From Macrostomum hystrix (Eukaryota > Animalia > Platyhelminthes): DNA of 64,000 nt. How positions within the stretch are numbered: position 1 is the first letter of the stretch; every line of letters begins with the position of its first letter. A program made the position numbers and the translations under genes. This document shows positions 1 through 64,000 of this stretch, in pieces. The notes beneath the pieces are model-generated. The model was not told where the DNA came from and ran no database searches. It saw only the letters and a list, made by a program, of their open reading frames with translations. Location: NCBI GenBank assembly GCA_950097015.1, contig CATNEN010000038.1, positions 15,872,001 through 15,936,000 of the forward strand. The letters are read 5' to 3'.

Positions 1-348
1 CACTGCGCCTCAGTGCGGCCTTGCCAGGTCTTCAAAATGTATCATCATGTCACCCGAATGTGCCTGCATCATCTCTGACTTCGGTGGTCTTCTAAACTTA
101 TCTAGACGGACTGCTGGACCTTCAAGGGCTACAACAGGTGTAACTATGCCACTATGGACGCCCTGACGCGAATTAGTCCGATTTCACTGATCAAGCTTAA
201 ACATTAGGCGCAGCTCAACCACAGGACAACCTCGCCTAGTCTGTCAACCAACCATATCACCACCCAACGCTGCTAGCATTCAGGTGCTGCTAAAAAATTT
301 CAGGGGGAACTGCAGTTTGTCTAAAGAAGCCATCGAGGCTCATTGTTG

Positions 349-3300
349 TCACCCGCGCCGACTCGCCATAATCTGGCGGATCCAGTCCACGTAGGCGCTG
401 ATGCGCATGAAATTAGCCGGATAGAGCTCCGGATTGGCCCCGGCTGCTGCGGATGAAGCGATGCCAGCCAGGTAAGGCACGCCCTTGTACTCGCAGCGAA
501 GGCCACCGCCGCTGTCACCCTGCAAATTATATTGGCTATTAGAAATTTAACTTAAATATATATAGTGCCTCAGATGAAAAAGGGTTAGAATATTGCACTT
601 CCCGGTCAAATTGGTCCTTGGTTTTGCCGTCGCTTGAGATATTCTATGACCAAATCTGCTGATTTTGTTTCACTCAATTTAATCCTGGGGGCACCTATTT
701 CGCGCATGTATTTGAAAATCGCATTATTTTGTAAGTCGCAAGCATGCGTGATTCTGACAGTATAGCGCCAGCTTTATAACTGCTGATGGAGAATAAGCGA
801 GGCGTGAGCATGCTGAATGGCTCCTAGGCCTTCCAGCTGAATGTCATTCGATTTACGTTGGATGCATCGCTCGCTGAAGATCCTATTTTATAAGTCCCTG
901 CTCGCATACCAAAGTACTCGTAAAACAGAGGACTACTTAGGTTAGGAATTCATCGAGGAGAACTGTATTTGATAATATTGTTCCTTATTATGTTACCATT
1001 CCAGTTTTTTCATGAGTTGCAATCAATTGATCAGTGCTCCGCTTCTTTTAAACAAGCGATTTTAATCAAGGAATGTCACAATGCAGCGGGGGGTAGGTGG
1101 CAGAGCGGTAGACGCGTTTACCTCACGCACTAATGTCCCTAAGCTCGAATCCGCAACGAGGCCACAATAATTTGGGGCGGAGAGAGGGCTTTGGGGCTTT
1201 TCGTGAAATTTACGACCTTGAGGGCCAACCTCTAAGGTATAGTAACACTACCTGACGATGAGAAAATCAGGCCTGCATACAGTATATCTGTGTGTGTGTG
1301 CTCAGGAGTCAGCGAAATGGACAGAATCGAATCCTCGCTGGCTACTCATTTCGAGTCACCAAACAATTATTAGCAAAGCTGCAATTGCAACGCGTCGAAA
1401 TTTTACTAAGCAGAAATTTCACAACGTCGAGCGACACTCTTTCTTAAGATCGAAATTTCGAAACGTCGAAATTACTCGACGTCGAAATTTATTATTGTCG
1501 AAAATTTTATCCAGCCATTTCACAACACAAAAAAATTTTAATGCTGTTATTCTTAACAATGCCGAATTATCGTAGGCCTTAAATATAACACTAATGGGTA
1601 GCATTTGTATGAGTTATTTATCTGACATAACATGGCATGATGAGTGCTAACTGCTTTCCTGCAACGGAAGTTTCGGATCTGAATTCGGAGTTATGAAATT
1701 TCAACGTTAGGATATTTCGGGTTTTTGAAGTTTCCTTGATTAAAAGTAAAAGTACCTCTCGCGGTACAGTTTTTATGGCTGTCTTTAGGTGCGCCAATTT
1801 TTGATGCATCATAACTCACCGGACAAACGGTTGTCCTGTTGGCCTGAACGCACAGGTTTTTGTGCCACAACAGCGGATCACCATCGCGGTAGGTGCTGGT
1901 ACACAGGCTCAGCGGCTTCACCGTGAAGTTGGCCATCAGGAGTTTCTCGCGAACTCCGCCGCTAGGCCGGGTGCAGCCCCAGCCGGAGTAGAAGCAGAGC
2001 TCACCTGGCGCTGGGCCGTTGGCTGCCACCACCTCGCTGGGCGGCAGCTCGATCGGTCCCGCGTAACTGATCTTATCGTAGCGAATGTCCGACGTCTCAA
2101 TAACTGCTACGTCGTGTAGAATGCTGTCTGTATAAATAGGTAAGTCGGTATAAAAGGTGAAGCTGTAGTAATGCGTCCGACTATTAAGCCATGGTTCATG
2201 AGCCTGATGGTTGGAAATTCAAGGAAGTTGTACAATCCCGTGTGCGCATGTGCTCAGGGTTCAGCGGAACGAACAGAATCGCATTCTCGCTCGCTGCATG
2301 GTCAACCAGTATCTAAAATAAGTGCGTCAAAGCCTACAGATCCTTACGAAAAATAGTTACATTTTAATTTCGATTCCGCGGTGAGGCCACAGTAGTTTGT
2401 GGCGCAGCCACAGAGAAAAGGCTTGAATGTGTGTCGTGCAATTTGCGCCCTTGAGGGCCAATCTCCAAGGCAGAGTGAATAAAGTGTACACTGCTTGACG
2501 ATGAGAAAGTGTGAGAGTATGCCTGCGTACGGTATCTTTTTGCGTGTGTGCTCAGGAGTCAGCGGAATGGGCAGAATTGCCTCCTCGCTGGCTGCGGGTC
2601 TAGTGTCACTAAATGATGTGCCACTGCCCGCAGCCCTCCTGCAATTATTATATTTCTTATTTTATTAAGCAGCACAGATTAACTTCATCGAATATTCCCA
2701 GTAGCAACTCAAGCGATCGATATACGTCGAACTCGTGTTTAAGAAATCAAGACTTACCTTTGTTGTATCCAGGATGAATATGTATTTTTTTAAAATGAGC
2801 GTGATGGGCGACATTGCTAGCAATGTTACTTCCAGTTAACCTGAAGTTTAAAGTATTTTTATTTACTTTTTAATGAAATTTTAGGGTGGTACGCAGACTT
2901 TTTAGTTTGGTGCTCAAACTTACTTTGCTGCCTTGCGTGCAAACCAGCTTTTCATTCGGTCATACACTGACGGCTTGCGATTCACGCTGTGCATGTACAC
3001 CCTCCAGTTGCTGGAGGCTATCCTGTGGCAAGGTTTAGGTTATGCGCAGAGCTAATTTGTGGAGAGCCCATGCAGCTATCGCGCGGTGCATCTAAAGGTT
3101 GCCTACGGCTTTTCAGCCCATGGACTGGTGGGACGTCACCCCGCTTATCGATTCATAATATTTTGAGCCAGAATATGAGACACTGGAGACAAAAAGTTGG
3201 GATCGAATTCTAAGGAACTTGGCAAATACTCGCAGCCCGTTCGAAGACTATTAGTTTTGCAGACTATTGGCGATTTCGGTAATTTCGCTGTATACGATTC

Positions 3301-3690
3301 ACGATAAATTCTGCCGCGATGCACTCACAGGTTGCCGTCAGAGTCCAACAAGCAATGAGCCGCCGTGATGACATGATTTAGATCTAGTAGGCTCGCACCG
3401 CAGTGCACTTGCTTCTGAGTGAAAAATCTCAGCGTCATGAAGCCGACCTTCTTAGGCTCGCTAACATAGTAGGAGCCTGTGATAGTGACGGAGAAGGGAA
3501 ACAGTCGTTGCTTCTGCTCCTTGCTCACTTCGTCAGCGTTGCCGATGATTCTACGAACTCGACTCAGTTGTCGTCCGCTGTCAGCTTCCGTTCGCAGGGT
3601 TGCCGCATCACAGCAAGTTGATAAGGATAAGATCGACACTGACGTCAGCACAATGAGTGCCAACAATATTTCGCTTATATTAACAGCCAT
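349..3690 (-). CDS. Secreted S1 (chymotrypsin-fold) serine protease, 5 exons (approx. 3690-3329, 2986-2924, 2840-2758, 2129-1820, 519-349)
   Basis: Signal peptide, RVRR|IIG activation site, CGASL and TAAHC (His), IHPGYN, HDVAVI (Asp), SGWG, GDSGG (Ser). Exons join in phase at GT-AG sites. Confidence 0.92.
1088..1350 (+). mobile_element. SINE-like interspersed repeat (family B) with tRNA-like head
   Basis: A-box-like GGTGGCAGAGCGG and B-box-like GCTCGAATCC; body shared with 2366-2600 and, inverted, with 46965-47220. Confidence 0.65.
2366..2600 (+). mobile_element. SINE family B copy, 5'-truncated
   Basis: Colinear with 1145-1345 (CCTTGAGGGCCAA, GACGATGAGAAA, TGTGCTCAGGAGTCAGCG). Confidence 0.65.
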
Positions 3691-4539
3691 TTTTGGATTT
3701 TCTCCAGCAAGATATTTCGCTAAGGCTCGCTTTAGCTTTAAAAAATTTGCCTAACAAGTCCACCATGGCTCTGTATTACATGCAGAACTTTTTATAAAGA
3801 TTAGAGTTTATAATTTAAACAGCGGTCAGGTTACAGTTAGTATCAGCTACGATCCAAGATTACAGATTGGACTGTAAAAATGGAACTGCATATCTTGGGT
3901 AACACAAGTTTACAATGCAAATTGTCAGTTTATCTACATGAGAACAACGACTTTTAAGTTTTCGAAAAGCTCAGCTCGTAAATTCAGAGTAAGACCCGGG
4001 CAAAGCGAGCGATATTTGTCTAGATTTAGTGATATTACAAATAGACAGTAGAAGACTTAGTAGACAGTAAATAGACTGACTGTCTACTGAAAGTTTAAGA
4101 AACTTTTACGACTAAAATGTTGCCCTCTCATAACTAGCACGATTACTATATGGATATAAATGCATAAGGGTATTTCAGCGAACGAGTCAATGATGTGACT
4201 ATAAACTATTTATACGCTAGCAGCGTGCTCAACACAACAGATTTTCATCATTGTCTGACAGAAGTAGTTTAGGCAAAAACATTGATGAAAAATTTAATTA
4301 CAGGTAGAAATATAGAATTATAAAAAAGTTCACTAGAGCTATGCCACGTGCACAAAAAGCTGGTCGAGCTTAATCAACGTGCCCCTCACCAAGACCAGAG
4401 TATCCTGCATGTATCTTACTACAGGTCATAAGGATAATCTGAATCTCATGAAGCCATAAACAACCTGCCCAGTTAAAATTAGCCTATAGAAGACGCACTT
4501 ATAACTCACAACGATACTCTCCTATAATTGTATATTAAT

Positions 4540-5400
4540 ATACCATAAATACTACATTAACGCCTAACGGCGCCCTCTGATTTTCCATTAACGCCCCTTT
4601 AAGCATGGGTATCAATTTTTATTGTACAATAGACGTTTTTGCCCAAGCTATACTTTCAGAGACAGAGACGGGGTGTGGGGCAGAGCCCCCACTTCGGGGT
4701 GCCATAGACATTGTAGCCTCAGTAAACCATTCCTATAGGCCGATGCCTTTTTGCGGGCGGTTAATGTTTAATGGTTATTAACTGCCCGGAAGAAAATTTC
4801 CGAGCATTAATTCATCTATGGCCATTAACGGGCAAGACTTTTCGCCCGCCGGGCAAAAATTTCATGGTACACTATCCATTATAAGGCTTCAGCAACGTAT
4901 TATGGTATAAACGATCACTCAGCGATAATGGCATGTCTATGGCACAAACTGCGCCAATCCGCCATGAGCCAGAAGCTGACAAAATTTGGACGCTTATATT
5001 TGTTTCTTTAATTATCAATTAAAGTATTTTACCAACTGGTAAAAGCATTATAAGGCTTCAGGCCATAGACAAATCAACTCCCCCTATAACGCCGTTGCTT
5101 GTCGACCGACAGCCGCCAGATAGCGTTATAGGGGGAATTGATTTGTCTATGGCCTGAAGCCTTATAATGCTTTTACCGGTTGGCTGCCTCGCAGTTAATG
5201 GCGATTACGATCTCGGCGCTACGCGCCTCGATCGACCGCCATTAACTTGCTCGGCACCCAACCGGTAAAGTTCCATTAACGCCCTTAAGCATACGCGTGT
5301 TGAAACGAGGTTGAAACTAACGGCAGCCCGCCCTCTACTGTTGTCTATGGTCGAATTCCATAGATATGCACAGCGGGCGGGGCCATGAAACGAGTTTCAC
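4540..5400. mobile_element. Non-autonomous Crypton-related element with large internal palindromes
   Basis: 4570-4710 matches the left end of the Crypton at about 16215-16345 (GGGTATCAATTTTT...AGACGTTTTTGCCCAAGCTATACTTTCAGAG). Repeated CCATAGAC/GTCTATGG motifs. About 60-bp inverted repeat at 5031-5092/5123-5183. Confidence 0.6.
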
Positions 5401-5714
5401 GCATGCTAACTACAATATACCAATACTGACAGGCTGCAGAGGGCTGAAACGATGTAAAAAGTTGAGGTGCGGAGCTAATAAATCAAACATTGAGGCGTGT
5501 AATATCTAAATGAAAGATTTAATTACAGAATAGTGAACACATTCGGGCTTCATTTTGCAGAGAATCATACGCTAATTCAATGACTTAGATGACACGTTTA
5601 CTGATACTCAAAAACTTAAACAGCTATAAAAGCAAAGCACTCTAAAAATGCATGAAGCTTTCCGTGGACAATAAAATAGTATAGGCACAAGCTCTTGAGC
5701 GAGAATGAAACTAT

Positions 5715-6776
5715 TTAATGACTTTCGTAAAAAAACGGGTTGTTTTTCAAGTCTAACATAGATTTCATTAATTCTCCTAGATTGGGCTTTAGCAACTCTA
5801 CAGGAGGTGAGAAGTATTGCACATTGAGCGACTTGGCACGTTTCAATGCCGCCAGTCTCAATTGAGGCAAACGATTCAAACGATGAGGAAATCCTGGCAA
5901 AACGTAAGTCTTATTAGGATCGTATGCTTTCAATGGTTTCGCGAAGTCGGGAACAATGTACACCAAGTTATCTAGCCTGGGTAAAAATGACGTGATGCAC
6001 CCATCAGTGAAGTCGTAAGGCAGAATCTCGTTCATTAAGCACAACATGCCTTTTTCGCGACTCTCTTTATTGAAAAATCCTCCGGGGAAGAATATTTTGA
6101 ATAAAGAGGCCAGCATGGCTGACCTGCCTAGTCCAGGACCGCACATGTGCAAACGAAACGGCTGCCTAGACTCGCGATTAAAGCGTATAACGTGGCGCAT
6201 TTCTTGACTGAATGAGGATAGCACCTCAGCCGACATGGATGAACTAAAGGCCAGGTCTATAATCATGGTATCACAGAACGGGAACTCCAGTGCTTGTCTT
6301 GCCTTATAAAAATGTTTGGTGTCCTCAACAGACCACAGCGGAACGGCACTCGGTATCTTTTCAGTGAAGGTCAGGGGATCTTTCTGTGAAATATGCTGAA
6401 GACGATAGATCCTGAGCAGTGCGCGATTCAATGACCTGTGGTCTGGACATGCCAGCAGTTCCAGCCATTGTTTGTCAAATATTTTATCGCAGTCCGGTAG
6501 GAAGCTAGCAACTGATGGCTCCGATTTTTTCAGTTCTAACTGTAAGCGCAGAAGATCAAACCGGGTTCTCTCAGTCATTGTCAAATTCAACAATACATCC
6601 TTGGCGCTTCGATAGCCTTCATAATCAGGAATAACAAATGGAGAAGAGAAGTCCATCTGCAGATCATAAGGCTGCGGCGGATCCAGCTTCCACGTGTTTT
6701 TAGACGCTAAGAGCAGTTTAAAAGGCCTGCTAATCGAAGTGAAACGATACAGTCGACCTGCCGTTAATGAAATCAT
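5715..6776 (-). CDS. TRMT10C: TRMT10C/MRPP1-like paralogue 1 (highly diverged SPOUT methyltransferase)
   Basis: 353-aa ORF colinear with the neighbouring paralogues (WLELL, DLAF..M, FNRES..PF.LH.C, YDPNKTY); SAM-loop motifs are degenerate. Confidence 0.75.
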   Translation of the reverse strand: MISLTAGRLYRFTSISRPFKLLLASKNTWKLDPPQPYDLQMDFSSPFVIPDYEGYRSAKDVLLNLTMTERTRFDLLRLQLELKKSEPSVASFLPDCDKIFDKQWLELLACPDHRSLNRALLRIYRLQHISQKDPLTFTEKIPSAVPLWSVEDTKHFYKARQALEFPFCDTMIIDLAFSSSMSAEVLSSFSQEMRHVIRFNRESRQPFRLHMCGPGLGRSAMLASLFKIFFPGGFFNKESREKGMLCLMNEILPYDFTDGCITSFLPRLDNLVYIVPDFAKPLKAYDPNKTYVLPGFPHRLNRLPQLRLAALKRAKSLNVQYFSPPVELLKPNLGELMKSMLDLKNNPFFYESH

Positions 6777-7469
6777 CTCGCAAATAGTGCTGAAATGAGA
6801 CAGTAAATAACGAAACCTTTTTACAGAAACGTTACGTTTCTAATCAATGGCATAACTTGTAATAATCTGTCTGTTTAATATAGTATGGAAATATATTACA
6901 TTGCTATGAACTTAAAATACCTAAATACTTACATACTAGGGCAAAGGAAATAAGTATGTAGCTTACTCACATATTAGCTGACAGAAGTTGATGAGTTAGC
7001 TAACAAAAGTAGTTCAAAAACTATAAATAAAATTAACGCCAAACTCTTGGTAATTTACGAGTAAATACGGATATTTAAATGCGTAATTTCAAGTATGCGA
7101 ATCCGTAATAGTCTACTCTTACAAAATACACAATTTTGACTGAGCTGTAAAATTTTTAAATAAGGAAATAAACGGGTATAGTACACAATATAATAATTAA
7201 ATATATCAGATAAATGTTTATTCCAAGCACTACATAGTACTGCACAGAATGAAAAAAAACTATGTTCACGCTAGTATTTAATACAGAAACAGTTAATAAA
7301 GTCAAACAAATGCCACTAACATAAGAACGAGAATTAAAAAAAAGAAACAAGCGCAGATGTGCGCTTTTTTAGAACTAACGAACGGGTTTATTTTAATGCA
7401 TGCATTAAGGGGTGTTTCAGTAACACTGAAATTTCAGTGAGTTCTTAATTACTTTCTCGGGCTTAAAAA

Positions 7470-8654
7470 CTAGGTCTGATGCCCATAAAGCAAGGAATGC
7501 AAAGCGATCGGCGACTTAATGGCACTCTGTTGCCGCGTCATGCGCTTTGGCAGGTGCTTACTTGCCTCTGTCCAAATAGCTGATAGGCGAACCTCTTGAA
7601 TAATGCTGAAGAGTATATTCAAAGGTAATGCCTTGGGCGCGATACGTCTGGGAATACGAAGACACTGAAGGCCCTGCATTGCAGCCTTAGACTTAGCGTC
7701 GCGGGAACTTTTTCCAGTAATATCCACAACACCAGAAATGATGTAGATTTTAGTTGGATCGTAATCCTGCATTTCCTGCCTGGCATGCAGTGTGAGGTAC
7801 ACAAGCTCATTAGTAGGAAACATTGTCGTGTAGCAGGATTCGCTAAACATGTATGGCAAGCGATCTTCAAACGAGTCAATGGTTAAATCGAAACGGCCCA
7901 CTTCATTCACTTGAGTGGTATTAAGCTGTCGATTCATAATATAGTACTGCTGGGTGTTGCGCTTGAGGTTACAAAAGTGCAACTGAAACGGCTCAGCCGA
8001 CTCATGATTTAAATGGAAGATTATCTTTAACTGACGGACCATGTCCGACAAAGTTTTTGTCGTCATCTGCTTGTGAAAAGACATGTCAAAAACCAGTGTC
8101 GGACAGAATGGATACTCGTGTATCATTCGTAGATCGTAGAACGCTTGAAATTCAGGTTTTTCCAGTCTGGTGTGAATGTAGTCCCAGGAAGGCTTTCCCC
8201 AGTCGCCGGAACTCCCCTTTCCGGCCTTTAGTGAAGCAGAGCCGGAAAACTGTTTTGTAGCCAAATAGCTCAACGTATTTCCCAGAGCCAGGTTCGAATT
8301 GCAGGACAGCAACTGAACCCATTCGAAGCTGTTGATCTTGTCTTTGTCTGGAACGCGCAACTTTCCGAGCGCCACCTGGATGTCAATCTGTTCGCCAATG
8401 TCACGCATGCGCTTCTTATCAAGGTCGCTCAGATTAGCTAGTACATCATCTGGCGACTTGGTGTGGTCATTCAGGTAGACCAGAGGCTCACGCTCGCCAT
8501 TCTCATCGGTGCGAACCCACGAATAGTCCAGGTTCAGATCGTAATCAGGAAAGTTTCTTTTGCTTCTAGAAGCAAACCCTGACACGAAATCTCGATTTGG
8601 GAGCAACCTCACTGGCAATTGCCAGGAAAGCAGAACTTTGTTGAGTAGAGACAG
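7470..8654 (-). CDS. TRMT10C: TRMT10C/MRPP1-like paralogue 2; coding exon starts at a splice acceptor
   Basis: LVFDMSF, QL, PFQLHFCNL, LVYLT, YDPTKIYIISGVVD, W.EA..H.P.R motifs of the Trm10 family; TTTTCAG acceptor before codon CTG at 8654. Confidence 0.85.
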   Translation of the reverse strand: MSLLNKVLLSWQLPVRLLPNRDFVSGFASRSKRNFPDYDLNLDYSWVRTDENGEREPLVYLNDHTKSPDDVLANLSDLDKKRMRDIGEQIDIQVALGKLRVPDKDKINSFEWVQLLSCNSNLALGNTLSYLATKQFSGSASLKAGKGSSGDWGKPSWDYIHTRLEKPEFQAFYDLRMIHEYPFCPTLVFDMSFHKQMTTKTLSDMVRQLKIIFHLNHESAEPFQLHFCNLKRNTQQYYIMNRQLNTTQVNEVGRFDLTIDSFEDRLPYMFSESCYTTMFPTNELVYLTLHARQEMQDYDPTKIYIISGVVDITGKSSRDAKSKAAMQGLQCLRIPRRIAPKALPLNILFSIIQEVRLSAIWTEASKHLPKRMTRQQSAIKSPIALHSLLYGHQT

Positions 8655-9265
8655 CTGAAAATTTATATTAGGCCAAGGGTAATGACTCCGTAAACACACA
8701 TTCAATACAATCGCATTTAGCTTACATGGCAAAATATTGCCCGAAATCCTTCGATGTAAGCGGTCAATGCTGGTTCAGGTATTGATAACACGTACAATTC
8801 AGTATTTACTCTCTAGTCAGGAGAGCGCTAATTACGATTTAGATGCGTAATGTAAATAAATGTTTGTAGATAATAACAATTCTAATTGAATATCCAGAAA
8901 AATATACTTGCTTCTGTTTATTACAACGACCACAACAAAAGCGAAATTATGATTAAAATCACCGTTCGCAGTGCAAAACAAAGAAATAATAGTACATCAG
9001 CACGGCAATGCACGTACAAAATATTTGCTAAGAAACAGCGTCCTAATGACGAGTAATACACAATGCACAGAAGTAGCCGAATTAAGCAAATGCGAGTTTT
9101 TATAGGGCCAATGAGAACTTCAGGTGGCTGCTTCAAAAAAGCAATCAACATTTGGTGTCCGTTTATAAGCAGCAGGTATACTCATAACTCAAATTTTCTG
9201 GAAAAGCTCACTCAGTCTGTAAGCCTTGAAGTGATTTCTGGACTAAAAAACTATTGACGACAACA

Positions 9266-10492
9266 TTAAGCCCGAAAAACGTTCTTATCGAATTTCGATG
9301 ACTTTTGTCCATACAACAAAGACGGTTCAGAGGTGGGTGACTTTGTTGTCTTCGGCTGCAGCATGCGCTTCGGCATGTGCTTCGTGGCCTCCATCCAAGA
9401 GCCCGATAGACGAACCTCCTGCATGATGTCGAAGAATATATTCAAAGGCAGCGACTTGCAGGCCACAGTTCGAGGAAGGCGAAGGCTACGAATGCCCTGC
9501 ACTGCGGCCTTGGACTTGGTGACGCCGACGCAGTTGCCGGAGAGGTCGACAAGGCCACCAATGATGTAGACCTTGGAGGGATCGTACTCCCGCATCTCCT
9601 GCTTCGCGTTCGGAGACATATAAATCAGATCCTTCGTAGGGAACAGACTCGTGTAGCAGTCTTCCGTGAACGAGTAGGGCCAGCAGTCTTCGAATGAGCT
9701 GGGACAATCTGAAGTAATTAAGTCCTTTGCTTGATTCTTCAGCTGCCTGTTCAATACGTAGTATTGCTGCGTGTTGCGCTTAAGATTGCAAAAGTGTAAT
9801 TGAAACGGTTCAGCGCACTCGCGATTCGACTGAAATATGTATTTCAATTGATTAGCCTGGTCCGCATGACATCGAGCATTCATGTCTTTGTCGAAAGACA
9901 TGTCAAACACCAGCGATGGACAGTACGGATACTCGTGAATTAGGCGGAGGTCGTAGAATTCCTGACATTCAGGCTTCTCTATCCTGGTGCGGATGAAGTC
10001 CCAGGAAGAATTTTCGGATGTCCTGGCTGAATTAGTTCTTTCTTGCTCTTTTTCGACCTTTTTCTTTAACTCACTCTCAGCTGAAAGCTGCTTGGTGGCT
10101 ATGTAGTAAAGCCTCTTACTCAAAGTGCCGTTTGAGTTACAGGACAGCAACTGTAGCCAATCATAATTTGTGATCTTGTCTTTGTCTGGAACGCGCAACT
10201 TTCCAAGCGCCACCTGGATGTCAATCTGTTCGCTAATGTCCCGCATGCGCTTCTTATCAAAGTCGCTCAGATTAGCTAGCACATCATCTGGCGACTTGGT
10301 GTGGTCATTCAGGTAGACCAGATGCTCACGTCTGCCATTTGGATCTCTGCGAACCCAAGAATAGTCCAGGTTCAGTTCGTAATCGGCTAGAAACTTTTTG
10401 CGCCTCAAACCAGTGCTGCTTGCCAACTCGCGGCAGGTGAGCAGCCGCACTGGCGACTGCCATCGACACAGGTATTTGTTGAGCAGGGACAA
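9266..10492 (-). CDS. TRMT10C: TRMT10C/MRPP1-like paralogue 3; starts at a splice acceptor
   Basis: Trm10 motifs YMSPNA and YIIGGLVD; Arg/Leu/Ser-rich transit-peptide-like N-terminus; TTTCAG|TTG acceptor at 10493. Confidence 0.88.
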   Translation of the reverse strand: MSLLNKYLCRWQSPVRLLTCRELASSTGLRRKKFLADYELNLDYSWVRRDPNGRREHLVYLNDHTKSPDDVLANLSDFDKKRMRDISEQIDIQVALGKLRVPDKDKITNYDWLQLLSCNSNGTLSKRLYYIATKQLSAESELKKKVEKEQERTNSARTSENSSWDFIRTRIEKPECQEFYDLRLIHEYPYCPSLVFDMSFDKDMNARCHADQANQLKYIFQSNRECAEPFQLHFCNLKRNTQQYYVLNRQLKNQAKDLITSDCPSSFEDCWPYSFTEDCYTSLFPTKDLIYMSPNAKQEMREYDPSKVYIIGGLVDLSGNCVGVTKSKAAVQGIRSLRLPRTVACKSLPLNIFFDIMQEVRLSGSWMEATKHMPKRMLQPKTTKSPTSEPSLLYGQKSSKFDKNVFRA

Positions 10493-11197
10493 CTGAAACG
10501 GAATTTGGAAAAAGTTTTCTTGTGAAAAGAAAACCAGAATGATGTCCGACTAAGTAGGTAGTAACAATTAATTTATGCTATCTATGAACTTAGTAATAAC
10601 CAAAATTGTGTGTCTTAAACTAACCTTAAAACACATATTTTTACTGGATGCAAATGTTTACTGGAACAGGAAGGAAACAGATTCCTACATTACATAATAA
10701 AATGCTACAAATTTGACATCACTGATTCAGCTCTAAATAAAAAATACATTTCAAGACACGAGAACCGCTTGTATGATACATAAGACAGATTGCTGATACG
10801 GTATATTTTTTTCTGCACTGCTTACTTGTGACAGTTTAATTAAAAAACTACGATTCCAGGTACAATGAAACATATCAAGTGGATGTAAATGACCAACAAA
10901 TTTTTACTTTCTACCTTTCTGATAGAGGGTCCATAGAGACAGCAAACGAGCTTGACAAACAAAGAACAGGTGTCACGAAACCTGTTATGCCCATTCTGCA
11001 CCATTTCACAAACATAAGAAAAATGATAAAAACAGAAAGCAATGATTGCTGCTCAATAAATAGACCAACAATTTAAATCCAATGTCATTAAAAATTTCTA
11101 CGTATATGATTACAAAACATACCTCAAAAATAGCAATTAACATAGCAGGGACAGTACTACAAGCTACAAGTAAAAATGCATAAACAAACTAGGTTGG

Positions 11198-12424
11198 CTA
11201 GCTGCTACTATTATTCTGCATCCAATGGGGTCGACGTAGATTCAATAATGATTGTTCAGAGGTCGGTGACTTTATTGTCTTCGGCTGCAGCATGCGCTTC
11301 GGCATGTGCTTCGTGGCCTCCATCCAAGAGCCCGATAGACGAACCTCCTGCATGATGTCGAAGAATATATTCAAAGGCAGCGACTTGCAGGCCACAGTTC
11401 GAGGAAGGCGAAAGCTGCGAACGCCCTGCACTGCGGCCTTGGACTTGGTGACGCCGACGCAGTTGCCGGAGAGGTCGACAAGGCCACCAATGATGTAGAC
11501 CTTGGAGGGATCGTACTCCCGCATCTCCTGCTTCGCGTTCGGAGACATATAAATCAGATCCTTCGTAGGGAACAGACTCGTGTAGCAGTCTTCCGTGAAC
11601 GAGTAGGGCCAGCAGTCTTCGAATGAGCTGGGACAATCTGAAGTAATTAAGTCCTTTGCTTGATTCTTCAGCTGCCTGTTCAATACGTAGTATTGCTGCG
11701 TGTTGCGCTTAAGATTGCAAAAGTGTAATTGAAACGGTTCAGCGCACTCGCGATTGGATTGAAGGATGTCCTTTAGTTGACTAGCCAAGTCTGACAAGCT
11801 TTTATTGTTCATCGCCTTTTCAAATGACATGTCGAATACCAGTGACGGTGAAAATGGACACTCATGAATGAATCGAAGATCATAGAATGCTTTAAATTCG
11901 CTCCTTACTTTTTTCGTGTGAATATAATTCCAACAGGACTGCCCCTCCTCATCGTCTTGAGTGCTCGCCTGGTCCAGTTCAAGTTCGGCTTTCTTTTTTA
12001 ACTCGCTTGCGATTGAAAGCTGCTTGGTGGCTATGTAGTAAAGCCTCTTACTCAAAGTGCCCTTTGAGTTACAGGACAGCAACTGTAGCCAATCATAATT
12101 TGTGATCTTGTCTTTGTCTGGAACGCGCAACTTTCCAAGCGCCACCTGGATGTCAATCTGTTCGCTAATGTCCCGCATGCGCTTCTTATCAAAGTCGCTC
12201 AGATTAGCTAGCACATCATCTGGCGACTTGGTGTGGTCATTCAGGTAGACCAGATGCTCACGTCTGCCATTTGGATCTCTGCGAACCCAAGAATAGTCCA
12301 GGTTCAGTTCGTAATCGGCTAGAAACTTTTTGCGCCTCGAACCAGTGCTGCTTGCCAACTCGCGGCAGGTGAGCAGCCGCACTGGCGACTGCCATCGACA
12401 CAGGTATTTGTTGAGCAGGGACAA
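11198..12424 (-). CDS. TRMT10C: TRMT10C/MRPP1-like paralogue 4; starts at a splice acceptor
   Basis: Near-identical to paralogue 3 except for a central block and the C-terminal tail; TTTCAG|TTG acceptor at 12425. Confidence 0.88.
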   Translation of the reverse strand: MSLLNKYLCRWQSPVRLLTCRELASSTGSRRKKFLADYELNLDYSWVRRDPNGRREHLVYLNDHTKSPDDVLANLSDFDKKRMRDISEQIDIQVALGKLRVPDKDKITNYDWLQLLSCNSKGTLSKRLYYIATKQLSIASELKKKAELELDQASTQDDEEGQSCWNYIHTKKVRSEFKAFYDLRFIHECPFSPSLVFDMSFEKAMNNKSLSDLASQLKDILQSNRECAEPFQLHFCNLKRNTQQYYVLNRQLKNQAKDLITSDCPSSFEDCWPYSFTEDCYTSLFPTKDLIYMSPNAKQEMREYDPSKVYIIGGLVDLSGNCVGVTKSKAAVQGVRSFRLPRTVACKSLPLNIFFDIMQEVRLSGSWMEATKHMPKRMLQPKTIKSPTSEQSLLNLRRPHWMQNNSSS

Positions 12425-12571
12425 CTGAAATATAAAGCATGTGAGTTATTAAAGTTGTTAAAATGTTTGGATCATAAAGGATACGATTCTGACAATTCAA
12501 CAACCCCGCTTGTCACGTTGCCATTTTCATCAGTAATATTTATCATTAAATATAGTTCGTATATAAGTTAC

Positions 12572-12671
12572 CATACCTTGAGCTACTCTAGATCAAACCA
12601 GTGCAAGAAATCCACACCCAACATATGATTACATGTTTTCTAGCGGATGGAACACCTCCAGATAAGAAAAC
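12572..12671 (-). other. Candidate 5' exon ending in ATG|GTAACT, possible initiator Met for the TRMT10C copies
   Basis: TCTTGCAG acceptor at 12672; ATG (12574-12572) is immediately followed by a GT donor, in phase 0 with the acceptors at 12424, 10492 and 8654. Confidence 0.45.
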
Positions 12672-13748
12672 CTGCAAGACGGAATCTATCTACGAGTCGT
12701 ACGAGCGTAATTGGCTAGAATAACGTTTATAGACACTAATGAGTTGCGAAAGAGAAGATAAGAAAAGTCGTAACTTATGTTTGCTCAGACAATTTCAACA
12801 ACACATTATACTTCAACTTTAATTTGAATGCAGCAGTCACAAACTATAAATTAAATACTCGTAGCAATATAAATTGAGAACGGCAGTTTACACAGAAGAC
12901 ATCGTAAAGAAACTATAAAAGACGTAAAAAGACAATAAATAAAAATTCGCTGCTTAATCTAATTGGCTTTCAGTGTGAAATGTAAGCAAAAACTGACTAA
13001 AATCAATTACAATTGTACTGATACCAATGTGATTAAATGCGAAAATAATATAAAGCAACAAGATAGGTGCAAATTAATATGCTAACATGCAATTCATTTA
13101 GATGAGTAAATACTAAACAGGTTAAGCTAATTTAATTTACAATTCGAACGCCTAATGCAGCCTTTTGTGCACCGTAGCAAATAAACTTTAGAATGAAAAA
13201 TCCTGAAATGAAAATTCCGTTAGAATCCTAACAAAATAGAAGTTTCATTCGACATTAAACAGTGAAAAGATAAAAATGCGATTAAAATATATCAGACGCA
13301 ATGCAGAGGCGACAGCTTACAGAAATAAATACAGTTTTATCGTTCACATGTAAAGACAATAAAAAACGAAATATTCAATTTAGCTTTCTTTTATTTCATT
13401 TTTTCGTAAAAGTTACAGGCATTTAGCATATTGCTTAGAACTTCAGACATCCGTTTGGGAGGTCAGGAGTTCGAATCGTATCCCAAGGAAGACAATTTGT
13501 ATCCTCAAGCAACTGGGCACTACTGTAATTTCAATCTCTATTCTTTCATCTTATATTTGAATTTCCTAAAGATAAGATTCACATGCAGCTTAGCTTTATC
13601 AGAAACTATTAGCAAATAGATTTTTTTGCGTCAGATAAACTAGCAATAATATCTAACCGCGGTGCATCCACAACAATGTAACTCGTGCGTACCTTGATAG
13701 TTAGGTACGCCAATGAAAAAAAAATCGATATATTAATAGCGCAGTCAG

Positions 13749-16700
13749 TCAGTCGAACAGATAGCCTCTACAGTTGGCCGACTTGCATAGGCAACGCATT
13801 CTAGTTAGGCCGCTGTTGAGACTGGCGCCACCAAGGCTGCCGCTGATGCTCTCAGAGGTGTCATCGCCAGCTTGACCATCCGCTGCGGCACTTATCGCGC
13901 CTGTCATCTGGTAGTCGAATGTCAGCTCGGCTCCCTTCGGAATTGGCTCCTTGGCAAACAGAGCTAGCAAAGGCAGGTCTTTGTCAATGCACTGCGTGTA
14001 GACGCATCTGGTTACAAGGTTGGGATTGCACGAGTGATTTAAAAAGTGCGCCACATTGCCGAAATTGCGAGCGTCCACCGAATAGACGGCCTCGCCATCC
14101 AGGTCCAAGTCGAACAGATAGGTCTGGGCCTGCCTATCGTAGATCATGCCGCGGGTCTCGGCCTCCCGGCTAGTCACCACTTCGCCAACGTATTCAACAA
14201 CGAAGGAGCCGCGTGGTATGCGCTGAAGTGTGCGCACACCCCAGCCCCGGTTCGGTGTCCGATAGATGGCCAAGCCGAATTTGCGGCCCTGCTGAACTAC
14301 ACGGAACGGACAGTCTGGACCGCATTTGCACAGAGAGTTACACTCGTGAATCGGATAATTGGCGTGAACATCCGGCAAGCGACCCTGCCTGGTAAGATGG
14401 TTTTTGTTTAGTTATATTAAACACGGGGCTTCGGCTTTGTCTCTAAATGGGTTGTAGCCTTGTCGATAGAACATGGGAAACACGACTTGAAGGTCAGGAG
14501 TTCGATTCACGACTCCATTGGAACAATGTGTTATTTAGCAAGCCACTGTTTAACTATAAAGCGCCAGCATCAGATGGAGTAGTTTTTGGTGGGTAAATTG
14601 GTGTGGCGCCCACCAGTCCATGGACTGAAAAGCAGTGCGTAGCATTTAAATGCTCCACTCAATAGCTGTGGTTGTGCTATCGGCTGCCCATCCGACCCAA
14701 GGGGGTCAGGTGTAATGAATTATAGCTACAATTTAATTTGTGTCAAACAACTAATAAAAAGCATTCTCGTGAAGTCAAGATAACAAGACAAAGCCACGTC
14801 TGTGGACAAGGCTGCAATTGTGCGATAATCTTCTGAATCCTAATCTTAATTCGTGAGCTCTTAAGTGGTCAGAGCTTTCGACATCGAACAATGAGGACTG
14901 GAACAAAACTTTTGACACAAAACTTTCTAGCTGTAAAATCCCCCAAAGTTATAAATTTTTTAAATACTGTTTCGACCTCTAGCCCGACTGTGTTTAGGCG
15001 CGATATCTGTTTTTATACTGTGAATTCGAAGTTGAATTATCTAAAAATCTAAAAAACGCAATTATACCGCAATTGAATAAAACAGACACAGTAAACCATA
15101 AAATCTTTTTTATATATGAGTAGCTAATGAACAATAGGAAACAATGCACAATAGCATCTTTAAGCAACAACTGGGAGTGCGACTAGCAATCAACTAACCT
15201 GGTGTAGGGCACGTGCTTATCATTGTGAATGTGATAAGTCACACACGAGTGCCGCTCTTCGTAGCAGTCTGTGCAGCTGCACCCGAACACCGGGTCATTA
15301 GGAATGGACACTTCTGGGCCAGGCACGCGCTCAGTGACAAACGTGAAGGCCAACGGCGGGCCCTCCAAATCGATCTTATTCTCAACTACAATTCGCGCCT
15401 GAGGCTCTTTCTCATTTAGCATCGCCTCCCAGGCTTTTAGCTCGGCTTGTACTTTTACCGCCCGACTGCGCTTCGAAGTGCCAATCATGCGGCTCTCGCT
15501 AGGCAGCTTGCGCCTATTGCCGAAGCTTTGCAACACGCGCTTAGAAAGCGTCTCAGCCAGCACGGCCTCGAAACGCTCAGGCGTTAGGCCGTCAAAGTTG
15601 ATGCAATCAAGCAGCTGGATAACCCTGGCCTTGCTGCGCTCAGCAGACTCGGCCGAGTCGGAGGAATCCGACGGACTGCTGCGCTTCCTACTTTTATTAC
15701 TGATAAAGTTCTTGTACTCGGCTAGCAACTTGCGACAATTAGAGAGATCTGTCTCCGGCTCCCAGGTGCAACACTCCATTGGCCAGCCGCGCCACTTTAT
15801 TAAATAGTACATCTTCTGCTCGGCTTTATCCCAGTCGTGATCCTCGATGCTTTCAACCTCGTACTCGGCGTCATCGTATGTCACCAGCGACTGGTTGATT
15901 ACTAAGAGAGAAATAAAGGAAACGGTGATTGTTAGCGTTTAAATGTATTCATTGTATTGTATAAAAAGTACATTGCATACTAAACAGGTCATGTGACAGG
16001 TCATAGATTGTCAACATTTAAACAGGGCCAATTAAAAAAATTATTTTATAATATAACTTATGATGCCAGAAAATATATCAAACTTTTTATACTTCTTTGT
16101 TGATATTAGTTTTAGGAATAAGGCTATATTTTTATCTTACATTACTAGGCTCCAGAGTTTTTTATAATATACCATTAATTACCCATGCTTAATTATATAT
16201 TATAATAAGCACCATTAGGCGCCCGAGGATTTTTCATTGACGCCCGCAAAGCTTGGGTATCAATTTTTTTGTACCATAGACGTTTTTGCCCAAGCTATAC
16301 TTTCAGAGTCAGACGGGGTGTGGGGGCTAAGCCCCCACTTCGTGGTGTGGGGGTGAAGCCCCACCCACTACCATAGACTATTTTACTAGAAAGTTAAATT
16401 GTACACTGAGCCTTGTTTCTCTCTCCTTTCCACCACTCAGCGAACCTTTATTCTATCTACAGTATCTCTCTCTCATTTCTTTCTCTCTCTCTTGGTGCGT
16501 GATAAGCTATGCCATAGACTACAACTACACGAAGTCTGAACAAGTTGAGGAGGGAGGGAAAGGAAAACTAAGGCTAGCTCAGAAATTTCTTTCCTTCAAA
16601 CTTCCACTGAAGCATGATCAACTATGACGGAATAGTGGAATGCGAGATTGTGGGCTTGTCCACTGATGAATTGCGCTTCGTCACTGATGAATCGGTCAAC

Positions 16701-19682
16701 TGCTCTGGAGATACTGTGATATCTCAATTCACTGGACTCGTGACTCTCGACGCAAGCTTCGTCGAGCAGTCTATGCTGGGATTGTCAGATTATCCGGAGT
16801 TAAGAGAGAGCGACATACAAGAGATTTCGAAATTGGAGAATGATTGCACTGTGCGATCTACTGAGAAGCAGACCAGGATCTACTCTGAGAAGGTGAAGGC
16901 TTTTCTAGCTGAGCGAGGTTTGTCAACTGACCTCGAGAGCATGCCGCCAAGATATGTGTGTCACTATCTCCGTTTGTTTTTCTCTACTCTCAAGAAGCCC
17001 AATGGCACTGCTTACAGTTGTAGCACACTTCTGTGCATAAGGGCTGCAATTCATTGTTTCCTACTGGAAAAGTGAGGTATGCCATTGGAAATCATTGGAA
17101 ATCAATATTCATTGGAAATCCAGATTTTTTTGAGCTGGATAAGACCTTCAAAGCTGCCATAACATACTCACTGAAGCAACCAATGTCTGTTGTTGACAGT
17201 GAGGCTGGATATCCGGCAATAGACAGTGAGGACATGTCTAAGCTGCACACATACTTCACCAGAGCAGATCCAAAGAGGCTCCAGTATGAGGTGCTGTTTC
17301 TCATCGTGGTCCACTTTGGATTTAGAGGTCAGGAGTGGACCCCAGCTTTGATGAAAAATGATGTTATAGTCATACATGCACAACACCTGGCCGACCCGGC
17401 CGAACCGGCCAGGTGAAACGAGGGCCAAGCAAGGTAAGTCGCAAAAACCAATCAACCAAGCACAAAAAAAATCAAAGGGGGACCAAGGGACAAAAAAGGA
17501 AGGCGTGAAGAAGAGGAAAAAGGGGAGAGAAAATTAGAGCAAATGAGAGCAAACTAAGTCGTAAATAGAGCAATGAAACGAACTAAGTCACAACTGCATG
17601 AGAGCAAACTAAGTTGTAAATAGAGCAAAAACTAAGTCGCACAGCCGGCTAAGATTTGGGAGGTTGCACATGTATGGTTATAGTAAAGCGACGAGACAGA
17701 CATGTTGAATATTTCAATTTAGTGAAGGAGAAGGAGAAGAATGTTTCCGCCAAGAGTGCCAGCACCAGGAAGGAAATTGGTATCTTTCTGGTGAGCAATA
17801 AGGCTATATGCCCCATTGAGGCATTCACTCTCTACATACATGCGCAACACCCGGCTGACCCAGCCGAACCGGCCAGGTGAAACAAGGGCCAAGCAAGGTA
17901 AGTCGCAAAAACCAATCGACCAAGCGCAAAAAAATCAAAGGGGGGACCAAGGGACAAAAAAGGAAGGCGTGAAGAAAAGGAAAAATGAGAGAAAAAGAGA
18001 GCAAATGAGAGCAAACTAAGTCGTAAATAGAGCAATGAAACGAACTAAGTCGCACATGAGAGCAAAAACTAAGTTGCACAGCTGGCTAAGATTTTGTTTT
18101 TGGGAGGTTGCGCATGTATGACTCTCTACCTAGAGAAGCTTCCTAGTGACAACCCCAACCTGTTCCCAAGACCAAGGGCCAACTGAGGGCCAACTGGACG
18201 GGCGGCAACTGGTTCTGCAAGGAGGTCTTGGGTAAGAACACGCTTGCAGGATTTATGAAGGTTCTCTCCCAGGAATCTGGTCTTGGTCAATCATACACAA
18301 ATCATTGCATTTGTGCGACTACAATCACTACTCTGTCGGAGCAAGGTTTCAGTGCGGAACAAATTCAGGTCGTCTCAGGGCACAAGAGACTGGAGAATGT
18401 GATCCGATACACCAAGCAAGTGTCAATGGATCAAAAGTGTCTACTGTCAACATCCATGACTTCTGGCTTGCACAGAAGCACCAGCATACTAGAAGAGACA
18501 ACTCCCGCTAAGCAAATCACTGCAGAGCAGGATAAGACATTGCAGGCTAGTGACATAGCAGCCAGAGAACCCACAATTGTCCTAGAGAAAAACGGGTAAA
18601 GTGTTCTATCTACTTGTAACGTGCTTTGAGCCATGACTGCGACATTGACAGCTTTGATTTACCAATTGTTTTTTACCAATTTACCATAGTACTGAAAGTA
18701 ACCAAAAGTTTGTAATTGTTATCATTGAATGCCTATATGTCTATCATTGTTTAACTCTGCTTTACAATGCACTGTTGTTTCATGATTTCTGTCTGGAAAA
18801 ATCAGGCAGATAATTACATTATTCACCCGCAATTTGTCGGCAGTTAATGATGTTTGCACCATAGAGTTGACTTTGACATATATTTATTGACAGCGGGTTT
18901 TAATGTAGTCTATGGTTAATTAGGCAGGATTAAGTGCCTAGAGGGCAAAAAGGTCATAGTACAATATATATTATCTAAATAAGGTTTAAACTATTTTTAT
19001 TGCTCAGCTTAAAGTATTTTGAACTTTACTGTTTGTACTACCAATATATGATTGCTCTCAGCCAATTGCCATGCTATAAAATAGTCACAGTAGTTATATC
19101 TGCATAGTATGGATATAAATTGCCTTTATAAAAAAAGCTAGGCTTAACTATCTGCAAATCTTCAAATTGCATCTAGTATATATTTCAGCCTTTAAAGTGA
19201 TGCAAATTGAGTACAATTCTAATGCTTAAATATACAATGCTTAAGTTTGGTGAAATAAAATGACATGCTTATTGCATAAATCAAATCAAAATTTGGAATC
19301 AAAAGGCTAACATTTTTAATAGAAACCAACCCAAGTATTAATAAATGTAACATAATTTACCACAAACTGCAGTTATAAAAACTATAAAAAGCTATAAACA
19401 AGGCTAGCTGTTAAAAATGCTAATTTTCTCTAGTAGGCCCTATAATCTGAAGTAGGCCTATAACTTAGTAAGCACTGTTGACAATATAAAAACAATTAAG
19501 TACTTACAATTCGAAAGAACATGAAGGGCCTGGTTGGATGTTAGTTTTTGGAGATGAAGTGCGACAAACTGTACCACATCATCACTTGCATATCTAAGTT
19601 TGTTAGAATTAAGAACACTTAAAATTGACGTTGGAGGAATGTTAAAAATTTTCACAGATGATGGGAAGATTTTGATGCTCAT
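13749..19682 (-). CDS. SUV39H1: SUV39H/Su(var)3-9 H3K9 methyltransferase; exons 19682-19508 (inferred), 15901-15199, 14388-13749
   Basis: Chromodomain (YEVE..YLIKWRGW...TWEP), pre-SET Cys cluster, SET (RGWGV, YLFDLD, FLNHSCNPN, ELTFDY), post-SET CLCKSANCRGYL. The first exon is joined only by phase-1 compatibility. Confidence 0.92.
14448..14545 (+). mobile_element. tRNA-derived SINE (family A), degenerate
   Basis: GGGTTGTAGCCT...GACTTGAAGGTCAGGAGTTCGATTC head shared with 33895-34015 and 46828-46905. Confidence 0.65.
17371..17676 (+). mobile_element. MITE with 14-bp TIR and 8-bp TSD (hAT- or P-like)
   Basis: TIR CATACATGCACAAC / GTTGCACATGTATG; TSD GTTATAGT at 17363-17370 and 17677-17684. Confidence 0.92.
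17835..18120 (+). mobile_element. Second copy of the same MITE
   Basis: Perfect TIR CATACATGCGCAAC; TSD ACTCTCTA at 17827-17834 and 18121-18128. Confidence 0.92.
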
Positions 19683-22459
19683 GACACCAATAGCATGTGT
19701 GGTAATTTGGGAATGGGGTAGGAGTAGGACTAATGAAAACGAAAATAATAGTTCACTTTTTAAGCTTGCTACAGGGCAAATTGCGAATAAACAACTAGAT
19801 GGCTAGGCTAGTGAATAGTCAAAAGCGATCGCCGATCGAAAGTAAAAGTGATCCTACACTGACCTTAGGGTTTGCTATATTTGAGCTAGGCCCCTAGTAG
19901 TCTCATAACCATCACCATGAGATAGGACCCAATATATTTATAATAACCACTACTCTTAGAAGGTCGTCGGGTAACCCAGCACACTTGCTGAATAATGGGT
20001 TGAGATGTGATTACGGATTTTCGGTGTGCTAGTCGTCGACATCGACGGCCGCGTGGGTGGGTTCCTCCAATTTTAAATAAATGTAAGTGTTTAAAACAAC
20101 ATGAATTCGTAGCCAGCTGTTATTCGAGGATAAAATAGCATTTAATATATAAAAGTAATATATATATTTAAGATATAAATATGATATAAAATACCCTGTA
20201 TTTTTAACGTGCAAGGCCTAGGCCCTATACAAATCTTAAACTCGGCCCGTAGACGCATTTGGGTTAAAGGTTATAGTATTACAATTTTATGATAATATTA
20301 GTAGTAATAATAGTAGCATGCCTTGACACACTCCCTCGATATAATTTCGAATATACAGCCCACCCCAGCGTAGAGGCAATGATGCTAAAGAGAAAAATGA
20401 CGCTCCAATGCAGGGGATACCCGACGACAGAAATTGGTATTATGACACCAAAATATATACAACACTAAAACACTCAACTATGACACAATAAAGCATTCTT
20501 TTTAGTCTACTGCAAGTAGAAATGATTGTCTGTCTTTCCACAGTTCCAAACGAAAGTTTACTTAAAATTCTTAAGTTATCAAAATAAAACAAAATTAAAG
20601 AAAATTATAATTGCTATATCTTCATCAAGTTTCTCTTTTTGAGAATATTTTCTAGAGCATTCCGTATTAGCAGCAAGAAACTGCTGTAAAAGCAGGCCGC
20701 ATGCGTCATCTGTGCAACTGTGTATATCTGCCCCATCTATCAGTGTCATTTCTGAGTCTACTATTTGATTCCATATATGTGTAATAGGCTAGTTTAAATC
20801 CGCGCTAAAAATATGCTGCGCGTATACCAATAATATTTGACCTATTTAGGTTTGTTTAAATTGCGTAAATATACTGAGTATATACCCAGCATAGTAGGAA
20901 ATGTTACTATAAATATGGACCGAATTCACTATAGGAACCGTTTGGTCTGCCATTAAATTGGAGCTTTAACAGTTCAGTCTCTTTGTGAGCATACTCAAAA
21001 GCCTTACTTATTACTAAGTGAGTGGAAACCGTTAAAACCGATCCGGGAAAAGCCCGAGTACAGACTGGCCAGAGAGCCCGAAATATCTGACTGAATTGTC
21101 TGAAACACCTGAGAGTAGTGTCTCCAGAAATACCTAGATTTAGTATCTAGAAACATTACTGGCAGAAGGCCAGGTCTATCGTGTTGAAAGCCACGCTACC
21201 CAAACTATCAGTAGTTTGAATCAATCCACCCAACCAGGGGTGCGGTATAATGATTGTATAGGTCACTTTAAGTGACTGAAAACAATAAATAAGGAGGTTA
21301 AGCCAACCACTTGTATTATGCATTACTAATAGAGGAAGTTAAATTACTAGTATAGGGAAGTGCAATTAAAAAGAAGCACTACAACATATGGAAGGCGACC
21401 AATTATGATGCTTATGAGTATCGAATTGTGAGCGATACGCTCGTAAATTTTATTAGTTGCAATTTTTTGTTTGGTGGTATTGCGTAATTTTTATATTGTG
21501 ACGAAACAAACTTTTCCTTCAATAGAAATATTTGTGTGACGGAGCCGTGATGCATGGTTGTTTTTTGAGTTTTGAGATTCGAGTTTTGGTATTTTTTGAC
21601 AGTGTCTTGAGTTGAGTATAAATAGATAAGAGTTCGCGATTTTTTCAAATTTTCGCACCAAGTACGTATTTTGAATATGGCCGAGTTTGCGCAACTTGAA
21701 CACTCAAATAGACTCGAGTTTTTAGAGGTGGTAAATGATAGAAGGTGACACCTATGTGAGGAGCATATCTGCTTCACATAATTTCTGATTGCGCAATTTT
21801 CAATCGGAGGCAAAGCAGTGCCGAATTCTAATCTGAAAAGTGCCGTCCACTATACTAAAAATGAAATGGTTGGTTGGTTGGTTGGTTGCTTGCTTGTAAT
21901 TGATTTTCTCCCGAACGGCTCAACCGATTTTCACCATTTCTTCACCAAAAGATGCCAAATATGGGGACAATTTTACACGTATTTTTATTAAGCTGAACTT
22001 TATTGCTAAGAGGATTAAATATTCGAAAAACATGATTTTTTCAAAGGTCAAACCATCTTAGACTATTGAGAATTTCACTCACTGCCACTGAATTAGAATT
22101 GCATCGTCAAATTGCGCAACAACCCCTAGCTGATTGAATTTGAAGCCTGCACTCTGGAGACCAATTGGAAATAAATGTACACAACCAACCGCGAGACTGA
22201 GTGTACTCTATTTTCTTACTTCATTGTACAAAGCCAGAACTTTGAAAATTCATTTTATAAGGCTGATTTTTGCACCCACTAACCAACAGTCGGAATAGCC
22301 GATGTGTAGGCACTAGGAATAGGTTAGGCTAGGCTATAGGGTTCGATTCTGCACTGCGTCAAATCATTTAGACTAATTGTCAGGCAGTAGTGAGTGAATA
22401 TTATTTTGATTTATTTTTTTCATTTCGTAAATAAAATATCATAAATCATAGCAAATCTA

Positions 22460-24045
22460 AGTTTGAATCATTGCAACAATAGAGTCTGAATCATGGCTAA
22501 ACCAGAGTCAGAAACATGGCTAAACCAGAGCTTGAATCATGGCTAAACCAGAGTCTGAATCATGGCTAAACCATAATATGAATCATGGCAAAACTGGAGT
22601 CTGAATCATGGCTAAACCAGAGTTTGAATCATGGCTAAACTAGAGTCTGAATCATGGCTAAACCAGAGTTTGAATCATGGCTAAACCAGAGTCTGAATCA
22701 TGGCTAAACCAGAGTTTGAATCATGGCTAAACCAGAGTATGAATCATGGCTAAAGCAGAGTCTGAATCATGGCTAAACCAGCGTCTGAATCATGGCTAAA
22801 CCAGCGTCTGAATCATGGCTAAACCAGAGTTTGAATCATGGCTAAACCAGAGTTTCAATCATGGCTAAACCAGCGTCTGAATCATGGCTAAACCAGCGTC
22901 TTAATCATGGCTAAACCAGAGTTTGAATCATGGCTAAACCAGAGTTTGAATATTGGCTACACCAGAGTTTGAATCATGGCTAAACCAGAGACTAAATCAT
23001 GGCTAAACCATCATCATCAGCATGGCTAAACTAGAGTTTGAATCATGGCTAAACCAGAGTTTGAATAATGGCTACACCAGAGTTTGAATCATGGCTAAAC
23101 CAGAGTCTGAATCATGGCTAAACCAGAGTTTGAATCATGGCTAAACCAGAGTTTGAATCATGGCTAAACCAGACTTTGAATCATAGCCAACCAGAGTTTG
23201 AATCTTGGCTAAACCAGAGTTTCAATCATGGCTAACCCAGCGTTTGAATCATGGCTAAAGCAGAGTCTGAATCATGGCAAAAACCGAGTTTCAATCATGG
23301 CTAACCCAGAGTATGAATCATGGCTAAAGCAGAGTCTGAATCATGGCTAAACCAGCGTCTGAATCATGGCTAAACCAGCGTCTGAATCATGGCTAAACCA
23401 GAGTTTGAATCATGGCTAAACCAGAGTTTCAATCATGGCTAAACCAGCGTCTGAATCATGGCTAAACCAGCGTCTTAATCATGGCTAAACCAGAGTTTGA
23501 ATCATGGCTAAACCAGAGTTTGAATATTGGCTACACCAGAGTTTGAATCATGGCTAAACCAGAGACTAAATCATGGCTAAACCATCATCATCAGCATGGC
23601 TAAACTAGAGTTTGAATCATGGCTAAACCAGAGTTTGAATAATGGCTACACCAGAGTTTGAATCATGGCTAAACCAGAGTCTGAATCATGGCTAAACCAG
23701 AGTTTGAATCATGGCTAAACCAGAGTTTGAATCATGGCTAAACCAGACTTTGAATCATAGCCAACCAGAGTTTGAATCTTGGCTAAACCAGAGTTTCAAT
23801 CATGGCTAACCCAGCGTTTGAATCATGGCTAAACCAGAGTTTGAATCATGGCAAAAACCGAGTTTCAATCATGGCTAACCCAGCGTTTGAATCATGGCTA
23901 AACCAGAGTTTGAATCTTGGCTAAACCAGAGTTTGAATCATAGCCAACCAGAGTCTGAATCATGGCAAAACGAGAGTTTGAATCATAGCCCACCAGGGTT
24001 TAAAACATGGCGAAACCTGAGTTTGAATCTTGGCTAACCCAGCGT
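22460..24045. repeat. 23-bp minisatellite (CTAAACCAGAGTTTGAATCATGG)n
   Basis: Direct tandem repeats with a higher-order duplication (the CATCATCATCAG variant occurs at about 23010 and 23583). Confidence 0.97.
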
Positions 24046-24057
24046 TTGAAAAATCAA

Positions 24058-25908
24058 CGTCAACTGGGGAGTCATCATCAAAATGGGACTCATGGTGAAC
24101 TGGGGGATCATGGTAAACTGGGGGATAATTGTCGACTGGGAGATCATTGTCAACTGGGGGATCATTGTCAACTGGGGGTTCATTGTCAACTGTGGGATCA
24201 TTGTCAACCGGCGGGATCATTGTCAACTGGGGGATCATTGTCAACTGTGGGATCATTGTCAACTGGGTGATCATCATCAACTAGGGGAACATTGTCAACT
24301 GGAGGAACATTGTTAACTGGGGATCATCATCAATGGGGAGACTTCATCAACTGGGGGATCATTGAGAACTGGGGGATCTTTGTCAACTGGGGGATCATTG
24401 TGAACTGGGGGATCTTTGTCAACTGGGGGATCATTGTATACTGTGGGATCATTGTCAACTGGGGGATCATTGTCAACTGGGGAATCATTGTCAACTGGGG
24501 GATCATTGTCAACTGGGGGATCATTGTCAACTGGGGGATCATCATCAACTGGGGGATCATTGTCAACTGGGGGATCATTCTCAACTGGGGGATCATTGTC
24601 AACTGGGGGATCATTTTCAACTGGGGGATCATCATCAACTGGGGGATCATTGTCAACTGGGGGATCATTGTCAACTGGGGGATCATTGTCAACTGGGGGA
24701 TCTTTGTTAACTGGGGGATCATTGTCAACTGGGGGATCATTGTCAACTGGGGGATCATTGTCAACTGGGGGATCATTTTCAACTGGGGGATCATCATCAA
24801 CTGGGGGATCATCATCAACTGGGTGATCATTGTGAACTGGGGGATCTTTGTCAACTGGGGGATCATTGTCAACTGTGGGATCATTGTCAACTGGGGGATC
24901 ATTGTCAACTGGGGGATCATTTTCAACTGGGGGATCATCATCAACTGGGGGATCATCATCAACTGGGTGATCATTGTGAACTGGGGGATCATTGTCAACT
25001 GTGGGATCATTGTCAACTGGGGGATCATTGTCAAATGGGGGATCATTGTCAACTGGGTGATCGTTGTCAACTGGGGGATCATTGTCAACTGGGGGATCAT
25101 TGTCAACTGGGGGATCATTGTCAACTGGGGGATCATCATCAACTGGGGGATCATTGTCAACTGGGGGTTCATTGTCAACTGTGGGATCATTGTCAACCGG
25201 CGGGATCATTGTCAACTGGGGGATCATTGTCAACTGGGGGATCATTGTCAACTGGGTGATCATCATCAACTGGGGGATCATTGTCAACTGGGGGAACATT
25301 GTCAACTGGAGGAACATTGTTAACTAGGGATCATCATCAATGGGGAGACTTCATCAACTGGGGGATCATTGTCAACTGGGGGATCATTCTCAACTGGGGG
25401 ATCATTGTCAACTGGGGGATCATTTTCAACTGGGGGATCATCATCAACTGGGGGATCATTGTCAACTGGGGGATCATTGTCAACTGGGGGATCATTGTCA
25501 ACTGGGGGATCTTTGTTAACTGGGGGATCATTGTCAACTGGGGGATCATTGTCAACTGGGGGATCATTGTCAACTGGGGGATCATTTTCAACTGGGGGAT
25601 CATCATCAACTGGGGGATCATCATCAACTGGGTGATCATTGTGAACTGGGGGATCTTTGTCAACTGGGGGATCATTGTCAACTGTGGGATCATTGTCAAC
25701 TGGGGGATCATTGTCAACTGGGGGATCATTTTCAACTGGGGGATCATCATCAACTGGGTGATCATTGTGAACTGGGGGATCATTGTCAACTGTGGGATCA
25801 TTGTCAACTGGGGGATCATTGTCAAATGGGGGATCATTGTCAACTGGGTGATCGTTGTCAACTGGGGGATCATTGTCAACTGGGGGATCATTGTCAACTG
25901 GGGGATCA
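24058..25908. repeat. 18-bp minisatellite (AACTGGGGGATCATTGTC)n
   Basis: Direct tandem repeats; the source of the spurious NWGIIV and DNDPPV ORFs. Confidence 0.97.
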
Positions 25909-26609
25909 ATGTAGAATTAAAAAGCTGTAAATTCAGCTGCTAAAAAGTATATTATAGACGAATTAAAAGTATTTCTGCTCCCCGAAGGGGGGCAAAACTT
26001 GCTAGTCCACTATACTAAAAATGAAATGCTTGCTTGCTTGCTTGCTTGCTTGTAATTGATTTTCTCCCGAGCGGCTCAACCGATTTTCACCATTTCTTCA
26101 CCAAAAGATGCCAAATATGGGGACAATTTTACACGTAATTTTATTAAGCTTAACTTTATTGCTAAAGGGATTAAATATTCGATTCAATGATTTTTTCAAA
26201 GGTCAAACCATCTTGGCCTATTGAGAATTTCACTCACTGCCACTGAATTGAAATTGCATCGTCAAATTGCGCAACAACCCCAAGCTGATTGAATTTGAAG
26301 CCTGCACTCTGGAGACAAATTGGAAATAAATGTACACAACCAACCGCGAGACTGAGTGTACTCTATTTTCTCACTTCATTGTACAAAGCCAGAACTTTGA
26401 GAAATCATTTTATAAGGCTGATTTCTGCACCCACTAACCAACAGTCGGAATAGCCGATGTGTAGGCACTAGGAATAGGTTATAGGCTAGGCTAGGGTTCG
26501 ATTCTGCACTGCGTCAAATCATTTAGACTAATTTTCAGCCAGTAGTGATTGAAGATTATTTTGATTTATTTTTTTCATTTCGTAAATAAAATATCACAAA
26601 TCATAGCAA

Positions 26610-29440
26610 ATCTGAGTTTGAATCATTGCAACAATAGAGTCTGAATCATGGCTAAACCAGAGTCTGAAACATGGCTAAACCAGAGCTTGAATCATGGCTA
26701 AACTGGAGTCTGAATCATGGCTAAACCAGAGTCTGAATCATTGCTAAACCAGAGTTTGAATCATGGCTAAACCAGAGCTTGAATCATGGCTAAACTGGAG
26801 TCTGAATCATGGCTAAACCAGAGTCTGAATCATTGCTAAACAAGAGTTTGAATCATGGCTAAACCAGAGTTTGAATCATTCTAAACCAGCGTTTGAATCA
26901 TGGCTAAACCAGAGTTTGAATCACGGCTAAACCAGAGTTTGAATCATGTCTAAACCAGAGCTTGAATGATGGCTAAACCAGTGTTTGAATCATGGCTAAA
27001 GCATAGTTTGAATCATGGCTAAACCAGAGTCTGAATCATGGCAAAACTGGAGTCTGAATCATGGCTAAACCAGAGTCTGAATCATTGCTAAACCAGAGTT
27101 TGAATCATGGCTAAACCAGAGTCTGAATCATGCCCAAACCAGAGTTTGAATCATGGCTAAATCAGAGTCTGAATCATGGCAAAACTGGAGTCTGAATCAT
27201 GGCTAAACCAGAGTCTGAATCATTGCTAAACCAGAGTTTGAATCATGGCTTAACCAGAGTCTGAATCATGGCTAAACCAGAGTTTGAATCATGGCTAAAC
27301 CAGAGTTTGAATCATGGCTAAACCAGAGTCTGAATCATGGCTAAACCAGAGTCTGAATCATTGTTAAACCAGAGTTTGTATCATGGCTAAACCAGAGTTT
27401 GAATCATGGCTAAACCAGAGTCTGAATCATGGTTAACCTAGAGTCTGAATCATGGCTAAATTTGAATCATGGCTAAACCAGAGTCTGAAACATGGCTAAA
27501 CCAGAGCTTGAATCATGGCTAAACTGGAGTCTGAATCATGGCTAAACCAGAGTCTGAATCATTGCTAAACCAGAGTTTGAATCATGGCTAAACCAGAGTT
27601 TGAATCATGGCTAAACTGGAGTCTGAATCATGGCTAAACCAGAGTCTGAATCATTGCTAAACAAGAGTTTGAATCATGGCTAAACCAGAGTTTGAATCAT
27701 TCTAAACCAGCGTTTGAATCATGGCTAAACCAGAGTTTGAATCACGGCTAAACCAGAGTTTGAATCATGTCTAAACCAGAGCTTGAATGATGGCTAAACC
27801 AGTGTTTGAATCATGGCTAAAGCATAGTTTGAATCATGGCTAAACCAGAGTCTGAATCATGGCTTAACCAGAGTTTGAATCATGGCTTAACCAGAGTTTG
27901 AATCATGGCCAAACCAGAGTTTGAATCATGGCTAAACCAGAGTCTGAATCATGGCAAAACTGGAGTCTGAATCATGGCTAAACCAGAGTCTGAATCATTG
28001 CTAAACCAGAGTTTGAATCATGGCTAAACCAGAGTCTGAATCATGGCTAAACCAGAGTTTGAATCATGGCTAAACCAGAGTTTGAATCATGGCTAAACCA
28101 GAGTTTGAATCATGGCTAAACCAGAGTCTGAATCATGGTTAACCTAGAGTCTAAATCATGGCTAAATTTGAATCAAGGCGAAACCAGAGTTTGAATCATG
28201 GCTACACCAGAGTTTAAATCATGGCTAAAACAGAGTTTGAATCATGGCTAAACCAGACTTTAAATCATCACAGCGTCTGAATCATGGCTAAACCAGAGTT
28301 TGAATCATGGCTAAACCAGAGTTTGAATCATGGCTAAACCAGAGTTTGAATCATGGCTAAACCAGAGTCTGAATCATGGTTAACCTAGAGTCTGAATCAT
28401 GGCTAAATTTGAATCAAGGCGAAACCAGAGTCTGAAACATGGCTAAACCAGAGCTTGAATCATGGCTAAACTGGAGTCTGAATCATGGCTAAACCAGAGT
28501 CTGAATCATTGCTAAACCAGAGTCTGAATCATGGCTAAACCAGAGTTTGAATCATGGCTACACCAGAGTCTGAATCATGGCTACACCAGAGTCTGAATCA
28601 TGGCTAAACCAGAGTTTGAATCATGGCTAAACCAGAGTTTGAATCATGGCTAAACCAGAGCTTGAATCATGGCTAAACCAGAGCTTGAATCATGGCTAAA
28701 CCAGAGTTTGAATCATTGCTAACCAGAGTTTGAGTCATGGCTAAACCAGAGTTTGAATCATGGCTAAACCAGAGTTCGAATCATTGCTAACCAGAGTCTG
28801 AATCATGGCTAAACCAGAGTTTGAATCATGGCTAAACCAGAGTTTGAATCATGGCTAAACCAGAGTTTGAATCATGGCTAAACCAGAGTTTGAATCATGG
28901 CTAAACCAGAGTTTGAATCATGGCTAAACCAGAGTTCGAATCATTGCTAACCAGAGTCTGAATCATGGCTAAACCAGAGTTTGAATCATGGCTAAACCAG
29001 AGTTTGAATCATGGCTAAACCAGAGTTTGAATCATAGCTAAACCAGAGTTTGAATCATGGCTAAACCAGAGTTCGAATCATTGCTAACCAGAGTCTGAAT
29101 CATGGCTAAACCAGAGTTTGAATCATGGCTAAACCAGAGCTTCAATCATGGCTAAACCAGAGTTTGAATGATGGCTAAACCAGAGTTTGAATCATGGCTA
29201 AACCAGAGTTTGAGTCATGGCAAAACCAGAGTTTGAATCATAGTCAACCAGAGTCTGAATCATGGCTAAACCAGAGTTTGAATCATGGTAAAACGAGAGT
29301 TTGAATCATGGCAAAACCAGAGTTTGAATCATAGTCAGTCAGAGTCTGAATCATGGCAAAACGAGAGTTTGAATCATAGCCCACCAGGGTTTAAAACATG
29401 GCGAAACCTGAGTTTGAATCTTGGCTAACCCAGCGTTTGA
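26610..29440. repeat. 23-bp minisatellite, second array
   Basis: Same unit as 22460-24045. Confidence 0.97.
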
Positions 29441-29448
29441 AAAATCAA

Positions 29449-30135
29449 CGTCAACTGGGGAGTCATCATCAAAATGGGGATCATGGTAAACTGGGGGATA
29501 ATCGTCAACTGGGGGATCATGGTAAACTGGGGGATAATTGTCAACTGGGGAATCATCATCAAATGGGGGATCATGGTCAACTTGGGGATCATTGTCAACT
29601 GGATGATCATCATTAACTGGGGGATCATCATTAACTGGGGGATCATCATCAACTGGGGGATCATTGTGAACTGGGGGATCATTGTCAACTGGGGGATCAT
29701 TGTCAACTGTGGGATCATTGTCAACTGGGGGATCATTGTCAACTGGGGGATTATTGTCAACTGGGGGATCGTTGTCAACTGGGGGATCATCATTAACTGG
29801 GGGATCATTGTCAACTGGGAGTTCATTGTCAACTAGGGGATCATTGTCAACTGGGGGAACATTGTCAACTGGAGGGGACATTGTCAACTTGGGGATCATT
29901 GTCAACTGGGGGATCATTGTCAACTGGGGGATCGTTGTCAACTGGGGGTTCATTGTCAACTGTGGGATCATTGTCAACTGGGGGATCATTGTCAACTGGG
30001 GGATCATTGTCAACTGGGGGATCATTGTCAACTGGGGGTTCATTGTCAACTGGGGGATCATTGTCAACTGGGGGATCATCATCAACTGTGGGATCATCAT
30101 CAACTGGGGGATCATTGTCAACTGGTGGTTCATTG
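29449..30135. repeat. 18-bp minisatellite, second array
   Basis: Same unit as 24058-25908. Confidence 0.97.
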
Positions 30136-30486
30136 TAGCTTTAAAAAGCTGTAAATTCAGCTGCTAAAAAGTATATACTAGACGAATTAAAAGTATTTCT
30201 GCTCCCCGAAGGGGGGCAAAACTTGCTAGTTCTAATCTGAAATTTGAATGAAACTTGGTAGGGTTGGCAAAGAGTGTTAAAAACGAAAACCAATGAAATA
30301 CTATATCTACATTTTTATTGGCTAATGACTGGCTTCATCCCCCACTTTTGAGCACGGGCGTCGTATTTGACTCATGACTCCAGATAATTTTTTTATCATT
30401 CTATTTCAAGTCTATTTTTGATTACAAAATGGAAAAATCATTAATTAAAAAGCTTATTAATTGGGAGAAATGGACCTCCAGCAAAG

Positions 30487-30770
30487 TCCAGCAGCCTGCC
30501 ACCGTCCAACAGCCCGCCACCGTCCAACAGTCCGCCACCGTCCAACAGCCCGCTACCGTCCAACAGCCCGCTACCGTCCAACAGCCCGCCACCGTCCAAC
30601 AGCCCGCCACCGTCCAACAGCCCGCTACCGTCCAACAGCCCGCCACCGTCCAACAGCCCGCCACCGTCCAACAGCCCGCTACCGTCCAACAGCCCGCCAC
30701 CGTCCAACAGCCCACCACCGTCCAACAGCCCGCTACCGTCCAACAGCCCGCTACCGTCCAACATCCTGCC
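30487..30770 (+). repeat. Coding 18-bp repeat (QQPATV)n
   Basis: CAACAGCCCGCYACCGTC, about 15 copies. Confidence 0.95.
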
Positions 30771-32859
30771 GCAGTTAAGCCGAAGAAGATGCGGGCCGGG
30801 CAAGAATACATCTGCCCGTTTGGCAATTGCTTGCCAATAAAAAAGTTCCGCTTCAGCGAGCACATCAAAAGGACACACACGACTGTGCTAGAGAACACAA
30901 AGCAGCAGCTAGCAGCAACCGGAATCTCATCTGAAGCTGCGCTTCAAAAAGAAGCCTTAAAAGCTGTGCGTGCGGCAGTTAAGCTATCAGCTGACTGCCA
31001 GCCCGGCCGATGCCGGAGATGGCGCAACAGTGCCACATCTGGGGCGAGCGGCGGAACAGTCCAAATCTTTTATCCAGCTACCTGCGCAACAGCCATCCTG
31101 ACGCTGTCCGAGCGGCAAAACAGCAGAAGCTGGTTGATGCCAGGGCGAAAGTTCCGGCCAGAGCGGTGGTTTCCGAGCATCCTTCAGCCGCTGATGTCGA
31201 GGCTCTGTGCGACTTCCTAGCGAGCTCGCTCGGCGGACGCAGAAAACCGGCTACGATCCGGGAAATCCGGTGCTATCTAAAACGGCTGATGCAGCGCCTC
31301 GACATAATCAGCTTTAAGCAGCTGATCGGCGAGGATCGGCGTGGCGTGGTCAGCGCCTACTTGGACAGCCTGACTTACTCGATGCTGAAACAGACAGTTT
31401 CCGCCCTGGAGAAGGTCGGAAACTTTCTGATTACGGCACGCTACCAGCACATCTTCGATGGTGGGCTCACCTCGTACGGGCAGGTTACCAAAAATTGGAC
31501 GGCGAGCTCAATGGGGCCGAAGGCGGAATACTACGCCGGGCTGGCGGACCGCCGAGAGGAGGAGCTGCTCACCGGCGAGCAAATCAAAGCGGTGTTTGAC
31601 ATGAAGGCCTCTGTTCTTGAAGAAGCGCGGTCTACAAAGGACAGGTGAGTTTTTTAGGTTTATTCTTTTTAAGGCTTTTAATAACAATCTGACAATGATT
31701 TTCTGTTAGTGATTCAAAGTGGCACTAGCATTCGAAACCAGCATAGAAAAAATACTATCTTGAATTCCTATCCTCACAGGACAGGGACATACCTTGCCGT
31801 TGGGATGGTGATCTGCTTCGGCAATGGCAACGCCAACCGGCAAGGTGTGGCCTCGACCTGTCTCATCTCGGACGCCCGGCGCTGGCTTAAAGCCCCCAAC
31901 GAGCCGTTGAAGGTAAAGACAAACAAGTCAAACGAAAAGCACGGATCGGCTTGGGCCAGCGTCACGCCGTGCGCTGATCTGCTGAAGCAGCTGCTGACCC
32001 AGCGATTCGCAGAGCGCCCAAAGGACGAAGACCTGGCGCTCGTCTTCCCCTACGGCTCGTTTGACCGCATTTTTTATCAGTACCGAGAGCGATACTCGCC
32101 ATTACTAAAAAATGTGACGTGGACATGGCTGGAAACTACGGGCCTCGAAAATTCATCTGCGGAGGAGAAGCGGCTGATGGCCGACCACCAAAACCATATC
32201 GAAAGTGTGCAGCGCCAGTTTTATCAGGTAAGATTTGCTACATTCTATACAAAAACCTTGTCAATTTTTTTAGCTAATAGGGCCTCATTTTTTAGGATTA
32301 ACTTTATCAAGATTAATATTATTGATTAACTGTACTGCCCCAATCAAAACAGGCCCAAACCAAGGAGAGGCGCCGAAAGGGCCGCGAGCTGACGAAGAAG
32401 CTGGTCTCCGGTGTGGCCTCGGTGAACCTGGAGACTTTAAACACCAAGGCTCCACTCCATGGTCATCAACTGCAGAGGGCGGCAAACGCACTAGCAGGCG
32501 GCATCGATGGTTAACTTTTCCGGGAGATAAAAAATTAAAATTATAGTGTAAAACTGAAAGGCGAAAGTTGTCCCTTTAAAAACCGCATAAAGATTATCAA
32601 AATCATGAACACTCTAAAATGATCGAGTAAAAATGTACTTTAAAAATATTCTGTCACATTTTTATTTTAATAGACTACGACCTAGACGGAATGTTCCAAA
32701 CTATTGATAATCCGGCATCTGAGGAGAGCGGCTCTGCTGGCACATCAAAAGCTGCCGCAGATGCCGCGAACAAGGAGCTTCCGCCATGCAGATGGCAGAA
32801 GAAAACGGCGCAAACGAAAAGGCAAAAGTGACCAGCTGCTGCCACTGGCGTCGCCACTA

Positions 32860-33365
32860 CTTCCGCTGGCGCCAACTTGCCTGCCGCTAGCGCCAACCTG
32901 CCTGCACCTTGCGCCAACCTGCTTATTGCTGGCGCCAACCTGCCTGCTGCTGGCGCCAACCTGCCTGCTGCTGGCGCCAACCTGCCTTCCGTTGGCGCCA
33001 ACCTGCCTGCCGCTTGCACCAACCTGCCTATTGCTGGCGCCAACTTGCCTTTTGCTGGCGCCAACCTGCCTGCTGCTGGCGCCAACCTGCCTGCTGCTGG
33101 CGCCAACCTGCCTGCTGCTGGCGCCAACCTGCCTGCTGCTGGCGCCAATCTGCCTGCTGCTGGCGCCAACCTTCCGCTGGCGCCAACCTGCCTGCTGCTC
33201 GCGCCAATCTGCCTGCTGCTGGCGCCAACCTGCCTGCTGCTGGTGCCAACATGCCTGCTGCTGGCGCCAACCTGCCTGCTGCTGGTGCCAACCTGCCTGC
33301 TGCGGGTGCCAACATGCCTGCCGATGTTGCCAACCTGCCTGCCGCTGTTGCCAGCCTGCCTGCCG
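32860..33365 (+). repeat. Coding 21-bp repeat (AGANLPA)n
   Basis: GCTGGCGCCAACCTGCCTGCT, over 20 copies, linking the recombinase and PWWP regions. Confidence 0.95.
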
Positions 33366-33894
33366 TTGGAGCTGTTGTCGACTCTGCTAAGCCGCCGGGT
33401 AACTGCGTGGCTCGAAAGCGACCTCCACAGTTCAGTGCCAGCACCAGCGCCGCTAGTCCAGCGAGCAAGCGGCCAGAAGTTGAGCCAGGCTGCCTTGCTC
33501 TCGGCTACTGGCCAACGGACGGGGAAAACTGGTGGCCGGCTATGGTTTGCCTACGCAGGCACGGTTCCAGCTGCACAAAAGGCATTTGCACTCAACAAAT
33601 TCATGTGCAGTTTTTCGACAAACCGCGGTCGAGTGCCTGGATCCACCAGTGGCAACTTGTAAGTGGAGCTGAGCCGCTTAAATATGCCTCGAAAAAGCTC
33701 AGACAAGCCTACTAACAAATGGCGAAGGCCAGCAGCAGACTCGGAATGGAGTCTCGCTTGGTCAATTTTTTGACGAAATAACTGTTTGCTCTTAGATGTT
33801 ATTTGCACAAACTATTAAAGTCTTTAACTTTATAATTGCTCTCAACTGCGTAAAAATTGTAAAATAAACTTACACCATACTTTTAAAACACCTT

Positions 33895-34015
33895 TTCGCT
33901 GCGCTATTTCAATAGCGCTGCGCTAAAGGACACAAATTGTTTCAGTGGAGTCGGGAATCGAACCCCCAACCTTCAAGTCGTGAGTCCGACGCCCTTACCA
34001 CTAGGCTACAACCCC
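33895..34015 (-). mobile_element. tRNA-derived SINE (family A), best-preserved copy
   Basis: Minus strand GGGGTTGTAGCCTAGTGGTAAGGGCGTCGGACTCACGACTTGAAGGTTGGGGGTTCGATTCCC with A and B boxes, then a non-tRNA tail shared with other copies (e.g. 53560-53622). Confidence 0.7.
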
Positions 34016-35436
34016 AGACGAAATGTGAAAATCCATTTCGCATATTCTTTAGTCCCACGGATAATTTAGAGCTTCTACGAGTACTTATTATCTATAACTT
34101 TTTATCATATATAATATTACTATCATACCGAAGTTAAACAGTTGCAGTCTTTGTTTCTTCTTTCTTCTAAGCTTCTTTGTGTCGTCAATAATCGCCAGAT
34201 TAATAACTGGGCCATGCTCTATGCACTATAACTATAACGAAATGCCAATCCAGAGCAGCAGTCCCAGCTCCATCTTGCCGGCTCCGGAAGGTCCTTCTGA
34301 ACCCAACACGGAATGACACCCTGGCCTTTCACCCTGACCCTCACATATGCAGCTGTGCGATCGGTATATAGCTTGTGGAGCGGACATGGTTCCTCGATGA
34401 TACTTTGTGAGCTGAAATTCTGTCTATATTGATGGAATTTTGCCACCTGACACCAGACCCCGACGAGAGAATCGTTGATTTATTTCGACAATGCCGATTT
34501 TTGTTCGGAGCGGAAAGTATTAAACGAATGTCCTGGATATTTTAGTGAGGCAATTTTTTTCTCGAGGTCTTGTTGGATTAAAGTTCACGACCTCTCAAAA
34601 TCGCGTCGTACAATTTTGACAGATGTGTCGGAAAACAAATGCAACAGATACTTCTGCGCGTCGTCTCTTGAGTAGATAATCTCCCAGCTGTTTGTGGTCT
34701 AACAAAAGCCTTCCAAAGCTTCCCTAGTCGGCGCTTCTGACCTCGTCGGCCTGATTCCATCATCATCAGCTCTTCTTTAAGTCCCCGAGGGGGGAAAGCT
34801 TCGGGATAATTTAATAACTTTAATTAATAATGATTAATTAATTAGTAATAATTAATTATTCGTCATTTTTAATTTTCGGGATTTCATGGGAAAAAGGAGA
34901 CAAAGAAGGGGATAGTTGATGGAGGAGACTGGAGGAGTCCTCACAGTCACGCTTGTTCTCCTCTGCTCATGCTGCATGTTTGTCTCTTTATAAAGCATGG
35001 GCTTCAATTATCGTATAGAGAGATGAATACTCGAGCTCAGACACACACATGCATGTCAAGATAGACTTCTCCGAGAAATGTAGCTGGTTCTGTCAACGAA
35101 GAAGTATCAGTCTATGCAGAAATGGAATTGGTACAAACCTATTTTATATGTACACAATAGCATTTACACTGTATATGTACATAGTGACGTGGATTTACAC
35201 GTGTGCATTAAAGGGTAGTACAATAGTTGGCTCGGTGAGACTGGCTACCCAGTTTTTCTTAGTTTTAAGCATAATGGAACAATAGAAATGTACACTGTTT
35301 GTGGGGGGCAGGGCTGGCCGCCAGGCACAGTGAAATGCTGCCAAAGACACATGTCAGGTGCGAATATCTTTAGTCACAGCGGCTGCTTCTGCACAGGACC
35401 AGCCAAATTTAACCTAAAGCGGCTCTTATAGCTAGC

Positions 35437-38400
35437 ATGAGGTAAGTTTTTATACCTGAGCAGTTTGTGTGCAAGAATGTGTGCCTTCCGAGTCGCTGAA
35501 TAAACGATCCAGGGATCGGAAGTCAAAGAGCTGAGGGTCTATTTTCAAAGCTATAGATATTGATATTGTTGATTCAGACAGTCCAGATTGTTTTATTAAG
35601 TTTGCGCAAGAAATGCAATCGTAAATTGTTTGAGTTCAGAAATTATTTCTATAAAAGTAGCTTTAGAGTTCTGGAAATTAACTTTTTTACTCTTAAAAGG
35701 TTTCCTGCAAGGTGCAAAGCGTACCTGTCGAATTCGAGAGTCCATCTTCTACTCCGAGTGCCGGATGCGATTCTAGCACGGGCCTCAGAAAGGATGCTCA
35801 GAAAGCAGCCGACTCGTGGTTCCGGCAGCGGCAGCGGCACAGGCTTCGCCGGAATCGATAAGGACTGGCTGCGACTGTTCCGACGGCGAGTTGCGGTGGC
35901 TTGCAAGCCAAGAAATATAGCCAAGTAAGATCATGAAGCGACCATTAACAATAGAAAGTCCAAGGGGCACATTGCTAATACCTACATTTCTGTATCCACT
36001 AAAATATTTAACCAATCGCCATTAAAATACAGAATATGGGCTGAAATTTTCCACTCTATCAGATGACACAACTTTCAGAATCACAATTATCATCGACATC
36101 GTCGAGATATTCAACGATTCACGTCGGGGTTTCTGGTGGAAAAAAACCAACAATATAGGCATAATTTTTCAGGCAACAAAGTTTCATCATGTCGCGCGGC
36201 AATAATTGTAATTATTAGTTTGTTATAATACTATTGAATATATTTAGATTAACCGTTAATACAGGTTTATACAGAGCAATGTTAGCTGTCCCTGGCACCA
36301 GGGTCTTTGAAAAAATCGCTGAATATCTCGACATGCTGACTCGGACGGCTTTGAAATAAGTTTATCGTAAAGGGCAGAAAATTTAGATCCATAAAGTGGA
36401 CTTTCACGAAAATGGGGGTAACATTATTTTACTGCTAAGGGGTGTACATTGTTCTTTGCTAAATGGGTCATTGGTTCTCTGTTAAAGGGGTTTAAGTGGA
36501 GCATTGGTTCTATGCTAAAAGAGTATAGTAATCCTGATCAAGGGACTTTGTTTTTCTGTTAAAGGGAAGAATTGGTTCTCTACTTCTCAGCTTCGGATGG
36601 CCTTGGTTCTTTGCTAAAGGGGTTATTAAAGTTCTCTGTTAAAGGGGTCATTGATTGCCTGCTAAAGGGGGCAATAATTATTTACTAAAAGGGGGGCAAA
36701 CTCTGCAAATGTCGGCATAGTTTTCAGCTAATGGGGCATTGGTTGCCTGCTGGTGGAACATTTTTGCCTGTTGGGAGCGTTAATTGCTGAGGAGAAAACT
36801 TTTTTCGTCTAAGGGTGTTTGCCTGCTTTTATCACCTTTGGGGATTATGTTTGGCGCAGCCGGAGGGGGGCAAAATAGCTAGTCTATATTTACTAAATTG
36901 TGATAAATCAAGTCGTTCCCGCATGAAAGATTCCTAGGCGCGGTGCTTGTGGCCAGCCTGCTTATCCTCCTAGTCACCAAGGGTGTGGCCCAGCGCCGCC
37001 GAGCTGGAGCCTGCCATTGTGCCAAGTTCACCTACTCCCAGTGTCAGCCGTACGAGGGCGCCTGCGGTCCGGGCGTCAAGAAGGCCTTCTGCCAGCAGAA
37101 GCGATGCCAACCGAGGCGAAAACTAGTCCGCTGCTCCATGCCCTGCCCTGGGGACAAGGCTGCTGCTCTGCACGAAGGTGAGGGAAATATTACACGCGAT
37201 ATGAGAGTCCGGACATGACAAAACCATCTGAGAGCCTAGCGGAACGGTGAAACCTTTATTTTTAGCTTGGGAGGAAGGAATAACCAAAAATTGTCGTATA
37301 TTTAAGGCTGCGCTTCTGACTGTCAAATTATCCTAATAGAGCATGTCATGTTGTGGTCTCCGATTACAGACTTACCACGGGGGCATAGTTGTGCAAGAGC
37401 TAAATTACCTGCGACCAGAGAATAATCTGACTGCAATACCAACCCTCCTCAAACTTAGGTGACCGCAACCGCATAGCCTCAGGCGCCTGTGTGTACAGCG
37501 TACGGCGCCAGAGCCACTGGTCACGATGCACGGAGGGCGCAAAGCATCGCTCAAGAATTCTGTTCTTGCAGACAGCCAATTCAGCAGCCGACTGTCCACC
37601 AACTAAGACTGAGCGACGCAGCTGTCGAGCCTCAAAGCCGCGCTTGATAAAAAGTGAGTCGGATTTAAACTTCAATGTGTAATGACTCGTAGCTTATTTA
37701 TAACTAATTCAAGCTTATTTTCGCGAAATAAATTTCTTTACCTAATCACAGTCCTCACCCTTACTGCTGTCTCGAATGCGATTCCCGCTTGAAACTATTT
37801 TACATGCCGCTCGGCTTTTATCCATTTTCTCAGGAGTTCAAACTGCTTGAATTATATTTTTGTTGAGTCCATTGAAACAACACATTCCTACTATTGTTAA
37901 GGACGATTCTGTCAGGAGTGTGTCTGTTAGGGAGGATTCTATCAGGAATGTCTAGTAGGAAAGATTCTAACAGGAGCGGGTCTGTTAGAGACCATTCTTT
38001 CAGGAGCGGGTCTGTTAGTGACCATTCTTTCAGGAGCGGGTCTGTTAGTGACCATTCTTTCAGGAGCGGGTCTGTTAGTGACCATTCTTTCATGAGCAAG
38101 TCTAGCTGTTAGAGACCATTCTTTCATGAGCAAGTCTGTTAGTGGAATAGTCTGGAAGGGCCTATTCTGTTAGTGATTATTTCGATAGATTTCCTTTGAA
38201 GCTCTCTAGCTCTTTCCAGCAAAGAGCTAGAATATTCTCAGAAAATACCAGAAAAAAGGTTTTCAATAATTCATTCGTTTGATTTTTGCTAGAAACATTT
38301 CAAGCTTCTCGCAGTAGCATCGACAAAATTGACTATATCAGAATAGACTAACTGAGAAGCCATCAATTTTCTGAATCCCCTTAGAATGCATTTACGAACC

Positions 38401-38804
38401 AAACGGAGTTTGGTCGGCATGCGATCGTGAGCGCAATGCAATCGAGAACACCCGGAAACTGATTGACGGAACTGTGAACAATTGCCCTGTGGAACTAAAG
38501 ACCACAATGCGCTGCGTTAAACGCGACGGCTCGAGTAAGTACAGCTAGATAAAGCGATAATCAAAACTTCTCAAGCTGATCATTTTTTCATAAAAACGGT
38601 TCCAATCGAATTCCAGTGAAATGCATCTACTCCAAATGGAGCAAGTGGTCGAAGTGTGACGATGGAGTTCGGCAAAAGACGCGCAGTCTAGTTCAAGGCA
38701 CCGAGTGCGATGAGATCACGAGAATGGTGCAGGACTGCGCTTTGCCAGGACACCTGCTGGATGAAGGCGCTGTCCCAAACGCTGACTCTGTTCTTAGAAA
38801 ATGA
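35437..38804 (+). CDS. Pleiotrophin/midkine (miple)-like secreted protein with four Cys-rich domains; exons 35437-35441, [35700-35924], 36930-37177, 37459-37653, 38385-38534, 38617-38804
   Basis: ATG AG|A TTC gives the signal peptide MRFLGAVLVASLLILLV. Three C-x-Y...W-S-x-C...R-x-L...C...C modules resemble the PTN/MK C-domain; basic composition; phases consistent. Confidence 0.75.
36060..36390. mobile_element. Inverted-repeat interspersed element (family C; CATCGTCGAGATATTCA motif)
   Basis: Motif present in inverted orientation at about 36097 and 36320; related copies at 44300-45240, 47850-48150 and a fragment at 34440-34500. Confidence 0.55.
36410..36882 (+). mobile_element. Degenerate Helitron 3' portion with decayed internal repeats
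   Basis: Ends GGAGGGGGGCAAAATAGCTAG|T, resembling the 3' ends at 26005 and 30229; decayed GGTTCTCTGTTAAAGGGG repeats upstream. Confidence 0.5.
37965..38150. repeat. 30-bp minisatellite (CAGGAGCGGGTCTGTTAGTGACCATTCTTT)n in an intron
   Basis: About 5 tandem copies plus degenerate flanks. Confidence 0.9.
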
Positions 38805-39836
38805 TCAGCTGATGGGTAGCGACTGTTTGACGTAAAAGTTGTCCTGAAAAAGTCAATGCTGAAGTATGTGTACATGTTAAGCACTCGATTATAACAGAGC
38901 GCAAAATTTTCACATTAAGGTCATCGTAGGATGGTTGTATAGTATGGTAACAATTAATCATGTTATTTCATTGACGATATTAAGTACGATATTCAATTAA
39001 CATTCAAAGCAATGACAAATTAATTACTACTCTGTTGTTAGCAGCTCGTCAAAGTAAACAATATCACCCCAAATGACCGCTTAAATTTACTTTTGTTGTT
39101 TATCGTATTTTGTTCTCTCTGTGATTTCGTTAAAGGCAGTTAATTTAATTTATTTAGAAACCAATTACACATAGGCCATTCAATTGGACAACAACAAATT
39201 GTGTTACTTTGCACCTTCAAGCACCATGAAGATTTTGTGTAAAATTTTGTGTGTAAAGTCTTAAAACTTTAACTTTAAGACTCTGGTGCCAGATATTTTC
39301 TGAATGAAATTCGAAAGGACGTTGCTACAATTTTTAGGCACATTTTTATTTTAAAATAATTAGTTGCAGAGATTTTCGATAAAGACTCTTTGAGTATGCC
39401 CTTAACACATTTGAGTACAATGCAAAAAGTGATCGTCGTTATAATTAACAATTTAGATATACAAAGCTACAACGTCACATTTTCCTTTCAAATTACTATG
39501 CCATTAATAGTACATTCTTTCTAGGGCATGCGTATTATGTTTTTTCGATTCGATTTCTATGAAAAGTATTTTAACTTGCCGAAGAATACATATTGCAGCT
39601 ACAAGCCTACAAGCACTAAAATTAGCTGCGTAAAAAGATAATCTTTCAAAGGTAGTCTTGATATACAGTCGCTAATGTGATAAATGTACTGAAAAACATT
39701 CTAAATAGTTTGGTCTCATTTCTACAAGCTTTTCTACAATCTTCCAGTTTTGCCTCGTATGTCTTGAAAGCAGCTAATGTAGAGAAGCACAAAGCTCGTG
39801 ATTTTATCGTCTTGAGTTATTCAGTAAAATATGACT

Positions 39837-40472
39837 TTAGTGCACATTTAAATTGACGCCAACCAACACGGCGCCTGTGGCGGCGGTCAGCGCGAAGTGA
39901 TGCACCCGAACACCGTTAGCCTGGCGGTATCTCCTCCAGGCCTCAACATCTGGCCACTGATTGACCACCAGGTATTTGGGGCTCCAGGAGCTTCGCAGCC
40001 GGTACTGCAGGTAGTCCGGGCAGGCAATGATGTTCCATCGGCCTTCGCTGGGATCGTTCAGCTCGGCCAGGTATTCATTTTCAAACGCAGTCTGGTCGCG
40101 AAAGTCGCTCCAATCGTTGACCTCCACAACTGACATGGCCTTGTCGAAGGCGCCGCGAGCTGGCACAAGCAGTATGGCGGCCGACCACAGCCAGTCCTGC
40201 TGGCGCACTTCATTAGTGCACTCGTACCAGTACTTGGCCGCGTCAAAGCTGGGAAAGTACAGCAGGCCGTAGCCGAACTGTCTGCGATCGTCGCCTTCGA
40301 TGAGTTGTACGTCGGGCAGAAAGGCGCAGTCCTGGCCACCGTGGCTTCGCTGAATGATGGACGCGATGCGTTTGATGCTGTTGTGGTAATTGTAGGCGAT
40401 GTCTTTGCCGAAGCGAATCACTGCGTAGTAGCCAACATTTTCGGGCTCCTTGAGGCCCCGATAGGAAGCCAT
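39837..40472 (-). CDS. Intronless protein with two tandem DUF1330-like (dimeric alpha/beta barrel) domains
   Basis: HGG...VQLIEGD...LLYFPSFDAAKYWY, repeated as W.PKYLVVNQWPDVEAWRRY; 211-aa GC-rich ORF. Confidence 0.7.
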   Translation of the reverse strand: MASYRGLKEPENVGYYAVIRFGKDIAYNYHNSIKRIASIIQRSHGGQDCAFLPDVQLIEGDDRRQFGYGLLYFPSFDAAKYWYECTNEVRQQDWLWSAAILLVPARGAFDKAMSVVEVNDWSDFRDQTAFENEYLAELNDPSEGRWNIIACPDYLQYRLRSSWSPKYLVVNQWPDVEAWRRYRQANGVRVHHFALTAATGAVLVGVNLNVH

Positions 40473-41886
40473 GATGAGTCGGATGGTCTGTTTGAAAATC
40501 CAACGTCACTGTCGCTCACTTGCGCCTTACCTTGACTTCTAGTCCACAGTCCTTTGTACCGTCGCTATAGGTTGACCTGCCTCGCTCCCTCTAACTATCT
40601 AGCTCGCTCACGCAAGTAATATTTTCCTTACGCCCATCTCTTTCCTAAAGTGTTGTCCATGACGACCGACCTCAAGCAATGCTCTCGACGGGTCTCTATC
40701 TCTGTTCAATTTTTCTGCGAGTGTGAGCACTGCAGCTAGAATAAACTCAATGAGCAAGCCATAGAGAAAAATCTACTGGGCCAGTAGAATAGGTTCTTCT
40801 TTTTTTCTTTAAAGAGGCCAACCAGCCTCTTCCTGCTGCTGTGAGTGCTGTGAATAGAGGCCAGTTTTCATCCGATACTTTAACCATGATGCACTTCGTG
40901 TGATTATTCAACTATTGTTGTTTAAGTGAGATATAATCTCGTAAACTATCAAAACATACAAAAACTCTTAGTCATGCATTCTGGTTGGGGCTCAGGTTAG
41001 ACGATGAAGCCTATACGAAAAGGTGTCTGAATGCACATCGTTATGCCACAGGAATTTAGTAAATGTACCATGTGTTCATTAGAACTATGAGAAAGCTACA
41101 ATCACAATCTCACTTCTTTAAAGTGTATCAGAGATATCTTGATTGTATCGATCGCGACCGCGGCATCAGGGCTCCTACTATACCAGCACATTAGCTTCAC
41201 TATATGTTTTGAGCAAGAACGATTTCAAGTTTTCTTTAATACATAACCAGCTGAAATTCTAAAAACGTTCTGCAGTTCATGGCATGCTCGTTCAGTATTT
41301 CATAGTGTGAATTATTTATTTCTAGAACCTATAGAAATAAACGACATATAAAGTGGCGATTCATTTAGAGCCCGCAGCAGGTTAATTTTGCTCACAATGC
41401 GATGCCATTATTCCTTCGCTCTCGTTTCTCTTTAGCATTGCAGCAGTTCTAAATACGTTAATTGGCTGTCAACCGAGCCCATTCTCTTGGCACTCGAAGC
41501 CTAGCGCATCTCGAAAAGTTTGCATTCCGAGATGCGTACAACGGCCGTCTCTGCTATATTGCTCATTTAATCTATCCACTCTCAACAAGACAGTAAACTT
41601 GACTAACCTTGGCCAGGTGTACACAGAGGTAGCACAACCCTAAAATATTCGGCATTAGCACACAAACCAAGCGGAGAACACACAGCGACACAACCGCACA
41701 ATACAGCAGCGGCCCGTTACAGAGTCCCGGCCGACTGTCTAGTCCTGCTTCGTCAGCATTCGCTGTCGTTTCAACGCCGCGGCGAAAGTGAGCCGCAGGG
41801 CCTGAGTAAACTGCAATTATTTGCTCCACTCTTTCCACTTGAGGCTTGACAGAAAGAGCGGAGAAGAAAGAGTGTGGGAGGCAGAA

Positions 41887-44121
41887 ATGTCCTCGGATAC
41901 GGAGTCGTTCACTTCGCATTCGGGCAGCATAGAGCAGCAGCTGGAGTCAGTACTTGAGCTTGGCACTAGCTCTCTGCAGCAAAGAGTTTCGGCTACAGAA
42001 GGAGGCGGCGCGAATTTTATAGAGGCTGCTGGGACAGCTGGTCCATCTAGGTGAGAAGCATCGATACATGTACTATTATGTATTACTTCATATATTAGTT
42101 AAAAACTTTGCACCACAAATCTTCCAGCTATCATAGAGCAGACGACGTCGCTATTGACGAATCTTCTCACGGTTCGTTTTCGGAGGAGGGTGAAGCCGAA
42201 GGTGAGGGTGGAGCAGCTGCCGGGCGGCGGAACGAGGAGGCGGGAGAGGAGATGCAACATCAGCAGGTTGCAGATGACAATGACTCGGATGGCAGCGAAG
42301 GTAAATTAGCTCAAAGAAACTTAGTATCTGATTATACTTTTTATTTGAAGATTTATCAAGTGCCAACCATCGATAATAAACATTTCGATAACCACATCCA
42401 GATCATGCCGTCAATGGTCGAATGGACAGTCGTTCTTCCAGTCAATTTCAAGTGCACGAGTCAGGCCGCTTCGATGCCAGCAGTCGCGATTTGGACCTAC
42501 GCACAGTGTCTCGCCAGCACTGCAAGAAGTCGGCTAGGCGCGGCTACGACTTCAAGCTGATGCTTGTTGGCGAGAGTGGAATCGGCAAGACAACTCTCAT
42601 CGATAGCCTCTTTAATGTGGAGAGCACAAGAAATCTCGGCAGTAAGTACGTCAGAAATCACCGCGACACAGTCAGCACCACAAAGCTGTGCGAGCGATTT
42701 TTCGAGCTCGAGGAGGGCGGCGTCACGGTCAGGCTGACAGTGATTGACACTCCGGGATTTGCCACCGAGCTGGACAGCCGCGGCTGCGTGGAACCCGTGC
42801 TCAGCTACGTGGAGCGCCAGCTGGATGACTACTACCGGATGGAGCAGGGCACGGACAGGTCGAAGCTACAGGACGGGCGGGTTCACGCCCTGCTCTACCT
42901 GATTAATCCATCGAGTCGGGGACTTAGGCAGTTGGATGTGATGTGCATGAAAGCCCTCCATAGCAAGGTCAACATAGTGCCAGTCATCGGCAAGGCTGAC
43001 AGTCTTACACCAGCTGAGAAGGCTAGCCTCAAGGCTTCGATTCTGCAGGACCTCGGCAGGCACGGAATATCGACCTACACTCTACCGGAATTCGACGAGT
43101 GCTTCGGGCATCAAACAGATCAGACTGGAGACGATGTGTACCTGAGAAATCAATACGACACGCTGAGAGGCGCCATGCCGCTGGCGGTTGTGGGTTCCAG
43201 CCAATTAGTGAAGAGCAACACCAGCGGTCAGTGGATCAGAGTTCGCGAATATCCGTGGGGGATCGTGGACATTGAAAACCCGGAGTTTTCCGACTTTTTG
43301 AAACTGCGCGAGTTGCTCATGTGAGTCATTTACTTTTGAATTGCATAAAATTTACCTGGATGAAAATAATCGAATAGGAAAACTTAGAAGATGTAGCAAC
43401 ACACATTCCCGTGGTAGACTTTAAATCATCATTTTCGCTTTTTTGGTTGTAAATCAGGAAGAAGGACCTTAGTAGATTTGATAATGCAATCCAACTCTAC
43501 TTCAGACAGTACATGGAAGACTTCAAAGAAAGGACTCACGAAGTTATCTATGAACAGATTCGACTTAGCAAGCTCAGACAAAACGACTGGCAGATGTCGC
43601 GGTAAGTGTGTCGAATTTGCTTTATTATCTTCAAAGGTACCAGTTTCTTTCTTGCTAGTGTGTCTCGTTTCGCTGAACTCCGAAGTAAAAATTTATCTAA
43701 ATGTCTTATTCTGAATCTAACACTAGCCCATACTCAAGCAATGTATTATACAATGCAAAGCATTAGGATTACGTCTATTAAAATTCTGTACAATTCGAAA
43801 TGAAGAATGTCCAAGACCCTGGCCGAGCGGGATCGCCTACTGCGCGAAAAGGAGGACGAACTTCGCCGTCTGCGTGAAGCTGTTGAAGGACTTCAGAGGG
43901 CCAGCACTAGCAGCGACAGTAACAGCAGGTCGTCGAGCTTGCCAACGGCGTCGCACGAATCGACGTCGTCGGCGATGGCTGGCATCAACGCCAGGGCGTT
44001 CGCGTCGGGCAGTGGCGGCGGTGCAGCGGCGATGCAGCAGCGGCTTACTTCAAGCAGTTCGGCTGCCTACGGCCCACAGCTGCGTTCCAGAAAGCTGGCG
44101 ATGAGCTCGCAGTACAATTGA
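41887..44121 (+). CDS. Septin (approx. exons 41887-42051, 42128-42300, 42402-43321, 43509-43601, 43807-44121)
   Basis: G1 GESGIGKTT, G3 DTPG, G4 GKAD, DGRVH, septin-unique element REYPWG...SDF.KLR, C-terminal coiled coil. Confidence 0.93.
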
Positions 44122-44499
44122 ATATCGGAGCTCAGAACTCTAGCATATGCTATGCGATGCTTTTGGTCATCTGGAAATCTAGCTATAATAGTTGCAATGT
44201 TCTTTTAATCCATGGTTCGAATCATTTTTTGGTCACGCATGTAGAAATTTTCTTCACCAAAAATTTTCCGCTCAGGAAAATGCTTTGAGATCCGATAAAA
44301 AAACTTCCAGAATCACAAAGCATCTGCATCGTCGAGATATTCAATGATTCTCGTCGGGTGCATGGTGGCAAAACCTTATTTTTTTGCTCACAAAATTTTT
44401 ACATGCTACAATATCAGCTACTATTGTTGATATAATTGTATTGATTATATTGCTAATTTTTATATTATAAATTTTTATATTATATATTAGAACTGCAGC

Positions 44500-45111
44500 T
44501 GTGACGAAATTAACGGCAGACAGAGTCAGGCGGAAGTTTAATATTCCAATTAGAGTCCAGAGTTCGCGTAATCTAGTGTAGCGGTAGCACTTTATCTTTA
44601 TTTATTATCACTGAGACACACGCGACAAGCAATATAATTAAAGTCAGGTGCAGGAGCTCAATGATGACGATGCAATAGAGAAGACAGCGGATGACAGTAG
44701 ATAGGTAATGACAGAACGAAACACTCGGCAGAACAGTGGGTAAGTAGGTCGCAGTGAAAGTAACAGTGGCCGGGTCAAGAGCAGTGACAAAAGGGGTGAG
44801 CCGGTTAAGGGGCACGGGCGGGCCCAGGGGGCCTAGTTAAATAAGCTAGCCCGCGGTAAAAACAGGGCGATCGATAATCTAGAGAAACAGAGCACGCACG
44901 CTCATTGTCTGAGAGAATTGACATTAATGCAACTGCGAGATAAGTTTAGGGATAGCGCGATGTGCGTTGGCGTTTACTTACAGTAACAATCTAAGAAATA
45001 TACGGAATTACAAAGTTGGTGACAGCGTAATTACATTTGTTAAACGGCCCAATTCAGTACCACATAAATTTAAACTTCATAGGGGCTCTTGCAGTAAGTG
45101 ACAACATCACA
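44500..45111 (-). mobile_element. Solo LTR (612 bp) nested in a family C element
   Basis: TGTGACG...CATCACA termini; 5-bp TSD GCAGC at 44495-44499 and 45112-45116; AATAAA on the minus strand near 44600. Confidence 0.75.
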
Positions 45112-45958
45112 GCAGCAGTGTTTGTTGTCCTTGGCACTAGGGTCTTTGACAAGAATCGCTGAATATCTCGACGTGCTGACTTCGGATGGCTTTGAAAGTC
45201 GGTCCATCGAAAAAGTTCGAAATCTTGATCCAAAAGAGGTGAATATATTATTCATGTACTTATTCGAGTTTAGTTATTAAGTTTCTGACGAGGTAGTTTA
45301 ATTACGTCCATAATTTCCATTTATATTGATTTCTTATTGTCTCATACATAAAAATCGAACAAATCAGAACTCTTAGAAACTATAATTGATAAACTGTAAC
45401 TTTTCCAAATATCCCATTGTTAAATTGTATCACTACCATGACTCGATAGCTTAACAGTCATTTTTGGCATTTTAGTAGAACAAAGCGTCAAAGATCGACT
45501 GTGTCAGAAAGGTTTGTGACTTAAAGTCTCTCGCTTGAAAAAATGTATATTTTTTATGAATTCGGAAACTACGGCGATGAGAAAAAAAATCGGATACTTC
45601 AAGTCCTAACGAACGCTTGGCAAAGATCACCGGTTTTAGAAATGAATATAATTCATCTGCAATGTTTTAATTCCCTATTTTGTTCGTCACCATAGATAAG
45701 AAAGAGAACTGGATAGGGATGATAGGACAATTGGATATCCCTATCCCATAATAGGGAAAGATCTTGGAGAGTTCTCTTGTTTAAAAAATTCGAATGAATA
45801 CAGCCTTTTATTTGTGACAAGAGACAGTTTAAAGTAAGATGGTCCAATTGCACACAGCAAACACTCCGGCAAAAAGTTTGCACACTGTTTGTGTGAAAAG
45901 TAAATTACCAAAAAGCAGATGCACAGGAGTTACTGAAAAATTGTTGTCCGGTCAGAAA

Positions 45959-48900
45959 TCATTCAACGGTCCTGCCGACAATATTGATCGCGGCGTTTTT
46001 GGCCAGCATGACCGATGAGCCGCGCTGTGAAACGTTCAATTCTACAATATTGAAGCACCAGTTTGTTAGGTTCCAGGCTAGCCTAACACCGCTGTCAGCA
46101 CCATCATGGATCAGAGATTCAATCTTCTTCTGATAGGTCGGCGTGTTGATGAACGCGCTAAGAGCCTCGAAGTGGAACATCATGAGCGTTACACGCCTCA
46201 GTTCGGTGTAAGCTTGGTATTCAGGTGTGTGCTGGAGAAGCAGGTTGCCTAAATACGTGGTTGTCGGTGGTTCGCTTCCAGTTGTCAAGAGTAGGTCGCG
46301 AATCTTTGAATACAGCTCTTTGATGATTTCTAATGTTAAAGACACACGGGGTCTGAAATTGTTTTTTTTACCAACAATGGCTTCATAATGAAAAGTTGCT
46401 GCAAGTGTCAGTATTCAAAAAAGGAATAAATAGACAATTTTTTTCACTGAAACTAACAGGTCGTTCGCGGCAACTTTGTAGTGCAGATCAGTCAGTGTTC
46501 TTGCGAAGCCGCTTGTAGATTTCCAAAAGTTGGACTTCATCTCTCGCAGTTTCTGCATAATGCTCTTCTGCTCTATTGAGTTGACAGACTGATTGGAAGT
46601 ATTCGTCTCTAGACCCGAATGATGTGACAACCGTCCACTGGGCTTAAAATATTTTAATTTAGAAGCGTTTGCGAAATTAGCAAAAAGGGCTTTCGTGTAA
46701 ACAAACACAATAACGTCGGGAGTTTGAATTTCACATTCGGAAAAGTTCTCACTGCTTCAGTTCACCCAGCTATACAATGGCTACAGACACTTGTAGTAGC
46801 TAGCCCGTTGGTACAGCCATGTAGAAAAGGGGTTGTAGCCTTAGTGGTTAGAGCGTCAGACTAACGACTTAAAGGTCAGGGATTCGATCAACGACTCCCA
46901 TGAAATAAGAAATAATATTTGCAAAAAGGGTTGTGAGCACTGGCGCATCATTTTTTTACTGTCGACCCGCAGCCAGTGAGGAGGCTATGTTAACCTGCCC
47001 ATTTCGGTGACTCCTAAGCACACATACTGTACGCAGGCATTCGCTCACACAGGTGTGTACATCTGTCCTGACTTTTTATCACCAGGCAGGGTGCGCTTTC
47101 TCTGTGCCTTGGAGCTGTTGGATCACAAGGGCGTAAACTGCACGACAAGCCACCAAGTCTTCTGTCCGCGGCTGCGCCAAAAATGAATGCGGCCCAACCG
47201 CGGAATCGAGCTCAGGGACGAAGAATGCGAAGAAAACAATTCGAAATAGATTTACCGTTGATTTGGATACATTGCTAAAACAGACGTCCCACGGTAGGTT
47301 GTTGGTGAGCAAGGCAATCAGGGTGTAGAATGCCGACTCAAGGTCGTGCATCGGATGAGGCTGACCGCCCTTCATGCGGATGTGCGACGCGAACCTCGGA
47401 TGGCCAAATAATTCACTTTCGCCGGTGGACTTTCGCAAATTAAAACGATCCTTGGGATCGAAAACGGTTGCCACTTTAAAGTTGGATAAGTAAAGAACGT
47501 TGAATGCGATTCCGCGTCCGAAGTACAGGTTGAACGGCTCGACGGCATTGTGTACCACGCCAAACCTGTGTATCTGGATGTTAATTATCAGTGTTCAAGA
47601 TTATTTTAGGAAAAATTAGGCAAAAACAGAAGGGGTATAATATTATCACACAGGCCCAGGATAATATACTCGACCAGTTAAAACGACATTGTACCTTTGA
47701 AAAGTCACAAACTGGCATTACATGCCAGCTGTAAGGCACAGAAAAAAATTGGTACTTTAACGGGCTAGAATTGTGTTATGACCGATGAAACCGATGAAGA
47801 AAATGACCGATTTTCGTAAGAGTCCACCAAATTGTTTGAAACCCCTTATGATCATAAACTGACTCTTAAAACCGTCAGTCGTCAGCATCGTCGAGATATT
47901 CTTGTCGAAGACCCTGGTGGACGAGGACAACTAACATTGTTCTGTGTAAACCTCTATGGTGGATCTATATTGGCCAATAATAAAAAAATAATAATAATAA
48001 TTACAAGATAATCAATATAAAATAATTGATGATGATGAGATGATGAAATTTTGTGAGGCCTATATTGTTGGTTTTGCCACCAGACACCTCGATAAGAATC
48101 GTTGAATATCTCGTCGATGCCGATGCTTTGTGATTCTGGACGTTTTTCATCGGAGCACTGTAGCCCATGTTCCGCATTTTGGTGGCGATTGGTTGAATAT
48201 TTTAGGAAATACAGAAAAAATGTGGGTATTTATAATACCCATGTGGTCTTTCTGGAATGTTAAATAAAGCACAGGAGTGCCAACAGACCTGCAGGCAGCG
48301 GCAGAGGATCTGGTCAAAGACCTTGAGCGCTGAGCCGACATCAAATGAACCACTCCGATTTGGGCCGGCCGACATGATCTCGGTGAGGTAATGCAGATTT
48401 GGGCCCAACTGCTCCATGCATAAGTAGGACAATGTACTGCGACTTTCACTCTTCCAGGGTACGATATTGCCGTGAATGTCATACACATTGTGCTGGGCCG
48501 CGTCGTAGGTGTACACAGCGTTAGGAACCTCGTCGTACTTAAAGACAATCGGAATTCCAGTCATTTCATCGAGCTCCATGTTCTCTCGCATGAAAGAGTC
48601 CCACAGGTGCTTTAATATGAGGTTCTCGCGGAACAGCAGTCGCATTGCTGGTTGCTGCATTGCTGTACAGTCCAGGGCTTCTATTTTGAGAACCAGAACA
48701 AGACCCACGTCCCATGATCGGCACTTGGCCAGGTGGTTGTTCGGCTTCTCAGCCGAGCGGGTGTACAGAGTGATCTTCTTCTCAAATTCCGGGTGAGTAG
48801 TGAACTTGTAGGTGTCAAAGTTGACTATTTGATCTCGTGGACACCTGTCAAGTGTGTATCAGGAACGATTTTTTATACTTACAATGTATAAAATTCAAAC

Positions 48901-49198
48901 ATTCCCTGGAAAGCGAACTCAACTAAATAAATATTCACCTCGCCAGCATGTCCACAACAATAGTCCGATCACTAAGGTGCGTGAATACGAAGGCGCTCAA
49001 GTCTTCCAGTGATTGCACCAGAAACAGCTGATAGAAGTCAACGGCCTGGGCCAACAAGCTCAGCACCTCGATGGCATTGTTGCGCACTATATCAATATTT
49101 TTTTGCGCCTCGATTCGCAGCGCCATCTCGTTCATATCGTTTTGCTTTTTAAGCTCATCGTTGACAAGTAACGGGTTGACGCGCTTCTCACTGGCCAT
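45959..49198 (-). CDS. Casein kinase 1-like protein, predicted pseudokinase, about 5 exons
   Basis: VLKIE, L..E..IL..L, GIP, YLCMEQLGPNL, IH.FGVVH, G..RFAS, DLES..Y.L..L....LPW are CK1 hallmarks. The two 3' exons (about 46640-46460 and 46353-45959) are inferred. Confidence 0.75.
46828..46905 (+). mobile_element. tRNA-derived SINE (family A)
   Basis: GGGGTTGTAGCCTTAGTGGTTAGAGCGTCAGACTAACGACTTAAAGGTCAGGGATTCGATC. Confidence 0.65.
46965..47220 (-). mobile_element. SINE family B copy in a kinase intron
   Basis: Reverse complement is colinear with 2369-2598. Confidence 0.65.
47850..48150. mobile_element. Family C inverted-repeat element, opposite orientation to 36060-36390
   Basis: 48058-48145 is the reverse complement of about 36075-36160; 47870-47940 mirrors 36280-36350. 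Confidence 0.55.
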
Positions 49199-50867
49199 GA
49201 TTGTGAGGGTTTCAATTGTTTGACTTCGAACTAAACGTCAAATGATCTGCTGGTTCACGCAAAACTTTTTTTTCTGAAACACAAGATTGAGAAGGTTCTT
49301 GTGTGCTCACGAGTGCTTTTTATCAAAGACTCATTTCTAGATCGGCTTGGATTCCGTTTGTAACTATGAGAACAAGCGCGACTGAAATAAAGCAAAAATC
49401 CTGTAAGGATAGTCTGATTTTGACATAGACATTTTTTCCGCACAAAGTTCTGAGTTGACATGATAGGCAAACTTTAAACAAATTTCTTCGGAGAATACTG
49501 ATTTTACTTGTAAAATATTTTTTAGACTGACATTCCCTGAGTCCCCAGTTTTTACCATAGATACTTTTCAGAACTGCCACGACTTGATGCCAGCTGCCAG
49601 CTGTTCTGTCACATTTTCGACAAGCTGATTGATGACAGCATCGATCTGATGAGAGCGGTCTCGTGAGTTAACTGGCATTTATTCGCTCCCATTCCAGATG
49701 CTTTTTATGTATTTTCATCGCTTATAAAAGCCAGTCAGTCCCGGTTTGCTTGTCTGAATTCCCAAAAAGCGAGACTGCTATTCGTGACTCTGCTAGTATC
49801 CTTTCAAGTGTTCGTGCATATCAATAAGAAGCCTTACAAAGCTACTTACTTATCGATAGCAGGAACGTCAGAAAACTTCCTAATATGCAATTGACGTCAC
49901 AACGCAGCCCAACAGTCTAAAAGTGACATTACAACACAACTTAATAGTATTGAAGTGACGTAACAAGTAACAACACAACCCAAGAGTATGAAAGTGATTT
50001 CATAATACTGCCTAGTACTACAATCCAACAACAATAATTCAAACTGACAAGTATACAGTAGATAGTAAGAAATCAAATCAAGTCCAGCTGTAGTGAGTCA
50101 GGTGTACAGTGTACAGCTTTTGAGTCCGTGGACAGGGCAGGCCACAATACTCACCCCAGTCAGAAGCTGAACTATTGGGTTGCTAACTTACAAAGCCACA
50201 CCAAAACCCAATGGAAAATAGAAAGCGAAAATGCGCTCAAATTACTCGCTCGCGCCACAAATTTATTTCACAGTCGTAAAAAGACTGTCGCTTAATACTC
50301 GCTGAAAGTTTCGATCTGTGAGCGCGATTTTGTTGCTACCTTCGTCGCTTAATTTGTTGCCAGATTTGTAACTTTAAGTGTCAAATTTGAGCAACAATGT
50401 GGGTGAAAACTTTGAGTGACAAATTAGAGATAAAAACATATACGGACTTTTACGGAAATACGGACTTTGTCCTTGCCTTTGATCTTCGCCGACGCCGCCA
50501 CCGACTCCGCCGCAATGCAATTATAATAATTCTGTCTAGTGTCGAGAGATTTATGGCCCTGTGAATTTATGATCCTAAAGCACAGAATCATCAGAATCAA
50601 ATAAAAATTCAGCTAATTGGACAGCGCCGACACTTTCACATCCAGCCGCTCTTGAAGCTCCAATATTATTGGAGCGACAATACGAGCACTTCTTGTTTGT
50701 CTCCCAGTTGGTGCCTTGCCTGAGACGTCAAAAATCTATAGTGAAAGTACAGACCCATCATGGCCTATATTAATGTTTGAAGCCGTATGAAAATAATGCA
50801 AGACGAAATAGAAGTTACAGATTGTGAAATTGATTTACTTTAACTTGTGCAGGCCGGTCTCGCGGAC

Positions 50868-51247
50868 GAAATTGAAGTTACTAATCGGGTACACACGAGC
50901 ATCCCCCTCCCCGCGGGTGGAATTGAAGTTACTAATCGGGTACACACGAGCATCCCCCTCCCCGCGGGTGGAATTGAAGTTACTAATCGGGTACACACAC
51001 GAGCATCCCCCTCCCCGCGGGTGGAATTGAAGTTACTAATCGGGTACACACACGAGCATCCCCCTCCCCGCGGGTGGAATTGAAGTTACTAATCGGGTAC
51101 ACACACGAGCATCCCCCTCCCCGCGGGTGGAATTGAAGTTACTAATCGGGTACACACACGAGCATCCCCCTCCACGCGGGTGGAATTGAAGTTACTAATC
51201 GGGTACACACGAGCATCCCCCTCCCCGCGGGTGGAATTAAAGTTACA
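50868..51247. repeat. 51/53-bp minisatellite, about 7 copies
   Basis: GAATTGAAGTTACTAATCGGGTACACAC(AC)GAGCATCCCCCTCCCCGCGGGTG. Confidence 0.95.
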
Positions 51248-52808
51248 TAGTTTGAAATAGAAGTTGAAAACCAATATTTGGCAATATTAGGAGTAAAAAT
51301 GCTATTTTTTGTCGCTCATTACTTGTGAAACTCGCGGGGAAAGTTTCAAAATAAGTAGTAAGATCTGTAAAAGGATTTTAAACACGTTTACAGTAAGACA
51401 GCTTCAGACAGAGACATCGAAGTCAGGGCTATACAATGCTATCCTCACGGTAATCCGATATTCTATTTCATAACATACGAATTATAAAACTGAAAATTTG
51501 CTTAAAAATATACCGAATAAATGAGCTCCAAAACAGTTTCATCCCTAAAATAGTTATTTAAGCTTCATAGATCACAACGTGCTACTCACAATAATAATAT
51601 GAAATGGGTTCTGGGAAATTAAAAATCTCTAAAACAAATCTGGCCTAAGACAGCTCTTCAATATCTTCCTGGAGTTGGAATCGGCTTAGGGATTGAACCG
51701 GGCAGAGAAAAAACTGAATATTAAAACAGGTCTACTTTAATAGAAGTTTATGGCATCAGATGGTAATTAGCATGTCCCAGAATTTACCCCGCTATAAATT
51801 AATATATATTCTTGTCACCGAATAGAAAATAAACAAAATATAAAGTTTGTTTCTTAGAAAGGTACAAAATCAAAGTTTTTTTTAAACAACTATGAAGTAA
51901 TGTACAAAATTCAAAATACCAATTACAGAGACAAAAAACTAAAAAAACAGAACAGTAAAAAGCAATAAATATCAAATTCAGTTTGGTCAATGCACACAAC
52001 ACCACTTAGTTCTTTGATTAATTATATTTATTATAAGCACAATGTAAAAAATAACTACTTCCGTGATCAACCCACAGCTCCGAGCCGAGGATGAAAAGTA
52101 AGACATATAATAATAATAATTAAATAAAAATAAAACACAAATCGCCCCATAGTAGAAACAAAAAACACCTTTAATTAAACCTTTAATAAAGTTATAAACG
52201 GAAAAGACTGAATTAAGGCGCGGAACTGCACTTTTACTTTGCTATGCAATTTTTGTTAGAACAAAAATAATTAGGACAAACTCTAAGCTAAAATGCCAGT
52301 TTGTCTATGATAATATCATTACTGGTTAACATCAACTGATCGGTTATTTCATTGCTGTCTATCGATTAACATAAGCGGTCGATTGATCTAACGAAGCAGT
52401 CATTTTGATCCACCAATATATTTTTATTTATTAATCGATGCTTTCACTAGATCGAACAATGCCTTTAACAGATTGAATAATGCTATAAATTGATCAATAT
52501 TTCTTTAAACTGATCAATCACAACATTCACCGAATCAATCAAGACTAAAAATGCATCAACATTTCCCTGACTTGGTTGATCAGGTATTTAAATAATAAAT
52601 CAATATGTCAATTAATCAATCCAATCTGTTAATCAATCAATTATTTCTGTAACTTAATAAATCAGTGCTGCTAATATATCAAAGGACTACTTTATTTGAT
52701 CAACCAATGCTGTCAACTGATAAAGCTAAGCGAGTAAGTTGATAATTTATTTTAGGAAAACATTATAAATTGATCAAGCAGTCAATAAAAGTTGCTTTCA
52801 GCCATCAA

Positions 52809-55800
52809 TCAATCATCGTCCAATTCGAAGATAACGCTACTAGTCAGCTGGGAGACACTGCCAACAAGGGACGACGAGATTTTCGAGCGAGAAAAAGACC
52901 CAGAAGCACTGCCGGGCATAGTCGGCGGTGGCGGAGACAGCGGTGTCTCAGCAGCTGCCGAGACTGCCGCGGCGGCGGCGGCGACAACTTCAGAGTCGTC
53001 CAGATCGACGATATCGCCAGTCTCGCAGTCTTCTCCGTCGTTGTCGTCGTCATCATCGTCGTCGATGCCATCCTTAGCGTAGGAAGCCGACGAGCTGCTG
53101 CAACCTTCGGAGATTCGGCGAACTCGCCCGGCGGCGCCTTTTCCGCCCGCCGCCGAAGCCGGAGCATCTGCCGCCGCAGCGGCCGAGGTGTCGCTATTGT
53201 GCCGACGCCGGCGGGTCTCTCGCTGCTTCTGACGCTTCTTGCGATTGCGCAAAGTGTGATGGAAGGCGCTGATGCTGGCGTTGATGCTGCAGATTGGGCG
53301 ACACACGCTTTGATTGCTACTGACAGTAGGATTTTAGTAATAATAATAATACTTGGTAACAATTGATTACACCTGCCCCAATCGGGCTAGATGTGCAGCC
53401 GACAGCACAGCCAAAGCTATTGCGTGGCGCATCTGAAGTCTGCGTACGGCTGTTCAGTCCATGGACCGGGGGGACGCCACACCCACCCTCAATTATTCCA
53501 GATAATGTTGGTACCCATTTAACAGCTGGGTGAACTGAAGCAATGCAGAGTTAAGCGTCTTGCTAAAAGACATGTCTTTGTGCACAAATTGTTCCAGTGG
53601 AGTCGGGAATCGAACCCCCGACCAGTGAATAGGAATATTCCAAATGTGATAAGCGACGCACGCACTAACCTGTAATTGGCCGATTCAACGTGATCTGAGA
53701 ATGACACGGATCGATTGAGCAGCAAATGCTGCGGCTGCTGTTGCTGGCTCTGACTGCTAGACAATGAGCTAGATAGGTCATCAGAGGAAGATAAAGATGG
53801 GCTGCGGGTGAATTTGAGAATGCCCTGAAGGCGAGACTGGGAGGCCTGCTGCTGCTGCTGTTGCTGCTGCTGCACCGAAGGTGGTGGAACAACAAGTTTG
53901 TCGCGCACATCCTCGCCCTGGCCGTCAAGGCGCACAGTTAATCGGTCGGCGCACAGCTCGGTGACAACCAAGCCGCTGGTGGGGACGGAGCAGCCGCCAG
54001 CGGGTGGCAGGACAACTGGCGCCGGACTCGCCGGCGCAGCGTAGCGGGCCAGACAGTCCGCCAGTCGCCGGCTGGGATTTGGCATGTTGAAGAACTGCAA
54101 ATTGGCGGCATCGACAGCCGAAGCCGCCCTAGCCAGTGCCGGCTGAGCTTGCAATGTGAGTTCGTCAAGCCAAGTGTCTTTGCGGGGCTTCGCTAAACGA
54201 ACAACTAGATTGTCGGGGCCAATCTGCGAGTAAGAAAGAAAAAAAGTATTTGTATCATATAAAAGAGCGATTGAAAGTGTAAGTGGACAGCGGGAAGGGT
54301 AAATTCAAGGACGACTAGGAGTAGAAGGACGGGAAACTACATTTATGGAAAAAAATTAAATCTGGTTTTTGCGAAAAAAATACACAATGTAGATAGTAAA
54401 TTTTCAGTTCTCTGATATATTTGGAGACAGCTTTTGATTGGAAGCAGATACAAAGCTGTTCTTTTGATATAGCTTGCCTAACATGTCGATCTACCGAATT
54501 TTATAAAGTTTTGTACATTACAAGTACGTAGTCTCCCGTCCTTCTACTCCTGTTGGTCCTTAGGTAAATTATGGAGCGGATTAGCTAGCTGAGAGCGGAA
54601 AATATCCAGTAGAGAGCGGATTAGTCAGTAGAGAGCGGAAAATATCCAGTAGAGAGCGGATTTGTCATTAAAGAGCGGAAAATATCCAGAAGAGAGCGGA
54701 TTAGTCAGTAGAGTACGGATTAGTCAGTAGAGAGAGGATTAGTCAGTAGAGAGCGGAAAATATCCAGTAGACAGCGGATTAGTCAGTAGAGAGCGGAAAA
54801 TATCCAGTAGAGAGCGGATTTGTCATTAAAGAGCGGAAAATATCCAGTAGAGAGCGGATTAGTCAGTAGAGAGCGGAAAATATCCAGTAGAGAGCGGATT
54901 TGTCATTAAAGAGCGGAAAATATCCAGAAGAGAGCGGATTAGTCAGTAGAGTACGGATTAGTCAGTAGAGAGAGGATTAGTCAGTAGAGAGCGGAAAATA
55001 TCCAGTAGACAGCGGATTAGTCAGTAGAGAGCGGATTTGTCATTAAAGAGCGGAAAATATCCAGTAGAGAGCGGATTAGTCAGTAGAGAGCGGAAAATAT
55101 CCAGTAGAGAGCGGATTTGTCATTAAAGAGCGGAAAATATCCAGTAGAGAGCGGATTAGTCAGTAGAGTACGGATTAGTCAGTAGAGAGCGGATTAGCAA
55201 GCTGAGAGCGGAAAATATACAGTAGAGAGCGGATTAGTCAGTAGAGAGCGGAAAATATCCAGTAGAGAGCGGATTAGTCAGTAGAGAGCGGATTAGTCAG
55301 TAGAGAGCGGATTAGCAAGCTGAGAGCGGATAATATCCAGTGGAGAGCGGATTAGTCAGTAGAGAGAGGATGAGTTACTAGGGAGCAGAAAAGATCCCGT
55401 AGAGGGCGAAAGGGATCCATTTGAGAGCAGACTGTAGAAGAAAGCGGAATATAGCGGCAAAGGCTAAGTGAAGAGCACAAGTGAAAACTTTTCTGCGGAA
55501 GAAGAAACTGGGAATCAGCAGATAAGCTATGAAACTAAAAAAAATATGACGGAATAAATTGAAACGAAGGCAAATCCCTAAATCAAATAGATAGGTTTTC
55601 CCACCTGCAAAGTTTCGAACTCAAGCGCAGACGACTCCGGCTGCATCACGGCCAGGCTGTAGTTGCTGCGCCATCCGCCGGCGCCGACGCTGGCAAAACT
55701 GACGGCCCAGCGGCAGCCGGACGAAGCTGGCAGATTGTCAACCGGCTGGACTGTCTCAGCCGAGATGTTTTTGACACCGACTAGCAGGGTCACGTGACCA

Positions 55801-58800
55801 TCAGTCTGGCGGCACTGAATGGAGCCGGGCAGTCGGCCGGCGCGAAATTCGGACTGCGGCTGCGGATGCTCCGCCACAGTCGAATGTTCTTTGGCGTCGG
55901 CGCCAGCTGAGGAAGCTGGAGCATCGGGTAGTTCCTGAATTAATGGGGCTGCCTGCTGCTGCTGTCGCTGCAGCGGCTGCTCTGGCCGTGAAATGCACGG
56001 CAAAACCAGTGTCAGGAGGTGAGTCTTGCGATCGAATTTCGCCGAGCCGTTGTCCTCAGTGACGGCGCAGGGCAGGCGCAGCTCCAGTTTGTAGGCTACA
56101 GGCCGCTGGCAACTGACGCGAAGTTGGCGATCTTCAACGTCGACATCGATGGCCTGAGCGGTGGAGACGCCTGCCAATGATGATGAGAGAATGAAGATTC
56201 AGGTAGAATAGTACTTAAATTCAGGTAGGATAGACCAAAGGTTCAGGTAGGATAGATATGAAGATTCAGGTAGGATAGACCCGAAGATTCAGGTAGGATA
56301 GACCTGAAGATTCAGGTAGGATAGACATGAAGATTCAGGTAGGATAGACCCGAAGATTCAGGTAGGATAGACTTGAAGATTCAGGTAGGATAGGCATGAA
56401 GATTCAGGTAGGATAGACATGAAGATTCAGGTAGGATAGACCCGAATATTCAGGTAGGATAGACCCGAAGATTCAGGTAGGATAGACCCGAAGATTCAGG
56501 TAGGATAGACCCGAAGATTCAGGTAGGATAGACCCGAAGATTCAGGTAGGATAGACCCGAAGATTCAGGTAGGATAGACCCGAAGATTCAGGTAGGATAG
56601 ACCCGAAGATTCAGGTAGGATAGACCCGAAGATTCAGGTAGGATAGACCCGAAGATTCAGGTAGGATAGACATGAAGATTCAGGTAGGATAGGCATGAAG
56701 ATTCAGGTAGGATAGACATGAAGATTCAGGTAGGATAGGCATGAAGATTCAGGTAGGATAGACATGAAGATTCAGGTAGGATAGGCATGAAGATTCAGGT
56801 AGGATAGACCCGAAGATTCAGGTAGGATAGACCCGAAGATTCAGGTAGGATAGACATGAAGATTCAGGTAGGATAGACCCAAAGATTCAGGTAGGATAGA
56901 CATGAAGATTCAGGTAGGATAGACCCAAAGATTCAGGTAGGATAGACATGAAGATTCAGGTAGGATAGACCCGAAGATTCAGGTAGGATAGACCCAAAGA
57001 TTCAGGTAGGATAGACCTGAAGATTCAGGTAGGATAGACATGAAGATTCAGGTAGGATAGACATGAAGATTCAGGTAGGATAGACCAAAGGTTCAGGTAG
57101 GATAGACATGAAGATTCAGGTAGGATAGACCCGAAGATTCAGGTAGGATAGACCTGAAGATTCAGGTAGGATAGACATGAAGATTCAGGTAGGATAGACA
57201 TGAAGATTCAGGTAGGATAGACCTAAAGATTCAGGTAGGATAGACATGAAGATTCAGGTAGGATAGACCCGAAGATTCAGGTAGGATAGACATGAAGATT
57301 CAGGTAGGATAGACCCGAAGATTCAGGTAGGATAGACATGAAGATTCAGGTAGGATAGACCCGAAGATTCAGGTAGGATAGACCCAAAGATTCAGGTAGG
57401 ATAGACATGAAGATTCAGGTAGGATAGACCCGAAGATTCAGGTAGGATAGACCCAAAGATTCAGGTAGGATAGGCATGAAGATTCAGGTAGGATAGACCC
57501 GAAGATTCAGGTAGGATAGGCATGAAGATTCAGGTAGGATAGACCCGAAGATTCAGGTAGGATAGACCCGAAGATTCAGGTAGGATAGACCCGAAGATTC
57601 AGGTAGGATAGACATGAAGATTCAGGTAGGATAGACATGAAGATTCAGGTAGGATAGACATGAAGATTCAGGTAGGATAGGCATGAAGATTCAGGTAGGA
57701 TAGACCCGAAGATTCAGGTAGGATAGACCCGAAGATTCAGGTAGGATAGACCCGAAGATTCAGGTAGGATAGACCCGAAGATTCAGGTAGGATAGACCCG
57801 AAGATTCAGGTAGGATAGACCCGAAGATTCAGGTAGGATAGGCATGAAGATTCAGGTAGGATAGGCATGAAGATTCAGGTAGGATAGGCATGAAGATTCA
57901 GGTAGGATAGGCATGAAGATTCAGGTAGGATAGGCATGAAGATTCAGGTAGGATAGGCATGAAGATTCAGCTAGGATAGGCATGAAGACTCAGTCAGGAC
58001 ATCTCTTAAGATAGTCCTGATTAATGGATTAACGATTCTAGATTCCCTAATTCCTCAGTTCTCACCTGGCAGCTCAATCAACACCTGAATGCTGCTTGGC
58101 TGCTTCGCCGATGGTCCTATGGTAACAGAGCCAGTGGAATCAGACGGACTTTCGTAGGCAAAGTCGCCAAAGTCGCTCCGATAAGAGTACTTAAGCTGAT
58201 ACTTAGGGGTTTTGGGCGAGTCTTGGTCAATCTTTATTTTCTCCTGTTGCTGCACATTGCCTTCTGTTGACTTGGCTGAATCCTCGAGCTCGAACTCGCG
58301 ACCCTCAGTTTTAGTCTCGCCAGCCTGAGCATTGTTATAATGCTGCACAAACGGATTAGGTGGATCGGATTTCAACTGAGCCTGCTTGGTGTCGAAGTCT
58401 GCTCGCTTGCGACGAATCACCGTCGCCTGGGGCAGGCCCTGCGATTAGGGCGGATCGGATGAACGGTAATGATAGACCAAATAGGCCGCAAAAAGTAGGG
58501 GCAATATTAAGTAGACAGCAAGTAGCAGGGGCAATCATAGATTAAAGAGGCCGCAAAAGGTGGGCAATGATAGATAAATAGGCCGCAAAATGTAGGAGTA
58601 ATAGTGGATTAAAAAGGCCGCAAAGTGTCGGGTTCATGAAAGATCAAAGAGGCCGCAAAGTGTCATGTTCATGAAAGATCAAAGAGGCCGCAAAGTGTCA
58701 TGTTCATGAAAGATCAAAGAGGCTGCAAAATGTCGGGTTCATGAAAGATCAAAGAGGCCGCAAAGTGTCGGGTTCATGAAAGATCAAAGAGGCCGCAAAG

Positions 58801-61755
58801 TGTCGGGTTCATTAAAGATCAATAAGTCAAAATATGATGGTAAGTGTCTAAGTGAGCAGTGAAATTAAACGTGAAACTGAATTGATCAATAAAATACCTT
58901 GAAATCTATTTTTGGCCGCCTAATAGAACCACCGGCGGCAAATTTCAATTGGAAATTTTTCTCAGCGCCCTGCACAGCGGTATCTTCTAGCATCTTCTTG
59001 AACTGGGCATTGCGCGAGGCCATCAGGTAAGTGTCCGGGTGAAATACCGCATCTATCACCAGGCAGGTTTGTTTGGCCTTGTCCGTGTCCTCACGAGGCG
59101 GCGAAAAACTGTGCGGTATGGACCAGTTGACGCCAGATTTCCCATTCTTCTCGGATCGCTGAACAGTGGCAACCTGGATCTTGTCACTAGTGCAGATGTT
59201 GATGAACACCTGCTATTAGTCAAATAGAGTTAGTGAGGGTGTGTGCGTGCTCTCTTGAATTTGTGAAGCCTTATAATGAGCGGAACAGAGGGTTTAGGAG
59301 CGGAATAGAGGGTTTAGGAGCGGAAGAGGGTTTAGGAGCGGAAGAGGGTTAAGGAGCGGAAGAGGGTTTAGGAGCGGAAGAGAGGGTTTAGGAGCGGAAG
59401 AGGGTTAAGGAGCGGAAGAGGGTTTAGGAGCGGAAGAGAGGGTTTAGGAGCGGAAGAAAGGGTTTTGGAGCGGAAGAGGGTTAAAGAGCGGAAGAGGGTT
59501 AAGGAGCGGAAGAGGGTTTAGGAGCGGAAGAGAGGGTTTAGGAGCGGAAGAGGGTTAAGGAGCGGAAGAGGGTTTAGGAGCGGAAGAGAGGGTTTAGGAG
59601 CGGAAGAAAGGGTTTTGGAGCGGAAGAGGGTTAAAGAGCGGAAGAGGGTTTAGGAGCGGAAGAGGGTTAAGGAGCGGAAGAGGGGGTTTAGGAGCGGAAG
59701 AAAGGGTTTTGGAGCGGAAGAGGGTTAAAGAGCGGAAGAGTGTTTAGGAGCGGAAGAGTGTTTAGGAGCGGAAGAGTGTTTAGGAGCGGAAGAGTGTTTA
59801 GGAGCGGAAGAGGGTTTAGGAGCGGAAGAGGGTTAAGGAGCGGAAGAGGGGGTTTAGGATCGGAAGAGGTGGTTTAGAAGCGAAAGATAGGGTTTAGGAG
59901 CGGAAGAGAGGGTTTATGAGCGCATTAGATGATTTAGGAGCGGAAGAAATTGTTTAGGAGCGGAAGAGAGGGTTTAGGAGCGGAAGAGGGTTTAGGAGCG
60001 GAAGGGGGTTAAGGAGCGGAAGAGGGTTTAGGAGCGGAAGAGAGGGTTTAGGAGCGGAAGAGGGTTAAGGAGCGGAAGAGGGTTTAGGAGCGGAAGAGAG
60101 GGTTTAGGAGCGGAAGAAAGGGTTTTGGAGCGGAAGAGGGTTAAAGAGCGGAAGAGGGTTTAGGAGCGGAAGAGGGTTAAGGAGCGGAAGAGGGGGTTTA
60201 GGAGCGGAAGAAAGGGTTTTGGAGCGGAAGAGGGTTAAAGAGCGGAAGAGGGTTTAGGAGCGGAAGAGTGTTAAGGAGCGGAAGAGGGGGTTTAGGATCG
60301 GAAGAGGTGGTTTAGAAGCGAAAGATAGGGTTTAGGAGCGGAAGAGAGGGTTTATGAGCGCATTAGATGATTTAGGAGCGGAAGAAATTGTTTAGGAGCG
60401 GAAGAGAGGGTTTAGGAGCGGAAGAGGGTTTAGGAGCGGAAGGGGGTTAAGGAGCGGAAGAGGGTTTAGGAGCGGAAGAGAGGGTTTAGGAGCGGAAGAG
60501 GGTTAAGGAGCGGAAGAGGGTTTAGGAGCGGAAGAGAGGGTTTAGGAGCGGAAGAAAGGGTTTTAGAGCGGAAGAGGGTTAAAGAGCGGAAGAGGGTTTA
60601 GGAGCGGAAGAGGGTTAAGGAGCGGAAGAGGGGGTTTATGAGCGGAAGAAAGGGTTTTGGAGCGGAAGAGGGTTAAAGAGCGGAAGAGGGTTTAGGAGCG
60701 GAAGAGTGTTTAGGAGCGGAAGAGTGTTTAGGAGCGGAAGAGTGTTTAGGAGCGGAAGAGGGTTTAGGAGCGGAAGAGGGTTAAGGAGCGGAAGAGGGTT
60801 TAGGAGCGGAAGAGGGTTAAGGAGCGGAAGAGGGTTTAGGAGCGGAAGAGAGGGTTTAGGAGCGGAAGAGGGTTAAGGAGCGGAAGAGGGTTTAGGAGCG
60901 GAAGAGAGGGTTTAGGAGCGGAAGAAATGGTTTTGGAGCGGAAGAGGGTTAAAGAGCGGAAGAGGGTTTAGGAGCGGAAGAGGGTTAAGGAGCGGAAGAG
61001 GGTTTAGGAGCGGAAGAGAGGGTTTAGGAGCGGAAGAAAGGGTTTAGGAGCGGAAGAAAGGGTTTAGGATTGGAAGAGGTGGTTTAGAAGCGAAAGATAG
61101 GGTTTAGGAGCGGAAGAGAGGGTTTAGGAGCAGAAGAGAGGGTTTAGGAGCGGAAGAGAGGGTATAGGAGCCGAAGAGAGGGTTTAGGAGCGGAAGAGAT
61201 GGTCTAGATGCGACAGTTTTAAAATAGGTTTAATATAAAAAGGTAGAAAAGAAAGCCCATTTCGGAGCAGAATAGAGAGCTTAAAGAGCCTAAAAAAAGA
61301 GCTTTTTTAATGGCAACATGCATCCAAACAGTGACATCTGATATAAAGGGCACATTCTATCCTTAAACTTTTATCTTCAGTCGCTCTTTTAACATTTTAG
61401 ACAGAGTGGTTCACAAGAAGCACACGCATAGTTTTATTCTTGAAATGAAACCCACCTTTTTACCGTCAGCCTCAGTCAGTTTGAGCACGTGTCCCGGCTT
61501 AGGATGAATGAACTCAACATCCATGCCGCGCTCCTGTTCCAACTGAGCAATCTCCTTCTCGTAGAGAGCTCGCTGCTCAGGATTTTGCAGCTCGTCAACA
61601 TATTCTCGAAATAGTTTTCGGAATTCTTCTTTTTTGAAGGCTTCAGAGAATCTGCTAATCTCGTCTTGAGTCATGTTGAGATCCTTGAAGACATTGCCAC
61701 TACTGCTACCACTACTAGCACTGCTGTCTTTGCTACTGGACATGGTCTGAGTCAT
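52809..61755 (-). CDS. DNAAF2: Dynein axonemal assembly factor 2 (kintoun/PF13); exons 61755-61456, 59209-58898, 58438-58066, 56170-55605, 54223-53670, approx. 53316-52809
   Basis: EEFRKLF.EY.DE...PE.RA.YE.EI..LE.ERG.DV.F.HP.PG.VLK, FINIC, WSIPHS, D.VFHP (PIH1); CS domain (AKFDRK...L...LP); GILK...RSVSFS tail. Exon phases consistent. Confidence 0.93.
54572..55390. repeat. Composite 19/21-bp minisatellite (GAGAGCGGATTAGTCAGTA / GAGAGCGGAAAATATCCAGTA) in DNAAF2 intron 4
   Basis: Alternating tandem units. Confidence 0.95.
56193..57992. repeat. 23-bp minisatellite (GAAGATTCAGGTAGGATAGACCC)n in DNAAF2 intron 3
   Basis: Fills almost the entire intron (56171-58065). Confidence 0.97.
58480..58822. 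repeat. 35-bp minisatellite (AAAGATCAAAGAGGCCGCAAAGTGTCGGGTTCATG)n in DNAAF2 intron 2
   Basis: About 6 good copies and 3-4 degenerate ones. Confidence 0.93.
59278..61200. repeat. 18/20-bp minisatellite (GAGCGGAAGAG(AG)GGTTTAG)n in DNAAF2 intron 1
   Basis: Tandem array with a higher-order duplication (CGCATTAGATGAT variant at about 59921 and 60359). Confidence 0.97.
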
Positions 61756-62346
61756 TTCTGAAAGATTTGAATGATTTCTAAAGCTGAGCAATGTGAATGA
61801 TATATGTAGAAATGATTATTGTTAGCTAGCAATGCTCTGAAGTATTTTGATCTAAAATATTTAATAAACTTTTATTTTGCTCTTACTTTTGCTTAATTTA
61901 TATAGATCAAAAAGTCACAAATTATACCAAATATACCAAATACTAACATAAATATGCATTCCTACATGACATTTTGAATAACCTTAACTGATACATGACA
62001 CATTACTATGTCACAATTAATTATAAATGGTCACATGACAACTCTGAGCCAATAATAGGGCCTAACATACTTGCTGTTGCAATCAATTGAAAAGGCCAAA
62101 ATTATTAAAAAACCTATAGAAAGTTCACTTTTATACAAATTAGCAGTAGGCCTAACTAACAGACTTAAGGGCCATATGTAGGCTTCAGTTAGCAAAATTA
62201 GTACTAATTTTATTAATTGGATGAATACAAGAGAAGTAAAAAATTCTTAGTAAAATTTTACATTTCTGAACCTGAATGTCTCAATGTCAAAGAGAAAGAA
62301 ATCAATCATAATGCTGCTTTCTTTTCTTGTCTGCTATACTATCAAG

Positions 62347-62638
62347 CATACATGTGCAACCTCCCAAATCTTAGCCAGCTGTGCGACTTTGTTTTTGCTC
62401 TATTTACGACTTAGTTTGCTCTCATTTGCGACTTAGTTCATTTCATTGCTCTATTTACAACTTAGTTTGCTCTCATTTGCTCTCTTTTTCTCTCCCCCTT
62501 TTCCTTTTCTTCACGCCTTCCTTTTTTGTCCCTTGGTCCCCCCTTTGATTTTTTTGTGCTTGGTCAATTGGTTTTGCGACTTACCTTGCTTGGCCCTCGT
62601 TTCACACGGCCATTTCGGCCAGGTGTTGCGCATGTATG
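62347..62638 (-). mobile_element. Third copy of the CATACATG-TIR MITE, inverted
   Basis: Reverse complement of 17371-17676 with both TIRs; no TSD visible. Confidence 0.88.
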
Positions 62639-64000
62639 AACTGTATAAATAGCTAGGCTAGGCCTAACAAAAGTCTATAAGAAATCTATGCATAAATCTT
62701 GCCTTGCTGATTGGCACTCAGTAGAGTTTCTAAATTATTATGTATATCTAAATAACATATTAATCAAAAAAGAAGATATACTAACTGGACCACTTATTAA
62801 AATTGAAGCATATCATGAAACTTCACTGCTAACTATATTATTAATAGTATGTTATATAAAACATTGTGTCAAGCAAGAAAAAAGATGATTTTATAGTACA
62901 TGACAAGACTGCTGACTAGCTACCATAGCTCTTACTAGCTCTGTCCAAGGATAAAAAAGGGTGTGCCACACCTTACTCCTTTATAATTGACTATGATTGA
63001 GGTTGGAAGCATATTTGTTTTGGCACTCCAAAGAAGGCAAAAAGTTTGTTCATAACTTCATAGGCTATATTTCCAATATATTATATCTATATTAAATTAA
63101 AATGTCAACATAGGAACCAACATTAGAAACAACTTAAGTTTTTAATTCAAATTTGAAATGAAGTTATTTGACTGCTTTGTCAAATATGCAGTTGTCTTAG
63201 ACCTACACTTGTGTCAACCTCAAATCTACCCACCCAAGCAATCCAATATTGGACAATCTGTGGTCTAGTGTATTTGGGTAGATAGCAAAGCCCAGGTTAC
63301 TACAAACGCTAGAGCCACAAATGCTCTTAACGCACAACGCACATAAAAGTACAACACACAATCAGTCATTCACCCCAACCCTCTCTAGCTCTGGCATTCT
63401 TGATATATGGCAGGTGGTTTTGCCCCACATTTTGCCCATTTTTTGTAATAATAATACGGTAGGCCTAACTAGAAATACTATCAGGCCTAATCTGATCACC
63501 AAAGTGATAAGAAATACAAGATAAAATAAAATATAAGGTAACTGGTCATTTTGGTCATAATAATTTTTGCTATAGGCCTAGGCATAACCATTTCAGCCCA
63601 AAACCATTTCGACCTTAAACTAATTTGGCACACTACCACTTATAAAATAATATAACTTACAAGATGTTATGTATTTTATCTAAACTAAATTAAAAAAATA
63701 TTTTAACCTAAAAAGTTAAAATTTTAGGATTTGATAAATGTAAGAAAGAATTTCAAGTTCAGATACAAAAGCTTTTCACTCTATTGTGATGAAGTTATAG
63801 CAAATTTGGGTTTAGATTTTGTACTTGGTGTAGTAGTGTGTAGAGATAAGTTTACATTTGAATTTAATTAAATTACAATTACAACAAACAAAAGTGACAC
63901 TGTGAGACTACTAAAGCATTCTAAAATATACTATGGTGTATTTAATTGATTGACTTGAAAATTTAGGCTTATAATTGTTTACAAACAAAATAGTGTTAAA

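Follow-up and report, generated by a model that had tools for sequence, protein, structure and literature searches.

Organization of the Array

The 64,000-nt window of the Macrostomum hystrix genome analyzed here (GenBank assembly GCA_950097015.1, contig CATNEN010000038.1, positions 15,872,001 to 15,936,000; coordinates below are those of the window) contains four tandem, intronless TRMT10C/MRPP1-like genes, all on the minus strand and each preceded by a TTTCAG trans-splice acceptor. Copy 1 consists of an acceptor at 12425-12430, a coding exon of 408 codons plus stop at 11198-12424 (open reading frames, a Pfam match, and contigs without splice joints), and a 3′ UTR at 10788-11197 with an ATTAAA signal at 10840-10835 and contig ends at 10788-10810. 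Copy 2 has its acceptor at 10493-10498, its coding exon of 408 codons plus stop at 9266-10492, and its 3′ UTR at 8895-9265 (AATAAA at 8922-8917; contig ends at 8895-8911). In copy 3, the acceptor at 8655-8660 is followed by a coding exon of 394 codons plus stop at 7470-8654, which begins CTG TCT CTA CTC, and by a 3′ UTR at 7310-7469 (AATAAA at 7392-7387; contig ends at 7363 and 7310-7314). The exons of copies 2 and 3 were delimited by open reading frames, Pfam matches, and a frame scan, and none of the first three exons has an ATG start of its own. Copy 4 (5715-6789, 353 codons; sequence and frame scan) lies behind an acceptor at 6790-6795 and has a 13-nt 5′ UTR (6789-6777) and its own ATG at 6776-6774.

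Upstream of the array and on the same strand lies a SUV39-like gene (13749-15891) with matches to the Chromo, Pre-SET, and SET domains, whose AATAAA signal at 13395-13390 is located about 950 nt ahead of the copy 1 acceptor. A tRNA gene between these two genes was considered as a transcription barrier; ARAGORN predicted none in positions 1-20000, and the tRNA-like strings there are fragments. A search of the whole assembly for additional paralogues with a possible ATG returned only the four array copies and two distant Trm10-like loci.

Identity of the Encoded Proteins

Copies 1-3 carry a Trm10-type SPOUT methyltransferase domain, matching Pfam PF01746 (tRNA m1G methyltransferase) with E-values of 2e-12, 8e-12, and 1e-6 in searches that used the genomic ORFs, without a leader-encoded Met, as queries. 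The preliminary description of this DNA had assigned them to TRMT10C, and the assignment holds: among solved structures, human TRMT10C chains match best (E ~2e-17, query residues 87-379), whereas Trm10/TRMT10A chains reach E ~2e-10 and in the methyltransferase domain only. The copies thus resemble TRMT10C more closely than TRMT10A/B, their homology reaches into the TRMT10C-specific N-terminal domain (NTD), and the alignment to human TRMT10C spans the NTD connector helix, the adapter helix, and the SPOUT methyltransferase domain. A fish protein named TRMT10C is among the non-flatworm protein matches, all of which share the precomputed Pfam family PF27710; identity to vertebrate TRMT10C is about 25-31% (fish protein P0003). 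Equivalents of human Q226 and D314 (residues per PMC8437803) are present in copies 1-3, within SQL/NQL/RQL and GGLVD/SGVVD, respectively. A match to a PRORP domain elsewhere in the genome is weak (30 bits, exon-level, below the cut-off).

The first 35 residues of copies 1-3 contain 6-8 basic and 1 acidic residue. This MTS-like composition suggests mitochondrial targeting, and the earlier proposal of a plausible transit peptide stands in that compositional sense, with a count of 8 basic and 1 acidic among the first 35.

Copy 4 is a divergent paralogue with 27% identity to copy 3, to which it matches by BLASTP with an E-value of 1e-27; it has no Pfam match. It lacks the motif-II Asp (the D314 equivalent), with PGFPH at the site, and the conserved C-terminal helix.

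Missing Start Codons in Copies 1-3

On the minus strand, the acceptors read tatttcag|TTGTCCCTGCTCAACAAA in copy 1, cgtttcag|TTGTCCCTGCTCAACAAA in copy 2, and attttcag|CTGTCTCTACTCAACAAA in copy 3, with first exon bases at 12424, 10492, and 8654. As the preliminary description had stated, L-S-L-L-N-K follows directly from the acceptor in phase 0 in all three copies. Its claim that about the first 80 codons lack an in-frame ATG was also borne out: a scripted frame scan placed the first in-frame Met at codon 83 in each copy, and found no in-frame ATG in the 7, 19, and 40 codons that precede a stop upstream of copies 1, 2, and 3, respectively. That description had extended the absence of start codons to the array as a whole, which is correct for copies 1-3 but not for copy 4, with its own ATG.

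The acceptor, its phase, and the absence of an ATG are kept in copy 3 despite its divergence from copies 1 and 2, from which about 40% of nucleotides differ in the first 30 codons. The start architecture common to copies 1-3 reflects homology, not three chance events.

Spliced Leader at the Acceptors

All RNA data are contigs assembled from three public runs (X3, X4, and X5) of a single study with no recorded library type; such contigs give neither the trans-spliced fraction nor true 5′ ends, and rare forms are dropped. At all four acceptors, contigs continue into the terminal 21-24 nt of a spliced leader (SL), ...CTGCGAAGACTCAATTTATTGCATG: at 12425 (copy 1, run X4), 10493 (copy 2, runs X3 and X5), 8655 (copy 3, run X3), and 6790 (copy 4, all three runs). 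The loose contig tails read, as reverse complement, ...CTGCGAAGACTCAATTTATTGCAT followed by a genomic G; in copy 1, where 23 nt of the leader are joined at 12425, the last G of the leader coincides with genomic G 12425. With the leader AUG, copies 1-3 read M-L-S-L-L-N-K, and copy 1 reads M-LSLLNKYLCRWQSPVRLL.... The proposal that a spliced leader donates the AUG is supported at the level of RNA by in-frame leader tails at 12425, 10493, and 8655. A 19-nt degenerate junction pattern, used as a DNA-absence control, showed that the SL-exon junction string does not occur in the genomic DNA, and the contigs therefore derive from trans-spliced RNA.

At least 20 exact genomic copies of the leader represent SL RNA genes, in which the leader is followed by a GTAAGA donor and which carry an Sm-like AUAUUUUUAG and hairpins (z = -3.3). 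This leader has the same sequence as the 35-nt SL of Macrostomum lignano (PMC8629364), and the M. hystrix genome paper states that the SL probably contributes its final ATG as a start codon. An slORF, or SL-AUG-initiated flatworm mRNA, combines a leader with a terminal AUG, whose SL RNA genes contain a GU donor and an Sm site, the joining of this leader immediately 5′ of the ORF, and an in-frame leader AUG with no alternative AUG for the full-length frame. The first of these features was found in the genome and the second at 12425, 10493, and 8655; the third was found in copies 1-3 but not in copy 4. Since the ATG of copy 4 lies 13 nt past its acceptor, the leader AUG falls in a different frame in this gene, where it starts a uORF of 20 codons.

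Over the first 360 nt, a single base, in codon 29 (12338 in copy 1, 10406 in copy 2), distinguishes copies 1 and 2, and the assembler may have collapsed them. Their separate SL junctions are partly resolved: an X5 contig (10281-10493) covers the codon-29 difference with 0 mismatches to copy 2, and the X4 contig of copy 1 is absent from the contig table. An unspliced X4 contig (8455-8736) runs through the copy 3 acceptor.

Gene Conversion and the Central Cassette

Gene conversion has turned copies 1 and 2 into mosaics, each enclosing a central cassette of ancient divergence. In copy 1, the cassette comprises codons 138-223 (11756-12013) and has not been homogenized with its homologue in copy 2 (9827-10081), where synonymous differences have reached saturation; both were delimited by comparison of the copies. 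A contig at 11726-12043, i.e., the copy 1 cassette ± 30 nt, and another at 9797-10111, over the copy 2 cassette, occur in all three runs. The M. lignano orthologue (P0001) is equidistant from copies 1-3, with 63/63/63% identity in the N segment and 49/46/50% in the central segment, and this equidistance does not date the triplication relative to the M. lignano split.

A more elaborate interpretation, which we regard as speculative and rather unlikely, is that the array provides three co-expressed mitochondrial MRPP1 isoforms, with N- and C-terminal parts kept identical by conversion and start codons supplied by trans-splicing, that serve as functionally distinct RNase P/m1R9 scaffold variants beside a catalytically dead, uORF-damped copy 4. 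As part of the same interpretation, the cassette would stay anciently diverged under purifying selection, taking in the final part of the tRNA-lining connector helix, the loop and helix of the adapter, both docking on SDR5C1, and the beginning of the methyltransferase domain.

Probable Initiation at the Leader AUG and Alternative Explanations

Very probably, the array is SL trans-spliced and the leader AUG opens the full-length frame of copies 1-3. The pre-mRNA of each copy is trans-spliced at its TTTCAG acceptor, placing the 35-nt leader, with AUG at its end, directly before codon 2 of copies 1-3. Given an acceptor in phase 0 at that position, the leader AUG is the only AUG available to the full-length frame, and copies 1-3 would consequently depend on trans-splicing for a translatable mRNA. 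The resulting frame, M-LSLLNK..., would begin with a basic, nearly acid-free, presequence-like N-terminus. Ribosomes are expected to start at the leader AUG, and the products may be imported into mitochondria and act in RNase P or m1R9 methylation. The dN/dS values of 0.1-0.3 between copies indicate that they are functional genes.

The preliminary description had also considered one upstream promoter and a Met-only exon (12572-12671, minus strand) that is cis-spliced alternatively to the whole-protein exon of copy 1, 2, or 3. The sequence on which this idea was based does exist, with ATG at 12574-12572 and GTAACT at 12571-12566, and the three acceptors share phase 0, as it would require. However, contigs of X3, X4, and X5 show no splice joint in 6701-12700 and no coverage of the spacers 12501-12700, 10501-10700, and 6901-7300, the first of which includes the ATG|GTAACT; as contigs drop rare forms, this is an absence of support rather than proof of absence. 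Leader tails occupy every acceptor instead, separate poly(A) signals serve the individual copies, and contigs define a 3′ end for each, which makes the shared exon extremely improbable. A weaker ATG|GTGCAG (ATG at about 11004-11002) was rejected as well, being located inside the copy 1 3′ UTR and continuously covered by contigs at 10788-11304. The further suggestion that splicing selects which RNase P subunit variant is made found no support, given the separate acceptors and poly(A) signals. The same libraries contain contigs over the unique central part of each of copies 1 and 2, over copy 3, and over the beginning of copy 4; with all four genes expressed, there is no sign of splicing "choosing" a variant.

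Alternatively, the leader AUG might go unused, with translation starting at the TTG or CTG first codon, right after the acceptor, or at Met83 without a presequence, or with the transcripts not being productively translated. The context of the leader AUG is indeed weak (U at -3, U or C at +4), but a scanning ribosome would meet this in-frame AUG 5′ of, and before, the near-cognate codon. Moreover, purifying selection acts on the 82 codons that precede Met83 (dN/dS ~0.3 for copy 1 or 2 vs. copy 3, N segment), which align to the human TRMT10C NTD from about residue 87, and Cheng et al. (2006) are cited for the use of the SL AUG in Schistosoma mansoni. We therefore consider disuse of the leader AUG improbable, although less so than the shared exon. 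Compatible with initiation at the leader AUG, and in our judgment about an even chance, is an SL-resolved operon in which the four copies, possibly together with the SUV39-like gene, share a single promoter. The array shows adjacent same-strand genes, every one of them trans-spliced at the SL acceptor, including the downstream ones, and short intervals between each poly(A) site and the acceptor that follows (about 300, 245, and 520-570 nt), below the 1-kb operon criterion used for M. lignano (PMC8629364). The tag of the M. lignano orthologue, Mlig016274g10, may denote gene 10 of a transcriptional unit, in our reading of the naming. On the other hand, no contig bridges any spacer, which for contigs is compatible with rare precursors; the unspliced contig before copy 3 ends at 8736, with 8737-8894 uncovered, and a promoter of its own fits equally well. 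The gap of about 950 nt between the SUV39-like gene and copy 1 is borderline.

Comparison With Known Systems and Implications

Initiation at a spliced-leader AUG is a textbook mechanism for flatworms, known since 2006, and the TRMT10C array is a clean new example of it. Cheng et al. (2006) are cited as having identified more than 40 S. mansoni cDNAs that need the SL AUG. As in copies 1-3, the SL of these trematode genes has a terminal AUG, codon 2 follows the acceptor directly and in phase, and there is no usable AUG of the gene's own. The array differs in that the host is a free-living macrostomorph, in that translation from the leader AUG is deduced here, and in that three tandem paralogues would depend on it beside a fourth with its own AUG and an out-of-frame leader AUG. 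Human TRMT10C/MRPP1 (PDB 7ONU, 9EY0, and 8CBK; PMC8437803) shares with the array an intronless coding sequence and, with copies 1-3, the Q226 and D314 positions, but is present in one copy rather than three or four, and the start codon here would come from the SL. The SL-resolved operons of M. lignano (Ustyantsev and Berezikov, 2021; PMC8629364) likewise consist of same-strand, SL-trans-spliced neighbors that are separated by less than 1 kb and have a [T/C]TNCAG acceptor motif; their gap mode is about 100 nt, compared with 245-570 nt in the array, which is a candidate polycistron.

The RNA-level confirmation means that Macrostomum gene models can be complete without a genomic ATG. Annotation that demands an ATG would cut such genes back to Met83, with loss of the presequence, or flag them as "partial." The M. 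lignano orthologue is a case of the latter: it was deposited under that label and begins NAVLRGWQSPVRLL without a Met. The array also offers a compact natural contrast on why flatworm leaders keep a terminal AUG, since three paralogues need this AUG and the fourth must bypass it. In a duplicated family, the ATG-less architecture survives duplication, divergence, and gene conversion.

Gene Array and Identity

Four intronless open frames lie in tandem on the minus strand within 5715-12430, downstream of a SUV39-like gene (Chromo, Pre-SET and SET domains) on the same strand. Copies 1 to 3 (11198-12424, 9266-10492 and 7470-8654) match Pfam PF01746 (tRNA m1G methyltransferase), and their top solved relatives are human TRMT10C/MRPP1 chains (E ~2e-17; query residues 87-379, a span that takes in the TRMT10C-specific N-terminal domain), whereas Trm10/TRMT10A chains reach only E ~2e-10 and are confined to the catalytic domain. 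Copy 4 (5715-6776) gave no match in the Pfam search, and its BLASTP alignment to copy 3 (27% identity, E 1e-27) marks it, at the sequence level, as a clear divergent paralogue of the array. A six-frame search of the whole genome returned the four loci of the array, two distant Trm10-like loci and nothing else. Equivalents of Q226 and D314 are retained in copies 1-3. In copy 4, PGFPH stands in place of GGLVD, and both the motif-II Asp and a conserved C-terminal helix are missing; methyltransferase activity is therefore unlikely for this copy.

Missing Start Codons and Spliced-Leader Trans-Splicing

Inspection and a script both bear out the preliminary description, in which copies 1-3 open with L-S-L-L-N-K in phase 0 directly after TTTCAG (TTG/CTG TCC/TCT CTG/CTA CTC AAC AAA) and lack an in-frame ATG over about the first 80 codons. 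The earliest in-frame Met is codon 83 in all three. Upstream of the acceptors the frame stays open for 7, 19 and 40 codons (copies 1, 2 and 3), among which the script found no ATG. The absence of a start codon is thus confirmed. Initiation at Met83 would lose 82 conserved codons (dN/dS ~0.3 vs copy 3). Counting a Met, the first 35 residues include 6-8 basic and one acidic, a presequence-like composition. The deposited sequence of P0001, the M. lignano orthologue (59% identical), is labelled "partial" and begins NAVLRGWQSPVRLL, without Met, which suggests that the ATG-less state is common to the genus Macrostomum.

Two sources of an initiator had been proposed: an ATG exon shared by the copies, or the AUG of a spliced leader (SL). 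We mapped Logan contigs from three runs of one 2020 study (X3, X4, X5) and run X1 of another on 6701-12700; the evidence is thus assembled contigs, not reads. About 65% of the region's words are present in the three runs, roughly its exonic share, and the contigs cover nothing but the four genes with their 3' UTRs. On the minus strand, contigs end with unmatched tails at 12425 (copy 1; X4), 10493 (copy 2; X3, X5), 8655 (copy 3; X3) and 6790 (copy 4; X3, X4, X5), all junctions coming from one study and X1 adding none. The tails are 21-24 letters long, their reverse complement is ...CTGCGAAGACTCAATTTATTGCAT, and the base next after the tail, the G of the genomic acceptor AG, doubles as the last G of the leader. 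Because leader tails sit at the acceptors and share this G, the mature mRNAs carry the leader AUG in frame: ...UUGCAUG is joined to UUGUCCCUGCUC in copies 1 and 2 and to CUGUCUCUACUC in copy 3, and the leader AUG with the first exon reads AUG-UUG-UCC-CUG-CUC-AAC-AAA (M-L-S-L-L-N-K). A degenerate 19-nt junction string does not occur in the genome; the contigs therefore derive from trans-spliced RNA, not DNA. That the tails stop at 21-24 nt presumably reflects branching of the assembler graph inside a leader common to thousands of mRNAs.

The motifs cited for a shared exon, ATG/GTAACT (12574-12566) and a weak ATG/GTGCAG (near 11003), are present in the sequence. Contig depth is nevertheless zero in bins 12501-12700, which hold the candidate exon, as it is in the spacer bins 10501-10700 and 6901-7300, and no cis-intron joint occurs anywhere in 6701-12700, which leaves the shared exon unsupported. 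The earlier conclusion that splicing would choose between variants likewise finds no support. The leader tails at the acceptors of copies 1-3 support the SL alternative: trans-splicing would supply their initiator AUG, with ribosomes likely starting there, and without the leader no AUG would be able to open the conserved frame.

Copies 1 and 2 differ by one base over their first 360 nt, and in any one run the assembly may have retained just one of the two versions. An X5 contig (10281-10493) matches copy 2 with zero mismatches across that base, so that the junctions of the two copies are told apart only in part, at copy 2. Both copies are certainly expressed, since contigs from each of the three runs cover the central segment unique to each copy (11726-12043 and 9797-10111). 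Contigs of X1, which carries another organism label (2024 study), are ~99% identical to parts of copies 1/2 and their UTRs (8866-9118, 9862-10129, 11254-11582), which suggests that the array is also present in a very closely related organism or a different strain.

In copy 4, unlike copies 1-3, the acceptor cag (6792-6790) is separated by 13 nt (6789-6777) from an ATG that the copy itself carries (6776). The leader AUG is here out of frame and opens a 20-codon uORF (MHYLRDDFINGRSTVSFHFD, then a stop) overlapping the true AUG; translation of copy 4 must therefore rely on leaky scanning, in which ribosomes would pass the SL AUG, whose context is weak (U at -3).

The Spliced Leader and Its Genes

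Over all 35 nt the leader agrees with the M. lignano SL given in PMC8629364, and CTGCGAAGACTCAATTTATTGCATG followed by GT occurs in the genome, without a mismatch, at least 20 times. At the SL RNA gene on contig C1, ...ACGGTCTCTTACTGCGAAGACTCAATTTATTGCATG precedes GTAAGA and then an Sm-like AUAUUUUUAG flanked by hairpins; this gene is solitary, with no U1 within 3 kb. The majority of SL RNA genes belong to tandem arrays that repeat every ~11,645 bp (C15; also C17, C42). At L003:1501-2002, among the 11.6-kb units of C15, the SL RNA gene has a same-strand neighbour ~300 nt away, a gene for U1 snRNA (Rfam RF00003, 151.7 bits).

Possible Operon Organization and Probable Gene Conversion

Poly(A) signals lie near contig ends on the minus strand (ATTAAA 10840, copy 1; AATAAA 8922, copy 2; AATAAA 7392, copy 3), and the distances from 3' end to next acceptor (~300, 245 and 520-570 nt) satisfy the <1-kb gap used for operon calling in M. 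lignano (PMC8629364). None of the contigs mapped on 6701-12700 bridges an inter-copy gap, and the sole unspliced one, upstream of copy 3, ends at 8736. We consider the case for transcription as an operon evenly balanced.

Copies 1 and 2 are virtually identical over codons 1-137 and 224-386 (dS 0 and 0.01), whereas in codons 138-223 (11756-12013 and 9827-10081) 52 of 56 synonymous sites differ, which is saturation, with dN 0.31; this cassette is as divergent between them as either is from copy 3. Contig breaks 30 nt to either side of the cassette mark the same boundaries independently. The identical tract begins within 6 nt of the trans-splice acceptor, the outrons being unrelated, and its other end, near codon 386, precedes the stop codon. 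Copy 3 is 96% identical to copies 1/2 over codons 61-90 and 86% over codons 91-120. On these alignments, the simplest reading is that copies 1 and 2 are old duplicates whose flanks would have been homogenised by gene conversion. In human numbering (9EY0_F chain index + 69, verified on Q226 and D314) the cassette corresponds to residues ~147-233. It runs from the last part of the connector helix through the adapter loop (175-182) and the adapter helix that docks on SDR5C1 (183-202) into the first part of the MTase domain (PMC8437803).

Neighbouring Sequence

In the first coding exon of the SUV39-like gene (15870-15910, minus) the chromodomain is likewise preceded by no in-frame ATG, the ORF being listed from GTG 15884. 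A candidate acceptor, CAACCAG/TCG (15891/15890), is in phase, and with an SL AUG the frame would read M-S-L-V-T-Y-D-D..., which makes this gene a possible further SL-AUG case. Two tRNA-like fragments, one in the SUV39H 3' region (13430-13510) and one in a SUV39H intron (14460-14530), carry CGAACTCCTGACCT on the minus strand, the reverse complement of the T-arm-like GGTCAGGAGTTCG; ARAGORN called no tRNA at either, and they are probably SINE-like remnants. Farther along, 54001-62000 shows strong strand asymmetry over 8 kb (GC skew +0.25 to +0.53, AT skew up to +0.28).

Significance of Probable Leader-Supplied Initiation

Flatworm SL AUGs are established as initiators. As quoted in PMC9851317, Cheng et al. 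(2006) put the in-frame share of S. mansoni trans-spliced transcripts at 28% and gave more than 40 cDNAs as requiring the SL AUG, and the M. hystrix genome paper describes the start ATG as probably lying within the SL (PMC10468722). SL-AUG initiation is thus already known as a mechanism, to which copies 1-3 would add a new case.
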